A stretch of DNA of 64,000 nucleotides, taken from assembly GCA_031399025.1 (NCBI GenBank), contig JANNOJ010000015.1, positions 36,306-100,305 on the forward strand, read 5' to 3'. Source of the stretch: Erythrobacteraceae bacterium. Lineage in GTDB: Bacteria; Pseudomonadota; Alphaproteobacteria; Sphingomonadales; Sphingomonadaceae. Below, piece by piece: positions 1 to 64,000 of this stretch. Below the pieces are notes generated by a model. The model saw only the letters and a program-made list of their open reading frames with translations, did no database searches and was not told the DNA's origin. Position numbers and translations under genes: made by a program. How positions within the stretch are numbered: position 1 is the stretch's first letter; each line of letters starts with the position of its first letter.

Positions 1-347
1 CGCTTGGCGGCGAGGTCCCAGAGGGCGGTGTCGATCGCGTCGGCAAGGCCGAACGGAAGCGCTGCGCGATGTCCGCCGCGCCGGTCGGGCACGCGGTGGA
101 GCGCAGCCTCGGGCGCGGAGCCGGCGAGCAAGGGCCAGGCGACGCGCTCGAACAGGTCGATCAACCAGGCGCGAGGAGGCAGCGGAACGAAGAGACTGTC
201 GAAAAATCCCAGGCCAACGTTGCCCTCGGCATCCTCAAGCTCGAGCGCGCCGACGTTATTGGTGTCTGCCCAAACATGCGCATCGCCGATGACGCGATCG
301 CGGGCGAAGCGGAACCTGTGGATGCGGAAGCGGGCGAGTGGGCGCAC
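1..347 (-). CDS. enolase-superfamily enzyme (mandelate racemase/muconate lactonizing family), N-terminal part; continues beyond the left edge
   Basis: Hand translation of a minus frame absent from the ORF track (no stop inside the window): ...RIHRFRFARDRVIGDAHVWADTNNVGALELEDAEGNVGLGFF...ALPFGLADAIDTALWDLAAK. The AIDxALWDLxAK motif and N-terminal capping-domain layout are typical of this superfamily. Probable GTG start at 347-345, directly after the stop of the upstream ORF. Confidence 0.6.
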   Translation of the reverse strand, partial: MRPLARFRIHRFRFARDRVIGDAHVWADTNNVGALELEDAEGNVGLGFFDSLFVPLPPRAWLIDLFERVAWPLLAGSAPEAALHRVPDRRGGHRAALPFGLADAIDTALWDLAAK

Positions 348-349
348 GT

Positions 350-628
350 TCAGGCGGCAACGATCGATTGCCGCTGCTCGCCGAGCCTGGCAATACCGAG
401 CGGCGCTGCTGGTCCGGGACGCCCGGGCGGGGTGCCGGTCGAGATGATGTCCCCGAGCTGGAGCGAGAAAAAGCGGCGGCAAGAGCTGACCGGGAAGCCC
501 GGCTTGGACACCATCGTCGCCGTTGAGCCGTCCTGGCAGCGTCCCCCGTCGCATACCGCCCGATCAGCGGCATCGCGCAGTCCTGGACGCTCGGAGCTGC
601 GCGAGCCCCGCCGGACCAAGCGGATCAT
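350..628 (-). pseudogene. fumarylacetoacetate hydrolase (FAH) family C-terminal fragment (92 codons)
   Basis: MIRLV...CQDGSTATMVSKPGFPVSSCRRFFSLQLGDIISTGTPPG...LGIARLGEQRQSIVAA carries the FAH C-terminal signature (QDGST..M, GDxIxTGTPxG, GxLGxQ). Only about one third of a normal FAH fits between the SDR stop (625) and the next gene (347). The ATG at 628-626 overlaps the SDR TGA. Confidence 0.45.
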
Positions 629-1377
629 ATCAGCATGCCGCCATCGACGGCGAAGAATTGGCCGGTGACAAAGCGGCTCTCGTCCGAGGCAAGGTATAGG
701 CAAAGCAACGCAACCTCTTCCGGCGTTCCCAGGCGGCCCATGGGCTGGCGTTCGACAAACCGGGCCATCGCCTCGGCGGTCCCGTTCCCCGCCCGGCCTG
801 CAGCTTCGACCCGCTGCAGCAGCGAGGGCGACTCGACCGTGCCCGGGCAGACCGCGTTGACGCGGATGCCTGACGCGACCCAGTCGGCAGCGATCGACTT
901 GACGAGCCCAAGCAGCGCCGCCTTGCTCGCGCCATAAGCGGCGCGGTTTGGCAGACCCTTGAGCGAGGAGGCGACCGAGGCGATGCACTGGATGCTGCCT
1001 GAATTCGCCTGGATCATGGCGGGGAGCACGGTCCGGGCGAGATGATAGAAACTCTCGACGTTGACCGTGAACGAGCGGCGCCAGTCCTCGAGTTCACAAT
1101 CCAGGACGGTGCCGTGGTGGACCCAACCGACGCAATGCACAGCGGCATCGATCGGCGGCAGGCCGGCGGCAAAGGCGGTGACCGCGCCAGCGTCGGTCGC
1201 GTCGAGCACCGACTTTTGGACGCCCTTCAGGGTCGATAATCCGGCGCTGTCCACGTCGGTCGCGAACACGCGCGCGCCTTCCGCGGCGAACAGAGCCGCG
1301 CAGGCGCGGCCGATTCCAGCGGCGGCAGCGGTTACCCAAATCGTCTTGCCGGCCAATCTTGCCAAACCAACCCCCAT
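625..1377 (-). CDS. SDR-family short-chain dehydrogenase/reductase
   Basis: 250 aa. Rossmann motif VTAAAAGIGRA, catalytic YGASKAAL (YxxxK) and NAVCPG motif. Clean single frame. Confidence 0.9.
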   Translation of the reverse strand: MGVGLARLAGKTIWVTAAAAGIGRACAALFAAEGARVFATDVDSAGLSTLKGVQKSVLDATDAGAVTAFAAGLPPIDAAVHCVGWVHHGTVLDCELEDWRRSFTVNVESFYHLARTVLPAMIQANSGSIQCIASVASSLKGLPNRAAYGASKAALLGLVKSIAADWVASGIRVNAVCPGTVESPSLLQRVEAAGRAGNGTAEAMARFVERQPMGRLGTPEEVALLCLYLASDESRFVTGQFFAVDGGMLI

Positions 1378-1459
1378 CGAAGCATGCCCGAATTACGGAC
1401 ATCATGATCGCATGTCGAGACAGTTGTGCGTGATGCGCTGATATGCGACGGCGTTGCCG

Positions 1460-2233
1460 ATGGCTCATATCGTCAGGGCGAAGCAGAGTGAAACCTCGCT
1501 TGGTAAGGCACTTCGCCTGTTGTCGGCGATCGGCGAGAGCACCGACCCGCTTGGAGTGAGCGTCTCCGAGCTGTTGCGGGTGACGGGGCTGTCGCGCCCG
1601 ACCATTTACCGCTTCCTGGGCGAGTTGCAGGCCAGCGGCATGGTCAGCGGGGATCCGCGCCAGCCCCTGTGGCGGCTTGGACCTAAGGTGGTCGCACTAG
1701 CCGCAGTCGCCGGGAACTGGGCAGGTCTTCGCCGCCGGGCGCGTGCGGCGATGGAAGAGTTCGTCGCGGAGGTCGGTCACACCGTTCATCTCGGCATCCG
1801 CGACGGATTTGAGATCGTCTACATCGACAAAGCCGAAAGCGCGCGGCACTTGGCGATCTCGTCCGCGGTCGGGCAACGGCGCCCGATCAACGTCACGGCG
1901 CTGGGTAAGTGCCTGACCGCGTTCGACCCCAATCCCCAGATGGCGCGCATGGTGGCGGACGCGGGATTGACGAGGCGGACGCCGGCATCGATCGTCGATC
2001 CCGAGGCGTGGCTCGCGGAGATCGCGCGCGTTCGCGCCGAGGGCATCGCCCACGACAACGAAGAGTGCGATCCCGGCGCCCGCTGTGTCGCCGCGCCGAT
2101 CCGCGACGCTCACGGCTTCGCCGTGGCCGCGATCAGCATCTCGGCGTTGGTAACCCGGGCGGAGCTCGATTTCATGCAGTTGGCCAGCCAGCTGCGGGCA
2201 GTCGCCGAAACTATCGGCATGGCACAGGATTGA
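1460..2233 (+). CDS. IclR-family transcriptional regulator
   Basis: N-terminal winged HTH (VSVSELLRVTGLSRPTIYRFLGEL) plus an IclR-type effector domain. Divergent from the SDR operon. ATG 1460 preferred over TTG 1454. Confidence 0.88.
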   Translation: MAHIVRAKQSETSLGKALRLLSAIGESTDPLGVSVSELLRVTGLSRPTIYRFLGELQASGMVSGDPRQPLWRLGPKVVALAAVAGNWAGLRRRARAAMEEFVAEVGHTVHLGIRDGFEIVYIDKAESARHLAISSAVGQRRPINVTALGKCLTAFDPNPQMARMVADAGLTRRTPASIVDPEAWLAEIARVRAEGIAHDNEECDPGARCVAAPIRDAHGFAVAAISISALVTRAELDFMQLASQLRAVAETIGMAQD

Positions 2234-2313
2234 CCGCCCCTTGAGACGGGTGTCTATCAGGCGATAATGCGGGTTTGCCCGGATTGTGCTGCGGACATTA
2301 CGATGGGCGGTCA

Positions 2314-3471
2314 ATGATTGCAGACGGGCGCCTGATCTGGTCGGTCGGGCTCGGTACGACCCTCGGGATGGCGGCGCAAAGCGCTTCGTCGTTCCTCTTC
2401 TACGCGCTGAAGACGGCGGCAGGGCTGACGGTCGAGCAGGCGACGCAGGCACTGACCGCCGAAGGCGTGGCGATGGGGCTCGTCATGCTCATCGTTTCGC
2501 CATCGATTCATCGGCTGCCGTTGCGGCCACTGCTGGCGCTGGCGATCCTGGCTGCGCTTGGCGCGCAGGTCGCTTCGGCACAGGTCGACGGCTACGGCCC
2601 GATCCTCGCGGTGCGCGCGCTATCGGGCATCGGCTTCGGGCTCATCTACGCCGTCGCGTCCGCGTCGGGTGCGGCCTCGCCCACGCCCGAGCGGGTCTAT
2701 GCGGCAGCGGGCACGATCCAGCTGGTGTGCGGCGCGGCGCTCAACCCGTTGATGGGCTGGGGGCAGTCGCTCGGCCGGGCGGGTGCGTTCGGCGCGGTCG
2801 CGCTGTTCGGCGCGGTGCTGGCGGCGGGGCTGCTGTTCGCGCCGCCGCCTGCGCGCCTGGCCTCGATCGTGCGAGCCGCCGGAACCCGGCCCCAGCTCGC
2901 GGCGGTGGTCGCCGTGCTCCTTGCAATGGTGCTGTTCGCGGGCGGGGCGAACGGGGTCTATATCTACTATGTGCCGGTGGCCGACGGGGTCGGGCTGAGC
3001 GGCGAGGCGCTGGGCTACGGCCTGTCGGGCGTGTCGCTGGTGGGGGCGCTCGGCGGGGTTGCCGCCAATCGGCTGGGGCTGAGCCGCGGCCGGATCGCCC
3101 CACTGGGCGGAGGCTTGCTGATGATGGGCGCGGTATCGTGGTGGGTGCTGATCGTGCGCTCGCCCGCCGAGTTCTGGGTCGCGTTCACGCTGTGGATCAT
3201 GATCTACATCTTCGTCAACGCCTACCTGTTCGGGCTCGCCGTCGCGGCCGACCCATCGGGGCGCCTGGCAGCGGCAACCGGCGCGGCGCTGATTCTTGCC
3301 AATGCGGGCGGGACGTGGGGCGTGGGTTGGGTCGCCGCGCGTACGGGCGAGGCCAGCTGGGGTGCGGTGGCACTGGCGCTCTGCGCCGCAGCGGCCGTTC
3401 TGACCGTGTTGGCGGACGGGCTGATCAGGTGGCGAGCGGGCGCTCCGGCCCAGGCTGATCGTCGAGGTTGA
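2314..3471 (+). CDS. putative MFS-type transporter
   Basis: About 385 aa, about 12 hydrophobic segments, Gly/Ala-rich helices (RALSGIGFGLIYAVASA). No family signature beyond topology. Start uncertain (TTG 2275 or ATG 2314). Confidence 0.55.
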   Translation: MIADGRLIWSVGLGTTLGMAAQSASSFLFYALKTAAGLTVEQATQALTAEGVAMGLVMLIVSPSIHRLPLRPLLALAILAALGAQVASAQVDGYGPILAVRALSGIGFGLIYAVASASGAASPTPERVYAAAGTIQLVCGAALNPLMGWGQSLGRAGAFGAVALFGAVLAAGLLFAPPPARLASIVRAAGTRPQLAAVVAVLLAMVLFAGGANGVYIYYVPVADGVGLSGEALGYGLSGVSLVGALGGVAANRLGLSRGRIAPLGGGLLMMGAVSWWVLIVRSPAEFWVAFTLWIMIYIFVNAYLFGLAVAADPSGRLAAATGAALILANAGGTWGVGWVAARTGEASWGAVALALCAAAAVLTVLADGLIRWRAGAPAQADRRG

Positions 3472-3793
3472 AGATGCAGGTCATCGCCGCCCACTCGGCC
3501 GGGCCTTGGCCGCCGCCGGGAGGGCGCTGGTAGCTTTGCATCAGCCGTTCCCACTGTTCGACCCGGGAACCGGCGAGCGCGCCGGTGCCGGCCGGGGCGT
3601 CCTCGCGATCGGCTACCATGATCAGGCGCGCGCCCCAGCGCCAGATCGACAGGTGACAATAACCCGATGCACGTAGGTCAGCCACCACCTCAGGCCATAC
3701 CGCGCCGGGCTCGTGCCACCGCTCATACTCGGCAATTCGCTCGGGGTCGTCGTCCAGATCGATCGTAAAACAAAGACGCGACGGGCTTGCCAT
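3425..3793 (-). CDS. L-rhamnose mutarotase (RhaM/DUF718) family sugar mutarotase
   Basis: 122 aa starting MASPSRLCFTIDLDDDPERIAEYERWHEPGAVWPEVVADL. Size and motifs fit the small ferredoxin-like mutarotase family. Its ATG overlaps the TGA of the upstream GH59 gene. Confidence 0.75.
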   Translation of the reverse strand: MASPSRLCFTIDLDDDPERIAEYERWHEPGAVWPEVVADLRASGYCHLSIWRWGARLIMVADREDAPAGTGALAGSRVEQWERLMQSYQRPPGGGQGPAEWAAMTCIFNLDDQPGPERPLAT

Positions 3794-6393
3794 CAGTCGA
3801 GCGGATTGGGCGTGGCGTACTGTCCGGCACCGGGGCTTTCGCCGGCCGCGTTCACCGCGACCACCTCGAAGTGATAGGTGGTGCCGTTGGTGAGCGTACG
3901 AAAGTTGTGCTGCGTGCCCGGGCCGACCTCGACCGTCGTGTCCCACTCTCCGGGCGCGAGGCCGATGCGTGCGCGATAGCCGGTCGCGCCAGGGACCTCG
4001 CTCCAGCGGAGCAGCACCGCCTTGTCGGACGCGGCCGGCACGAACAGCCTGGGCGCGGGCGGGGGCTTGGTGGCCGCATCCACCGGCGGGGCCGATACGA
4101 TCGGTACCTGCGGAGCGATTGCGGTGACGGCGAAATTGTCGAAGCCGCCGAGGTTCCACCCGGTGCCAACGCCCGCCATGCCCGCAGGCCAGCGCGGGTC
4201 GTCTATGGCTGCGACCTGCCGGCCATCGACGGTGGCGGTGATCCGGTCGCCGTGCATCGCGAGCTCGAGCCGTCGCCAGCGGCCGCGTCCCGGCCCGACG
4301 GTCCCCTGCGCGAGCACGCCGTCCTTGACCGCGTGGAGCAATTCCCATCGGCCATCATCGTGAACCCGAAGCTGATAGCCGTTGACCGCCCCTTCGGACG
4401 AAACCTTGATGACCCGGCCGAGCACGCTCGCCCAGCCGGCATCGTCGAGCCGCGCGTCGGCGGCAACGCGATAGTCGCGCCATTTCGAGCTGCCGGTGAT
4501 GGTCGGCGCCCCCATCTCGACCATCGTGCGCCAATAAGTCCAGCCGATGGGGATGGTTGCGGTCTGTTGATTGAGGCAGCGGCCGGGGCGGCCGCCCGCG
4601 CATGGTCCAACCTCGAACGCACCGTTGAGGTCGGCGAACCAGCGCCGTGCCTGGCCCGGCTCACCATCGTCGAAGCCGTCGGCGAACGGCGCGGGGAAAG
4701 CCTGGTCCGGGGGCGATGCCGGCGTGGCTTTGCCGCCGCCGGCAAGCGTCGTCAGCGTGTAGACGGCGTTGGCGTCCGCGGTGAACTCGAGGCGCCCGGC
4801 GCCGGGCTGGAGGATCGCCACCCGCTCGAACCAGCTGGTCGGCGTCGAGCGCCAGACGTGCACGGGCCGCTCGCCGAACTCGGGTACGACGGTCAACGCG
4901 AAGGGCTGGGGAGCGGTCGCCGACAACGTCTCGACCACCATCGTCCACTCGCGGCCGTCGGTGAGCACAACATGGCTGCCGCCGCCCGGCATCAGTCGGC
5001 TTGCGGCGTCGAGGTAGCGCCAGCCGGGCCGGGTGAACTGGGTGGTGTGCGCGACTACCCACAGCGGCGACTTCACCTCGAAATGGCCCGACCACGGGCG
5101 ATCCGCGCGCATCAGCCCGGCATAAGGCAGTTCGAGTGTATCATAATAGGACGAGATCAAATTCCAGATGTTGGTCGAGGTCATCCGCCCTTGCACGTAG
5201 TTGCGGTTCAACAGCTCGGCCAGCGGCGGGGACTGCTCGCCGCTCACTCCCCAGGCATCCCCCCATGGCCCGTCCTCGGTGGCCCACAGCGGTTTGCCCC
5301 ATCTGGCGGCGAATTCGCGCGCGCGCTCCGCGCTGCCGAGCCGCGCACCAACGCCGAAACGGGGGTAGTGGGTGGCGATGATCGCCGTGGCCGCGAGCAT
5401 CTCTGGGTCGTTTGCCAAGGCATCGACGATCGTCCAATCGTTCACCAGGTCGTCGGCCGCGATCCGCGTGCGCTGAAGCCCCGCTTGGTCGAGCGCGGCC
5501 CGCAGGGTCTTGATGAAGTTGCGATCGATCTGCGTTTCGTTCCACAGGCCGAGATTGTCGATGTGCAGACCGTGCTCGCGCTTGGCCCCCAGCACCCAGC
5601 GCACGAGATAGTCGGCGGCGGCGGGCGAGGCCGGATTGCCGACCCAAGCAGGAAAGTTCCAGGCCAGCGCGCTCAGCACGATATCGGGATTGCGCTTGAC
5701 CGCCTCCTTCATCAGCCACCACTGGTAACCCCGGTGATAGTTCTCGTCGGCCGCCGCGCCCAGGTCATTGCGCGCGGCCCCGATGGACCCGGCGTCACGG
5801 TCGCTCGCCGCTGCGTGCGGCTGGAGCGAGGCGCCGGCGGGTGGCCCTCGCATATGCGTCGGCTCGGCCCCCTCGGTCGAGTTGCCGTCGGCACCGATCT
5901 CGACCTTCATCGCCTGGAGCGCCGCGCCCCGCTCGGGCGCGAACAGCAGATCGAGGATCTGGCTGCGCTGCGGTTCCGGATAGTCGATCAGCAGGCGCGA
6001 GGTGGCGCCGCCCCCGCTGGTCGCCCCGATCCCGTCGAAGCGCGCCCCGGGGCCGGCCGGATCGACGCGGATCGCGATCGGTGCACCCGGAACGGTGCGC
6101 ATGGTGGCCGGATCGGCCCCCTGGGTGGCATTACCGTCGCCGCGGATCTCGCCCTCGAGCTGCGGGAGAGCCGCGCCATGCCCCGGCCGGAGCAGCAGAT
6201 CGGCCGGCTGGCTGCGCCGCGGATCCGGATAATCAATCCGCAACCGCGCGGTAGCGCTCGGGCTGCGGTCGCCTACGCCGTCGATTTGCCGATCAGGGCC
6301 GAGGCCGCTGGCGATGGCGGGCGGTCTGGGCGCCGCCGCGGCGAGACACGCCGGGAGCACAGAGGCCAGACAGATACAAAGCGCACGGCGCAT
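3793..6393 (-). CDS. glycoside hydrolase family 59 (galactosylceramidase-like beta-galactosidase) with C-terminal lectin-like and fibronectin type III domains
   Basis: Strong colinear resemblance to GALC: DGIGATSGGGATSRLLIDYPEPQRSQILDLLF..MKVEIGADGNSTEGAEPTHM, DENYHRGYQWWLMKEAVKRNPDI, LWATEDGPW, MRADRPWSGHFEVKSPLWVVAHTTQFTRPGW. C-terminal FN3-like sequence (LLRWSEVPGATGYRARIG...TYHFEVVAVNAAGES). Sec signal from MRRALCICLASVLPACLAAAAP (start 6393 preferred over 6462). Confidence 0.82.
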   Translation of the reverse strand: MRRALCICLASVLPACLAAAAPRPPAIASGLGPDRQIDGVGDRSPSATARLRIDYPDPRRSQPADLLLRPGHGAALPQLEGEIRGDGNATQGADPATMRTVPGAPIAIRVDPAGPGARFDGIGATSGGGATSRLLIDYPEPQRSQILDLLFAPERGAALQAMKVEIGADGNSTEGAEPTHMRGPPAGASLQPHAAASDRDAGSIGAARNDLGAAADENYHRGYQWWLMKEAVKRNPDIVLSALAWNFPAWVGNPASPAAADYLVRWVLGAKREHGLHIDNLGLWNETQIDRNFIKTLRAALDQAGLQRTRIAADDLVNDWTIVDALANDPEMLAATAIIATHYPRFGVGARLGSAERAREFAARWGKPLWATEDGPWGDAWGVSGEQSPPLAELLNRNYVQGRMTSTNIWNLISSYYDTLELPYAGLMRADRPWSGHFEVKSPLWVVAHTTQFTRPGWRYLDAASRLMPGGGSHVVLTDGREWTMVVETLSATAPQPFALTVVPEFGERPVHVWRSTPTSWFERVAILQPGAGRLEFTADANAVYTLTTLAGGGKATPASPPDQAFPAPFADGFDDGEPGQARRWFADLNGAFEVGPCAGGRPGRCLNQQTATIPIGWTYWRTMVEMGAPTITGSSKWRDYRVAADARLDDAGWASVLGRVIKVSSEGAVNGYQLRVHDDGRWELLHAVKDGVLAQGTVGPGRGRWRRLELAMHGDRITATVDGRQVAAIDDPRWPAGMAGVGTGWNLGGFDNFAVTAIAPQVPIVSAPPVDAATKPPPAPRLFVPAASDKAVLLRWSEVPGATGYRARIGLAPGEWDTTVEVGPGTQHNFRTLTNGTTYHFEVVAVNAAGESPGAGQYATPNPLD

Positions 6394-6515
6394 CGCGGTC
6401 CTCGTTGCCCGGCAAAATGAGGAGTGTACACACGCAAGTTTCTGAGACAAGTGTTTCGACATTTAAGTCGGAATGGTGGCGTGGCCGTGGCGGAAGTTGG
6501 TGCGGGGAGATACGA

Positions 6516-9365
6516 ATGAAAACGACACGGCGAGAGCTGATCGGCGGGGCAGCCGCGTTGGGGCTCGTCGTGGGCGGGGTGTGGCCGGCCCGCGGGGCGG
6601 CACCTCGGACGCTTGCTCTTACGCCGCGCGCGTTCGTGATCGACGGCCAACCCATCACGCTCATCCTGGGCGCAATCGACTATTTTCGCGTGCCTCCGGC
6701 GCTGTGGCGCGACCGGCTGCTGCGCGCCAAGCGCGCTGGCGTGAACGCGGTTGCCACCTATGTCGCCTGGAACGTGCACGAGCCGACCAATGGGCGATTT
6801 ACCTTCGAGGGCGACGCCGACCTGGGGCTCTTCCTCGACATCGCGCACGAATTGGGGATGTTCGCGTTCCCCCGGGTGGGACCGTTCATCTGCGCGGAGT
6901 GGGAGGGCGGCGGCCATCCCGGCTGGCTGTCCGCGCTCGGGGAGACGGAATTGCGCGCCGCGCATCCGCCCACGCTGGCGCTGGTGCGGCGGTACTTCGA
7001 ACGGCTGAGCGCCGTGCTCGCCCCGCGCCAGCTCGACCGCGGCGGTCCGATCGTGATGATCCAGCAAGAGAACGAGTTTTTCTTTGTCGGCCGTCCGGGC
7101 ACCAAGGAATATCAAGCTACTCTGGTGCGCTACCTGCGCGAGTTCGGCATCACGGTTCCGATTACCGACTGCAACGGGCTGCGCCCCGACACGCGCGTCG
7201 AGGGATCGATGGCGACGCTGAACGGGGGCGGCGAGGCGAACGTGCGGGCGCTCCAGGCCTACCAGCCCGACCGGCCGGCGATCGTCAGCGAGCTCTACAC
7301 CGACTACATCACCATGTGGGGCTGGCCAGCCAATTCGTACCCGACCACAGGTCATGTTCACCATCAGGCGTTCGAGACGGTCGCGGCGGGCGGCATGCCG
7401 GCATATTTCATGTTCCACGGCGGCACCAATTTCGGCTTCACTGCAAGCAACAGCTGGAAATCGGACCAGAGCTTCGTCACCACCCGCTATTACCCGCGCG
7501 CGCCGATCGCCGAGGGCGGGGCGCTCAACCCGACCTATTTCGCCCTGAAAGCCGTCCACCAGCCGCTGCGCGCGGCCGAGCGGTTCCTGACCGCGGCGCA
7601 GCCGGCGGACCTGCCGACCGCGATCGCCGGGCCGGTCCGCGCGAACGCGATGCAATGCCCGCAGGGGCTGCTGATCTTCGTCCAGCCGCGCACGCCCGAA
7701 CGCGTCGGGCACGTGTTCCACACCGACAACCGCTCGGGGCCGCTCATCCAATTGGAGGAGCAGTGGCCGATGGTCGAGGAGGCGGCACTGGCGGGGACCA
7801 TCCGCCTGCCGACGGGCGCAGTCGTCGAGCTGGCCGAACCGTCGTCGACGCCCTCGGTGCTGCCATGGGCGCTCGAGATCGATCCCGGCCGGCGGATCGA
7901 CTGGAGCAATGCGACGCTGATCGGCCTTGCCGGCAGCGCCGCGCGCCGCGTGGTGATCCTGCGCGGCGCGGCGGGGCGGCAGGGGGTCATATCGATAAGC
8001 GGACGTGAGGCCGCCTTCACCTTCGCCGACGCGCCGGTGCGGCTGGAGGTGGGCGGTGTTGCCGTGATCGGTCTGGACGAGGGCGCGGCGGCGCGGACCT
8101 GGTTCGCCGACGGGCGCACGCTGATCGGCCCTGCTTATGTGGGCGAGGCACGGGGCGAGGCTCACGAGTGCTGGCTCGACGGCGACAGCGCCGCGCTGAC
8201 GACCGTCTCGAGCGCCGGCGAGATCGCGACCCGCACGCTGGCGCCCGCCGCGATTGCCAGCGCGCGGGTGGCGTTGTCCAACTGGTCGGCGCGGTCGCTG
8301 CCTGAAATCGGCGCGGCGGAGGGCTGGGAGCCGCTGCCCGGTCCGCGCTCGCTCGAAACGCTGGGGGTGCTTCATGGATATGCGTGGTATCGGGCCCGCG
8401 CCACGTCACCTACGGCGCGGCGTGCGGGCCTATTCTTTACCGCTGCCGCCGATCGGCTGACCGTGTTCATCAACGGCACCCGGGCGGGCGTGTGGGGGCG
8501 CGGCCCGGGCGCGGAACGCGACGCTCTGCCCGTCGAGCTGCGCGCCGGGAGCAACGACATCGTGCTCCTTGCCGACAACATGGGCCGGCGGTCAGAGGGG
8601 GCGCTGCCCGATTCCAAAGGTGTGCTTGGTCCCGCCTATCTCGATGCGGTTGTGCGCCCGTTGCCCATCGCGTCGATGATGATTGTGGACGCCATGCCTA
8701 CCCAGTCGTGGCGCGCGCAGACCTACCGTCACTACTACAGGGAGGCGCCGATCGTGCGCGCCCGCTGGAGCTTGGAGGCCGGGGCGGGGGAGGGTCTGAC
8801 GCTCTCGCTGCGGTGGCTGCCGCAGTTCGCATGGGTGATGGTGAACGGCCGCGTGGTGGCCGAGCATCCGGGCGACCTTGCGTTGGCGGACGGCAGCGCA
8901 TTTGGCTCGGTGGTGCTCGATGAATATCTGACGGGTGGTGCGGTGACGCTCGACCTAGTGCTGATGGGCACGCCGGTTGGAGATCTGGCGGACCACGTCA
9001 AGCTGATCGCCTATCCGCGCGACAAGCTGTTGACCGGTTGGGCGTGGCGGCGATGGGCAGACCCGGTCCATGCCGGCACGCCCACGAAGGGCGATCCGTG
9101 TTGGTGGTCGACGAGCTTCGACCGGCCCGCGACGCCGGGGCCCTTCTTCCTGGTGACGGCGGGGCTGAGCAAAGGGCAAGCCTGGCTGAACGGCCGCGCG
9201 CTCGGCCGCTATTGGGAGATCGGGCCGCAACGCACGCTCTATCTGCCCGAGCCCTGGCTTACCCAGCGCAACCGGCTCGAGATCCTGGATGAGGAGGGGG
9301 CGAACCCACGCGGGCTGGAGGTGGTGCGCGACGTGAGCGTGCCGTCGGCCATGATTGTCGCGTGA
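6516..9365 (+). CDS. glycoside hydrolase family 35 beta-galactosidase with twin-arginine signal
   Basis: GH35 core FVIDGQPITLILGAIDYFRVPPALWRDRLLRAKRAGVNAVATYVAWNVHEPTNGRFTFEG...GPFICAEWEGGGHPGWL...IQQENEF. N-terminus MKTTRRELIGGAAALGLVVGG is Tat-like. GGAGA RBS upstream of ATG 6516. Confidence 0.85.
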   Translation: MKTTRRELIGGAAALGLVVGGVWPARGAAPRTLALTPRAFVIDGQPITLILGAIDYFRVPPALWRDRLLRAKRAGVNAVATYVAWNVHEPTNGRFTFEGDADLGLFLDIAHELGMFAFPRVGPFICAEWEGGGHPGWLSALGETELRAAHPPTLALVRRYFERLSAVLAPRQLDRGGPIVMIQQENEFFFVGRPGTKEYQATLVRYLREFGITVPITDCNGLRPDTRVEGSMATLNGGGEANVRALQAYQPDRPAIVSELYTDYITMWGWPANSYPTTGHVHHQAFETVAAGGMPAYFMFHGGTNFGFTASNSWKSDQSFVTTRYYPRAPIAEGGALNPTYFALKAVHQPLRAAERFLTAAQPADLPTAIAGPVRANAMQCPQGLLIFVQPRTPERVGHVFHTDNRSGPLIQLEEQWPMVEEAALAGTIRLPTGAVVELAEPSSTPSVLPWALEIDPGRRIDWSNATLIGLAGSAARRVVILRGAAGRQGVISISGREAAFTFADAPVRLEVGGVAVIGLDEGAAARTWFADGRTLIGPAYVGEARGEAHECWLDGDSAALTTVSSAGEIATRTLAPAAIASARVALSNWSARSLPEIGAAEGWEPLPGPRSLETLGVLHGYAWYRARATSPTARRAGLFFTAAADRLTVFINGTRAGVWGRGPGAERDALPVELRAGSNDIVLLADNMGRRSEGALPDSKGVLGPAYLDAVVRPLPIASMMIVDAMPTQSWRAQTYRHYYREAPIVRARWSLEAGAGEGLTLSLRWLPQFAWVMVNGRVVAEHPGDLALADGSAFGSVVLDEYLTGGAVTLDLVLMGTPVGDLADHVKLIAYPRDKLLTGWAWRRWADPVHAGTPTKGDPCWWSTSFDRPATPGPFFLVTAGLSKGQAWLNGRALGRYWEIGPQRTLYLPEPWLTQRNRLEILDEEGANPRGLEVVRDVSVPSAMIVA

Positions 9366-9611
9366 TCCGCGCCGGGCCGGTCGGGTTTCTCGCGCCGCGC
9401 ACATGAGTGAAGCGCCGCCGACGCCCCGCGCGGAGGCGGTCGACGCGGCGATCAAGGTGAAGTTCGCCCGCCTTGCGGCGGCGTAGTATTGCGCGGGCGC
9501 GGTGGTGTTGTTCAGCATAGCAAAGGTCGCAATGCTAGATGGTGGGCGAGGGTGCGAATACAGCCTGGAAGACGGGCAATCTGATCCGATACTTCCGCCA
9601 CACGCACGTCC

Positions 9612-10425
9612 TCAGCACCGCAAGGGCAGAACCCCCTACGGAATGTGCAGATGCTAGCGTGAGTTGATGACGGCTGCGGCGAGCTGGATGATGGCGCTGA
9701 ACCTGTGGCCGGTGCGGTCGGCGGGCATGGCGCTGCGGGCGAACTGTGCGGGCTTGCACCAGGACGCCGTGGGCAGGTGGCTCGATCCCGGCCGTGCCGG
9801 AGCGATGACCCGGCAGCAGTCTGACGCACGCCGTTGCCGAGCGCATCGGCGAGCGCCAGGATCTGGCGCGTCATGCCACCCTTGGACTTGCCTGCGGCCC
9901 GGCTCCGAGTTCCCCTGTTGCGCCCTGTGCATGATGGCGAACCTTGACGATCGTGGCGCCCGCCATGGCTTAGCCCATGTCCGGCTCGGCCGAGCAGGCC
10001 TTGAAAAGGCTCACGAGAGCGACGGCTTTGCGCCGGTCGCCGTCGCGTCGGCGGGCCGTGCTGCCATTGTCGAACATCGCCGCCGGGCGCGCCCCGGGGC
10101 GGCCGGTCCGCGCGATCCACACAATCGCCTCGGGAAACGGCGGTTGTCACTCGCGCTGGGTATCGGCCGGTACGGCGCGTTCCATCCGCAGCGTGAATCA
10201 CCTCACGCCCTCATGAAGCCTAGGTCCCGACACAGCCTAGGGCGGCGCGCGCAGAGCGAAAGCAGCCGGTACGTAGTGCCTTTGCCTACATGCCGCTCGC
10301 GGCGGCTTTCCCTCGATCCGACCAGGCCGGGCTCCAGGATCATTTTTCGGGGTGATCGCCGGGTGGGAGATCTATCCGACACCTTGATCACGGCCACTGC
10401 CATTCAGATCGGTCACCCCCCCCTC
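9612..10425 (-). mobile_element. decayed IS5-family (IS427-like size) insertion sequence; transposase broken over three frames
   Basis: Transposase motifs are scattered over different minus frames: ILEPGL..., AAFALRAPP(stop) in place of the LRTGxPWRDLP motif, GKSKGGMTRQILALADALGN (GxSRGGxxTKIH motif), and the C-terminal tail FSAIIQLAAAVINSR. The tail and following bases are related to 38574-38640. Confidence 0.5.
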
Positions 10426-10564
10426 ATGCCCCGACCGATATTCCGCCCGTCGGTCTGGCCTGAACGGCGGATTGGGGTAGGAGAGGACGGCGAGCAACTG
10501 CCGGTTGGTCAGCAACCGGCGACGGCGGCGCGACCGCCCTGGGAACACCTTCTCGCGCGCAGCC

Positions 10565-11332
10565 TCAGGCAGCGCGGGGCAGGGCGCGGGGGGCCGCGGC
10601 CGAAGCCCGGCCGGCGGTTCCGGCAAGCAGGCGGAGGGGCATCGCGGCGGCGCTCCCCTGCCCGGCCAGCGGAGAAAAAGCGGTGGATTGCAGCCCGGCG
10701 ATGCATTGCAGCCTGACTGCCTCGGCCGAATGCGTCACGCCCAGCTTGTCCATCATGTTGGCGCGGTGGATCTCAACCGTGCGCGGGCTGATGTCGAGCG
10801 CGCGGGCGATGAGCTTGTTGGAATAGCCTTCCGCCAGCCAGTCGAGCACTTGGCGTTCGCGGCGGCTGAGGGTGGCGATGCTCCGCTGCGCTTCCACCAT
10901 GCTGCGTCGTCCGCTGATCTGCCGCTCGGCCCCGCCGTCTATCTTGTTCACCATGCGGGCAAGGTCGTCAGGGGCCAACGGCAGCGACAGGAAGTCGAGC
11001 GCGCCTTCCTCCACGGCGCGGACCACGTCCTGCACGCCGGGTGCATCGGCGACCGCCACCACCGGCAGCCAGATCCCCGCAGTGCCCAGGCGCCCGATCA
11101 CCAGGCCGATGCCGCTGCCCAGCAGTTCACCGCCGACCAGAACCACCCCTGCCCCGATCGGCCGAGCGACCAGTTCGACCAGGTCTGCGTAGACTTCGGC
11201 ATGGCAGCCATATGCGAATGCGGCGCGCGCCTGCTCGGCGCGCGAGCGGCTGGTGCCGCCGACGATGTGGAGGGTGGGTTGCATTTCCATGAGCGCAAGA
11301 CTGCTGCTGCCCACTGCTTCGCTCATGTCCAA
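10565..11332 (-). CDS. LuxR/FixJ-type transcriptional regulator with degenerate (pseudo) receiver domain
   Basis: C-terminal LuxR HTH (LSRRERQVLDWLAEGYSNKLIARALDISPRTVEIHRANMMDKLG). The N-terminal region has receiver-like topology but lacks the acidic pocket, phospho-Asp and Lys (see finding). Confidence 0.75.
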   Translation of the reverse strand: MDMSEAVGSSSLALMEMQPTLHIVGGTSRSRAEQARAAFAYGCHAEVYADLVELVARPIGAGVVLVGGELLGSGIGLVIGRLGTAGIWLPVVAVADAPGVQDVVRAVEEGALDFLSLPLAPDDLARMVNKIDGGAERQISGRRSMVEAQRSIATLSRRERQVLDWLAEGYSNKLIARALDISPRTVEIHRANMMDKLGVTHSAEAVRLQCIAGLQSTAFSPLAGQGSAAAMPLRLLAGTAGRASAAAPRALPRAA

Positions 11333-11541
11333 CTGCCCCGGTTTCCGAGCCTTTCAACCGGCCCTTGGAACCTTATGGCGGCAATTTCCTGCCGATTGGT
11401 TAATATCGGAGTGCATTTAACCTGCGTACCATTTCGCTCCGGGCAAGCCCTTAGGGATCGTTTACTCGCCCTTTACCAGTTCCCCCCAATAGAGGGCTCG
11501 CCGAATCACAGCCAGCGGGTGGGCAAAGGACTGCAGGCAAC

Positions 11542-12288
11542 TTACCGGGAGGGTTGATAGAAGCTGTAATCGGGCAGCGAATGGAAAGCGGTCCGCAACG
11601 CCTCGCTCCAGCTGGACGAGATGGCGACGTAATAGGGATCGGACTGCTCGATCCGGCGCTCGTGCAGCGCCTTGAAGCCATCGCGCTCGATGACCAGGAG
11701 GTCGAGCGGCAGGCCGACCGACAAATTCGCCTTGAGGGTGGAGTCGAAACTGACCATCAGCAGCTTGACCGCATCCTCGAAGCTCATTCCCCGGTCGTAA
11801 CCGCGGATGATGATCGGGCGGCCATATTTGGTCTCGCCGATCTGGAAGAACGGGGTGTCGAAGCTCGCCTCGATGAAATTGCCTTCGGGATAAATGAGGA
11901 ACAGGCGCGGCTGCATTCCCTTGATCTGGCCGGCCAGGATGATCGAGGCGGTGAAGCGCGAGGAGCCCGACTTGTTTTCCGCCTGGGTGCCGCGGACGGT
12001 CTCGCGCAGCAGCTTGCCGGCTTCGGAGGCAGCCTGGAACATGGTCGGCAGACCGAGCAGCGAATTCTGCCGATCGTCGGGCGTCTTGGTGCGTTCCTCG
12101 AGCCGGCTGATCACCGCCTGAGTGGTGGCAAGGTTGCCAGCGGTCATCAGCGAGATGATCCGCTCGCCCGGCACCGTCCAGTGGAACATTTTGCGGAATA
12201 CCGAGATGTTGTCGACGCCCGAATTGGTCCGGGTGTCGCTCATCAGTACCAGGCCCTTGTCGAGCAATAATCCCACGCAATAGGTCAT
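11542..12288 (-). CDS. Anbu (ancestral beta-subunit) proteasome-homolog peptidase
   Basis: 248 aa starting MTYCVGLLLDKGLVLMSDTRTNSGVDNISVFRKMF...TAGNLATTQAV...YFQIGETKYGRPII...DSTLKANLSVGLPLDL. Ntn-hydrolase with Thr directly after Met. Lies in the canonical operon context. Confidence 0.85.
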   Translation of the reverse strand: MTYCVGLLLDKGLVLMSDTRTNSGVDNISVFRKMFHWTVPGERIISLMTAGNLATTQAVISRLEERTKTPDDRQNSLLGLPTMFQAASEAGKLLRETVRGTQAENKSGSSRFTASIILAGQIKGMQPRLFLIYPEGNFIEASFDTPFFQIGETKYGRPIIIRGYDRGMSFEDAVKLLMVSFDSTLKANLSVGLPLDLLVIERDGFKALHERRIEQSDPYYVAISSSWSEALRTAFHSLPDYSFYQPSR

Positions 12289-13232
12289 CGTCAGGCCTGT
12301 GCCATCCCTCTCTTGGTGCTGCTGCGTCGCACCGGCAAGCCCGGGCCGGTTGGGGCGATCGGCAGGGCGCCCGGCCGCCGGTCGGCGCTGGCCTTCCTGC
12401 CAACAAGCAATCGGCCAATCCCCAAAGGCTCGGCGGCGGGCGACCGGCGCGCCAAGTGCGGGAACAGCACCGGGTACAGGGTCGCGTTCGGGCCGTCAGC
12501 ACCCCCGTCTGCCGCGCCGGAAGCACTCGCGCACGCGCTCATTGCGACCGCGCGACGCTTCATCGCGCGACCGCCGGCTTTGCCCCTGGTACGCATCGCC
12601 GTGCGCCATGGTCAAGCCGGACGGTCGGCGCTGCTCGCAGATAGTCGCGGCGGACGGCCTCATGAGTTTTCGCGCCAGGCCTCGCCCGGCCGTTGCTTCT
12701 CGCCAGCTTGTTCACTGAAGTTCCCCGCCAGCCGATCGTTCTATTGCCGGACCCAGAGCCGTAGACCCGGCGGCGCCATGCCCTCGCTGATCCCTGCGAT
12801 CGACGCCGGGTTGGCATCTTTGCAAGCCGTGACGGCCGGGTATGGCGCCCGCGCGCGGGCGGCCTGCCTGCACACGCGCACCTGTTTGTTGCCGCCATTG
12901 GGCGACCGGTTGATCCAGCGCCGCCGCATCCTCCACCGTCAGCCCCGCGGCCGCGTTGACCCGGCTTATCCCGGCGAGCGCCACCGTGTCGCAATCGGTG
13001 CGGCCCGTTGCCGTAGAGCTTCTCGCAACTTCTCCCCGCCGAACCGCAGATATGCGCGCGCCCGCTCATTGCCGCTGCCTGGGGACCCGGTGCGCCACCG
13101 TCGCGGTTAGGCGCGCGAGGATGGTGTCGGCGCCCTTGCCGCCGATCGATGCCCGATCACGGTTGTCGCGGCGAGTGACCAGAGGGCGTGGCGCAACCAC
13201 TCCTGGCCGGACTGCCGCATGCGCGCACCTGC
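12289..13232 (-). other. about 0.94-kb stretch inside the Anbu operon with no intact convincing CDS (possible decayed gene or genes)
   Basis: Several short high-GC3 minus-strand frames that switch frame. One is MRQSGQEWLRHALWSLAATTV..., then ...IGGKGADTILARLTATVAHRVP, then ...TGRTDCDTVALAGISRVNAAAGLTVEDAAALDQPV, then ...SPNGGNKQVRVCRQ...ISEGMAPPGLRLWV. A 90-codon ORF 12291-12563 (MKRRAVAMSACASASG..., lipobox-like) ends 2 nt before the Anbu ATG. Confidence 0.3.
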
Positions 13233-14054
13233 TCATTGCTGCTGGCCCGCGACCTGCTGTTCCACCGCCACCTCCACCGTGAGGCCCGCGGTTACCGCGC
13301 CGTAGCTGATGCCGGTGATCGGCGCCGCGTCGCGGTAGTCGCGACCCGTGGCCACGCGGACGTAGCGCGGATCGGGGCTGATCTGGTTGGAGATATCGAA
13401 ACCTACCCAGCCCAGGCCCTCGACAAAGGCTTCCGCCCAGGCGTGGGTCGCTTCCTGCTCGACCCGGTCGTTCATCATCAGGTAGCCGCTGACATAGCGG
13501 GCGGGGATTTCCAGGGCGCGGGCGGCGGCGATGAAGATATGCGCGTGGTCCTGGCACACCCCCTGGCCGGCAGCGACTGCCTCCTCGGCGCTGGTATCGA
13601 CGCCGGTCTCGCCGGTGGCGTAATCGACCGCGCTGCAGATGGTGGCCGAAAGCTGGTGCAGCGTGGGCACGAGGCCGGTTTCGCCGCGATCGACCGAGGC
13701 GATCAGCTGCCTGATCTTGGGGCCCGGCCGGGTCAGCCTGGTCTGCCCGAGGAAGGCCCACAGCGGCAGGTGGCCGGCATGGTGGCCGAGCACGCCGGCC
13801 TTGTCTTCGGTATCCACCTGGCCGGTGCAGGTGACCATCACTTCGCGCACGCCCGTCTCCACCGAGATCAGGGTGACGTGGTTGTGGTTCTGGTCATCAT
13901 AGGCGAACTCCTCGCGCGCACCTTCGTACTCCATCCGCCAATCACGGATGCGCTGGCCCTGCGTGGTTTTGGGGGTCAGTCGCAGCCGCTGCAGTCCGTG
14001 CGCCACGGGCTTGGCGAAGCTGTAGCGGGTGGTGTGGCGGATGGCGAGGCGCAT
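13233..14054 (-). CDS. transglutaminase-like cysteine peptidase family protein
   Basis: 273 aa from MRLAIRHTTRYSF. Cys-His-Asp core GQGVCQDHAHIF ... ATHAWAEAF ... WVGFDISN. Operon partner of the alpha-E and cpATP-grasp genes. Confidence 0.85.
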   Translation of the reverse strand: MRLAIRHTTRYSFAKPVAHGLQRLRLTPKTTQGQRIRDWRMEYEGAREEFAYDDQNHNHVTLISVETGVREVMVTCTGQVDTEDKAGVLGHHAGHLPLWAFLGQTRLTRPGPKIRQLIASVDRGETGLVPTLHQLSATICSAVDYATGETGVDTSAEEAVAAGQGVCQDHAHIFIAAARALEIPARYVSGYLMMNDRVEQEATHAWAEAFVEGLGWVGFDISNQISPDPRYVRVATGRDYRDAAPITGISYGAVTAGLTVEVAVEQQVAGQQQ

Positions 14055-14076
14055 GAGGGGCTGTCCCTTCGGGGGC

Positions 14077-15021
14077 TCAAGAGATGAAGCGGTAGTCCTC
14101 GGCAATGGCCGAGGCGATCGTGTGATTGTGCCTGATGAAATCGATGAGAAACTCGTGCAGCCCCTGGTCGAAGATGTTCTCGATGGTGCGGTCGCCCAGG
14201 CTGAGGTCGGACTGGCGCATGCATTCGTGGCAGCGGCGCTCGTGGCCGTGCAGGCGGGCGAGCGCGGCCAGGTTCTCCCGCATCGCGGCATAGCAGAAGG
14301 CGAGGCTGCGCGGGAAGCGATCGTCCAGGATCAGGAATTCGGCGATGGAGCGGGCGTCCATGCGCCCGGCATTGAGCCAGCGATAGGCGCGCTCGCCCGA
14401 AAGCGAGCGCAGGATATTGTCCCATTGCCCCGTATCGAGGGCGGTGCCCACGTAAGACAGCGAGGGCAGCAGCAGGTAGTATTTGACGTCCAGGATGCGG
14501 GCGGTGTTGTCGGCGCGCTCGAGGAAGGTGCCCGAGCGGGCGAAGGAATAGGTCTCGTTGCGCAGCATCGAGCCGTGGGTGGCGCCGCGCGCGAGGGTGG
14601 ATTCGCGCCGGATCGCCGCCAAAGCGAGGCCCAGATTGCTCTCGCGGACCGGCCGGGCGAGCAGGTCGCGCAGCGTCATCCACCCCTCGTTGATCGCCTC
14701 CCACACCTCGGCGGTGATGGCCGAGCGGCAATAGCGCGCATTCATCCGGGCGCGTTCGAACATGGTCAGCACGCTTTCGGCGTTGTTGCGCCCGCGCAGC
14801 ACGAAGTCGCAGACATGCGCCCCGTCATAGCCCTCGTGCGTGGCATCGTAGGCGTTAAGCAGGCCCAGCGTGGTGAGCACCGAGCGCCATTCCTCGGACG
14901 CGACGTCCTGCCCGCGGGTGAGCGTCATCCGGTGGCCGGCGGCGAGCAGGCGCACGGTGTTCTCGGCACGTTCGAGATAGCGGTACATCCAGAAGATGCC
15001 GTTCGCCACCCTACCGAGCAT
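14077..15021 (-). CDS. alpha-E domain protein
   Basis: 314 aa starting MLGRVANGIFWMYRYLERAENTVRLL, the typical alpha-E N-terminus. Always paired with the circularly permuted ATP-grasp protein. Confidence 0.85.
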   Translation of the reverse strand: MLGRVANGIFWMYRYLERAENTVRLLAAGHRMTLTRGQDVASEEWRSVLTTLGLLNAYDATHEGYDGAHVCDFVLRGRNNAESVLTMFERARMNARYCRSAITAEVWEAINEGWMTLRDLLARPVRESNLGLALAAIRRESTLARGATHGSMLRNETYSFARSGTFLERADNTARILDVKYYLLLPSLSYVGTALDTGQWDNILRSLSGERAYRWLNAGRMDARSIAEFLILDDRFPRSLAFCYAAMRENLAALARLHGHERRCHECMRQSDLSLGDRTIENIFDQGLHEFLIDFIRHNHTIASAIAEDYRFIS

Positions 15022-15050
15022 GATGCCGGCCTAGCATGGACCCATCGCTC

Positions 15051-16484
15051 TCACAGGTCGTCCAGCACCCAGCTGTCCTTGGTCCCGCCACCCTGGCTGG
15101 AGTTCACCACCAGCGAGCCCTTCTTGAGCGCCACGCGGGTGAGGCCGCCCGGGGTGATGTAGACGCCTTCGGGCGAGCACAGCACGAAGGGGCGCAGGTC
15201 GACATGGCGCGGCGCCAGGCCGCGACGGGTGAAGATCGGGCAGGTCGAAAGCGCGAGGGTGGGCTGGGCGATGTAATTGTCGGGCTTGGCCAAGAGCTTC
15301 TGACGGAATTCCGCAATCTCCCGCTTGCTCGAGGTGGGGCCGATCAACATGCCGTAGCCGCCCGACCCGTGGACTTCTTTGACCACCAGCTGTTCCAGAT
15401 TGTCGAGCACATATTTGAGCGCGTCGGCATCGGCGCAGCGGAAGGTTTCGACATTTCCCAGCAGCGGCCGCTCGCCGGTGTAGAACTCCATGATCTCGGG
15501 CATGAAGGAATAGATCGCCTTGTCGTCGGCGACCCCGGTGCCCGGCGCGTTGGCGATGGTGATGCGGCCCGCGCGATAGACGTCCATGATGCCCGGCACG
15601 CCCAGCACGCTATCGGGGTTGAAGGTGAGCGGATCGAGGAAGTCGTCGTCGACGCGGCGATAGAGCACGTCGATCGGCTGGAAACCGACGGTGGTGCGCA
15701 TCTGCACCCGGCCGTCGACGATCCGCAGGTCGCTGCCTTCGACCAGCTCGGCGCCCATCTGGTCGGCGAGGAAGGCGTGCTCGAAATAGGCCGAATTGTA
15801 GATCCCCGGCGTCAGTACCGCCACGATGGGATTGGCGCTCGCGTCGGGCGGGGCGCAGGCCGCGAGGCTCTGGGCGAGGCGGCGCGGATAGTTTGAAACC
15901 TGCTGCACCTTCACCCGGGTGAACAGCTCGGGAAACATGGCCATCATGGTCTCGCGGTTCTCGAGCATGTAGCTAACCCCCGATGGGGTGCGGGCGTTGT
16001 CCTCCAGCACCAGAAAGTCGTCGACCCCGATGCGCACCAGGTCGATGCCCACGATGTGGGTGTATACTCCGCCCGGCGGAGTGAAGCCGACCATCTGCGG
16101 CAGCCAGGCGTTGTTGTCGCGGAACAGGCGCTCGGGCAAGCGGCCCGAACGGATGATCTCCTGGCGGTGGTAGAGATCGTGCATGAAGGCGTTCAATGCC
16201 CGCACCCGCTGCTCGATGCCGCGCGACAGCCGCCGCCATTCGGCGCCGCTGATGATCCGCGGGACCATGTCGAACGGGATCAGCCGCTCCTCGGCGTCGT
16301 CCTCGCCGTAGACGTTGAAGGTGATGCCCGCGCGGCGGAAGAAGGTCTCGGCCTCGAAGCCCTTGCGCCGCACCCAGCCCGGCGCCTGCTCGGCCAGCCA
16401 TTGCTGGTATCCGCGATAGGCGGGGCGGATGGACCCGTCGGGGCCGTGCATCTCGTCGAAGCTGGCGGGCTCGGTCGCGCTCAT
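15051..16484 (-). CDS. circularly permuted type-2 ATP-grasp protein
   Basis: 477 aa. MSATEPASFDEMHGPDGSIRPAYRGYQQWL...ITFNVYGEDD...RLIPFDMVPRII...LVVKEVHGSGGYGMLIGP matches this family. First gene of the four-gene operon. Confidence 0.88.
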   Translation of the reverse strand: MSATEPASFDEMHGPDGSIRPAYRGYQQWLAEQAPGWVRRKGFEAETFFRRAGITFNVYGEDDAEERLIPFDMVPRIISGAEWRRLSRGIEQRVRALNAFMHDLYHRQEIIRSGRLPERLFRDNNAWLPQMVGFTPPGGVYTHIVGIDLVRIGVDDFLVLEDNARTPSGVSYMLENRETMMAMFPELFTRVKVQQVSNYPRRLAQSLAACAPPDASANPIVAVLTPGIYNSAYFEHAFLADQMGAELVEGSDLRIVDGRVQMRTTVGFQPIDVLYRRVDDDFLDPLTFNPDSVLGVPGIMDVYRAGRITIANAPGTGVADDKAIYSFMPEIMEFYTGERPLLGNVETFRCADADALKYVLDNLEQLVVKEVHGSGGYGMLIGPTSSKREIAEFRQKLLAKPDNYIAQPTLALSTCPIFTRRGLAPRHVDLRPFVLCSPEGVYITPGGLTRVALKKGSLVVNSSQGGGTKDSWVLDDL

Positions 16485-16587
16485 GTTACCCCTGTGACCC
16501 GAGCGTGCATGGCACGCTTCTAAATGTTCGCCAAGTGAGAGGCTGTTACAGCGCCCGGTTCAAACGACGGGGTTCAGGGGGCGGGGT

Positions 16588-17379
16588 TCAGGCGGCGAGC
16601 TCGCGGGCCACGGCACGGATCGCCTCGGCCGAATTGGAGAAGCCCAGATGGGTGCAGCGCAGCGCCACGGCGCGGTCGCGCTCGCCCGGGCGGCCGGCGG
16701 CACTGCGCGGGGCGATGATGCCGTCGCGCGCGCTCCACAGCGCCACGGTTTCCACCGGCGGCTTTTCCGGCACCCGCGCCTCGATCGGCGGGCTCATCAC
16801 CGAGTGGCCGGTGATCATCTGGTAGATCCGCCACATGTTGTTGGAATAGGGCGTGTGGCTGAACGGCGAGCCCATGGTGACCACCTTGTCCACCATCTCG
16901 GGGTGACGCTTGGCGATCTCGCGGGCGAAGATGCCGCCCAGGCTCCAGCCGACCAGCACCACGTTCCGCCCATAGCGCCGCTGGACGTCTTGCACCCGCC
17001 TAGACAGCTGGTCGAACACCTGTTCGGTGGGTCCGAAATTGAACCCTGCACCCCAGCGCTTGACCGTATGGCCGGCCCCCTCCAGCGTGCGGGCCATGTA
17101 GCGCATGCGCAGCGGATGGGTGGCGAACCCGGGCAGCAGAATGACCACCCGCGGCGCGCTGGCCTGGTCGAGTTCCAGCGCCGGGCGAAACAGGCGCGCG
17201 ACCGGCTCACCGAACGCCGTGACCTCGCCCAGCAGCAGCTCGATCCGCGGCGCGCTGGCCTCGTCGGGCGCCCGGTCCACGGCCAGCCGCGCCCGGCGCG
17301 AAACCGAGCTGCGCAGGTCAGCCAGCGAACTGCCGAACTGGGCCCGACGGGGAAGATGGGAGACGTTGGTGGTAGCCAT
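16588..17379 (-). CDS. alpha/beta-fold hydrolase (lipase/esterase-like)
   Basis: 263 aa. Nucleophile elbow VLVGWSLGGIFA and LLPGFATHP oxyanion region. Same strand as the ATP-grasp operon and about 100 bp upstream of it. Confidence 0.78.
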   Translation of the reverse strand: MATTNVSHLPRRAQFGSSLADLRSSVSRRARLAVDRAPDEASAPRIELLLGEVTAFGEPVARLFRPALELDQASAPRVVILLPGFATHPLRMRYMARTLEGAGHTVKRWGAGFNFGPTEQVFDQLSRRVQDVQRRYGRNVVLVGWSLGGIFAREIAKRHPEMVDKVVTMGSPFSHTPYSNNMWRIYQMITGHSVMSPPIEARVPEKPPVETVALWSARDGIIAPRSAAGRPGERDRAVALRCTHLGFSNSAEAIRAVARELAA

Positions 17380-17534
17380 TGATCCTACTGTAACCGAATT
17401 GTCTTGTTAGACGATGAACGGCCCTGCGTATCAAGGGTTTCTCGGTAAAAATCTGCCCGGCCGCGATCGGCCTCTTCGACCAGGCGCAAGGGGGACAGCT
17501 TGGCGATGCCCGGCAGCAATGCCATATCCGCACC

Positions 17535-19721
17535 ATGGCAGAACTCGTTATCCGGCGCGGTCTCACAGAGCCCGACACCAGCGGCCAATTCGTCCCCCAC
17601 AAGCCGCGGCGGCCCGAAAAGTCGCTGGGCGGGCGGCCGTTCAAGCTGGTTTCCGAATACGAGCCGGCGGGCGACCAGCCGGCCGCCATCGCCGAGCTGG
17701 TGGCGGCGGCGCGCGAGGGCGAACAGACGCAGGTGCTGCTCGGCGTGACCGGCAGCGGCAAGACCTTCACCATGGCCAAGATGGTGGAAGCGCTGCAGCG
17801 CCCGGCGCTGGTGCTGGCGCCCAACAAGATCCTCGCCGCGCAGCTGTACGGCGAGTTCAAGAGCTTCTTCCCCGAGAACGCGGTCGAGTATTTCGTCAGC
17901 TATTACGATTATTACCAGCCCGAAGCCTATGTGCCGCGCTCGGATACCTACATCGAGAAGGAATCGAGCGTTAACGAGGCGATCGACCGGATGCGCCATT
18001 CGGCCACCCGCTCGCTGCTCGAACGCGACGACGTGCTGATCGTCGCCTCGGTATCGTGCCTTTACGGCATCGGCTCGGTCGAAACCTATTCGGCGATGAT
18101 CTTCGATCTCAAAAAGGGCGAGAGCGTCGACCAGCGCGAAATCATCAGGAAGCTGGTCGCGCTGCAGTACAGGCGCAACGACGTCGCCTTCGCCCGCGGC
18201 TGCTTCCGGGTGCGCGGCGACAGCCTGGAGCTGCATCCCAGCCATCTTGAAGACACCGCCTGGCGGATCAGCTTCTTCGGTGACGAGATCGAGGACATCG
18301 CCGAGTTCGATCCGCTCACCGGCAAGAAGGGACAGCCGCTCGACAAGGTGCGCGTGTACGCCAATTCGCACTACGTCACCCCCGGCCCGACGATGCAGCA
18401 GGCGACCCAGGCGATCCGCTTCGAGCTGACCGAGCGGCTCAAGGAACTGCACGCGGAAGGCCGCCTGCTCGAAGCGCAGCGGCTGGAGCAGCGGACCAAT
18501 TTCGACCTCGAGATGATCGCCGCGACGGGCAGCTGCAACGGCATCGAGAACTACAGCCGTTTCCTGACCGGCCGCCTGCCGGGCGAGCCGCCGCCCACGC
18601 TGTTCGAGTACCTGCCCGAGAACGCGCTGCTGTTCGTCGACGAGAGCCACCAGACGGTGCCGCAGGTGGGCGCGATGGCGCGCGGGGACCACCGCCGCAA
18701 GATCACCCTGGCGGAGTACGGCTTCCGCCTGCCTTCGTGCATCGACAACCGCCCGCTGCGGTTCAACGAATGGGACGCGATGCGCCCGCAGACCGTCGCC
18801 GTCTCCGCCACGCCGGGGCCGTGGGAAATGGAGCAGACGGGCGGTGCGTTCGCCGAGCAGGTCATCCGCCCCACCGGGCTGATCGACCCGCCGGTGGAGA
18901 TCCGCCCGGTCGAAGACCAGGTGCAGGATTGCATCAACGAGTGCCGCGCGGTGGCCAAGCAGGGCTACCGCACGCTGGTGACGACGCTCACCAAGCGCAT
19001 GGCCGAGGACCTGACCGAGTTCATGCACGAGCAGGGCGTCCGCGTGCGCTACATGCATTCCGACGTCGAGACGCTGGAGCGCATCGAGCTGATCCGCGAC
19101 CTCAGGCTGGGCGTCTACGACGTGCTGATCGGCATCAACCTGCTGCGCGAGGGCCTCGACATCCCAGAATGCGGGCTGGTCGCGATCCTCGATGCCGACA
19201 AGGAAGGTTTCCTGCGCTCCGAGACCTCGCTGATCCAGACCATCGGCCGCGCCGCCCGCAACGTGGACGGCCGGGTGATCCTCTATGCCGACCGCATCAC
19301 CGGCTCGATGGAGCGGGCGATCGCCGAGACCGGCCGCCGGCGCGAGAAGCAGCGCGAATACAACGCGGCGCACGGCATCACCCCCACCACCATCCGCCGC
19401 GGCATCCAGGACATCGTCGCCCACACCGCCTCGCGCGACGGCGTGCTGATCGATACCGGCGATCCGGAACGCAACAACCTCGTGGGCCACAATTTGCGCG
19501 CCTACATCCAGGACCTGGAGAAGCGCATGCGCGCGGCGGCGGCGGACCTGGAGTTCGAGACCGCGGGTCGGCTGCGCGACGAGATCCGGCGGCTGGAGGC
19601 GGACGAACTGGGCATTCCCGATGCGGAAAAGCGCGCGCCGATCGTGGGGCGCAGCAACGAAGGCAAACCGGGTACGCGCAAGCTGCGCTACGGGCGGACG
19701 CAGCGGAAGATGGGGAAGTAG
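17535..19721 (+). CDS. uvrB: excinuclease ABC subunit B
   Basis: 728 aa. Walker [13 protein letters not shown], helicase motifs, beta-hairpin region and C-terminal UVR domain ([17 protein letters not shown]). Confidence 0.97.
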
Positions 19722-19806
19722 GGGGATTCCTGATTGAGAGGGAAAAATCGGGGCTGACCGCACCAAAATTTTGGTTCTATTGGATAGCTGCATTTTAGAG
19801 GCAGCC

Positions 19807-20094
19807 ATGATCCAATCTTTTGCTGATTCAGAAGCTGAGCGAATCTTTCGCGGCCAGCGCAGCCGCGAGTTGCCGTTCGAAATTCAGAACACCGCCCGCC
19901 GCAAGCTGCGACAGCTCAGCCGCGCCCTGCGGCTCGACGACATGCGCGTGCCCGGCGGCAATCGCTTCGAGAAGTTGAAAGGCTTCACACCTTCGCGATA
20001 TAGCGTGAGGATCAACGACCAGTGGAGGCTTACCTTCAGCTGGTCCGGTGGAGACGCGCATAATGTCCGGATCGAGGACTACCACAAGGGATGA
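19807..20094 (+). CDS. higB: HigB-type (RelE/ParE superfamily) toxin
   Basis: 95 aa. MIQSFADSEAERIFRGQRSRELPFEIQNTARRKLRQL...GNRFEKLKG...YSVRINDQWRLTFSW...NVRIEDYH is the typical plasmid-maintenance killer HigB pattern. Toxin precedes antitoxin. Confidence 0.8.
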   Translation: MIQSFADSEAERIFRGQRSRELPFEIQNTARRKLRQLSRALRLDDMRVPGGNRFEKLKGFTPSRYSVRINDQWRLTFSWSGGDAHNVRIEDYHKG

Positions 20095-20098
20095 TGAC

Positions 20099-20383
20099 AT
20101 GTTGGACAACGTCCATCCGGGTGCGGTCCTGCGAGAGGATTTTCTGATCGGCACCGAGATACCGACCAGCCAGGTCGCACAGGCTACGGGCCTCGCGATG
20201 GCTCGACTGGATGCATTGTTGGACGAACGTGAACCGGTCGATGCAGCGACGGATTTGCGTCTCGCGCGCTATTTTGGCGTGAGCGAAGGGTTGTTCCTGG
20301 GGCTCCAGATCGACTTTGATCTCGAAGAAGAGCGGCGTGCGCACGGGGGCGAGTTGGACCGGATCGTGCCACGGGCCGCATGA
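20099..20383 (+). CDS. higA: HigA-type antitoxin (XRE-family HTH)
   Basis: 94 aa. HPGAVLREDFL...TSQVAQATGLAMARLDALLDEREPVDAATDLRLARYFGVSEGLFLGLQIDFDL. Starts 4 nt after the higB stop. Confidence 0.8.
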   Translation: MLDNVHPGAVLREDFLIGTEIPTSQVAQATGLAMARLDALLDEREPVDAATDLRLARYFGVSEGLFLGLQIDFDLEEERRAHGGELDRIVPRAA

Positions 20384-20994
20384 TTCTGCCAAACCGCTGC
20401 GCAACTACCGCATTCGCCCTCGTCCTGTCAGCCTGCCAACCATCCGCCGACGAAAGCACCCCCCCGCCCCAGCGCGTCGCCTTCGGGGATGCCAGCCGGG
20501 CGCTGCTCAAGCCGCTGAACTCGCCCGACACCAGCGCGGCCCGCTGGGTGGTGAACGAGAGCGGGCAGGCGATCCACTTCGGCAATGCCGGCGAACGCCC
20601 GCTGCTCACGCTCGATTGCCGGCTGGCGGCTGATCCGCCGCAGCTGCGCATCGTGCGCCATGTCCGCGCCCGGCCGGGCCACGGCGCGCTCTTGCCGGTG
20701 ATCGGCAACGGCATGCGCTCGCGCTTCCTGGTCGATGCCGCGCTCGAGGACGGCGAATGGCGGTGGGAGGGCACGGTGCGGGCGGATGACCCGATGCTCG
20801 AAGTCTTCACCGGACCGCGCCCGCTGACGGCCACCTTGCCGGGTTGCGGGATGCTGGAGATCGCCGGCAGCCGCATTCCGGGCGAGTTCATCACCTGGTG
20901 CCGCGCTGGGGGCGCGGTGATGGAGGCCGAGGCGCAGGAGCAGGCGGAGGCGCCTGCCGGGGCGCCCGCGCGTCAGGGCGCGCCGGTCAGCTAG
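20380..20994 (+). CDS. hypothetical lipoprotein
   Basis: 204 aa. Lipobox LVLSAC after a short basic/hydrophobic N-terminus. ATG overlaps the higA TGA. No recognisable domain. Confidence 0.5.
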   Translation: MILPNRCATTAFALVLSACQPSADESTPPPQRVAFGDASRALLKPLNSPDTSAARWVVNESGQAIHFGNAGERPLLTLDCRLAADPPQLRIVRHVRARPGHGALLPVIGNGMRSRFLVDAALEDGEWRWEGTVRADDPMLEVFTGPRPLTATLPGCGMLEIAGSRIPGEFITWCRAGGAVMEAEAQEQAEAPAGAPARQGAPVS

Positions 20995-21025
20995 CTTGGG
21001 TCAGCTAGCTGGGGTCAGCTAGCTT
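20984..21025. repeat. 3 x 14-bp tandem repeat GGTCAGCTAGCT(T/G)(G/C) with palindromic AGCTAGCT core
   Basis: Read directly: ggtcagctagcttg ggtcagctagctgg ggtcagctagcttc. Copy 1 supplies the TAG stop of the lipoprotein gene. Copy 3 supplies the TGA stop of the convergent DsbD-family gene. Confidence 0.9.
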
Positions 21026-23129
21026 CGGCCAGCGCTACCAGGCTGTCGGGGGTCAGCACCTGCGGCAGCGTCTCACCCTCCCCGCCCGCCGGGTACCACA
21101 CATAGAGCGGCACTCCGGCCGCCCCGTGCGCGGTGAGGAAGCGCGTTATCGCCGGCTCGCGCCGGGTCCAGTCGCCGCGCATCGCCACCACGCCAGCCTC
21201 CTCGAACGCCTCGCGGGTGGCGTCGCGCTCGATCGCCACGTTCTCGTTCACCTTGCAGGTCAGGCACCAGTCGGCGGTGAACCACAGGAACACCGGCCTG
21301 CCCGAGGCGCGCGCCGCGGCCAGCGCCGCGGGGGTAAAGACCTGGGGTTGGAGCGCGCTCTCGGCGGCCCGGGCCGCCGGCGAATAGGCTTGGGGGGCCA
21401 GCACCAGGGCGACCGCCGCGAGGGCTCCGGCGACGATCGCCCGCCGGCCACCGCCGCCCTGCACGCTGGCGCTGCGCCAGGCCATCAGCAGGAGGACTGC
21501 CTGGATCGCGATCACCAGGCCGAGCGCGGCGAACCAAGCGCCGCCCAGCCGCCAGCACAGCCACAGCAAGGCTGCCGCGGCCAGGCCCATGGGCAGCGCC
21601 ATGAGCTGGCGAAAGCGTGCCATCCACGGGCCGGGCTTGGGCAGCACGCGACGCAACGCAGGAACGAAGCCGAGCGCCAGGAACGGCAGCGCCAGGCCCA
21701 GGCCGAGCGCGGCGAACAGCAGCAGCGCCGGCGCGGGAGGCAGCAGCAGCGCCGCACCCAGCGCCGCGGCCATGAAGGGCCCGGTGCACGGCGTCGCCAC
21801 GAAGGCGGCCAGCAGCCCGGTGGCGAAGGCGCTGGCGCGGCCGCCGCCGCGCGTGATCGACAGCGAGGGCAGTTCGTACAGGCCGGCGAAGTTCGCGGTG
21901 ATCGCCACGCTCAGCACCAGCAGCGCCAGCACCACGCCGGGCTCCTGCAGCTGGAACGCCCAGCCGATCTCGCTCCCGCCCGCCCGCAGCACCAGCAGCA
22001 GGCCGCCCAAGGCCACGCAGGCGAGCACCACCCCCGCGGCGTAGGCCAGCCCCTCGCGGCGCGCCTGCGTCTCGCTCTCGCCGGCGCGGGCGAGCGTCAG
22101 CGCCTTGAGGCTGAGAATGGGGAAGACGCAGGGCATGAGGTTGAGCAGCAAGCCGCCCGCAAGTGCCCCGGCGATGAGGAGCCACAGCGGCGCGCCGCCA
22201 GTCGCCAAGGCGCCCTCGCCACCGCCGAGCGGCTCGCCGCCCCAGGGCACGGCCCCGGCTGCGGCGGCGAAGCGCAAGCCATCGGTCTCGCCAAGCGCCA
22301 CGATGCCGGAAACGCGCCCGGGCTCCCGGCGCAGGCCGCCGCGCGCAATCTCGGCCACCAGCAGGTCGCCCTCGCGGCGGAAGACCTGCGGCGCGGCGTA
22401 GGCGACGGCCTGCTCCTGGGCCAGGAACACATGCGGCTGGCCGATGTCCAGGGTGGCAGGCAGCGGGATAGCGATGCGCAGCGCCTGGTCCGTGAAGGCG
22501 AAGCTGGCCTCGCTATCGAGCAGTGGCGGGACGGCCGCGCGCCAGGTGTCGAAGCGTTGGTCGCGCGCGCGCCTGCCCGGCGCCGGTTCGGTGGGCACGC
22601 GCAGGGTGAAGCTGCCGCTTTCGGGCACGCAGATCTCGTCGGTGCAGGCGAGCCACTCGGCTTCCACCGCGATCGGCACGAAGGCACCCGGAAGGCGGCC
22701 GGGCGGCACTTCCACCGGCACCAGCACGGCGTACGGCCCTTCGTAGACGTGGTTCATCAGCCCGGCGATCACCAGCTTTTGGGGCACCGGGTAGAGCGGC
22801 TCGCCCGCCTGCCAGCGTTCGGGCAGGTCCCAGGCGAGGCGCATGCCGTAGCCGGCATCGCCGGGATTGGCCCAGTAGCCGTGCCAGCCAGGCGCGGGAC
22901 GAAAGTGCAGCGCCAGGGTGAGCGTCTGCCCCGGGACTGCCGGCCCTTCGGCCACCAGCTCGGCGTCAATGTTGTTGGCCGGGGCTGCGGGCGTCTGCGC
23001 CTGGGCAGGAAACGGGCCGAGCAGGCAGGCCAGGGTCAGGCCGAGCCGCGCCAGCCAGCGCCGGGCGAAACCCCAGGCGCGGGGCCGAGCGGCCCCAAGG
23101 TCGGTAGCGATGGTTCTTGCATCGGTCAT
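21015..23129 (-). CDS. DsbD-family thiol:disulfide interchange protein
   Basis: 704 aa. Signal peptide plus periplasmic N-domain, CcdA/DsbD membrane core (LLNLMPCVFPILSLK, FVATPCTGPFM), and C-terminal thioredoxin fold with CxxC (WFTADWCLTCK). Confidence 0.85.
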   Translation of the reverse strand: MTDARTIATDLGAARPRAWGFARRWLARLGLTLACLLGPFPAQAQTPAAPANNIDAELVAEGPAVPGQTLTLALHFRPAPGWHGYWANPGDAGYGMRLAWDLPERWQAGEPLYPVPQKLVIAGLMNHVYEGPYAVLVPVEVPPGRLPGAFVPIAVEAEWLACTDEICVPESGSFTLRVPTEPAPGRRARDQRFDTWRAAVPPLLDSEASFAFTDQALRIAIPLPATLDIGQPHVFLAQEQAVAYAAPQVFRREGDLLVAEIARGGLRREPGRVSGIVALGETDGLRFAAAAGAVPWGGEPLGGGEGALATGGAPLWLLIAGALAGGLLLNLMPCVFPILSLKALTLARAGESETQARREGLAYAAGVVLACVALGGLLLVLRAGGSEIGWAFQLQEPGVVLALLVLSVAITANFAGLYELPSLSITRGGGRASAFATGLLAAFVATPCTGPFMAAALGAALLLPPAPALLLFAALGLGLALPFLALGFVPALRRVLPKPGPWMARFRQLMALPMGLAAAALLWLCWRLGGAWFAALGLVIAIQAVLLLMAWRSASVQGGGGRRAIVAGALAAVALVLAPQAYSPAARAAESALQPQVFTPAALAAARASGRPVFLWFTADWCLTCKVNENVAIERDATREAFEEAGVVAMRGDWTRREPAITRFLTAHGAAGVPLYVWYPAGGEGETLPQVLTPDSLVALAEAS

Positions 23130-23154
23130 GCCTCGCGATCTACGGGCGGGAGCG

Positions 23155-24369
23155 ATGGCTCACAAGCGCGATCTCCTGATCCTGGGCGGCGGGCTCGTCG
23201 GCATGACGCTGGCGCTCACCGCCGCCAAGAAGGGCCTCTCCAGCCACGTGGTCGACCGGGCCGATCCGGCCGAGCTGACCGCCGAGGGAGCGGACGGGCG
23301 CGCTTCGGCCATTTCCACCGCCAGCTGGAACCTGTTCACCAACATCGGCATTGCCGACGCGCTCGAACCGTTCGGCTGCCCGATCACCACGATCGCGGTG
23401 ACCGACGGGATGAAGCCGGGGCGCATCGATTTCACCCCCGAGCCGCACGAAGGCTCGTTGGGCCGGATGTTCGCCAACCGGCAGCTGCGGCTGGCGCTGT
23501 TCGAGGCGGCAGCCAGCGAGCCGCTGATCACCTGGCACCCGCGTGCCGAGGTGGCGGGCCGCGAGCGCGGCGAGCATGGCGTGGCCGCGGTGCTGGCCGA
23601 CGGCACTCGGCTGGAGGCCGCGCTGATGGTCGTCGCCGAGGGCCGCGCCTCGCCCACGCGCGAGGAGGCGGGCATCGCGCTCGCCCGCTGGGACTACGGC
23701 CACCGCGCGATCATTGGCGGACTGGCGCACGCCAAGCCGCACGAGGGGGTCGCCTGGGAGATCTTCTACCCGGCCGGGCCCTTCGCCCTGCTGCCGCTCG
23801 TCGACGACGAGCAAGGCCGCCACCGCAGCGCGCTGGTCTGGACGGTCGCGGAGCGCGATGCCGAAGGGGTGCTCGCGCTGTCGGACCGGGCGTTCGGCGC
23901 CGAGGTCGCCAAGCGGATGCACGGCATCCTCGGCGAGATCGAGATAGCCGCGCCGCGCTCCTCCTATCCGCTGGGCTTCCATCACGCCGCCACCATCACC
24001 GCAGCCCGGCTGGCGCTGGTGGGGGACAGCGCGCACGGCATCCACCCGATCGCCGGCCAGGGGCTGAACCTGGGCCTGCGCGACGTGGCCGTGCTGGTCG
24101 AGGTGCTGGCAGAAGGGATGCGGCTGGGGCTCGAGCCGGGCGATGCGCAGCTGCTCGCCCGTTACGAACGCTGGCGCGGGCTCGATACGTTCATGGTGGC
24201 GTTGGCGACGGACAGCCTCACGCGGCTGTTCGGCATTCCGGGCGCACTGCCGAGCGCGGCCCGGCGGCTCGGCATGGCGGCGGTGCAGCGCGCTACGCCG
24301 CTCAAGCGCTGGTTCATGGACGAGGCGCGCGGCTTGCACGGCGACCTGCCCGCGCTGCTTCGCGGCTGA
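23155..24369 (+). CDS. UbiH/UbiF/VisC/COQ6-family FAD-dependent ubiquinone-biosynthesis hydroxylase
   Basis: 404 aa. LILGGGLVGMTLAL dinucleotide motif and LALVGDSAHGIHPIAGQGLNLGLRD fingerprint. Confidence 0.85.
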   Translation: MAHKRDLLILGGGLVGMTLALTAAKKGLSSHVVDRADPAELTAEGADGRASAISTASWNLFTNIGIADALEPFGCPITTIAVTDGMKPGRIDFTPEPHEGSLGRMFANRQLRLALFEAAASEPLITWHPRAEVAGRERGEHGVAAVLADGTRLEAALMVVAEGRASPTREEAGIALARWDYGHRAIIGGLAHAKPHEGVAWEIFYPAGPFALLPLVDDEQGRHRSALVWTVAERDAEGVLALSDRAFGAEVAKRMHGILGEIEIAAPRSSYPLGFHHAATITAARLALVGDSAHGIHPIAGQGLNLGLRDVAVLVEVLAEGMRLGLEPGDAQLLARYERWRGLDTFMVALATDSLTRLFGIPGALPSAARRLGMAAVQRATPLKRWFMDEARGLHGDLPALLRG

Positions 24370-24380
24370 CGCGCGGGCGC

Positions 24381-25400
24381 TCAGCCCAGAGGGTTCGCGG
24401 CTGCCGGGCTCGGCTGTTCCACCGTATTGCCGGTGCCGTCGCGCAGCCGGCGCGGCTCGAGGATCGCGGTGGTCTCCAGCAGTTCCAGTCCGCGCATGGC
24501 CCGGGCGTAGCGGTCGGCGTCGCCGAGCCACCCGCGCGCCTCGCCCGCATTGGGCAGGTTGCCTACCTCCGCCATGGCCGCCTCCACCCGCCCGCTCTCG
24601 AGGAACAGACGCGCTCGCTGCAGCCGGCTCTGCGGGCGCGGCGAGGGGGTATCTTCGGTGCGGATCACGAACAGTTGCGATAATTCCCGGCTGATCGTCG
24701 GCAGCACGCCTTCGCCGGCCGGCTGTTGCGTCAATACCGGGGCGAGGCCTTCCAGCGTGGCCAGCAGCCGGTCGATCGTGACCGGGTCCTCGCCGGCCGC
24801 CTGGACCGCATCCACCGCATTGGGCAGGGCGTCGCCGAAGCGCAGGCGCAGCTGGTCGGTCAAGTAGCCAAGCGGCGCGCCGCGCTCGATCGCGCGCCTT
24901 GCGGCAAAGGCGATCAGCAGGCCTTCGGCGCGCGACGCATTCCCGGCCGCCGCCTGGGCCTGCAGGTCGAGCCGGGTCAGCCGCTGCTCCATGGCCGCCA
25001 CGCGCTGGTCGATGCCACCCTGCTGCAGCGCCACTTCCTCTACCGCCAAGACCGCACGGCGTGCTTCGACGACGCTCTGACGAGCGACCGGGAGCGGTTC
25101 GGAGGCCGCACGTTCGGCGGCGCTCGGTGCACCGCTGCCCGGCTCCTGCTGGTCGGCCGCGAAGATGAGTTCACCGGTCAGCGAGGACCACTCAAGTTCG
25201 CGCCCGAGATAATAGGTGGCCACCGCGCCCAGCAGGAACGCGGCCCCCGCGACTACCAGGATGGGGCGGGACGAGCGCGCCGTGGTCCTGACCGGCCGAG
25301 GCAGGCTTGTCGGGGCGCTTTGCGCCGAGGCGCCGACCTCCGGGAACCCGCTCGGCTGGTCCCGATCCGCCCGGGGAGAGAATGCATCGCTATCGTCCAT
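24381..25400 (-). CDS. membrane-anchored coiled-coil protein in the HemX / alphaproteobacterial Mic60 (mitofilin-like) position
   Basis: 339 aa. One TM segment (ILVVAGAAFLLGAVATYYLG), an Ala/Gln/Arg-rich helical middle, and a C-terminal segment RLQRARLFLESGRVEAAMAEVGNLP..ARGWLGDADRYARAMRGLELLE resembling the mitofilin C-terminal signature. Directly downstream of hemC-hemD. Confidence 0.5.
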   Translation of the reverse strand: MDDSDAFSPRADRDQPSGFPEVGASAQSAPTSLPRPVRTTARSSRPILVVAGAAFLLGAVATYYLGRELEWSSLTGELIFAADQQEPGSGAPSAAERAASEPLPVARQSVVEARRAVLAVEEVALQQGGIDQRVAAMEQRLTRLDLQAQAAAGNASRAEGLLIAFAARRAIERGAPLGYLTDQLRLRFGDALPNAVDAVQAAGEDPVTIDRLLATLEGLAPVLTQQPAGEGVLPTISRELSQLFVIRTEDTPSPRPQSRLQRARLFLESGRVEAAMAEVGNLPNAGEARGWLGDADRYARAMRGLELLETTAILEPRRLRDGTGNTVEQPSPAAANPLG

Positions 25401-25422
25401 AGTTCTTCCGCGGCCCGCCGGC

Positions 25423-26115
25423 CTATCGTTCGCCCGCGTTGCCCCAATGCCACATGTCGCGGACCAAGGCCAACAATGCGCTTTCCCGGGGTACCGGGGC
25501 GCTCGCAACCGCCGCCCAGCCCGGGCCGGCCTGCTCGGCGATCCGCTGGCCCAGGGCGGCGAGCGCGACGCTGGTGCGCGGGACGCCCAGCCGCTCGCAC
25601 TCGCCCGCCAGATGCCGCGCCGCCTCGCCCGAATGGAGCAGCACCAGCGCGCCCGCCCGCAAGCCCTCGGCCAGTGCGGCGGGCAGCGGCAGGGCCGCGC
25701 TGGCGTAGACGAGGCAGGTGGCGATGCTGGCCCGCGGCGGAGCCACCAGCGGGACATGCGCGAGGCCGGCGAGGCGCAGGTAGCGCAAGGGCTCGCCGGC
25801 GCCGTCGAGCAAGCCTTGAAGGCCGCCTGCGCCGACCCGATCGACCACGAAGCCCGCCCCGCGCGCCGCCTGCGCGGTCTCCTCCCCCACCGCATGCACG
25901 GGCAGATGGCGATAATCGGCCAGCCTCGCCCCGCCGTGGCGCAGCGCGTTGGGGCTGCCGATCAGCAGCGCGTCGAAATCGCCGGGCGGCGGCGGCGCCC
26001 AGGCCAGCGGCCGGACCTCGAACAGCGCGACGCCCTCGATCGCCAATCCCACCTGTCGGCCGGCAGCGAGCGTGCGCGCCAATCCGGGCTGCGGGCGAAT
26101 GGCAATGATCCTCAC
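25423..26115 (-). CDS. hemD: uroporphyrinogen-III synthase
   Basis: 230 aa. GTG start. Position after hemC. HemD-like two-lobed pattern (IRPQPG...FDALLIGSPNALRHGG). The family is weakly conserved. Confidence 0.7.
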   Translation of the reverse strand: MRIIAIRPQPGLARTLAAGRQVGLAIEGVALFEVRPLAWAPPPPGDFDALLIGSPNALRHGGARLADYRHLPVHAVGEETAQAARGAGFVVDRVGAGGLQGLLDGAGEPLRYLRLAGLAHVPLVAPPRASIATCLVYASAALPLPAALAEGLRAGALVLLHSGEAARHLAGECERLGVPRTSVALAALGQRIAEQAGPGWAAVASAPVPRESALLALVRDMWHWGNAGER

Positions 26116-26127
26116 GCCCTTACCGCC

Positions 26128-27054
26128 TCAAGCGCTGCCGGAAAAATGCGCCGCGATGCCCGGTGATGCGCGGGCGAGCAGGTCGTGCGCCAGCCGCGCC
26201 GGGCCATCGGCGCCATGGGGTGCGAAGGTCGCCGCACCTTCCACCTTCTCCGCGCCATCGGGGCTGTAGAGCGCCGCGCGCATCGCCAGCCCGTCGCCAG
26301 CCACGTCGCACAGCACCGCGATCGGCGAGTGGCAAGTGCCGCCCAGCACCGCCAGCAGCGCGCGCTCGGCCATCACCTCGGCGCGGCTGGGCGCATGGTC
26401 GAGCGCCACCAGCAGTTCGCGCGTGCGGACATCGTCGGCGCGGCATTCCAGCGCGATCGCGCCTTGCGAGGGCGCCGGCAGCCAGTCGCCCGGATCGAGC
26501 GCGTGGCCGGCGCCATGCTCGCCCAGCCGCTCGAGGCCTGCGGCGGCGAGGAAGGTCGCGTCCGCCTCGCCCGCGGCCAGCTTGGCCATGCGGGTGGCGA
26601 CATTGCCACGGAAGGTGATCACCCGGCAATCGGGCCGCAGATGCAGCAGCTGCGCCGCGCGCCGCGGCGCGCTGGTGCCGATCACCGCGCCGTGCGGCAG
26701 CGCCGCGATGCTGGCGGCGCCGAGCAGCCGGTCGCGCTTGTCCGCCCGCGGCAGGATGGCGGCGAGGTGCAGGCTGGCCGGCCGCATGGTCTCCACGTCC
26801 TTGAGCGAATGGACGGCAGCGTCGATGCGCCCCTCGCCCAGGCAGGCATCGAGCTCGCGGGTCCACAGCGCCTTGCCGCCGATCTCGGCCAGCGGGCGAT
26901 CCTGCACCTGGTCGCCGCTGGCGATCAGCGGCACCAGTTCCACCGCCTCCGGCGCCCAGCCATGCGCCGCGCAGAGCCGGTCGCGGGTCTCGTGGGCCTG
27001 GGCCATGGCCAGCGGCGAGCGGCGCGTGCCCAACTTGATCAGGGGCTTGATCAT
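26128..27054 (-). CDS. hemC: hydroxymethylbilane synthase (porphobilinogen deaminase)
   Basis: IKLGTRRSPLAMAQA..., VHSLKDV, RGNVATRMAKL, and the cofactor-binding Cys region LGGTCHSPIA. Start at ATG 27054 (alternative 27081). Confidence 0.9.
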   Translation of the reverse strand: MIKPLIKLGTRRSPLAMAQAHETRDRLCAAHGWAPEAVELVPLIASGDQVQDRPLAEIGGKALWTRELDACLGEGRIDAAVHSLKDVETMRPASLHLAAILPRADKRDRLLGAASIAALPHGAVIGTSAPRRAAQLLHLRPDCRVITFRGNVATRMAKLAAGEADATFLAAAGLERLGEHGAGHALDPGDWLPAPSQGAIALECRADDVRTRELLVALDHAPSRAEVMAERALLAVLGGTCHSPIAVLCDVAGDGLAMRAALYSPDGAEKVEGAATFAPHGADGPARLAHDLLARASPGIAAHFSGSA

Positions 27055-27127
27055 GGGTCCAGGTTTGGCTTCGGCCGGCATCGGGTCGGCTTGCCCTAAC
27101 CGGCAATTGCGTCCAGTGGAACCCGCC

Positions 27128-28348
27128 ATGGACGGCGCGGACATCCTGGTTCTCGGCCTCGAAAGCTCGTGCGACGAGACCGCCGCGGCGCTGGTGACGG
27201 GAGACCGGCGGATCATCGCCCAGGTCATCGCCAGCCAGGAGGAACAGCACGCGCCCTATGGCGGCGTGGTCCCCGAGATCGCCGCCCGCGCGCATGTCGA
27301 ACGCCTCGCGCCGATGATCGCGCGGGTGCTGGACGAGGCGGGGGTCTCGCTGGCCGAATGCGACGCCATCGCCGCCACCGCCGGGCCGGGGCTCATCGGC
27401 GGGGTGATGGTGGGCCTGGTCACCGCCAAGGCGCTGGCGATGGCGACCGGCAAGCCGCTATTGGCGATCAACCACCTGGAAGGCCACGCGCTGAGCCCGC
27501 GGCTGGCGGATGCGACGCTCGCGTTCCCCTATGCGCTGCTGCTGGTCTCGGGCGGCCATTGCCAGATCCTGCGGGTGGCGGGCGTGGGGCGTTACCGGCG
27601 GCTGGCCACCACGATCGACGATGCGCTGGGCGAGGCGTTCGACAAGACCGCCAAGATCCTGGGCCTGGGCTATCCGGGGGGTCGGGCGGTCGAGCGGCTG
27701 GCCGCGAGCGGTAACCCGCGTGCGGTACCGCTGCCGCGGCCGCTTGTGGGTAGCCGGGAGCCGCATTTTTCCTTCGCCGGGCTCAAGAGCGCAGTGCTGC
27801 GCGCGAAACAGGGGCAAGTATCTGCGCAAATATCTGCGCAAAGTCCCGCTCACCCTGAGCTGGTCGAAGGGTCGTCCTTTGTTTCGGAACCGGAGCCGGG
27901 AAGGAACAACAGCCCTTCGACAAGCGCGGGACGAGCGGGGGCGGGGATGGGTCTGAGCTCGAAGCGGACCAGCGTTGGGCGATCGCCTGGTGCTTGGTCG
28001 GACGCCGACATCGCCGCCAGCTTCCAGCAGGCGGCGATCGATTGCGTCGTCGATCGGCTTGCCGTCGCCTGGCGCGATATGGGCGAAGTAAGCGCGCTGG
28101 TGGCCGCCGGCGGAGTGGCGGCCAACGGGCCGATCCGCGCCGCCCTCGAAGCCTTCGCCGGGCAGCGGAGCCTGCGCTTCGTCGTCCCCCCGGCAGCCCT
28201 GTGCACCGACAATGCGGCGATGATCGCCTGGGCCGGGGTGGAGCGCCTGGCGCTGGGCTGGACCGATCCGCTCGACGTGCCCGCCCGGCCCCGCTGGCCG
28301 CTCGACCCGGCAGCCGAGCCCGCGCGCGGCGCCGGGATCAAGGCATGA
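27128..28348 (+). CDS. tsaD: tRNA N6-adenosine threonylcarbamoyltransferase TsaD, carrying an in-frame repeat insertion
   Basis: LVLGLESSCDETAAALV, PYGGVVPEIAARAH, NHLEGHAL, DDALGEAFDKTAKILGL, FSFAGLKSAV, GGVAAN. At 406 aa it is roughly 50-60 aa longer than typical because of the insert at about 27815-27990. Confidence 0.9.
   Translation: MDGADILVLGLESSCDETAAALVTGDRRIIAQVIASQEEQHAPYGGVVPEIAARAHVERLAPMIARVLDEAGVSLAECDAIAATAGPGLIGGVMVGLVTAKALAMATGKPLLAINHLEGHALSPRLADATLAFPYALLLVSGGHCQILRVAGVGRYRRLATTIDDALGEAFDKTAKILGLGYPGGRAVERLAASGNPRAVPLPRPLVGSREPHFSFAGLKSAVLRAKQGQVSAQISAQSPAHPELVEGSSFVSEPEPGRNNSPSTSAGRAGAGMGLSSKRTSVGRSPGAWSDADIAASFQQAAIDCVVDRLAVAWRDMGEVSALVAAGGVAANGPIRAALEAFAGQRSLRFVVPPAALCTDNAAMIAWAGVERLALGWTDPLDVPARPRWPLDPAAEPARGAGIKA
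27815..27990. repeat. palindromic repetitive-element copy (PELVEG / FDKLRVSG-type) inserted in frame in tsaD
   Basis: Inverted pair GTCGAAGGG (27863-27871) / CCCTTCGAC (27913-27921). A third related arm CTGAGCTCGAAG lies at 27953-27964. Tandem TATCTGCGCAAA x2 at 27819-27842. The three reading frames give SPAHPELVEGSSF, LSWSKGRP...LRQARDERGRG and, on the other strand, KGRPFDQLRVSG, as visible in the ORF track. Confidence 0.7.
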
Positions 28349-29355
28349 CTGGCACGCAATCACCAATCGGGATCGTCGGTGCGGGCGCCTGGGGAACCGC
28401 GCTCGCGCAGCTGTTCGCTGCAGGCAATCCCGGCGACATCCGGGTACTGCTCTGGGCGCATGAGCAGGGCCTGGCCGAAGCGATCAACGCCGCGCGCCGC
28501 AACCGGATTTACCTGCCCTTCGTCGAGCTTGCTCCCGGTATCCGCGCGACCGGCGACCTCGCCGAACTCGCCGCCTGCCCGCTCGTGCTGCTGGTCACGC
28601 CCGCGCAGCACCTGGGCGAGGTGCTGGCGCAGCTGCCCGGCTTCCCGCGCGACATCGTGCTGTGCTCCAAGGGCATCGAGGCGGGAACCGGGCGGATGAT
28701 GCATCACGTCGCCCGCGCCATCGCGCCCGCCAGCGCCATCGCCGTGCTCTCGGGCCCCTCCTTCGCGCACGAGGTGGCGGCCGGGCTGCCGACCGCGGTC
28801 ACGCTCGCCTGCGGCGGCGGCCGGGCGCAGTGGGAGCGGCTGGCGCCCGCCATCGCCCGCCCCAGCTTCCGGCCGTATTATTCCGACGACCTGGTGGGCG
28901 CCGAGGTGGGCGGCGCGGTCAAGAACGTGCTCGCCATCGCCTGCGGCGTGGTGGAGGGCCTGGCGCTCGGCCAGAACGCGCGCAATGCCCTGATCGCGCG
29001 CGGCTTTGCCGAGATGCTGCGCTTCGGCGAAGCCCTGGGGGCGCAGCGGGAGACGCTGTCGGGCCTGTGCGGCCTGGGCGATCTGGTGCTGACCTGCTCC
29101 TCCACCGCCAGCCGCAATTTCTCGCTCGGCAAGGCGCTGGGCGAAGGGCGCGCGGCGGGCGAGCTGATGGCCGACCGGCGCACCGTCGCCGAAGGCGCAC
29201 ATACCGCGCCCGTGCTGCGTGATCTCGCCCGCCGGCACCAGGTCGCCATGCCCATCGTCGAGGCGGTCAACCGCCTGCTCGAAGGCGCCGCCCCCAGCTC
29301 GGTTGTGCAGGACCTGCTCGCCCGCCCGCTGGCCGACGAGCGCACCTTGCCGTGA
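28345..29355 (+). CDS. gpsA: NAD(P)H-dependent glycerol-3-phosphate dehydrogenase
   Basis: 336 aa. IGIVGAGAWGTALA, SKGIE, GPSFAHEVA, GAVKNVLAIACG. ATG overlaps the tsaD TGA. Confidence 0.9.
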   Translation: MTGTQSPIGIVGAGAWGTALAQLFAAGNPGDIRVLLWAHEQGLAEAINAARRNRIYLPFVELAPGIRATGDLAELAACPLVLLVTPAQHLGEVLAQLPGFPRDIVLCSKGIEAGTGRMMHHVARAIAPASAIAVLSGPSFAHEVAAGLPTAVTLACGGGRAQWERLAPAIARPSFRPYYSDDLVGAEVGGAVKNVLAIACGVVEGLALGQNARNALIARGFAEMLRFGEALGAQRETLSGLCGLGDLVLTCSSTASRNFSLGKALGEGRAAGELMADRRTVAEGAHTAPVLRDLARRHQVAMPIVEAVNRLLEGAAPSSVVQDLLARPLADERTLP

Positions 29356-30932
29356 TCACGCCGCGGCCCGCCGGCCGGCCACCTGACAATGCTGGGCCAG
29401 CCGAGCGCGGCGGCGACATCGCCGCTCTCGCCAGGGGCGGCCAGACCAACTTCCTCGGCTTCCTCCTGCGCCTCGCCGCGCGCTTGCCGTTCCTGTTCAT
29501 CGGCGGCCGGCTTTACGGGGCCGAGGAACTCGGCCGCTTCGCCTCGGCGCTGGTGGTGGTGGAACTGATCGCGATGTTCTGCTCGATCGGCGAGAGGCGC
29601 GGCCTCGCCCAGCGCCTTGCCAACGCGCCCGCCGCCGATGCACCCGGACGCGGCGAGGCGCAGCTGGTAGCCGACGGCCTGTGCGTCGCGCTGACCTTGT
29701 CGCTGCTGGTGGCCGGGATCCTGTGGCTGGTGCCGGCGCCGCTGTTTCCGAGCGGCAGCTACAGCGAGCTCGACCGGCTCATCGTGCTGGCCATCCCCGC
29801 CTATGCGCTCACCGAGATCATCCTGGCGGCGCAAGCCTACCGCTTCGACATCGCCACTACCGTGCGGGCGCGGGCGATCGTCGAACCGTGGACCATTTCT
29901 ATCCTCGCCGGCCTGTTCTGGCTGGTGGAGCCGGTGCGCGATTCGGGCCTGGCGCTGGCCTATCTCGCCTCGGTCTACGCCGGTCTGCTGGCGGCGGTGA
30001 TCCCGTTCGCGCGCACCTTCGGCATCCCGCCGGGCTATCGGCCCAGCCTTGCCCGAATGATCCGCCTCACCTGGCGCGCTCTGCCGCTGGCCGCCGCCGA
30101 CGTGATCGAATGGGGTACCAGGCGGCTCGACATCCTGGTCCTGGGCCTGTTCGCCTCGCCCGCGGTGGTGGGGGTGTATTACGTCGCCCAGCAGGTCGCC
30201 AGTGTGCCGGGCAAGCTCAAGACCAGCTTCGAGCCGATCCTCGGCCCGGTGCTCACCCGCAAACTGCGCGAGCGCGATTTCGCCGCGATCTCCCGGCAGG
30301 TATGCCAGGTGGGCTTCTGGATCACCGCCGCGCAAGCCGGGGTGGGCCTGGCGTTGGGCATTCCCGGAGAGGCGATTATGGGCCTGGCCGGGCCGAATTT
30401 CGTCGGCGGCACCGGAGCGCTCGCGCTGCTGCTGGCGGCCGAGGTGGCCGCGGCGACCGCGGTGGTGGCCGAATCGGCGCTGATCTACGTGGCCCGCCTG
30501 CGCAATCTGTGGCTGTCGCTGGCCACCATCGCGCTCCAGGCGGCGCTCACCGTGGCGGCGATGCTGGCGGCGGACGCCTGGGGGCTGGGCGAATATGCCA
30601 AGGCCAGCCTGGCCGCGGGCGCGCTGGTGGTGGCGCTCGCCTGCTCCTCGCTGGCGAAGGGGCTGCTGCTCTCCTCCATCCTGCGCCAGCCGGTGAACAA
30701 TTGGCGCTGGTCGCTGCTGGGGGCGGCGGCGGCGGCGGTTGCGCTGGGCCAGGTGCTCATCCTGCTGCCCGAATGGGCCGAGCTCATCATCGGCGTGCCG
30801 GCGATCATGGGCGTCTATGGCTGGGTGATCTGGACCAGGGGCTTCGGCCCCGAAGACCGCGTGCTGTTCAAGCGCCAGGTCGCGATCCACGAGGACGGCC
30901 CGGCGCCGAGCGAAAGAGCCTTGCGTGGCTAG
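29352..30932 (+). CDS. polysaccharide/oligosaccharide flippase (MOP/Wzx-like) family membrane protein
   Basis: 526 aa, about 14 hydrophobic segments. N-terminal pattern GGQTNFLGFLLRLAARLPFLFIGGRLYGAEELGRF is typical of polysaccharide biosynthesis (PST) proteins. GTG start overlaps the gpsA stop. Confidence 0.65.
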   Translation: MITPRPAGRPPDNAGPAERGGDIAALARGGQTNFLGFLLRLAARLPFLFIGGRLYGAEELGRFASALVVVELIAMFCSIGERRGLAQRLANAPAADAPGRGEAQLVADGLCVALTLSLLVAGILWLVPAPLFPSGSYSELDRLIVLAIPAYALTEIILAAQAYRFDIATTVRARAIVEPWTISILAGLFWLVEPVRDSGLALAYLASVYAGLLAAVIPFARTFGIPPGYRPSLARMIRLTWRALPLAAADVIEWGTRRLDILVLGLFASPAVVGVYYVAQQVASVPGKLKTSFEPILGPVLTRKLRERDFAAISRQVCQVGFWITAAQAGVGLALGIPGEAIMGLAGPNFVGGTGALALLLAAEVAAATAVVAESALIYVARLRNLWLSLATIALQAALTVAAMLAADAWGLGEYAKASLAAGALVVALACSSLAKGLLLSSILRQPVNNWRWSLLGAAAAAVALGQVLILLPEWAELIIGVPAIMGVYGWVIWTRGFGPEDRVLFKRQVAIHEDGPAPSERALRG

Positions 30933-30942
30933 GTTCGGGCGG

Positions 30943-31695
30943 ATGGCTGCTGCTTCTCGTCAGCGGCTCGCCTTGGCGCTGGGCGCCGTGCTGGTGGGCG
31001 GGTTCGCTTTGCTCGCCAGCCGAAACGGCGCCCAGGGTTTTGTCGCCCGGCTCGAGCTTGCGGCGGGCGCGGCGATCGCGGAGGCGGGCGCGGCCGGCCG
31101 GGTGGAGGCAGCCTTCGTCTCGCCGGTGGGGGCGCCAGGCCGGCATCCCGAGCTGAGCCTTACCGGCGGACCGGTGGACGAGGCGATCCGGGCACGGGCG
31201 GCGCGCGCGGTGGCCGCCATTCCCGGGGTGGGCGGAGTGCGCTGGAGCGATGGCGCCGCGACCGGCGCGAGCACCGCGGCGCCGGTCAACCCGCTCCACT
31301 GCCAGGAGGATGTCGAAGCGCTGCTGCGGGCGCGGACCATCCGCTTCGAGGAGGCCTCGGCGCGGATCGACGCCGCCAGCCGCTCGCTGATCGGCGAGGT
31401 GGCGCAGGCGCTACGCCCGTGCCTAGGTAGCATCATCGCCGTCACCGGACACACCGACGCCTCGGGCACCGAGCCCGGCAACATCGCCTTGTCGTACCGC
31501 CGCGCCGAGGCCGTGCGCCGGGCGCTGGTCGCGCGGGGCATCCCCGATGACGGGCTGCGCGCCCGCGGCTTAGGCTCGCGCGAGCCGGTCGACGGGCTCG
31601 AGCCGTCCGACCCCGCCAACCGCCGGATCGAGTTCTCCGTCATCGCCACCGAGCCGATCACGCCGACGCCGGTGGATACGCCCGGCCCGTACTGA
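30943..31695 (+). CDS. OmpA/MotB-domain protein
   Basis: N-terminal TM/signal (LALALGAVLVGGFALLA). C-terminal peptidoglycan-binding OmpA-like domain (IRFEEASARID...VTGHTDASGTEPGNIALSYRRAEAVRRALVARGI...NRRIEF). Alternative GTG start at 30925. Confidence 0.75.
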   Translation: MAAASRQRLALALGAVLVGGFALLASRNGAQGFVARLELAAGAAIAEAGAAGRVEAAFVSPVGAPGRHPELSLTGGPVDEAIRARAARAVAAIPGVGGVRWSDGAATGASTAAPVNPLHCQEDVEALLRARTIRFEEASARIDAASRSLIGEVAQALRPCLGSIIAVTGHTDASGTEPGNIALSYRRAEAVRRALVARGIPDDGLRARGLGSREPVDGLEPSDPANRRIEFSVIATEPITPTPVDTPGPY

Positions 31696-31799
31696 TCCGC
31701 GCCGTCCGCAACGCCGGGCCGAGGTAGCTGCGATCGCCAAGCCGATTGCCAAGCGGCTTGCTCCGGCCCTAGAATCGCCATCGAGGAGGTCGCCCGCAT

Positions 31800-31913
31800 A
31801 TGCCCATCTGGCTCGAGTTACTGGCCCTGTCGCTGCTCGCCTATGCTGTCGGGCTGGGGATCGGCTGGGCGCTGTGGGGCCGCGGCGATGATGGGGGAAC
31901 CAAGCGTGGTTGA
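31800..31913 (+). CDS. possible 37-aa single-TM miniprotein
   Basis: MPIWLELLALSLLAYAVGLGIGWALWGRGDDGGTKRG. High GC3. Ends 4 nt before the next ATG. Support is weak. Confidence 0.25.
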   Translation: MPIWLELLALSLLAYAVGLGIGWALWGRGDDGGTKRG

Positions 31914-31917
31914 ATTG

Positions 31918-32619
31918 ATGCAGGCCAACTGGATCGTGCTGGTCGTCGCGCTGGTGATCGGCCTGCTGGTAGCCTGGCTGGTGTTCGCCCGGTCGCGCCG
32001 GACCCGGGTGGAGAGCACGCCGACGGACGAGGCGCAGGCGACGCCGGGACCTCGGCGCAACCAGGCGCTGATCGATGCGCCGCCCGCGGCCGCCAGCCCG
32101 ACGCCCGGCCCAACCGGCAGCCAGCCGCCTGCCCACACGTCCATGGCCGCCACGCCGATCGCCGAGCGCGCGCAATCGGCGGCCGAGGCGACGCGGGTCA
32201 TGCCTCCCGCCGCGCCCGTGGGATTGGCCGGTGCGAGCGAGGCGGCGGTGACCGCGGCGGCTATGGTTCGCTCGCAAACCCAGAGCCAGACCCAGCGCGA
32301 GGCGGAACCGGATGATGGCGCCATCGCGGGCGCCGAACCCGAACCGATCGAGCCTGCCGCGGCCCCCACTCCGCTTTCGACCGGCGACGATCTCACGCAC
32401 ATCAAGGGTCTCGGCCCCCGCCTGGCATTGCAATTGCAGGGTCTCGGCATCACCAGCTTCGGCCAGATCGCCGCCTGGGACGAGCGCGAAATCGATCGGA
32501 TCGACGCCCAGCTAGGCCGCTTCCAGGGTCGCATCCGCCGCGACCAATGGCCCGAGCAGGCCAGGCTCCTGGCCGCCGGCGACGCTGCGGGTTACGAAGA
32601 CCGCTTCGGAAAATTGTGA
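31918..32619 (+). CDS. membrane-anchored protein with C-terminal helix-hairpin-helix-like motif
   Basis: MQANWIVLVVALVIGLLVAWLVF anchor, a low-complexity Pro/Ala linker, and a C-terminal DDLTHIKGLGPRLALQLQGLGITSFGQIAAW motif. Confidence 0.5.
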   Translation: MQANWIVLVVALVIGLLVAWLVFARSRRTRVESTPTDEAQATPGPRRNQALIDAPPAAASPTPGPTGSQPPAHTSMAATPIAERAQSAAEATRVMPPAAPVGLAGASEAAVTAAAMVRSQTQSQTQREAEPDDGAIAGAEPEPIEPAAAPTPLSTGDDLTHIKGLGPRLALQLQGLGITSFGQIAAWDEREIDRIDAQLGRFQGRIRRDQWPEQARLLAAGDAAGYEDRFGKL

Positions 32620-32694
32620 CTGAAACGAAGGCGGCCGGGAACCGATCCGCCGACAATGCGCTTTAGCTAGCTGGCCAGGGGGAGGCCAGCTACC

Positions 32695-33102
32695 ATGGGG
32701 GAAAGTGTTATGGCAGGCCAAGGGCGCGGCGATCGCCCGTGCATCCTCGTGGTGGAGGACGAGTACGTGATCGCGCTGGACATCACGGAGACGGTGCGCG
32801 ACCTGGGGTATCGCGTGGAAGGCCCGTTCGTGAGCAGGGAACATGCCATGGTCGCGATCGGCCGCGAATTGCCGGATGTAGCCATCCTGGATGTCTACAC
32901 CGCCGATGGCGAGGTCTTCCCGCTGGCCGATGCACTAACCAAGGCCGGGGTGCCGATCATCTTCCATTCCGGCCACATCAACACCAGCGAGGTGCAGGAA
33001 CGCTATCCCCAGGCCCGAACGGTGTCTAAGCCCTGCCCGCCCGACCAGCTGATCGGGCTGCTGCAGGTGGCGCTCGAGCAGCAAACCCTGGCCAAGCAAT
33101 AG
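32695..33102 (+). CDS. single-domain (CheY-like) response regulator
   Basis: ILVVEDEYVIA ... VAILDVYTADG ... IIFHSGH ... VSKPC. The acidic pocket, phospho-Asp, Ser/Thr and Lys are all present. Confidence 0.8.
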   Translation: MGESVMAGQGRGDRPCILVVEDEYVIALDITETVRDLGYRVEGPFVSREHAMVAIGRELPDVAILDVYTADGEVFPLADALTKAGVPIIFHSGHINTSEVQERYPQARTVSKPCPPDQLIGLLQVALEQQTLAKQ

Positions 33103-33222
33103 GCCGTCGGCAGCCCTGGCCCGACGTACCCCGGATCGTCGCGTTTGAACATTGCCGCCCGGCTGCGCTAGGGGTGGTGCGGGCGAGGAGAACCACCCTA
33201 TGACCCTGCCCACCACCGCCCG

Positions 33223-34398
33223 ATGATCGCCTTCGACTGGGCCGATCCACTCGCGCTCGACGACCTGCTCACCCAAGAGGAGCGAATGATCCGCGATGCT
33301 GCCCGCGGCTTCGCGCAAGCGGTGCTGCAGCCGCGCGTCATCGCCGCCTTCCGCGACGAGACCGACGCCCCCGACCTGTTCCCGCTCATGGGCGAGGCGG
33401 GGCTGTTGGGCGTCACCATTCCCGAGGAGTACGGCGGCGCGGGCGCGGGCTATGTCGCTTACGGGCTGGTGGCGCGCGAGATCGAGCGGGTGGACTCGGG
33501 CTATCGCTCGATGGCCAGCGTCCAGTCCAGCCTGGTGATGTACCCGATCCACGCTTACGGCTCGGACGCGCAAAAAGAAAAGTACCTGCCGCGCCTCGCC
33601 GGTGGCCAACTCATCGGTTGCTTCGGTCTGACCGAGCCCGACGCCGGCTCCGATCCCGGCGCCATGCGGACGCACGCGCGCGCGGACGGCGATGGCTATG
33701 TCATTTCCGGCAGCAAGACCTGGATTTCCAACTCGCCCTTCGCCGACCTGTTCGTAGTTTGGGCCAAGTCCGAAGCGCATGGCGGGCGCATCCGCGGCTT
33801 CCTGCTCGAAAAGGGCATGGCCGGGCTCTCGGCGCCCACGATCGAGGGCAAGATGAGCTTGCGCGCCAGCACCACCGGCGAGATCGTGATGGACGCGGTG
33901 CGGGTGCCCGCCGATGCGCTGCTGCCGGGCGTGGAGGGCATGAAGGGGCCGTTCGGCTGCCTCAACCGCGCGCGCTACGGCATTTCCTGGGGCGTGATGG
34001 GCGCGGCCGAGTTCTGCTATTCCTCGGCCCGAAGCTATGGCCTGGATCGCCGGCAGTTCGGCCGCCCGCTAGCCGCCACCCAGCTGTTCCAGAAGAAGCT
34101 GGCCGACATGGCGAGCGAGATCACGCTCGGCCTGCACGCCTCGCTGCGCGTCGGCCGCCTGCTGGAGGAAGGCCGCTGTGCTCCCGAGATGATCAGCCTC
34201 GTCAAGCGCAACAATGCGGGCAAGGCGCTGGAGATCGCCCGCACGGCGCGCGACATGCACGGCGGCAACGGCATCTCCGAGGAATACCAGGTCATGCGCC
34301 ACATGCTGAACCTGGAGACGGTGAACACCTACGAAGGCACGCACGATGTCCATGCGCTGATCCTGGGCCGGGCGATCACCGGCCTGTCGGCCTTCTGA
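33223..34398 (+). CDS. gcdH: glutaryl-CoA dehydrogenase (acyl-CoA dehydrogenase family)
   Basis: 391 aa. [22 protein letters not shown] start typical of [24 protein letters not shown], and C-terminal [21 protein letters not shown]. Confidence 0.88.
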
Positions 34399-34568
34399 GC
34401 CGACCCGCCGGGCGCGGCGGCGGCGCCATCGTGGCGCCGGCCGTGGTGACGGCAGGCGGGCCGATGGTGGAGCTCGGCCGCCCGCCCGCGCATTTGATCG
34501 AGCGCTCACGCAACTGGCGGGCATTACCCTTCTTCCCTGTCGCAGAGCACGGTAAGGGACATCGGCCG

Positions 34569-35384
34569 ATGGAATCGCCGATGATCGCCCCCTCGCCTGC
34601 CGCCGACCCGGTGCCCGCGCTGATCGATCGGCTGCGCGAACGCTTCGGCCGGCGGGCGGTGGGCATGGTGGCGGCGCTCGTGCTCGAGCTGCTGCTGATC
34701 GCCCTGCTGCTCTCGCTCGGGCGAGCGGGGATCACCCCGGCGCAGGACAGCGAGGCGCTGGTGACCTTCGATGTGCGCTCCGCCCCGTCGGCCGAGCCGG
34801 CCGCCCCGGAGCAAGCCCGCGATGACGAAGCCGCCCCGCTCGTTCCCCAGACCCGCACCGAGCCGCCGCCGGCGATGCCGCCCCCTGCCCTCGTCCTCCC
34901 GCGCGCCAACCCGCTGCCGGCGCCGCAACCGCCGCAAGCGGCCATCATCCCGCTATCGCCCGACGAGCTGGCCGCGGCCGACATTGCCGACCTGGCGCCC
35001 GCGCGCCGCCCCGAGGAAGCGCGCGGCGGCCCCGCCTATGGCCCCAGCCTCGCCGCGGCGCCGGGCGACAGCGAAGTGGTCGGCCGGGCGCCGAACGGCG
35101 AGCCGCTCTACGCCGCGCGCTGGTTCCGCGAGCCCACCGACGGCGAGTTGCACGGCTATCTGTCCACCGCCAGCAGCCCAGGCTGGGCGCTCATTGCCTG
35201 CCGCACCGCACCGCAGTGGCGGGTGGAGGATTGCGTGGGTCTGGCCGAATACCCGACCGGCTCCAACCTCCAGCGCGCCGCGCTCGCCGCCGCCTGGCAG
35301 TTCCAGGTGCGCCCGCCGCGCCGGGGCGGCCAGTCGCTGGTGGGTTCCTGGGTGCGCATCAGGATCGAGTTGACCCGGTCCTGA
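34569..35384 (+). CDS. TonB-like energy-transducer family protein
   Basis: TM anchor (VGMVAALVLELLLIALLLSL), Pro-rich spacer (PPPAMPPPALVLPRANPLPAPQPPQ), and a C-terminal ~90-aa domain ending GSWVRIRIELTR. Confidence 0.5.
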   Translation: MESPMIAPSPAADPVPALIDRLRERFGRRAVGMVAALVLELLLIALLLSLGRAGITPAQDSEALVTFDVRSAPSAEPAAPEQARDDEAAPLVPQTRTEPPPAMPPPALVLPRANPLPAPQPPQAAIIPLSPDELAAADIADLAPARRPEEARGGPAYGPSLAAAPGDSEVVGRAPNGEPLYAARWFREPTDGELHGYLSTASSPGWALIACRTAPQWRVEDCVGLAEYPTGSNLQRAALAAAWQFQVRPPRRGGQSLVGSWVRIRIELTRS

Positions 35385-35715
35385 TGCGCACCTGCGGGTT
35401 GATCGGCCAGCATCGGCGCATCGAGCGCCAGCACCCCCTCGCCTGGGGGGTGGACGATCACCGGATTGAGGTCGATCTCGCCACCGCCGGGTTGCCGGCC
35501 ACGCGCGCGAACGCCCGCGCACATCCTCGGCGAAAGCGGTGCCACTCCTGCTTGAGCCTGCCCTGGTCGAAGCGCCCGAGCGCGCCCGAACATCGCCCCC
35601 GGCTGCTCCCGGCGCTCGATGCGCTGTGGCACGAGCCGCGGCGCGTCCACACCGAGTAAGGCTTGCCCATTTCGAGTGGGCGACCTAGCCATGAGGCGGC
35701 AGCCGGGAGAGGGCG

Positions 35716-37662
<1,947 letters not shown>

Positions 37663-37703
37663 ATTTCCCGGCACCAATAGCTCGCCCGGGGGGTTGGGCA
37701 GGA

Positions 37704-38291
37704 GTGAACAAAGTCTCCACGGAAAATGCGGCCGAGCCGCTGTTCGAGCTCGATCGCCGGGTGCGCGACCTGTTCGCACCCTATCGCCGGACCCCGCTGG
37801 TCAAAGCCCTCAGGAAGGTCGGCCAGGCCGGGGACCAGCCGCAGCTGCGGGCGCTCGGCGCCGGCCTGTTCGTGCTCGGCCTGGTCCGCTCGGACCCGCA
37901 GATGATGCGCGCGGCTACGCGGATGCTGCTCTCGCACGAACTCGCCACCCTCGCCAAATCGGCCATCAAGCACCGGATCGACCGCGCCCGCCCGCGCAGC
38001 GCCGCGGGCGATGGCGACCACAAGCCCAAGCCCGGGCGCAAGACGGCCAAGGAAGACACCAGCTTCCCCTCGGGCCACAGCGCCGGAGCGATAGCGGTCG
38101 CCTCGGCCTTCGCGGCGCTCTACCCCGAGCACCGCGCCAAGGCGCTGGGCGCCGGCGGGTTGATCGGCCTCGTCCAGGTGCCGACCTGCGCCCATTATCC
38201 CAGTGACGTCGCGGTCGGCCTGTCGCTGGGCGCGGCGGTGGATTTCGGGGTGGGACTCGCCTGGCGCCGGATCGCCTTCCTCGGCGGCTGA
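37704..38291 (+). CDS. PAP2-family phosphatase
   Basis: Acid-phosphatase motifs KHRIDRARP, FPSGHS, AHYPSDV. GTG start with a GGAG RBS. Confidence 0.8.
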   Translation: MNKVSTENAAEPLFELDRRVRDLFAPYRRTPLVKALRKVGQAGDQPQLRALGAGLFVLGLVRSDPQMMRAATRMLLSHELATLAKSAIKHRIDRARPRSAAGDGDHKPKPGRKTAKEDTSFPSGHSAGAIAVASAFAALYPEHRAKALGAGGLIGLVQVPTCAHYPSDVAVGLSLGAAVDFGVGLAWRRIAFLGG

Positions 38292-38339
38292 GTTCTGGCG
38301 CATGCCGGGGGGCGCCCGATCGTTCCCCCGCCGGCGCGC

Positions 38340-38640
38340 AAGTTGGCGGGAGGCACGCGAAGGCGAGCGGGCGTGCCGCGAACGCTTGGTCGAACGCCGG
38401 CTCGAAGCCATGGCGCAAAGCAAGGTCGAGAACGAGCCGTTCGCCCGCGGCGCGCGCTTCGCCGAAAACGGGGTCGAACTGTCGCTGGGCATTGAGCGGG
38501 TGTGGGCCACCCCCGCCTCGGCGCGGGGCTGCCGGTCGATCGTTGCCGAGCTGGGAGGTCCCAGCCCGTGAGTGTCAGATTGGCCATGATCCAGCTCGCC
38601 GCAGCCGTCATCGACTCACGCTTAGAATCGTGCATCCCTA
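38340..38640 (+). mobile_element. short relic of an IS5-family transposase 3' end
   Basis: RERLVERRLEAM... in one frame and VRLAMIQLAAAVIDSRL in another. The last ~45 nt align by eye with the reverse complement of 9654-9700 (catgatccagctcgccgcagccgtcatcgactcacgct vs catcatccagctcgccgcagccgtcatcaactcacgct). Confidence 0.4.
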
Positions 38641-38901
38641 GGGCGTTGGGGCGGCAGCGGAGCTTGAAGCCGGAGACATCGCAGTCATGCTGGCCAGCGC
38701 GGCAGCGGATGAGGCCGTCTTTGTCGGCAAGCGAGCGCGCGCCTCGCTGGGGGCCGATCGGCACGGCCTCGCGAATGGGCGCGGGGCGGCCGGGAATGCG
38801 CCAAACGGCGTATCCCCTTAGCTGCGCCGCGGGCTGATGGTGCCCCGGTCCGGTGTATGCCCGCCGCATGGACTGGCATTGTGGGGGTGACAAAGACGGG
38901 C

Positions 38902-40494
38902 ATGACGCAACCACCGCATTTCGCCATCAGCAAGCGCGACCTGCTGGCCATGATCGGCAAATCGGCCGGCGCCACCGCGATGCTGATGGCCATGGCGCCG
39001 CTCGGCCAGGCCCATGCGTCGACCTTCACCGGGCCGATTAAGCTCGAAGGCGGCGCCAAGGGAGCCTCGGTCGTCATTCTTGGAGCGGGTCTGGCCGGAA
39101 TGGTCTCGGCGCTGGAGCTGAGCCGCGCGGGCTACCGGGTGCAGGTGCTGGAGTTCAACCCGAAGGTCGGCGGCAGGACGTGGTCGCTGCGCGGCGGCGA
39201 CAGCTACACCGAGCTGGGCGGTCATACGCAGACCTGCACCTTTGCCGACGGCAATTACCTCAACCCCGGCGCCTGGCGCATTCCCACCGAGCACGGCGGG
39301 GTGATCCATTATTGCAACGAGCTGGGCGTGGCGCTCGAGCCGTTCCAGCAGAACAATTACAACGCCTATGTCCATTCGACCAAGGCGTTCGGCGGCAAGC
39401 CGCAGCGCTTCAAGACGATCCAGGCGGATTATCACGGCCATGTCGCCGAGCTGCTGGGCAAGGCGGTCAAGCAGAACGCGCTCGACGATGCGGTAACGGC
39501 CGAGGATGCCGAGATCCTCATGGAATCGCTGCGCGACTGGGGCGCGCTCGACCGTGACATGCGCTATGTGAAGGGCACTGCCTCGGCCCGCCGGCGCGGG
39601 TGGGAAAAGGGCCCCGGCGGCGGGCTGACCGCGGTGCCCATCCCGTCCGAGCCGCTCGACCTGGCCACCGTGCTCAAATCGGGCCTGTGGGAGAGCCTGG
39701 GCGGCCACCTCACCAACGAGCACCAGCAGGCGATCTTCCAGCCCGTGGGCGGCATGGACCAGATCGCGGTCGGCTTCGAGCGCGCGATCGGCTCGCTGGT
39801 GCGCCTCAACAGCAAGGTCACCGCCATCCGCCAGGACGATGCCGGCGTGAGCGTGGAATATCTCGACACGGTGACGGGCGAACGGCTCACCGCGCAGGCC
39901 GATTACTGCATCAACACCATCCCGCTCTCGATCCTGGCGCAGATCCCCATGAATGTCGGCGGGCCGATGGCCGCGGCGATCCGGGCGGTGCCCTATGGCC
40001 CGAGCGTGAAGGTGGGGCTGGAATTCAAGCGCCGCTTCTGGGAGCAGGACGAGCAGATCTACGGCGGCATCACCACTACCGACCTCCCCAATTCGCAGAT
40101 CTCCTATCCCAGCTCGGGCTATGGCTCCAAGGGTCCGGGGGTGTTGCTGGGCGCCTACGTGGGCGGCGCCACCTCCTACGAGCTGTCCTCGCTGCCGCCC
40201 CAGGAGCGCGTGGCCAAGGCGCTCGAATGGGGCGCGAATATCCACCCGCAATATCGCGACGAGTTCGTGAGCGGCATCTCGGTCGCCTGGCACCGCGTGC
40301 CCTGGACGCTGGGCTGCTCGGGCCGGTGGACCGAGGAGACGCGCGCCGCGCATTACCACAATCTGTGCGAGATCGACGGGCGCATCGTGCTCGCCGGCGA
40401 GCACGCCTCCTATATCGGCGCGTGGCAGGAAGGCGCGGTGACCTCAGCGCTCGATGCGATCGGGCGGCTGCATCACCGTGTCCAGGCGGCCTGA
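38902..40494 (+). CDS. flavin monoamine oxidase-family protein with Tat-like signal (paralog 1)
   Basis: MTQPPHFAISKRDLLAMIGKSAGATAMLMAMAPLGQAHA leader (KR variant of the twin-Arg motif). FAD fold VVILGAGLAGMVSALEL..VLEFNPKVGGR. C-terminal RIVLAGEHASYIGAWQEGAVTSA. About half the positions match paralog 2 by eye. Confidence 0.85.
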   Translation: MTQPPHFAISKRDLLAMIGKSAGATAMLMAMAPLGQAHASTFTGPIKLEGGAKGASVVILGAGLAGMVSALELSRAGYRVQVLEFNPKVGGRTWSLRGGDSYTELGGHTQTCTFADGNYLNPGAWRIPTEHGGVIHYCNELGVALEPFQQNNYNAYVHSTKAFGGKPQRFKTIQADYHGHVAELLGKAVKQNALDDAVTAEDAEILMESLRDWGALDRDMRYVKGTASARRRGWEKGPGGGLTAVPIPSEPLDLATVLKSGLWESLGGHLTNEHQQAIFQPVGGMDQIAVGFERAIGSLVRLNSKVTAIRQDDAGVSVEYLDTVTGERLTAQADYCINTIPLSILAQIPMNVGGPMAAAIRAVPYGPSVKVGLEFKRRFWEQDEQIYGGITTTDLPNSQISYPSSGYGSKGPGVLLGAYVGGATSYELSSLPPQERVAKALEWGANIHPQYRDEFVSGISVAWHRVPWTLGCSGRWTEETRAAHYHNLCEIDGRIVLAGEHASYIGAWQEGAVTSALDAIGRLHHRVQAA

Positions 40495-40498
40495 GCCC

Positions 40499-40957
40499 AT
40501 GACCATCCCCCGTAAGCTCGCACTCCGCGCCGCCTCGGCCACGGCGCTCGCTCTCCTCGGCGCGACCGCGCTGGCGCAGGAGACGGCGCCCATCGGCCCC
40601 GCCGTCGCCGGGCCGGTCGTGGGCGAAGCGCAAGCCGCCGCGATCGCCAGCAACGCCCCGCGCTTCACCCAGACCTCGGGCGAGGACCTGTACATGAACG
40701 TGTGCGCCGCCTGCCACATGCCCGACGGTCAGGGCGCGCAAGGAGCCGGCTTCTACCCTTCGCTGGCCGGCAACCCGAAGCTCGCCGCCGGCGCCTACCC
40801 CGCCTACGTCGTGCTCAAAGGCATGAACGGGATGCCCGCGGTGGGCGAGATGATGGACGATGCGCAGGTGGCCGAAGTGGTCAATTACGTGCGCACCCAT
40901 TTCGGCAACGACTTCGATACGCCGATGCAGCCTGCGGACGTGGCCGCGCTGCGCTGA
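40499..40957 (+). CDS. monohaem class-I cytochrome c (partner of paralog 1)
   Basis: Sec signal MTIPRKLALRAASATALALLGATALAQ. Haem site CAACH. Distal Met region GMNGMPAV. Starts 4 nt after the oxidase stop. Confidence 0.85.
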   Translation: MTIPRKLALRAASATALALLGATALAQETAPIGPAVAGPVVGEAQAAAIASNAPRFTQTSGEDLYMNVCAACHMPDGQGAQGAGFYPSLAGNPKLAAGAYPAYVVLKGMNGMPAVGEMMDDAQVAEVVNYVRTHFGNDFDTPMQPADVAALR

Positions 40958-40979
40958 GGCGCTGCGCCGGCGGCGCGCG

Positions 40980-41399
40980 CTAGCCTTCGGGCGACGTCGC
41001 GCCGGCGATCGCCGCCACCTCGGCCGCCGTCACCGGCTCGGGATAATCGTTGAACTCGGTGCGCACGTGGGTGAGCACCGCGGCGATCTGCTCGGGGGTC
41101 AGGATGTCGGTGAACCACGGCATGCCGGCGCGCCCCTTGGCCATGATCTCAATGATGTAGGCCTTGTCGGCCATGCGCGGGTTGTCGGCCAGCGCCGGGA
41201 TGCCCGTGCCTGCCCCCGCCCCGCCCATGGCATCGGCCATGTGGCACGATTGGCAGATCTGCTGATAGACCTGCCCTCCCTCGCTGGCGATCTGCACCGA
41301 GGCGGTGCCGCCCGGCCCGTCCTGCGCGCGCGGGGCGTGCGCGGGCACGGCCAGCGCGGATGCGCCCACGGCGAGCGTGGCGGCGAGACGCGCCCTCAT
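40980..41399 (-). CDS. monohaem class-I cytochrome c (partner of paralog 2)
   Basis: 139 aa. Signal MRARLAATLAVGASALAVPAHA. Haem site CQSCH. GRAGMPWF Met region. ATG overlaps the TGA of the upstream oxidase gene. Confidence 0.85.
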   Translation of the reverse strand: MRARLAATLAVGASALAVPAHAPRAQDGPGGTASVQIASEGGQVYQQICQSCHMADAMGGAGAGTGIPALADNPRMADKAYIIEIMAKGRAGMPWFTDILTPEQIAAVLTHVRTEFNDYPEPVTAAEVAAIAGATSPEG

Positions 41400-42988
41400 G
41401 CGGCGAGCGCGCGGGTGTGCAGCTGCTCGATGGCGTTGAGCGCCGAGAGCAGCGAGCCTTCCATCCAACCGCCGTAATAGGTGGCATGTTCGCCCGCGAG
41501 CGCGATGCGACCGTCCATGGTGACGAGGTTGGTGTAATGCGCCGCGCGGCTGTCCTCGGTCCAGCGCGCGGTGCAGCCCTGGATCCACGGCATGCGGCTC
41601 CAGGCGATCGAGGCGCCGCTGACGTATTCGCGGCGATATTCCTCGGGGTGGAAGACCGATCCCTGCTCCAGCGCCAGCTCGATCCGCTGCTCGGGCGTCA
41701 TCCCCGCCAGCTGGAACGCGCCCGCGCCGCTGGCGAAGGCGCCCAGCAAGACCGCCGGGCCATCCTGGAAATAGTTGAAATTGGGGTATGAGATGAGCGA
41801 GATCGCCTGGTCGGTGAAGCTGTGTCCGCCATAGATCGAGTAGTTCTTCTCCCAGAAGCGGCTCTTCATCTCGAGGCCGATCTTCACCATGCTGCTCATC
41901 GGCACCGCGCTGATCGCCGCCTTGGTGGCATCGCTCACCTGCACGTCGAGCTGGCTGAGGATCGTGGGCGGGATCGTGCACACGCACCAGTCGGCCTGCG
42001 CCTGGCCGGTCTCGCCGGTGACGGTGTCGGTCCAGCTGGCCGTGACCCCCCGCTCGCCCTGCGCCAGCCGCGTGACGCGGGTATTCATCCGCACCATCGG
42101 CTTGATTTCATTGAAGAAGCCCTGGGCGATCATGTCCATGCCGCCCTTGGGCTGGAACATGGTGGTCTGCATCACGTAGTTGAAATAGAAGTTCATCTGC
42201 GTCCAGACGTTGCTCGCCAGCACGTCGGTGAGACTGTTGACCGACGAGGCGCTGGGCGCGCCGACGAGACCGCCGCCGGGCGGGGTGTCGTAGCCGCGCT
42301 GGGCCGAGGTCTGGATCGAGCTGGTATAGGCCAGGTTCTCGTCGAGCAGGCCCCATTCGCGCATGGCGACGAGCAGCTTCTCCTTGTCCTCGGTGGTCAC
42401 TTGGCTGTCGAGCGCGCCGGCGTTGAGCGACTTGGAGAGCAGCTCGGAGACGTGGCCCTTGAAGTCCACCGCCAGCTCCTTGTAGCGCTGCGGCTTGCCG
42501 CCGAAGGCGTTGGTGCGGTGGACGAAGGTGTTGGTGTTGTTCTGGATGAACGGCTCCAGCTCAACTCCGAACGCCTTACAATAATGCAGCAAGGTGCGGT
42601 GGTGGTGCGGGATGCGCCAGGGCCCGGGGTTGAGGTAATTGCCGGGTGAGTAGGTGACCTGCTGGGTAGCCCCGCCCACCTCGACCACCCGGTCGCCCCC
42701 GCGCAGCGTGTAGCAACGGCCGCCGACGCGGTCCTGGTATTCGAGCAATTGCACGCCGTAGCCGGCCTTGGCCAATTCGTAAGCCGCCAGCATCCCGGCC
42801 AGACCCGCACCCAGCACCAGCACGCTGGCGCCGGGCCGCGCGCCGGTGAGCGCGGGCGGCCCGCTGAACTGCGATTCCGCCGCGTGGCCCAGCACGGTCA
42901 TCGCCTGGTACATCGCCAGGCCGCCGCCGATCGTGCCGATCATCGACAGCAGCTCGCGGCGGGTGGGCACGTAATCGGGGAGGCTCAT
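41396..42988 (-). CDS. flavin monoamine oxidase-family protein with twin-arginine signal (paralog 2)
   Basis: MSLPDYVPTRRELLSMIGTIGGGLAMYQAMTVLGHAA (TRRELL Tat motif). VLVLGAGLAGMLAAYEL..LLEYQDRVGGR. C-terminal RIALAGEHATYYGGWMEGSLLSA. Confidence 0.9.
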   Translation of the reverse strand: MSLPDYVPTRRELLSMIGTIGGGLAMYQAMTVLGHAAESQFSGPPALTGARPGASVLVLGAGLAGMLAAYELAKAGYGVQLLEYQDRVGGRCYTLRGGDRVVEVGGATQQVTYSPGNYLNPGPWRIPHHHRTLLHYCKAFGVELEPFIQNNTNTFVHRTNAFGGKPQRYKELAVDFKGHVSELLSKSLNAGALDSQVTTEDKEKLLVAMREWGLLDENLAYTSSIQTSAQRGYDTPPGGGLVGAPSASSVNSLTDVLASNVWTQMNFYFNYVMQTTMFQPKGGMDMIAQGFFNEIKPMVRMNTRVTRLAQGERGVTASWTDTVTGETGQAQADWCVCTIPPTILSQLDVQVSDATKAAISAVPMSSMVKIGLEMKSRFWEKNYSIYGGHSFTDQAISLISYPNFNYFQDGPAVLLGAFASGAGAFQLAGMTPEQRIELALEQGSVFHPEEYRREYVSGASIAWSRMPWIQGCTARWTEDSRAAHYTNLVTMDGRIALAGEHATYYGGWMEGSLLSALNAIEQLHTRALAA

Positions 42989-43035
42989 CGGGTTCGCCTG
43001 AGGGTGCGAGGTCTGGTGGAGTGGGCAGGCCGCAA

Positions 43036-43542
43036 TCAGGGCGCGGTGGCGGCGATCGCCTCGATCTCGACATACATCCCCGGGCGACCCAGCGCGGCGA
43101 TCTGGATGGTCGAGCGGGTCGGGCGGTTGGGCTGTTCGGGGGTGCCGAAGAAGGTGCGGAACACCTCGTTCATCGCGGCCGAGTCCATCCGCCCCTCGGT
43201 CTCGGGCGTGCCGACCAGGAACACGGTCATCTTGACCACGTCGCCCATATCCATCCCCATGCCTTCCAGCGTCGCCTTGATCTTGGTCAGCACCGACAGC
43301 GTCTGCTGGCGCGTGTCACCCAGATTTTCCGGCACGGCGGGATCGAGCGGGGAGGGCGTGGTGCCCGAGATGAAGACGATGCGGCTGTCTGCCGGCAGCG
43401 AGGCGGTGCCGGCGATGGTTGCGGTGGGGCTGTTGTAGGTCCGCTCGATCTGCGCGGCGGCTTCCTGCGCCAGGGCGCCGCCGCTCGGGAGGGCCAGCGC
43501 TACCGGCAGGGCGGCAAGGGCAAGGGCAAGGATGTGGCGCAT
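43036..43542 (-). CDS. RidA/YjgF/UK114 (Rid) family protein with signal peptide
   Basis: 168 aa. MRHILALALAALPVALALPSGGALAQ leader. Rid core ISGTTPSP...GDTRQQTLSVLTKIKATLEGMGMDMGDVVKMTVFL...PTRSTIQIAAL...VEIEAIAA. The Arg equivalent to the imine-deaminase Arg is present (PTRS). Confidence 0.8.
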   Translation of the reverse strand: MRHILALALAALPVALALPSGGALAQEAAAQIERTYNSPTATIAGTASLPADSRIVFISGTTPSPLDPAVPENLGDTRQQTLSVLTKIKATLEGMGMDMGDVVKMTVFLVGTPETEGRMDSAAMNEVFRTFFGTPEQPNRPTRSTIQIAALGRPGMYVEIEAIAATAP

Positions 43543-43618
43543 GCAAGGGGTTCCCGTCTCAGTCATTCGTGCAACGAAGGCGGGCGACCTCAAGGAAGGG
43601 CGCCCGCGGGCGATCATG

Positions 43619-46252
43619 TCAGAAGTCCACGGCGATGCGGGCGTAGTAATAGCCGCCGTTCGTGCCGTATGGACCGAAGGTGTACGGCGCGTTGATTACG
43701 CCCGAATTGTTGATGTAAGGCGAGCGGCCATTGAAGCCGACTGTCCCGGATGTGGGGTCGGCCGCATTATAATCTGCTACAAGTGGTGGGACTTCGGGTA
43801 TCTTGTCGAACAGGTTGTTTGCGCCCACTGTCACCGTGAAAAACTCGGTTAGGTCATAACTCAATTCCAGATCCACGATGGCCGTGGACTCCACCACTGC
43901 CTCGTAATAGCGTCCCTCGATAGGTGCTTGAGTGGTGGAATTCGAGTTCGGCTCCACCAATTGAGTTGTGTCGGAATACCAGTTCACGCGGGCATTCGCA
44001 CTGAAGGGACCGGACTGGAAAAAAGCGCCAAGGTTGACCTTGAAGTCCGGGCTGGCGCGTTCGACCGTGTCTTCGGCGGTGATGGTCCACAGCGTGCCGA
44101 GCGAACTGCTGTCAGTCACCCTGGTCTTGTTGTAGTTTGCACCCAGCGACAGATCCACTGTTCCGAAGGGCAGGTCGACCGGATAGCGGGCGGCCAGTTC
44201 AGCGCCGGTAGTTTCGGTGTCGATCCCGTTGGTGAAGGTCTGGATCGCCAAGGTGCCTGTCGCCAGCACGGTGGGGTCGAGTTGCTTGCCGCTGGCCTCG
44301 ATGGCGTCGAGCACCAGCTGATACGGGGTCAGGCCGTTGATCAGCGGAGTCAATACCTGGGTGGGGGGTGAGTTTGTACCGACATACCGTTGACCGGTGA
44401 TCGCGCCGGAAGACACGATCCGGTCGTTGATCTTGATGTAATAGCCATCAAGCGTCACCACCAGCCGGTCGATCGGGCGGATCACCGTACCCACTGAGAA
44501 GTTGAGCGATTCCTCCGGCCCAAGCGAGCCGAACCCGGCGCTAGCCGCACCGGATGAACTCGGCGCGAGTTGCAGCGTTGCCGAAGTGGGGCCGACATTG
44601 GTGGCCGAATAGCCCTGTTCCGCCAGGGTCGGGGCGCGGAAGCCGGTGCTGGCGGTGGCGCGCAGCGCGAACGCGTCGGAGAAATCATAGCGGGTGGTGA
44701 TCTTGCCGATCAGCGCGTCGCCGAAATCGCTATAGTCCTCGTACCGTCCGGCGAGGTCAACGGTCCAGCCTGCCAACGGATCGGAGATGAAGTTTACATA
44801 CACCGCCCTGGCCGTGCGATCGATCGTGCCTGCATCGGTGGCGGAATAGCCGGGGAAGGACTGGCCGCCCTCAACGTAAAGCGAAAGGTCGTCGCCCTGG
44901 AAGATCGTGTAGGTTTCGTCACGGAATTCGGCGCCGAAGGCGAATGTCAGCGGCTCGTTCAAGCCGATCTCGAACTCCTTGTTGACGTCGAGCGTGCCGA
45001 CAAACTGGTTGAACTGGAAGCCGCCATCGTAAAAGTCGGTCGGCGATTGGCCGGTATCGACATAGAGCGACGCGTTAACCGATTCGGTGGTGTAAACCTG
45101 CGCCACGTCTTCCGCATAGGTCCCGGACAGGTCCCAAAGCCACCCGCCCGCTTCACCCTCAATTCCGGTGGTGAGCGAGAATTCGTCCTGAAACACCTCG
45201 ATATGCGGCACCAGGCCGGTCTGCGCGGTGTTGGCAAAGCACTGGGTCGGGTCGTTGGTTTGCGCCACGTATCTATCTTGAGCAGCGTCATATCTGCGGC
45301 ACACGCGGGTCGGCACGCGGTAGCCCTGCAGCGCGTCACCGCTGCGGAATGAGACGTCCCCGAACGAGTAGACGTCGACCCCGCCGAAATCATAACCGAA
45401 GTTGAAGAAACCAACCGTCAACTGCGATGCGGGCTGACCGCCGTTGATGTTCGCGGTACCGCCATTGTCGGCCAGCTCCTGATAGATCGACGCGAACGCA
45501 GGAGCGACGGCGGCATTGGGCGTGCCGTCCACTCCTACCACTGAGATCTGCCCGTCGCCCTGCGTGGTCACATCATTGCGGCGATGTTGTAGGGCGAGAT
45601 CGAGGAAACCAGCATCGCCTACCTCGAGACCGAAATTCCCGCTGAGATTGTAGGTCCGCCCTTCACCGTCATAATACTCGCCAGCCGACCCGCGGAGCGC
45701 GGCGCCCGAGGTATCGCTCTTCAGGATGATGTTGATGACGCCGGCAATCGCATCCGATCCGTACACGGCGGCGGCGCCGTCCTGCAGGATCTCGATGCGC
45801 TCGATGATGTCGGGCGGGATGAGGTCGAGGCTGGGCGCGGCCGAGCCGCCGAAGGCGCCGTTGATGACCTGGAGGATGGCGTTGCCGTGGCGGCGCTTGC
45901 CGTTGACCAGCACCAGCGTGTGGTTGGGGCTGAGACCGCGCAGACGGGCAGACAGCGAGAAGCTCGCCATGTCGGTGCCCTGCGTCTGCGCCTGGAATGA
46001 GGGGACGAGCTGGGTCAGCGCCTGGTTGAGGTTGGGCTGGCCGACCCGGGAGAGCGCGTCTTCGGAGAGCAGCTGGATCGGCGCGGCGCTGTCGGCGGCG
46101 ATCTGGCCTGCAGCGCGGGTGCCGGTGACGATGATGACTTCCGCTTCAGCGACAGCGTCGGTGGTCGCCGTATCGTCCTGCGCGCGGGCGGTGGTGGAAA
46201 GGGCAGTCGAGGCAAGAAGTGCAAGTGCAATCGGTCGGGCAATACGCGACAT
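43619..46252 (-). CDS. TonB-dependent receptor
   Basis: 877 aa. Signal peptide, plug domain (VIIVTGTRA..., [29 protein letters not shown]), long beta-barrel, terminal aromatic residue (...ARIAVDF). Confidence 0.92.
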
Positions 46253-46540
46253 TAGGTGGACCCCCCCATTTGGTTTCCTCGCTCTCCCTTGCTGAGCCGC
46301 ACGGCGGTGCTTTGATTTGTCTCTGGTTCATCGCTGCCTGCCCCGGCAGATGCGATCTCGGACACACCGGCTTGATGGCTGCTATCCAACCGATCGGCCG
46401 CACAAAGCCCATACGCCGATGTGCGTAGGGCTACCTGGCGAGGGTGGATGATAGGCACGCCCTGAATTTATCGAGGCTTTTCTATCGTGCGGCGGGCGTG
46501 CCGCGCCGTAGCGGAAAGCCCAGCACAGGGGAGGCCCGAA

Positions 46541-47059
46541 ATGATTGCCAGAACGTTTCCGATTGCCGCGCTGCTCGCCTGCGCCGCCGCGCTGCCCGCC
46601 CCGGCGGCGGCCGAGGGCGAGGTCATCCGCATCCAGCGCAATCCGGGCGCCTTCATCCTCGAGGCGGCGCGGGTTAACGCAGGCGCGGACGTGATCTACG
46701 TCTCGGGCCAGCTGCCCTCGCCGATCGACCCGGCCATGCCGATGAGCGAGGTGACCAGCATCGAGCAGATGGGCGACACCCGGACGCAGACCATCAGCAC
46801 TTTAGCCAAGATCCGTGACATTCTGGCAACACAGGGCTTCACCATGGGCGACGTGGTGAAGTTGACGCTGTTCGTGATGGCCGATCCGGCCACCGGGGAA
46901 ATGGATTTCGCCGGGGTCAACCAAGGCTTCCGCCAGTTCTTCGGGACGGCGGACAACCCCAATACGGTGGCGCGCTCGACCTTCGAGGTCGCCGGGCTGG
47001 TCGGTCCGCATTACCTGATCGAGATCGAGGCCATCGCCGCCCGCGCCCCGGCGCCCTGA
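46541..47059 (+). CDS. RidA/YjgF/UK114 (Rid) family protein with signal peptide (second copy)
   Basis: 172 aa. MIARTFPIAALLACAAALPAPAAA leader. VSGQLPSP...GDTRTQTISTLAKIRDILATQGFTMGDVVKLTLFV...VARSTFEVAGL...IEIEAIAA. GGGGAGG RBS. Divergent from the receptor gene. Confidence 0.8.
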   Translation: MIARTFPIAALLACAAALPAPAAAEGEVIRIQRNPGAFILEAARVNAGADVIYVSGQLPSPIDPAMPMSEVTSIEQMGDTRTQTISTLAKIRDILATQGFTMGDVVKLTLFVMADPATGEMDFAGVNQGFRQFFGTADNPNTVARSTFEVAGLVGPHYLIEIEAIAARAPAP

Positions 47060-47280
47060 CCTGCCGCGCAGGCCGACCAGCAAAGGTTTTTTGCGCGCGG
47101 TCTCCCACGCTGGGACAGCCAGCATGGCCCTCAGCCTGTCCGAATAAAGCGGCGCAGGTCGCACCCGCGCCGAGGGCGCTTATCGCGTTGTCTACGCAGT
47201 TTGACGTATAGGTACGTGCCTGCAGCAGCCTTGCGTCACGGTCGTGCGCTCAACCTGTGGCGTTGCTGACCAGCGGAAAG

Positions 47281-47410
47281 AAAAATGTCCGCAAATCGAG
47301 CAGGATTAATTTTCACCCTACAAATTTTTCGTGACATATCGATTAACATTACGTATCATCAAATTTTTTTATTATTTTCACTAAACTCGATTCTCATTTA
47401 TTTTGCTGTG
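47281..47410. other. AT-rich island (38 G+C of 130 nt by hand count, about 29 percent) in a genome of roughly two-thirds G+C
   Basis: aaaaatgtccgcaaatcgagcaggattaattttcaccctacaaatttttcgtgacatatcgattaacattacgtatcatcaaatttttttattattttcactaaactcgattctcatttattttgctgtg. Lies about 220 nt upstream of the UrcA-like gene. Confidence 0.9.
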
Positions 47411-47631
47411 AGCAGACCGGCGTCGATGCCGACATTACGCACTTACAGCATGAGAATGGCGGAATTCCAAGGTTTCTTTGGCAAAATGCGCTTGCGTCAC
47501 GGCAGGCGCGCGCCTACTTTGGGATCAGCGCATAAGAACGCAGGACCGGCCCGATGACGAATTCGCCACGGAGCCTGGCAGATGCGCCGGTAGATAGTTG
47601 AACAAAATAGCGATATTGCAGGAGAGTGAGC

Positions 47632-47943
47632 ATGAAAGTCATTAGCACGGCGATTCTCGCCGCGGGCCTTTTGGCCGTCGCATCCGCCGCTACGGCGGGC
47701 GAGCGTGAAGCCGTTTCGCTCCGGATCGATACCAGCGGCGTCAACTTCGCCGATCCGGTAGCGGTCGCCGCGTTCCATCGTCAGGTGGAGCGCCAGATCG
47801 AAGCGGTGTGCAACCCGGGTGACCGGATTAACTCCGACACCAAGCCCGACTTTGCGTGTCGCAAGGAAATGGCCGCCAGCCTGGACCCCACGCTCTACCA
47901 ATTGGCCGCACGCGCCAGCGGGCGCCGGATCGCCGGTTCCTGA
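47632..47943 (+). CDS. UrcA-family small secreted protein
   Basis: MKVISTAILAAGLLAVASAATAG signal, then VSLRIDTSGVNFADPVAVAAFHRQVERQIEAVCNP......CRKEM with two Cys, the usual UrcA layout. GGAGAG RBS 6 nt upstream. Confidence 0.6.
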   Translation: MKVISTAILAAGLLAVASAATAGEREAVSLRIDTSGVNFADPVAVAAFHRQVERQIEAVCNPGDRINSDTKPDFACRKEMAASLDPTLYQLAARASGRRIAGS

Positions 47944-48011
47944 TCAGCTCCGCCTGACCAGGTTCGCCTGAAAGGAAATCCTGGTAAAGGCAAAGGCCGG
48001 AAGGCAAAGGG

Positions 48012-48055
48012 AAGGCTGAAGGGAAGAGAACTCCCTTCGGCCTTCCTCTTTGCTT
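48012..48055 (+). terminator. rho-independent terminator between convergent urcA-like and response-regulator genes
   Basis: 13-bp stem AAGGCTGAAGGGA / TCCCTTCGGCCTT (one G-U pair), 7-nt loop, then CCTCTTTGCTT. Confidence 0.55.
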
Positions 48056-48077
48056 CGTGTCAGGCGAGCGCCGCGCG

Positions 48078-49001
48078 CTATTGCTCGATGACCCGGACGG
48101 CAATGGCTGCCGCCGCAGAGCGGGTTTCCACGCCCAGCTTCTCGAAAACGTGCTCGAGATGCTTCTGCACGGTCCGCGGGCTGATCTGCAGCACATCGCT
48201 GATGTCGCTGCTCGACTTGCCGTAACTGACCCACAACAGTACCTCCGCTTCGCGCCGGGTGAGGCCGAGCATGGCCGCCAGCCGTTCTATATCCTTGCGC
48301 GGGTTCAACTCGTTGAGCCGGATCAGCACTTCGTTCTCGCGGTAACGCGCCACCAGCACTAGCTCCACCATTCCATCGGGCGAGGCCCGGTCCACCCGCA
48401 CGCTGGCGCCGGTCGCGCCTGACGACAGCAGCCGCTCCAGCGGCGCGAGCAGCGCCGGCGGCAGGGCTTTGGCGCGCGACCAGCCGGGCACCAGCCGCGA
48501 CACTGCCGCTTCCGCACGCGGGGTGCACCATAGCAGGCTGCCGCGGGCATCGGTGGCCAGCATCAGCCGGCCGGTGGCATCGAGGCTGGCGGCGCTGGCG
48601 TGGGCCGCGCGGCCTTGCGCCATGTGCACCCGCACCCGGGCGAGCAATTCGGTGAGGTTCACCGGCTTTTTGACATAGTCCACCCCGCCGACCTCGAATG
48701 CCTCCACCACATGTTCGCTTTCAGTCAGCCCGGTCATGAAGATCACCGGGATCCCGGTAAGGCGGGGATTGCGCTTGATCCTCACGGTGGTCTCGAACCC
48801 GTCGATGCCCGGCATCACCGCATCGACGATGATCAGATCGGGCAGGAATCGGTCGAGCAGCTCGAGCGCGTTTTCGCCCGAGGTCGCAATCAGCACGGTG
48901 ATGTCCGCGCTTTCCAGCGTGTCGGTGATGACATGCAGCGATGCCGGCTCGTCATCGATCACCAGCACGGTGTCGGAGTGGCCGGGAATGGATGGTATCA
49001 T
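48078..49001 (-). CDS. response regulator: receiver + central domain + LuxR-type HTH
   Basis: 307 aa. VLVIDDEP...LIIVDAVMPGIDG...VIFMTG...YVKKP (intact receiver). C-terminal LTRREAEVLLWVSYGKSSSDISDVLQISPRTVQKHLEHVFEKLGV. ATG overlaps the kinase TGA. Confidence 0.85.
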   Translation of the reverse strand: MIPSIPGHSDTVLVIDDEPASLHVITDTLESADITVLIATSGENALELLDRFLPDLIIVDAVMPGIDGFETTVRIKRNPRLTGIPVIFMTGLTESEHVVEAFEVGGVDYVKKPVNLTELLARVRVHMAQGRAAHASAASLDATGRLMLATDARGSLLWCTPRAEAAVSRLVPGWSRAKALPPALLAPLERLLSSGATGASVRVDRASPDGMVELVLVARYRENEVLIRLNELNPRKDIERLAAMLGLTRREAEVLLWVSYGKSSSDISDVLQISPRTVQKHLEHVFEKLGVETRSAAAAIAVRVIEQ

Positions 49002-50821
49002 GCGCTCTCCAGCAGCTTGGCCATGCCGGCGAGATCGAACTCGTCCAGCGCGGCATAGAGCGCGCTCACCAGCCGGCCGTGGTTTGGCGCCGCGGTGCCC
49101 AGCATCGCGATCTCGGCCTCGATACCGCGCACATGGCCGATCTGGATGCGCTCGAGCAGCCGCTCGACATGCGCCCTGGCATTTGCCGGCAGCCCGCCGG
49201 GCGGCGGATCGACCGCCTCGCCAGCGCCGCCGGTTGCTTCCCATTTCCAAGAAAAATGCAGCAGCGCGGCGATCACTTCGGCCATCTCGTTCAGCCGATA
49301 TGGCTTGACGAAGAAGTGATCGTGCATCGGCCGGTCATATTGCGGGCGCTGGAATTCCTGCGAATTGGCCGAGGCCATGACGATGACCAGATCCGGTGCC
49401 GGCTCCGACCTCCCGGCGGGGCGCGCACGGGCGCGCAGGTGACTGGCGACATCCCAGCCGGACATTCCAGGCAGGCTGATATCGAGCACGGCGAGGTCGA
49501 AGTTGCGCGTGTCGCACAGCGCCACCGCGCTTTCGCCATCGGCCAGCGACACCACCTCCAGCCCGCAACCCGCCAGGAAGCTCTCCAGAAAGCCGCGCTG
49601 GTCGGCATCGTCGTCCACCAGCAGAACGGATCGGCGCGGGCCCTCATAGCCGGTGATTCGCCGGTGGATGGTTCCCCGCGCTTGCGCATTGGTCGGTTCC
49701 GCCAGCATCAGGGTGACGCGGAAGCAGGCGCCGCGGCCAGGCTCGCTCTCCAGTTCCAGATTGCCGCCGAGGATCTCGATTATTGCCTTGGTGATCGGCA
49801 GGCCCAGGCCGACGCCGGGGCGCACGTGGCGATCGGTCTTGTCCACCTGCTCGTAAGGATCGAAGATGCGTTGCTGGTTCTCCGGCGCGATGCCGGGGCC
49901 GGTGTCGGTGATCTCGATAGTGCCGATCTGGCCGCGATAGGCGAGGCGCATGGTCACCGTGCCGGCATCACTGAACTTGATCGCATTGCCGATGAGGTTG
50001 ATCAGCGCCTGGCGCAGCCGGTTCTGATCGGTGCGGACGAACTCGGGCGTCCAGGTGGTGGCCTCGTAGACGAAGTCCAGTCCCTTAGCCTCCGCGGCGG
50101 GGCGCATCATCAGCACGATCTGATCGATAAAATCGGGCAGCCGGACGATCTCGCTGCGCACCCGCAACATGCCGTGCTCCAGCCGCGAGATGTCGAGCAG
50201 GCTTTCGATGAGGCTGGTCATGTGTTCGGCGCAGCGGCGGATGATGCGCGCTGCCTCCTGTGGCCGCACGTCGGTTTCCTGTTCCACCAGCTGGGCATAG
50301 CCATAGATGGCGTTGAGCGGCGAGCGGATCTCGTGGCTGATATTCTCCAGATAACGGGTCTTGGCGAGGTTAGCGGCGTCGGCGTTCTCCATGCCGCGCC
50401 GGGCGGTCTCCATCCTCGCCGTGAGTCCGGCCACTTGCATGATGCGCAGGCGCAGCACGCGATAGCTGAGCACCGCCGCGCTGAAGCTGACCACGATCCC
50501 GATGACGATGATCTGGTGCAGCGACGTGCCATCCCTCGGGAGCGCGATCTCCAGCCCCAGCATCAAGGCATCGAGCAGCAGCGCGATCAGGATCAGGCCG
50601 ATGGCGAGCGGGGCCAAGACCTCGGGATTATCGAACTGGCGAAAAGCACCCTGGAAGCGGGGCTCTTCCGACCCCGCTGGCGGCGATACGGGCAGGTCGG
50701 CGGCGCTCGTCAACTCCGCCGGTCCGCGCGCGTGCGCACGGGAGCGGGTCCTGCCCCGGCGGCTCTCTCCTGCACTCTGTTTGACCCCGTCATCTGCCAA
50801 CCCGCGGGCGGTTTGCCGCAC
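48998..50821 (-). CDS. hybrid sensor histidine kinase/response regulator
   Basis: Two TM segments with a very short loop. H-box ISHEIRSPLNAI. ATPase boxes LINLIGNAIKF, DTGPGI, GVGLGL. Receiver SVLLVDDD...LAVLDISLPGMSG...FFVKP. C-terminal ~90 aa with GHVRG (possible HPt-like). Start (GTG 50821) uncertain. Confidence 0.85.
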   Translation of the reverse strand: MRQTARGLADDGVKQSAGESRRGRTRSRAHARGPAELTSAADLPVSPPAGSEEPRFQGAFRQFDNPEVLAPLAIGLILIALLLDALMLGLEIALPRDGTSLHQIIVIGIVVSFSAAVLSYRVLRLRIMQVAGLTARMETARRGMENADAANLAKTRYLENISHEIRSPLNAIYGYAQLVEQETDVRPQEAARIIRRCAEHMTSLIESLLDISRLEHGMLRVRSEIVRLPDFIDQIVLMMRPAAEAKGLDFVYEATTWTPEFVRTDQNRLRQALINLIGNAIKFSDAGTVTMRLAYRGQIGTIEITDTGPGIAPENQQRIFDPYEQVDKTDRHVRPGVGLGLPITKAIIEILGGNLELESEPGRGACFRVTLMLAEPTNAQARGTIHRRITGYEGPRRSVLLVDDDADQRGFLESFLAGCGLEVVSLADGESAVALCDTRNFDLAVLDISLPGMSGWDVASHLRARARPAGRSEPAPDLVIVMASANSQEFQRPQYDRPMHDHFFVKPYRLNEMAEVIAALLHFSWKWEATGGAGEAVDPPPGGLPANARAHVERLLERIQIGHVRGIEAEIAMLGTAAPNHGRLVSALYAALDEFDLAGMAKLLESA

Positions 50822-51049
50822 TCGTTACGCTGGCGACTATGGTGCAACGCAAGATCGGCGCGCGCAAGGGCGTCGCTGCTTGACACGCGCAGCGCAGCGA
50901 GTCGTGCGCCAAGGTGACGCAAAACTGCCACAGCCGGCGCGGCGGCACGCCGGTGACCCGATCAGCTTGGGCGGCTCACCAGACCGGCCGCCTCGCCGAG
51001 GGCTGCCGCCCTCATGCCGAACCGGGCAACGCCACGCAAAACGCCGCCA

Positions 51050-51478
51050 TCAGCCGCTCGGTTCCGCCGCGTCGAAATCAATCCGCCGCAGCGCGCGCGG
51101 TTCATCGGGCAGAGCGCGGCTTCCGGCAGGCGCGCCGTTGGCCTGCAGGATGAAGGCGATCACGCGGGCATTGTCCTGCGCCGACAAGGTGCCGGGCGCA
51201 TGTTGCGGCATGGCCCGGGCAATATAGTCGAACAGCTCGCCCACCGGCCGCCCGCCCCAATTGGCGACGAATTTGCCGACCAGGCCAGGTGTCTCCACCG
51301 TGCCTTCCAGCTGCCCGCCGTGACACATCGCGCATTGCCGCGCATAAAGCTGGCCGCCTTCCGCGGCCTGGAGTGCGGTATAAACGCCGTCGGCGCTGCC
51401 GCGGCCCGCCGCCGGCCCGCCGCCGACCGCCACCAGCGCCACCGCCCCCGCCAGGCTGGTCAGAAGCGGTTGCCTCAT
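51050..51478 (-). CDS. monohaem cytochrome c (partner of the DAAO-like flavoprotein)
   Basis: 142 aa. Signal MRQPLLTSLAGAVALVAVGG. Haem site CAMCH. ARAMPQH Met region. ATG overlaps the TGA of the upstream flavoprotein gene. Confidence 0.8.
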   Translation of the reverse strand: MRQPLLTSLAGAVALVAVGGGPAAGRGSADGVYTALQAAEGGQLYARQCAMCHGGQLEGTVETPGLVGKFVANWGGRPVGELFDYIARAMPQHAPGTLSAQDNARVIAFILQANGAPAGSRALPDEPRALRRIDFDAAEPSG

Positions 51479-52749
51479 GCCGCGTCCGCTTGCATGGTGA
51501 GCGGGGCGAACAGCGGGGCCAGCGCCGCCAGCGCCTCCTCGATCGGCGCGCGTGCGGGCAGTTCGGTGCTGTCGCCCACGCCCAGCATATCACCCAGATC
51601 GGGATTGTTGTTCATCAGGACGATGCCGTCCGCCTTGGACAGCAGCGACATGTTGCGCGAGCGCAATGCGTAATTCGCCTCCGGTTGCGGCACCAGCCAG
51701 CCGGTCTGGCCGCGCACCGGGATCACCGAGCGGTCCTGCCACAGGTCGCGCGCCGAATAGCCGGTGGCGTGGATCACCACCGGCTCGGGCAGTTCGCCCA
51801 ACTCCCCGGGCGAGTGAAAATTGCGCATCTCGAACTTGCCCCCGCGGCTGAAGAACTCGTCCAGCAGCAGGTTTCCGTAAGCGGGAAAGTTGAAATACAT
51901 CTGCGAGGTGCGCGTGGCGAACGGCGTGGCGAACGGGTTTTCCTCGGGCATCAGGGGTACCGCTTGCGGCACGATGTCGCGGATGCGCGAATCCAGATGA
52001 GCGAATTCGCTGTTCTGGTGCGGTTGCCCGGTGGTGTCGTAGCTGTCGCTGATCGCCGGGTCGGGTTCCCAGACGCGGCGGGTGATCGGCTCGTGCGACA
52101 CCGCATAGCTGTCGCCGAAAGCCACCGGATCGCCCGGCAGACCCAGCATCGTGCGGAACATCTTCCACGAGAACCGCGCCATCTGCTCCCACTGATAGGG
52201 AAACTGCGCGCCCGCGGGGCCGGCCAGGGCAATCCGCGAGCCGGGGGTGTAGGAGCCGCTCGCCCGCATCGAGCGGGTGCGGAAGAACTGCTCGCGGGCG
52301 TAGATCGTCACCTCCAGCCCGGCGCGCTGAGCGACGATTGCCGACGTGAGCCCGATGATCCCGCAGCCGACCACGGCGATCCGCTCGGGCAGCACCGACA
52401 GCGCCTTGCCCACCGCCACTTCGGCCGATCCCCAGGACAGCGACCAGCCGCTGCCGCCATGGCCGTAATTGTGGATCACCAGCCGGTCGCCGACCGTCTC
52501 GGTACCCAGGTTCGGCCCGGCCGCGCGCAACGGGCGGATGCAGCACTTGAGATCGATGAGCTGGTCGAGCGAGACCCGCATCGGCACCAGCTGCGGGCGG
52601 CTGCCGGCGGGCGCGGCCTGCATTGGTGAGGATTGGGCGCGAAGCGGCGCGGGCAAGGCCAGCGCGCCCGCCGCGCCGAGCACGCCCTTGATCACCGCGC
52701 GCCGCTCGCTGTGGATTTCGGCGGTTCGATGGTGTGGCAAGTGGCTCAA
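51475..52749 (-). CDS. Tat-signal FAD-dependent oxidoreductase, D-amino-acid-oxidase-like, apparently circularly permuted
   Basis: 424 aa. SERRAVIKGVLGAAGALALPAPLRA Tat leader. VIHNYGHGGSGWSLSWG (normally the DAAO C-terminus) at residues ~91-107, followed by the dinucleotide fold IAVVGCGIIGLTSA at ~124-137. PVRGQ later. TTG start. Confidence 0.8.
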   Translation of the reverse strand: MSHLPHHRTAEIHSERRAVIKGVLGAAGALALPAPLRAQSSPMQAAPAGSRPQLVPMRVSLDQLIDLKCCIRPLRAAGPNLGTETVGDRLVIHNYGHGGSGWSLSWGSAEVAVGKALSVLPERIAVVGCGIIGLTSAIVAQRAGLEVTIYAREQFFRTRSMRASGSYTPGSRIALAGPAGAQFPYQWEQMARFSWKMFRTMLGLPGDPVAFGDSYAVSHEPITRRVWEPDPAISDSYDTTGQPHQNSEFAHLDSRIRDIVPQAVPLMPEENPFATPFATRTSQMYFNFPAYGNLLLDEFFSRGGKFEMRNFHSPGELGELPEPVVIHATGYSARDLWQDRSVIPVRGQTGWLVPQPEANYALRSRNMSLLSKADGIVLMNNNPDLGDMLGVGDSTELPARAPIEEALAALAPLFAPLTMQADAA

Positions 52750-52980
52750 GACTGTTGTGCCCCGTTCTGCAAAACGTGGCTAGGCAGCGTTCGATCCGTT
52801 CGGAAATGAGGGAAAAGGCGTATTGCCGGCAGCCGGCACGCCGCCCGTCCCAGTTCGCTCACGCTCGTCGCTCCGCTCGCCGCTGCCGACCGGCCTGGCG
52901 TCGCGCTGCATCGTTAATTCGGAACGCTCGGCGGCTAAGGCCGTTCGTAATCCAAGAGGCCGAGCTGGAGGAGTGTGAGG

Positions 52981-53247
52981 ATGGAATGGATTATCGCGAT
53001 AATCGTGGGGGGCATCATCGGCTGGATCGCCAGCATGATTATGGGCCGGGATGCCTCGATGGGCATCTTCTGGAACATCGTCGTCGGCATCGTGGGCGCG
53101 CTGCTCGGCGGGTGGCTGGGCACGATGCTGTTCGGCATCGATTCCACGCTCTCGGACTTCAACCTGCCCGGGCTGCTGATGTCGCTCTTGGGTGCGGTGC
53201 TCTTGCTGGGCATCCTGAACCTGATTCAGCGCGGCCGCGTTCGCTGA
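52981..53247 (+). CDS. GlsB/YeaQ/YmgE-family stress-response membrane protein
   Basis: 88 aa. MEWIIAIIVGGIIGWIASMIMG...[29 protein letters not shown]. Confidence 0.85.
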   Translation: MEWIIAIIVGGIIGWIASMIMGRDASMGIFWNIVVGIVGALLGGWLGTMLFGIDSTLSDFNLPGLLMSLLGAVLLLGILNLIQRGRVR

Positions 53248-53299
53248 ACAGACGATCCTTCGCGCGGGTGCGCTGACAATTTGATACAAACATCATGCA

Positions 53300-53330
53300 G
53301 CGCGATCAGCCAGGCTGGTCGCGCTTTTTT
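53300..53330 (+). terminator. rho-independent terminator downstream of the glsB-like gene
   Basis: GCGCGATCAG / CTGGTCGCGC 10-bp stem (one G-U pair), CCAGG loop, followed by TTTTTT. Confidence 0.75.
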
Positions 53331-53514
53331 CGCGGATTTCCGGGGAAATGCGGGCGATCGACCGCTAGCGCGGCTTTGCCGAGCCATGCGTTGCGATACA
53401 GCGCCGCAACGGCTATTGCACCAATGCCTCCTGTAGGCGGTATCGCCTTGGGAACGCTCGGCATGGCATGATAGGAGACTTCCTCATGCCAGCGACAAAG
53501 GGCAGAATGCGCGC

Positions 53515-54732
53515 ATGAACTACGAAGCGAAGATGGATGTGATCGCCGCTCCCGCGCAGGCACGGGCTCACCCTTCGGCCGTGCTCGGTATCGAAGCGGT
53601 CGATCCCGAGCAGCGCGCGCGCCGTCGCCAGCGGCTGATCATCGCCGCGGTCGTCGCCGTGGTCCTGCTGGCGGTCGCCGGCTATATGCTGTCGCAGGGA
53701 AGCGGTGAGGCAGCCTTCGCGCCCGACGAGAACGCGACCGCGCCCGCGGTTACGGTGATCTCGCCGGGGCGCGCGACGGTCGCCGGGCTCATCAACGCCA
53801 CCGGCACCCTGGCCGCCCGTCGCGAGATGCCCGTGGGCGTGGTCGGCGAGGGCGGGCGGATCGTTTCCGTGCTCGTCGAGGCGGGCGATTGGGTCGGTGC
53901 CGGGGAGGTGCTGGCGGTGATCGATCGCTCGGTGCAGAACCAGGAGGTCGAAGGCCAGGCGGCGCAGATCGAGATCGCCCAGGCCGATCTCGATCTCGCC
54001 CAGGCCAATCTCGACCGCGCGCTGCAACTGGTCGACCGTGGGTTCATCTCCACCGCCGATGTCGACAGCCTCACCGCCACCCGCGACGCCGCGCGCAGCA
54101 GCGTGCGGCTCGCCCAGGCGCAATATCGCGAGCTGATCGCGCGCAATGACCGGCTCAACATCATCGCCCCCGCCGCGGGCCTGGTGCTCGAACGCAACGT
54201 CGAGCCCGGCCAGGTGGTCGGTTCGGGCTCGGGCGTCTTGTTCTCGATCGCCCGCGGCGGCGAGATGGAATTGCTCGCCCGCGTGAGCGAGGACGATCTC
54301 GCCCAGCTCGACGTGGGTTCCACCGCCCGCATCACGCCGGTGGGCACCGACAAGCAGTTCACCGGGCAGATCTGGCAGTTGTCGCCAATCATCAACGAGG
54401 CCGACCGCCAGGGCACCGCGCGCATCGCGCTCGCTTATGCCCCCGAACTGCGCCCCGGCGGGTTCGCCTCGGCCGAGATCAACAGCGGCTCGGTGGTCGC
54501 CCCCCGGCTGCCCGAGAGCGCCATCATGTCCGACGATGACGGCAGCTACGTCTACACGGTCGATCGCGAGAACAAGGTCGTCCGCCGCCGGGTGGAGCTT
54601 GGCATGGTGAGCGACGAGGGCATCGCCATCATCTCGGGCCTCGATGGCACCGAGCCGATCGTGGCGCGCGCCGGCGGCTTCCTGACCGAGGGCGAGACCG
54701 TGCGCCCGGTTCGCGAGGGGCGCGGCAATTGA
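53515..54732 (+). CDS. RND efflux periplasmic adaptor (membrane fusion protein)
   Basis: 405 aa. TM anchor, barrel-sandwich/hairpin pattern (VSVLVEAGDWVGAGEVLAVID...QIEIAQADLDLAQANLDRA...IIAPAAGLVLERNVEPGQVV). Confidence 0.85.
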   Translation: MNYEAKMDVIAAPAQARAHPSAVLGIEAVDPEQRARRRQRLIIAAVVAVVLLAVAGYMLSQGSGEAAFAPDENATAPAVTVISPGRATVAGLINATGTLAARREMPVGVVGEGGRIVSVLVEAGDWVGAGEVLAVIDRSVQNQEVEGQAAQIEIAQADLDLAQANLDRALQLVDRGFISTADVDSLTATRDAARSSVRLAQAQYRELIARNDRLNIIAPAAGLVLERNVEPGQVVGSGSGVLFSIARGGEMELLARVSEDDLAQLDVGSTARITPVGTDKQFTGQIWQLSPIINEADRQGTARIALAYAPELRPGGFASAEINSGSVVAPRLPESAIMSDDDGSYVYTVDRENKVVRRRVELGMVSDEGIAIISGLDGTEPIVARAGGFLTEGETVRPVREGRGN

Positions 54733-54745
54733 CCGCGATCCGGCC

Positions 54746-57700
54746 ATGAGCTTCCGCAACATCTCCGCCTGGGCGATCCGCAACCCGATCGTCCCCATAC
54801 TCGCCTTCATCGGCCTGGTCATGGCCGGGATGATGAGCTTTGCCGAGATGGAGGTGCAGAACAATCCGGACATCGAATTTCCGGTGGTCAACGTCAGCAT
54901 TTCGCAGCCCGGCGCCGCGCCGACCGAGGTGGAGAACCAGATCAGCCAGCGGGTGGAGGCGGCGGTTCAGTCGCTGGACGGGGTCGAGACGATCCAGACG
55001 ACCGCATCCGAGGGCAGCTCGCTCACCAGCATCGAGTTTGAACTGGGCACCGACATCGCCGAGGCGGTGAACGAGGTGAAAAATCAGGTCGACCAGATCC
55101 GCGGCGAGCTGCCCGAGGGTATTCTCGAGCCGAGCATAACCAAGCAGCAGACCAGCGCCGATCCCATCGTCTTCTTCGGCGTCACCGCCGACGACATGAC
55201 CATCGAGCAGCTGTCGTGGTTTATCGACGACACCATCACCAAGCGCCTGCTGTCGGTGGATGGCCTGGCCGAAGTCGGGCGCAATGGCGGCGTCGACCGC
55301 GAGATCCTGGTGATCCTCGATCCGGCCAAGATGCAGGCGCTCGGCGTCACCGCGTCGCAGGTCAACACCGCGCTGCGCCAGCTGAACGTCAATGCCGCCG
55401 GCGGGCAGGCCGAGATCGCCGGTTCGCGCCAGTCGGTTCGCGTGCTCGGCAACGCCGCCAACGCCTACGAATTGTCGCAGAGCCAGGTCGACATTGGCAA
55501 CGGGCGCTCGGTCAAGCTGGCCGACCTGGGCAGCGTGAGCGACAGCTACGGCGAACTTCGCTCGATCGCCAAGATCGACGGCAAGCAGGTGGTCACCTTC
55601 TCGATCAGCCGCGCGCGGGGCGAATCCGACGTGGCGGTGTACGATGCCGCGGTCGAGGTGCTCGAGCAAATCGAAGAAGAGAACCCGGGCATCACCTTCA
55701 CCCGGCTGTTCACCGAGGTGGATTACACCAAGGCGCAGTACGAAAGCAGCATGGCGGCGATGATCGAGGGCGCCATCCTGGCGGTCATCGTCGTGTTCCT
55801 GTTCCTGCGCGACTGGCGCGCGACGGTCATCGCCGCGCTCGCGATCCCGCTCTCGGCGATCCCCACCTTCTGGTTCATGGACATGCTGGGTTTCACGCTC
55901 AACACGCTCTCGCTGTTGGCGTTGGGGCTGGTGGCCGGCGTGCTGGTGGACGATGCGATCGTGGACATCTAGACCATCGTGCGCCACATGCGCTTGGGCA
56001 AATCGGCCTATCAGGCGACCCTCGCCGCCGCCGACGAGATCGGCCTCGCCGTGGTCGCCACCACCTTCTCGATCGTGGCGGTGTTCCTGCCGGTGGGCCT
56101 GATGCCCGGCGTCTCGGGCCAGTTCTTCAAGAATTTCGGCCTCACGGTCGTCGTCTCGGTGCTGATGTCGCTCGGGGTGGCGCGGCTCATCACGCCGATG
56201 ATCGCCGCCTATTTCCTCAAGGCCAAGGGTACTCAGGCCCACGGCGAGGGCGCGATCATGGACTGGTACATGCGCGTGTTGCGCTGGTCGCTCGATGCGC
56301 GCGCCTTCCGCGAAATGCGCGCCCGCCTGGGGTATGTTCCCACCAGCCCCTGGTTCCATCTCGCGGCGCTCGCCGTCGGGCTGGCCGTGGTCGCCGGGAT
56401 CAGCGCCCTGCTAGGCTCCGGCGCCAACATTTTTGCCGGGGCGGGGCCGGGCTGGATCCTCCTGATGCTCCTCGCCGGATACCTGGTGGGCGGGCTGGTC
56501 AACTTCATCTTCGGTCTGCTGCTGGGCCGCTTCATCGGCTACGAGACCAGCCTCTTCACCCGGCGTGCGCGATATCTGGGCGCTCGCTTCCTCGACCATC
56601 GCGTCTGGATGATGCTGACCGGCGTCGTCGCGCTGGGCCTGACGATCGTGCTGTTCGTCAACCTGCCGCAGCAGTTCTTCCCCGACGAGGACAGCGACTT
56701 CTCGCGCATCACCGTCGAGATGGTCCCGGGCACCACGCTCGAGCAGACCGAGGCGGTGATCGACCAAATCGCCGCGCGGATGAGAGAGGAGCAGGAGGTC
56801 GCGCTTGCGCTGGGCGTCGCTCGCGAAGGCTCGGGCGTGATCCGCCTCGTGCTCAAATCCGACCGGGAACGCCCCAGCACCGAGTTCGAAGAGGAGCTCA
56901 CCCCGGTCCTGCAGACCTTCCCCGACGCGCGGGTCAATTTCGAGAACCAGCAGGGCGGCGGTGGTGGCACGGGCCGGGCGATCTCGATCATGTTGGCGGG
57001 TTCCGACCCGACGCAGCTCAACCGCACCGCCCAGATCCTGGTCGAACAGATGCAAAGCGTGCGCGGCGCGATCGCCCCGCGCATCGACTACGACCTGCAG
57101 CGGCCCGAACTGATCATCCGACCACGCGAAGATCTCGCGGCGCAACTGGGCGTGACCACCCAATCGCTGAGCCAGGCGATCCGCATCGCCACGTTGGGCG
57201 ACATCGACGAGAACGCGGCCAAGTTCTCCCTTTCCGACCGGCAGATTCCCATCCGCGTGCGCCTCGCCGAGAATGAGCGGCGCAATGTGGAGACGATCCG
57301 CAACCTGCCCGTCACCACCGCCGATGGGGGGTCGGTGCCGCTCGACCGGGTGGCCGAGATCTCCTTCGGCCAAGGCCCGACCGAGATCGAGCGTTACAAC
57401 CAATCGCGGCGGGTCTTCATCGGCGTCGACCTGGCGCCGGGTGTCGCGCGCGGCGACGTGCTCAACGCCATCAATGCGCTGCCGATCATGGGCGACCTGC
57501 CCGCGGGCGTCAGCAACGAGCCGGTGGGCGCCGACGAATGGCAGGGCGAGCTCGTCGGCAGCTTCATCATCGCGCTGGTGACCGGCATCCTGCTGGTGTT
57601 CTCGGTGCTGGTGCTGCTCTACCGGCGGTTCGTCTCGCCGCTGGTCAACATGGCTTCGCTCGCGCTCGCGCCGCTGGGCGGCTTGCTCGCGCTGTATGTC

Positions 57701-58168
57701 GCCGGCTACCTCAAGACCGGCCAGCCCGAGCCGGTCTCGATGCCCGTGTTCATCGGCCTGCTGATGCTGCTGGGGATCGTCGGCAAGAACTCGATCCTGC
57801 TGATCGACTTCGCGCTCGAGGAGATGGAGACCGGCAAGCGCAAGCGCGACGCCATCCTCGAAGCGGGCCACAAGCGCGCTCAGCCGATCGTCATGACGAC
57901 GATCGCCATGATCGCCGGCATGATACCCACCGCGCTCTCGCTCGGCGGCGATTCGGCCTGGCGCGCGCCGATGGGCACGGTCGTGATCGGTGGCCTGATG
58001 CTGTCGACCGTGCTGACGCTGCTGATCGTGCCCGCGGGCTTCAGCCTGGCCGACGGGATGGAGAAGAAGCTGGGCCCCTGGCTGCGCGACCGGTTCCTGA
58101 CCTACCGTCCGGGCGACGAGCGGAAGGGGGGGCATCGCCCCGCGCCGGAGCTGCAGCCCGCTGAGTGA
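54746..58168 (+). pseudogene. RND (AcrB/HAE1-type) efflux permease interrupted by one in-frame TAG at 55970-55972
   Basis: ORFs 54746-55972 and 55979-58168 are in the same frame. Together they form a colinear ~1140-aa RND permease. The stop sits in the conserved TM4-proximal motif: LVDDAIVDI(TAG)[15 protein letters not shown]. Confidence 0.8.
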
Positions 58169-58199
58169 GGCGCCCTGCTCTCCCCGCACGCCGGCTCTT

Positions 58200-59504
58200 A
58201 TGGCGCGCGACCTGCCCCGCCTGATCCCTCCCGCTAGCTCGGGCGGTGAGCCGTTCACCGGTGATCGCGCGCGCCGCATGCGCCTGGCCGCCACCGCCCT
58301 GCTGGTGGCGATGGCCGGCCTGTTCACGCTCGCTCTGGCGATGGAGGAGGAGCACCCGGCCTGGGGCTTCGTCCTCGCCTTCGCCGAGGCGGCGATGGTG
58401 GGCGGTCTGGCCGATTGGTTCGCGGTGACCGCACTGTTCCGCCATCCGCTCGGCATTCCCATTCCGCATACCGCGATCATCCCCACCAAGAAGGACCGCA
58501 TCGCCGACATGATGGGGGACTTCCTGCAGCGCCATTTCCTGACGCCGGCGGTGGTCTCGCGGCGGTTGCGCGACACCAATCTGGCGCGCACAGCGGGCGA
58601 TTACCTGGCGCAGAGCAGCGGAAGCGGCGAGGGTCGCATCCGGGCCGGCGCGGCCAATCTGCTGGTCGAGCTGCTCCAGTCGCTCGACCCGGAACGGCTG
58701 GGTGTCCGGGTCAAGGCGGGCCTTGGCCAGCTGGTGGCGCGCATCGAGCTGTCGCCGCTGCTCGGCCAGATGCTCTCCGCCGCGATCGCCGATGGCCGCC
58801 ACCGCCCGCTGGTCGATGGCTTCATCCGCTGGGCGGGCCTGGCGCTCGAGGACAACGAGGAGCTAGTCCAGCGCATGGTCCAGCGCCGGGCCAACGCGCT
58901 CCTGCGCTGGACCGGGCTCGACCAGCGGCTGTCGAGCTCGGTGCTCGACGGGCTCTACCGCCTGCTGGCCGAGATCCTCGTCGAGCCCGCGCATCCGGTG
59001 CGGCTCAAGGTCGACGAGGGGCTGGCCAAGCTGGCGCACGACCTGCAGCACGACCCGGCCATGCGCGCGAAGGTCGAGCGGATGAAGAACGACCTGCTAG
59101 CCAACCCGGCGCTCGGCAGCTGGTGGATGGGGGTCTGGGAACGGCTTCGGCACGGGCTGATCGAGCTGGCGCGCGGCGGAGCGCAGGGGGGAGCCGCGGG
59201 CGGCGCGCTGGGTGGCCAGCTGCACGCCAGCCTGGCCGAGCTGGGCGAGAGCCTGCGCCGCGATCCGGTGCTCCAGGCGCAGGTCAACCGCTTCGCCCGG
59301 CGCACGATCGTGGGCGTGGCCAGCCGCTACGGCGAGCAGATCGTCCGCCTGGTCTCCGACACGGTCAAGCGCTGGGACGCGACCACCATCACCGACCGGA
59401 TGGAGCACGCGGTCGGCCGCGACCTGCAGTTCATCCGCATCAACGGCACGCTGGTGGGCGGGCTCGTCGGGGTGACGATCCACCTGGTGACGCTGTTGGT
59501 CTGA
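58200..59504 (+). CDS. DUF445-family membrane protein
   Basis: 434 aa. GGLADWFAVTALFRHPLGIPIPHTAIIPTKKDRIADMMGDFLQRHFL and C-terminal DLQFIRINGTLVGGLVG are typical of DUF445 (YjiN-like). Confidence 0.72.
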   Translation: MARDLPRLIPPASSGGEPFTGDRARRMRLAATALLVAMAGLFTLALAMEEEHPAWGFVLAFAEAAMVGGLADWFAVTALFRHPLGIPIPHTAIIPTKKDRIADMMGDFLQRHFLTPAVVSRRLRDTNLARTAGDYLAQSSGSGEGRIRAGAANLLVELLQSLDPERLGVRVKAGLGQLVARIELSPLLGQMLSAAIADGRHRPLVDGFIRWAGLALEDNEELVQRMVQRRANALLRWTGLDQRLSSSVLDGLYRLLAEILVEPAHPVRLKVDEGLAKLAHDLQHDPAMRAKVERMKNDLLANPALGSWWMGVWERLRHGLIELARGGAQGGAAGGALGGQLHASLAELGESLRRDPVLQAQVNRFARRTIVGVASRYGEQIVRLVSDTVKRWDATTITDRMEHAVGRDLQFIRINGTLVGGLVGVTIHLVTLLV

Positions 59505-59700
59505 GGCGCCCCGGAAGCGAGACCGGAACTTGCCCGTCATCGGCCATTCGACCGGCGCCGGGGAGCCCTTCCAGGACCCAAGGCGTCCTGGCTGAGCCCG
59601 CAGGAGGTGGGCGTGAAAAGGCACCGCCCTGCGCCAACGTGGCGGCGTTCTTCGACAGGCTCAGGACGCTCGGGAGTTGGCGAACAGCGGGCCGCTCCGC

Positions 59701-60711
59701 CTACCTGCGCCCCAGCGCCGCCTCGCTCTGTGCCATCAGCCGCGCGATGATCGCCGCCGCCGGCTCCTCCTCGCGCACCATGCCGACCGACTGCCCCGCC
59801 ATCAGCGAGCCGTTCTCGACATCGCCGTCGATGACCGCGCGGCGCAGCGCACCGGCCCAGTAGTGCTCGATCTGCAGCTGCGCCTCGGCCATCTCGAGCG
59901 TGCCAGTGTCGAGTACGCCCGCCACCTCGCGCTGCTTGGCGGTGAACAGCTCGGTGCCCTTGTTGCGCAGCGCGCGCACCGGGATCACCGGCAGGCGCGC
60001 ATCCAGCTGCACGCTCGCCACCGCGTCGCGCGCATGGGCGCGGAAGAAGGCCTGCTTGAACGCCGGGTGGGCGATGCTCTCGGTCGCGCAGGCAAAGCGG
60101 GTGCCCAGCTGCACCCCGGCCGCGCCCATCTCCAGGTAGCCGGCGATCGCCTCGCCGCGGCCGATCCCGCCGGCGACGAACACCAGGTGATCGGCGCTGA
60201 GTTCGGGCAGGAACTCCTGCGCCAGCACACTGGTGGAGACAGGGCCGATGTGACCGCCCGCCTCCATTCCCTCGATCACCATCGCATCCGCGCCGCTGCG
60301 CAGCAGCTTTCGTGCCAGCGCCAAGGTGGGCGCAAAGACGATCACCTTGGCGCCGAAGCCCTTGATCGCCTCCACGCTGCCCTTGGGCGGGATACCGCCC
60401 GCCAGCACCACGTGCCCCACTTGATGGCGCCGGCACACTGCAATGAGGTCCATCAGCATCGGATGCATGGTGATGAGGTTCACCCCGAACGGCCGCTGCG
60501 TCAGCGCTCGGGTCGCGCCGATCTCGGCATCGAGCAGCCCGGGGGTCATCGCCCCACAGGCGATCACCCCGAAGCCGCCGCCATTGCTGATCGCGGCCAC
60601 CAGGTTGCGCTCGGACACCCAGCTCATCGCCCCGCACATGATGGCGTGCTCGCTGCCAAGGAAGGCGGAACCACGACGCATGAGGGCGGTGGTGCGGGGA
60701 TAGTGGCTCAT
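59701..60711 (-). CDS. nitronate monooxygenase / NAD(P)H-dependent flavin oxidoreductase family protein
   Basis: FMN TIM-barrel pattern IMCGAMSWVS...NGGGFGVI...FGVNLI...VIEGMEAGGHIG...FVAGGIGRGE...GAAGVQLGTRF. Alternative start at 60681. Confidence 0.8.
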   Translation of the reverse strand: MSHYPRTTALMRRGSAFLGSEHAIMCGAMSWVSERNLVAAISNGGGFGVIACGAMTPGLLDAEIGATRALTQRPFGVNLITMHPMLMDLIAVCRRHQVGHVVLAGGIPPKGSVEAIKGFGAKVIVFAPTLALARKLLRSGADAMVIEGMEAGGHIGPVSTSVLAQEFLPELSADHLVFVAGGIGRGEAIAGYLEMGAAGVQLGTRFACATESIAHPAFKQAFFRAHARDAVASVQLDARLPVIPVRALRNKGTELFTAKQREVAGVLDTGTLEMAEAQLQIEHYWAGALRRAVIDGDVENGSLMAGQSVGMVREEEPAAAIIARLMAQSEAALGRR

Positions 60712-60917
60712 CCCGGCCGGCGTTAGGCCGCGCTCGCCCCTGGGGCAAGCTGCGCCTCGGCAACACGGCGGACACTTGGCGGATCGATCCGTCACGCCGC
60801 TCGGCTGATCGCTTTTGCCGCTCATGCTGACGAAGACTAATCGTTTACCCCGCTGCCCCGGTGCATCTAGAACCCTAGGCATGAGCGAAGTGTCCCCCCG
60901 GGGACCGGCTGGTTTGA

Positions 60918-63164
<2,247 letters not shown>

Positions 63165-63213
63165 CCATGGCGGGTGGGCGCGCCAGCTTGGCTTGCCCGT
63201 TCACAGTTGACTT

Positions 63214-63254
63214 GCCCCCGCGCCTTACCCCTTCGGCGCGGGGGCCTCTTTTGC
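63214..63254 (+). terminator. rho-independent terminator after katG
   Basis: Perfect 11-bp stem GCCCCCGCGCC / GGCGCGGGGGC, 10-nt loop, followed by CTCTTTTGC. Confidence 0.7.
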
Positions 63255-63281
63255 TCGGCGAGGCGAGCCGTGGGCGACGGC

Positions 63282-64000
63282 TCAGGCCGCCTCCTCGCCG
63301 ATCTCGTCCGGTGCATCCAGGCCATAGGCGGTGTGCAGCAGGCGGACCGCGAGTTCGGTCTCGTCCTCGTCGATCAGCACGCTCACCTTGATCTCGCTGG
63401 TCGAGATCGCCTGCACGTTGATGCCGCGATCGCCGAGCGCCTTGAACATGGCGGCGGCCACGCCCGCATGGCTCTTCATCCCCATGCCGACCACGCTGAC
63501 CTTGGCGACCCGCGCATCGGTGATGATGCGGTTGAAGCCGATCTTGTCGCGCTTGTCCTCCAGCAGCGCCTGCGCCCGCGCGAGTTCGGCCTGGGGCACG
63601 GTGAAGGTGACGTCGGTCTCGCCCTTGTCGCGGCCCACGTTCTGAATGATCATATCGACATTGATGCCCGCCTGGCCCAGCGGCACGAAGATCTCGGCCA
63701 CCGCGCCGGGCCGGTCGGGCACCCGGGTGAGGACCACGCGGGCTTCGTTCTTGTCGTGCGCGATGCCGGTCACTGTCTGGCGTTCCACGGGCAATTCCTT
63801 GAGCTGGCGGTCCATTTCCTCGTCCGAGACGATCATCGTGCCGGGCAGCGTATCGGCCGGCGGGGCATCGGCATCGACGAAGGAGGAGAGCACTTGCACC
63901 CGCACCCCGCGCTTCATGGCGAGGCTCACCGAGCGCGTTTGCAGCACCTTGGCGCCCACTGAAGCAAGCTCCAGCATCTCCTCGTAAGTGACGTGTTTGA
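63282..64000 (-). CDS. lysC: aspartate kinase, C-terminal part (ACT domains); continues beyond the right edge
   Basis: ...MLELASVGAKVLQTRSVSLAMKRGVRVQVLSSF...VTGIAHDKNEARV...AKVSVVGMGMKSHAGVAAAMFKALGDRGINVQAISTSEIKVSVLI. The frame stays open to position 64000. Confidence 0.9.
   Translation of the reverse strand, partial: KHVTYEEMLELASVGAKVLQTRSVSLAMKRGVRVQVLSSFVDADAPPADTLPGTMIVSDEEMDRQLKELPVERQTVTGIAHDKNEARVVLTRVPDRPGAVAEIFVPLGQAGINVDMIIQNVGRDKGETDVTFTVPQAELARAQALLEDKRDKIGFNRIITDARVAKVSVVGMGMKSHAGVAAAMFKALGDRGINVQAISTSEIKVSVLIDEDETELAVRLLHTAYGLDAPDEIGEEAA

Follow-up and report, generated by a model that had tools for sequence, protein, structure and literature searches.

The window analysed here, a stretch of 64,000 nucleotides from an Erythrobacteraceae bacterium, carries on its reverse strand a gene in the ORF list (51475..52749 (-)) for a 424-aa flavoprotein that resembles D-amino-acid oxidase (DAAO) and is almost certainly circularly permuted. 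The gene starts with TTG, stops with TGA at 51475-51477 and has a GC3 of 0.88. A database protein that is 100% identical to it (P0001) is 406 aa long and begins at a GTG (52695); this is the start chosen by gene callers and it drops the twin-arginine (RR) motif, which survives only if translation begins at the TTG (52749). By motif, residues 1-38 (52636..52749 (-)) form a Tat-type leader with SERRAVIKG, the hydrophobic stretch GVLGAAGALALPAP and LRA-Q, and its RR codons lie at 52699-52704 (-). The mature N-terminal linker that follows (residues 39-63; 52561..52635 (-)) is placed with low confidence from pLDDT and alignments: in homolog alignments it has many gaps and weak conservation, and model pLDDT is 52-59 at residues 11-50 and up to 92 at residues 51-60. 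Next comes a transposed DAAO C-terminal module (residues 64-119; 52393..52560 (-)) consisting of the IRPLR strand, two further strands, the HNYGHGGSG loop and a helix at 105-117, with the DAO signature at 52423-52479 (-). The remaining body (residues 120-424; 51478..52392 (-)) is colinear with DAAO 1 to ~268. Its N-terminal GxGxxG fold begins at residue 124 and holds the Rossmann beta-alpha-beta motif G128-x-G130-x-x-G133 (52351-52368 (-)); PVRGQ (residues 344-348), substrate-domain strands and a terminal helix (400-423) follow, and the chain stops at the equivalent of DAAO ~268.

The monohaem class I cytochrome c encoded at 51050..51478 (-) was identified from Pfam, PDB relatives and orthologs. 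Its Pfam matches are Cytochrome_CBB3 (4.2e-10) and Cytochrom_C (2.9e-07), its PDB relatives are c-type cytochrome domains, and an ortholog alignment marks RAMP as a conserved candidate for the Met ligand. Read from the sequence, the flavoprotein and cytochrome genes are translationally coupled, the stop codon of the former and the ATG of the latter sharing an ATGA at 51475..51478 (-). A preliminary description of this DNA had reported the overlap of stop codon and ATG and a Sec-signal cytochrome with CAMCH; all of these sequence elements are present where it had placed them. The two reading frames measure 424 and 142 aa, and the cytochrome has CAMCH at 51320-51334 (-) and an N-terminal hydrophobic leader. 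Its spacing of the flavoprotein held up less well. The twin-arginine leader stands, but the C-terminal-type block does not come right after it, since ~30 residues (39-68) precede CCIRPLR. The gap of ~15 residues before the N-terminal fold proved to be shorter, with about 6 residues between the post-signature helix and IAVVG.

Directly downstream of the cytochrome, Pfam identifies a hybrid histidine kinase (48998-50821 (-)) and, beyond it, a LuxR-type response regulator (about 48078-48998 (-)); a kinase/regulator arrangement is also found beside the DAO-cytochrome pair in three other loci (L001, L003 and L004). The window further contains a flavoprotein resembling L-amino-acid oxidase (LAAO) at 38857-40494 (+) (Amino_oxidase, 1.1e-55), which has a Tat-like leader with KR instead of RR, matches the R. 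opacus LAAO 2jae with an E value of 1.5e-92 and is accompanied by a cytochrome c running from 40454 or 40499 to 40957 (+) (Pfam, 1e-12). A second Tat LAAO-like flavoprotein (41396-42988 (-)) overlaps by ATGA, as in the permuted pair, with a third cytochrome c bearing CQSCH at about 40980-41399 (-), a gene that is easily overlooked, as the ORF taken from its first start runs too far into the gene upstream. With this cytochrome located, the permuted gene and its partner do make up the third flavoprotein-cytochrome pair within 14 kb, as had been claimed. Two exported RidA proteins (43036-43617 (-) and 46487-47059 (+); each with a Pfam Ribonuc_L-PSP match and a leader) and a TonB-dependent receptor (43619-46252 (-)) complete this set. 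Receptor homologs adjoin permuted DAO genes in other genomes too, and L001, L004, L013 and L048 have LAAO-like, RidA and TonB-receptor genes as the window does. A promoter and terminator scan returned nothing beyond chance, with one terminator-like hairpin (50927-50943 (-)) against 1.5 expected.

The preliminary description had read the order of motifs as non-colinear with DAAO and explained it by circular permutation. Searches with phmmer against the PDB bear out the non-colinear order: residues 69-116 match DAAO 325-372 (7ct4; domain i-E 1.4e-05), residues 70-114 match DAAO 315-359 (9vpf; 4.9e-06), residues 122-155 and 252-356 match DAAO 7-40 and 106-209 (1c0i), and overall the transposed module aligns within DAAO 283-372. 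In the native order, Pfam DAO (5.7e-18) matches in two stretches, the best of which pairs profile 1-257 with residues 123-378; the body alone scores 46.8 bits over profile 1-257. Because Pfam thus gives just a partial colinear match, we weighed the reading in which there is no true permutation and the HNYGHGG block is a chance match, a partial duplication in a protein whose C-terminus is normal, or an artefact of assembly or of a frameshift. We found no point in support of this reading and several that contradict it. The block is no chance motif, since by itself it matches DAAO C-termini significantly (E ~1e-5 to 1e-6 across all PDB sequences). When the parts are rejoined in DAAO order, a single Pfam DAO match covers profile 1-350/353 with 69.8 bits. 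A family HMM finds two split domains on single human DAAO (hDAAO; the sequence used was checked to be identical to 2du8_A), the better one at 98.6 bits, but one domain spanning the junction on tandemly doubled hDAAO (160.4 bits) and one end-to-end domain on an explicit hDAAO permutant (271-336 + 1-270; 161.3 bits).

The same order recurs across the family. Homologs with this order of motifs, a point that the preliminary description had left to a database search, are abundant: in a positional test, all 78 genome loci, from Proteobacteria, Acidobacteriota and Verrucomicrobia, carry the DAO signature in single copy, 35-38 residues ahead of GxGxxG. The 50%-identity representatives show this order as well; it is shared by about 137 clusters formed at that level, which represent many phyla. 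In every one of the 78 loci the chain ends 263-309 residues past GxGxxG, so that a canonical C-terminal module cannot fit after the body, and no duplication intermediate with a signature at both the N- and the C-terminus occurs among 150 representatives and the 78 loci. We consider the absence of a true permutation highly improbable. Given the sequence-profile evidence for the placement of the module and the confidence of the model, the permuted DAAO-family architecture is in our judgement almost certain. By these alignments, the cut falls close to hDAAO 268-270, with the native termini joined; the family HMM alignment places the body on hDAAO 1-263.

A structure prediction, which the preliminary description had recommended, points the same way. 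The AF2 model is confident (pLDDT 90.7; pTM 0.86), shows the transposed module as a beta-beta-beta-alpha pattern with pLDDT ~98, and has DAAO or DASPO structures at all of Foldseek ranks 1-33. The family profile likewise matches DAAO/DASPO at about 1e-50 to 1e-35 and other flavoproteins at 9e-10 at best, mainly via the Rossmann motif. No NCBIfam model attains its cutoff on the flavoprotein, the top match being a DadA-type model that scores 28.9 bits where its cutoff is 383, and in the Rossmann region only, and Pfam finds no match to Amino_oxidase (PF01593) in it. The segment VIHNYGHGGSGWSLSWGSA at residues 91-109, which aligns to DAAO 304-330, matches the DAO signature (PROSITE PS00677), which we take to be [LIVM](2)-H-[NHA]-Y-G-x-[GSA](2)-x-G-x(5)-G-x-A. 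Because its domain order is permuted, we regard the flavoprotein as a topological variant and not as a canonical member of the DAAO and D-aspartate oxidase (DDO) group.

The HMM residue map places hDAAO R283 at R72, G313 at G99 and G7/G9/G12 at G128/G130/G133. Among 53 diverse homologs R72, P73, R75, H93, Y95-G98, G99, G101, G128, G130 and G133 are invariant. Tyr228 of DAAO contacts the substrate carboxylate. Its hDAAO position corresponds to Ser368 in the window protein and to Tyr in most of the wider permuted family, and the hDAAO Tyr224 lid loop is deleted; with these two changes, substrate specificity may differ from that of classical DAAO. R363 and K372 are invariant in the near subclade only. 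R363 lies opposite Arg216 of DDO if the phmmer alignment is extended gap-free and is displaced by one residue in the HMM alignment, and since the equivalence hinges on this one-residue shift, we dropped acidic D-amino-acid specificity as a reading of R363.

The leader is widely conserved. The RR column (R16) is kept in at least 90% of the 53 diverse homologs, an RR motif with a hydrophobic stretch is found by motif in 72 of the 78 loci, and 45 of the 78 have a lipobox Cys at the site where the window protein has LRA-Q. The leader motif suggests export, and a periplasmic location of the flavoprotein is likely. The preliminary description had asked whether homologs always carry both a Tat leader and a cytochrome; the leader is there in most, but an adjoining cytochrome c is found in just 7 of 80 loci (scanned as stop-to-stop frames), all among those closest to the window protein. 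A neighbouring cytochrome does not, then, characterise the family, so the permutation is independent of the coupling, and members without such a cytochrome may be O2-using oxidases. Nor is selection for a Tat leader, which had been offered as the cause of the permutation, needed to explain it, because the leaders of the LAAO-like neighbours directly precede an N-terminal Rossmann fold. Where the coupling occurs it is conserved: an orthologous cytochrome lies directly after the permuted gene in L001 and L003-L007, the stop/start junction is the same or nearly so in L001 and L004-L007, and position-conserved orthologs occur in Sphingomonadales, Acetobacteraceae and Rhizomicrobium.

Clustering of neighbouring genes across the family loci revealed no universal partner and diverse neighbourhoods; TonB receptors, RidA, two-component systems and LAAO/cytochrome pairs recur in subsets only. 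The permuted family occurs in hundreds of genomes, Xanthomonas, Acetobacteraceae, Caulobacterales and Acidobacteriota among them. Our search of the literature on circular permutation, DAAO, Tat, the periplasm and cytochrome c found no description of the permuted family and no enzymology on any of its members; the family is thus widespread and undescribed in the literature searched.

The export signal and the cytochrome coupling together suggest that the protein probably carries out periplasmic D-amino-acid oxidation that feeds respiration. In its chain, the C-terminal DAAO segment has become the first folded element; this segment comprises the carboxylate Arg strand, the flavin-binding loop HNYGHGGxG and the final helix, and the chain now terminates in the helix that precedes it in DAAO. 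We propose, as the best and a reasonably probable reading overall, that it is a permuted periplasmic D-amino-acid:cytochrome c oxidoreductase with the following mechanism. The protein would fold with FAD in the cytoplasm and be exported by Tat via its RR leader, with cleavage in the window protein probably between the Ala and the Gln of LRA-Q; most relatives would be lipid-anchored via the lipobox Cys. In the periplasm, a D-alpha-amino acid would be dehydrogenated to the imino acid, R72 holding the alpha-carboxylate while hydride passes to FAD. In the cytochrome-bearing subclade, the co-translated monohaem cytochrome c would reoxidise the flavin, so that electrons would enter the respiratory chain and not go to O2. 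The imino acid would be hydrolysed spontaneously or, presumably, by the RidA proteins that the locus exports. The permuted pair, the two LAAO-type flavoprotein/cytochrome c pairs and the TonB receptor may jointly form a periplasmic amino-acid deaminating module. Substrate and acceptor are suggested by homology and gene context, and for D-amino acids and cytochrome c we put the likelihood slightly above even.

Two other assignments were considered. The flavoprotein could be a periplasmic oxidase that reduces O2 to H2O2 like classical DAAO, the cytochrome c having some other role such as general carrier or peroxide handling. The nearest characterised relatives, DAAO and DDO, are oxidases, a Tat leader without an adjoining cytochrome is the rule in the family, and Tat-only enzymes of the amine-oxidase superfamily mostly reacted fast with O2 (PMC12224317). 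However, the flavoprotein stop lies within the start of the cytochrome gene, an ortholog of which is retained at this position in three groups, and all three window flavoproteins have a cytochrome of their own. The one pair of these cytochromes compared directly has little in common beyond the haem motif, and this pattern fits dedicated partners. In the FAO study, moreover, an adjoining cytochrome was the stronger predictor of a dehydrogenase (PMC12224317). We consider a periplasmic oxidase unlikely.

An enzyme of permuted DAAO fold might instead act on a non-standard substrate, such as glycine, a D-amino acid that is acidic or N-substituted, a D-2-hydroxy acid, or an amine that stems from peptidoglycan or an opine. 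Against this stand the invariance of the alpha-carboxylate Arg R72 and of the HGG loop glycine, the fact that sequence and fold alike place only D-amino-acid and D-aspartate oxidases nearest to it, and the remainder of the locus, which encodes homologs of L-amino-acid oxidase and RidA imine deaminases. The Ser at the Tyr228 position, the missing Tyr224 lid loop and the subclade-specific R363 and K372 are what such a substrate might leave behind, R363 facing DDO Arg216 in the gap-free extension only, and the association with a TonB receptor hints at a nutrient scarcer or bulkier than free amino acids. A substrate of this kind seems to us doubtful. Returning to the D-amino-acid:cytochrome c oxidoreductase, we put forward, with a little less than even confidence, the broader proposal that an ancient natural permutation gave an unrecognised, widespread clade of DAAO-fold enzymes that Gram-negative bacteria export by Tat, often as lipid-anchored proteins, and one subclade of which would use D-amino acids and cytochrome c.

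DAAO is among the most studied flavoenzymes, with work that ranges from its mechanism through biosensors and the processing of cephalosporins to the neurobiology of D-serine. The existence of a natural permutant implies that its fold tolerates new termini beside the active-site Arg strand, and the site of the new termini would be a tested place for fusions, anchors and sensors in protein engineering. Because colinear domain models annotate it only partly, the family hides under generic labels such as 'FAD-dependent oxidoreductase'. Should the coupling to the cytochrome be functional, dehydrogenases that depend on a cytochrome under the guise of oxidases extend beyond the amine-oxidase superfamily, and the NicA2/CycN principle would hold for a second flavoprotein superfamily that is unrelated to the first. 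D-amino acids, which might come from the turnover of peptidoglycan or from other microbes, would then be direct periplasmic donors of respiratory electrons, and with the LAAO-type/cytochrome c pairs and exported RidA the locus would encode a complete periplasmic amino-acid deamination module. To our knowledge, periplasmic D-amino-acid respiration is absent from current schemes of bacterial D-amino-acid catabolism.

Among known systems, DAAO and DDO (2du8, 1c0i, 7ct4, 6rkf, 9vpf) match the window flavoprotein best in sequence, in profile searches and in structure, and have GxGxxG, HNYGHGGxG, the carboxylate Arg and PVRGQ in common with it. Unlike them, the window protein is permuted, its native termini being joined by ~5 residues, and has a Tat leader, replaced by a lipoprotein leader in many relatives, whereas DAAO and DDO are cytosolic or peroxisomal. 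It also differs from DAAO in an insertion of ~19 residues at 226-244, in the Tyr224 and Tyr228 changes of its subclade and in its gene coupling to a cytochrome c. DadA, a bacterial FAD enzyme, also oxidises D-amino acids without O2 and feeds the respiratory chain; it is membrane-associated on the cytoplasmic side and passes electrons to quinone. It has the normal chain order, belongs to another DAO subfamily and is no close relative of the window protein. Enzymes of the NicA2/Pnao-CycN type are Tat-exported FAD enzymes that oxidise amines such as nicotine and pseudooxynicotine, with the adjoining Sec monohaem cytochrome c as periplasmic acceptor (PMC12224317, PMC9396064), and within the amine-oxidase superfamily a Sec cytochrome c next to a Tat flavoprotein is the mark of a dehydrogenase that uses the cytochrome (PMC12224317). 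The window protein shares the Tat signal (by motif) and a co-oriented adjoining cytochrome c with its own signal peptide, but NicA2/CycN has the unpermuted MAO/LAAO fold of PF01593 and the window protein a permuted DAAO fold within PF01266; it may therefore work like these enzymes, yet is no member of the PF01593 superfamily. Lastly, the lao-cccA-ridA cluster of Gluconacetobacter diazotrophicus combines a Tat LAAO, a cytochrome c and RidA and converts Trp to indole-3-pyruvate in auxin synthesis, with a role for the cytochrome that was just hypothesised (PMC5053998). As described, that cluster is without a DAAO-type member, whereas in the window the permuted DAAO and its cytochrome are accompanied by two LAAO/cytochrome pairs and by two RidA genes.

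Two overlapping minus-strand ORFs, 51475-52749 (424 aa) and 51050-51478 (142 aa), encode a flavoprotein and a cytochrome c, and in both the third-position GC is as high as expected for genuine genes of this ~67% GC window. Reading the sequence, we find that the flavoprotein stop and the cytochrome ATG share the ATGA at 51475-51478, as the preliminary description had reported. The 142-aa product belongs to the monohaem class I cytochromes c and carries a CAMCH motif (Pfam Cytochrome_CBB3, 4.2e-10). The flavoprotein matches Pfam DAO (PF01266; 5.7e-18) in two separate stretches, the better of which spans profile 1-257 and leaves the rest of the 353 positions unmatched, and no NCBIfam model came near its cutoff.

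The preliminary description had interpreted this protein as a circularly permuted D-amino-acid oxidase (DAAO), and our comparisons bear this out. In phmmer searches of all PDB sequences, residues 69-116 match the C-terminus of DAAO/D-aspartate oxidase (DDO, also DASPO), namely residues 325-372 of 7ct4 (domain E 1.4e-05), 315-359 of 9vpf (4.9e-06) and 283-330 of 6rkf, while DAAO 7-40 and 106-209 are matched by residues 122-155 and 252-356, respectively; the pieces are non-colinear. At residue 91, VIHNYGHGGSGWSLSWGSA fits what we take to be the PROSITE pattern for the DAO signature. When un-permuted in silico (residues 119-424, then 46-118), the protein gives a single end-to-end Pfam DAO match (profile 1-350 of 353; 69.8 bits); its body alone scores 46.8 bits and ends at profile position 257. 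A family HMM built from 53 diverse members (alignment A2) finds two separate domains in human DAAO (hDAAO; identical to 2du8_A), the better one at 98.6 bits. On a tandemly doubled hDAAO, an alignment that had been suggested beforehand, it finds one domain crossing the junction (269-336, then 1-263; 160.4 bits), and on an explicit permutant (271-336 + 1-270) one end-to-end domain (161.3 bits). These last two results place the cut near hDAAO 268-270, in the loop after the helix preceding the GxRPxR strand. About five residues (SVLPE) link the native termini. That the chain carries no true permutation is contradicted by several independent tests and is scarcely credible; the permuted order is genuine and not a chance match.

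Structure prediction, also proposed earlier as a check, agrees. An AlphaFold2 model from a diverse alignment has a mean pLDDT of 90.7 and a pTM of 0.86 (pLDDT 78 with a shallower alignment), with low confidence only in the leader and residues 39-50. Residues 61-120 (pLDDT about 98) form the strand-strand-strand-helix expected of the DAAO C-terminal module. Foldseek against the PDB ranks DAAO or DASPO at positions 1-33 (E about 1e-12, target-normalised TM about 0.6), and since its alignment is sequential, these matches can cover only the colinear ~80% of the protein. A family profile search of the PDB, which returned no solved structure from the permuted family, places DAAO/DASPO at 6e-50 to 2e-35, with all other flavoproteins reaching 9e-10 at best, in most cases via the Rossmann motif. 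The protein is thus a genuine relative of DAAO/DDO, and not of ThiO, SoxB or DadA type. Two insertions relative to human DAAO, residues 226-244 (WEPDPAISDSYDTTGQPHQ; about 52018-52074) and 384-390 (DLGDMLG; about 51580-51600), have pLDDT 83-92, below the rest of the modelled fold, and could form a lid or help to dock the cytochrome.

The permuted family is widespread. A search of 5.8 billion proteins found close homologs at 64-100% identity, mainly in Sphingomonadales and under generic labels throughout. An exhaustive search of 50%-identity representatives gave 2739 matches at E<=0.001 (972 at <=1e-10; 137 at <=1e-30). Among the matches listed, representatives are colinear with the window protein, N-terminal piece included, and where both motifs are detectable the signature precedes GxGxxG by ~30-35 residues (up to 47). 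The best 80 loci in one-genome-per-species contigs come from Alphaproteobacteria (Sphingomonadales; Acetobacteraceae including Komagataeibacter, Acetobacter and Gluconobacter; Caulobacterales; Rhizomicrobium; Bradyrhizobium; Reyranella), Betaproteobacteria, Gammaproteobacteria (Xanthomonas, Dyella, Rhodanobacter), Acidobacteriota and Verrucomicrobiota. All 78 loci in which the signature was found carry a single copy, with GxGxxG 35-38 residues later and the protein end 263-309 residues beyond that, which leaves no room for a canonical C-terminal module. The same motif order thus recurs across several phyla, and an RR motif with a hydrophobic stretch is present in 72 of the 78, so that permutation and Tat leader are both family traits.

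A lipobox Cys occurs in 45/78 loci, so many members are predicted Tat lipoproteins; lipoboxes such as LAGC or LQAC follow the RR h-region in L006, L008, L009, L011-L013, L015-L026 and other homolog loci. The window protein instead has a cleavage-type site (LRA/Q). Only translation from the TTG at 52749 includes its RR motif, and gene callers begin at GTG 52695 (the identical database protein P0001, 406 aa), dropping the twin-arginine motif. Conservation of the RR leader in homologs argues for the longer TTG form, and automated annotation probably hides the export signal. The earlier suggestion that selection for space to attach a Tat leader drove the permutation gains no support here, nor is it excluded: the two co-occur family-wide, and the leaders of the neighbouring L-amino-acid oxidase (LAAO) homologs directly precede an N-terminal Rossmann fold, so permutation is not required for export.

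Cytochrome coupling is far less general. Orthologs of the 142-aa cytochrome directly follow the flavoprotein gene, overlapping it or a few bases away, in six loci: Sphingobium B11D3D (L001), Altererythrobacter (L003), a Sphingomonadales MAG (L004), Komagataeibacter (L005), Rhizomicrobium (L006) and Acetobacter (L007), all retaining the CxxCH and RAMP motifs. In L009 and L048 this position is taken by a different cytochrome c. Scanning the 80 loci for adjoining same-strand CxxCH frames, a procedure robust to ORF over-extension, we found one in 7, all among those most similar to the window protein, and none beside the permuted gene in the remaining loci. The leader is therefore shared across the family but the adjacent cytochrome is not: its coupling was acquired within a subclade, on top of an older permuted, exported enzyme.

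The region 38857-47059 is a homolog of the lao-cccA-ridA cluster, duplicated and convergent, and also has two RidA paralogs with signal peptides and, between them, a TonB-dependent receptor. It includes Tat-type LAAO homologs at 38857-40494(+), matching R. opacus LAAO (2jae, 1.5e-92) with a KR (SKRDLL) and not an RR leader, and at 41396-42988(-). A cytochrome c follows each, at 40454/40499-40957(+) and about 40980-41399(-) (MRARLAATLAVGASALAVPAHA...CQSCH). The latter, its ATG sharing an ATGA with the TGA of the preceding LAAO-like gene, is absent from first-start ORF lists, its frame being open far upstream into that gene; with it, the claimed three flavoprotein-cytochrome pairs are complete. 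In the one direct comparison, between the cytochromes at 51050 and 40454, little more than the haem motif is common to both. Immediately downstream of the 142-aa cytochrome lie a hybrid histidine kinase and a LuxR-type response regulator (48078-50821(-); regulator ATG likely at 48998, abutting the kinase stop). In L001, L003 and L004 this pair likewise adjoins the DAO-cytochrome genes, and we suggest that it is a dedicated sensor for the locus. The whole arrangement is repeated in Sphingobium and partly in L004, L013, L048 and L054. In L010, L013, L040 and L051 a TonB-dependent receptor gene (about 1050-3950) directly precedes the permuted gene in the same orientation; these are cytochrome-less genomes, Gluconobacter wancherniae and Sphingobium limneticum among them. 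In the window, divergent from the flavoprotein gene, are a Transgly_assoc/GlsB-like small membrane protein (52975-53247(+)) and an RND-type efflux system (53515-59504(+); the membrane fusion protein at 53515-54732 is followed by large transporter ORFs), both likewise present on the short identical contig L002.

We propose that the flavoprotein would fold with FAD in the cytoplasm and be exported by Tat, and that in the periplasm it would bind a D-alpha-amino acid through R72 and oxidise it to the imino acid. The reduced flavin would then give up its electrons singly, in two steps, to the co-translated cytochrome c, from which they would enter the respiratory chain, and the imine would be hydrolysed either spontaneously or with the help of the exported RidA proteins. 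Of this picture, the permuted topology, its conservation, the leader motif and the gene coupling are demonstrated, and the export route, substrate and acceptor are inferred. DAAO-like chemistry is probable. G128/G130/G133 (hDAAO G7/G9/G12) and R72 (hDAAO R283, which binds the alpha-carboxylate) are invariant in 53 sequences and G99 (hDAAO G313) is ≥90% conserved. The Y224 lid loop of hDAAO is deleted, and Y228 is replaced by S368, a position at which the wider family mostly has Tyr; this residue map does not reveal the specificity, and a non-standard substrate has perhaps one chance in four. An O2-using periplasmic oxidase is slightly less likely still. In the amine-oxidase superfamily, Tat-only members were mostly oxidases, and a Tat leader with an adjacent Sec cytochrome c marks cytochrome-using, not O2-using, enzymes (PMC12224317).

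We regard the window protein as a topological variant of the DAAO fold, placed in a new cellular location and, within its subclade, probably using a new electron acceptor. The family is not captured by the curated models of Pfam and NCBIfam, and full-text literature that includes few subscription journals describes no permuted, Tat-exported or cytochrome-coupled DAAO; with most such journals outside this coverage, we call the family undescribed only provisionally. A published precedent for this arrangement is the lao-cccA-ridA cluster of Gluconacetobacter diazotrophicus, in which a Tat LAAO occurs together with a cytochrome c and RidA (PMC5053998), whereas the cluster in the window is duplicated and convergent, with two LAAO/cytochrome pairs and two RidA.
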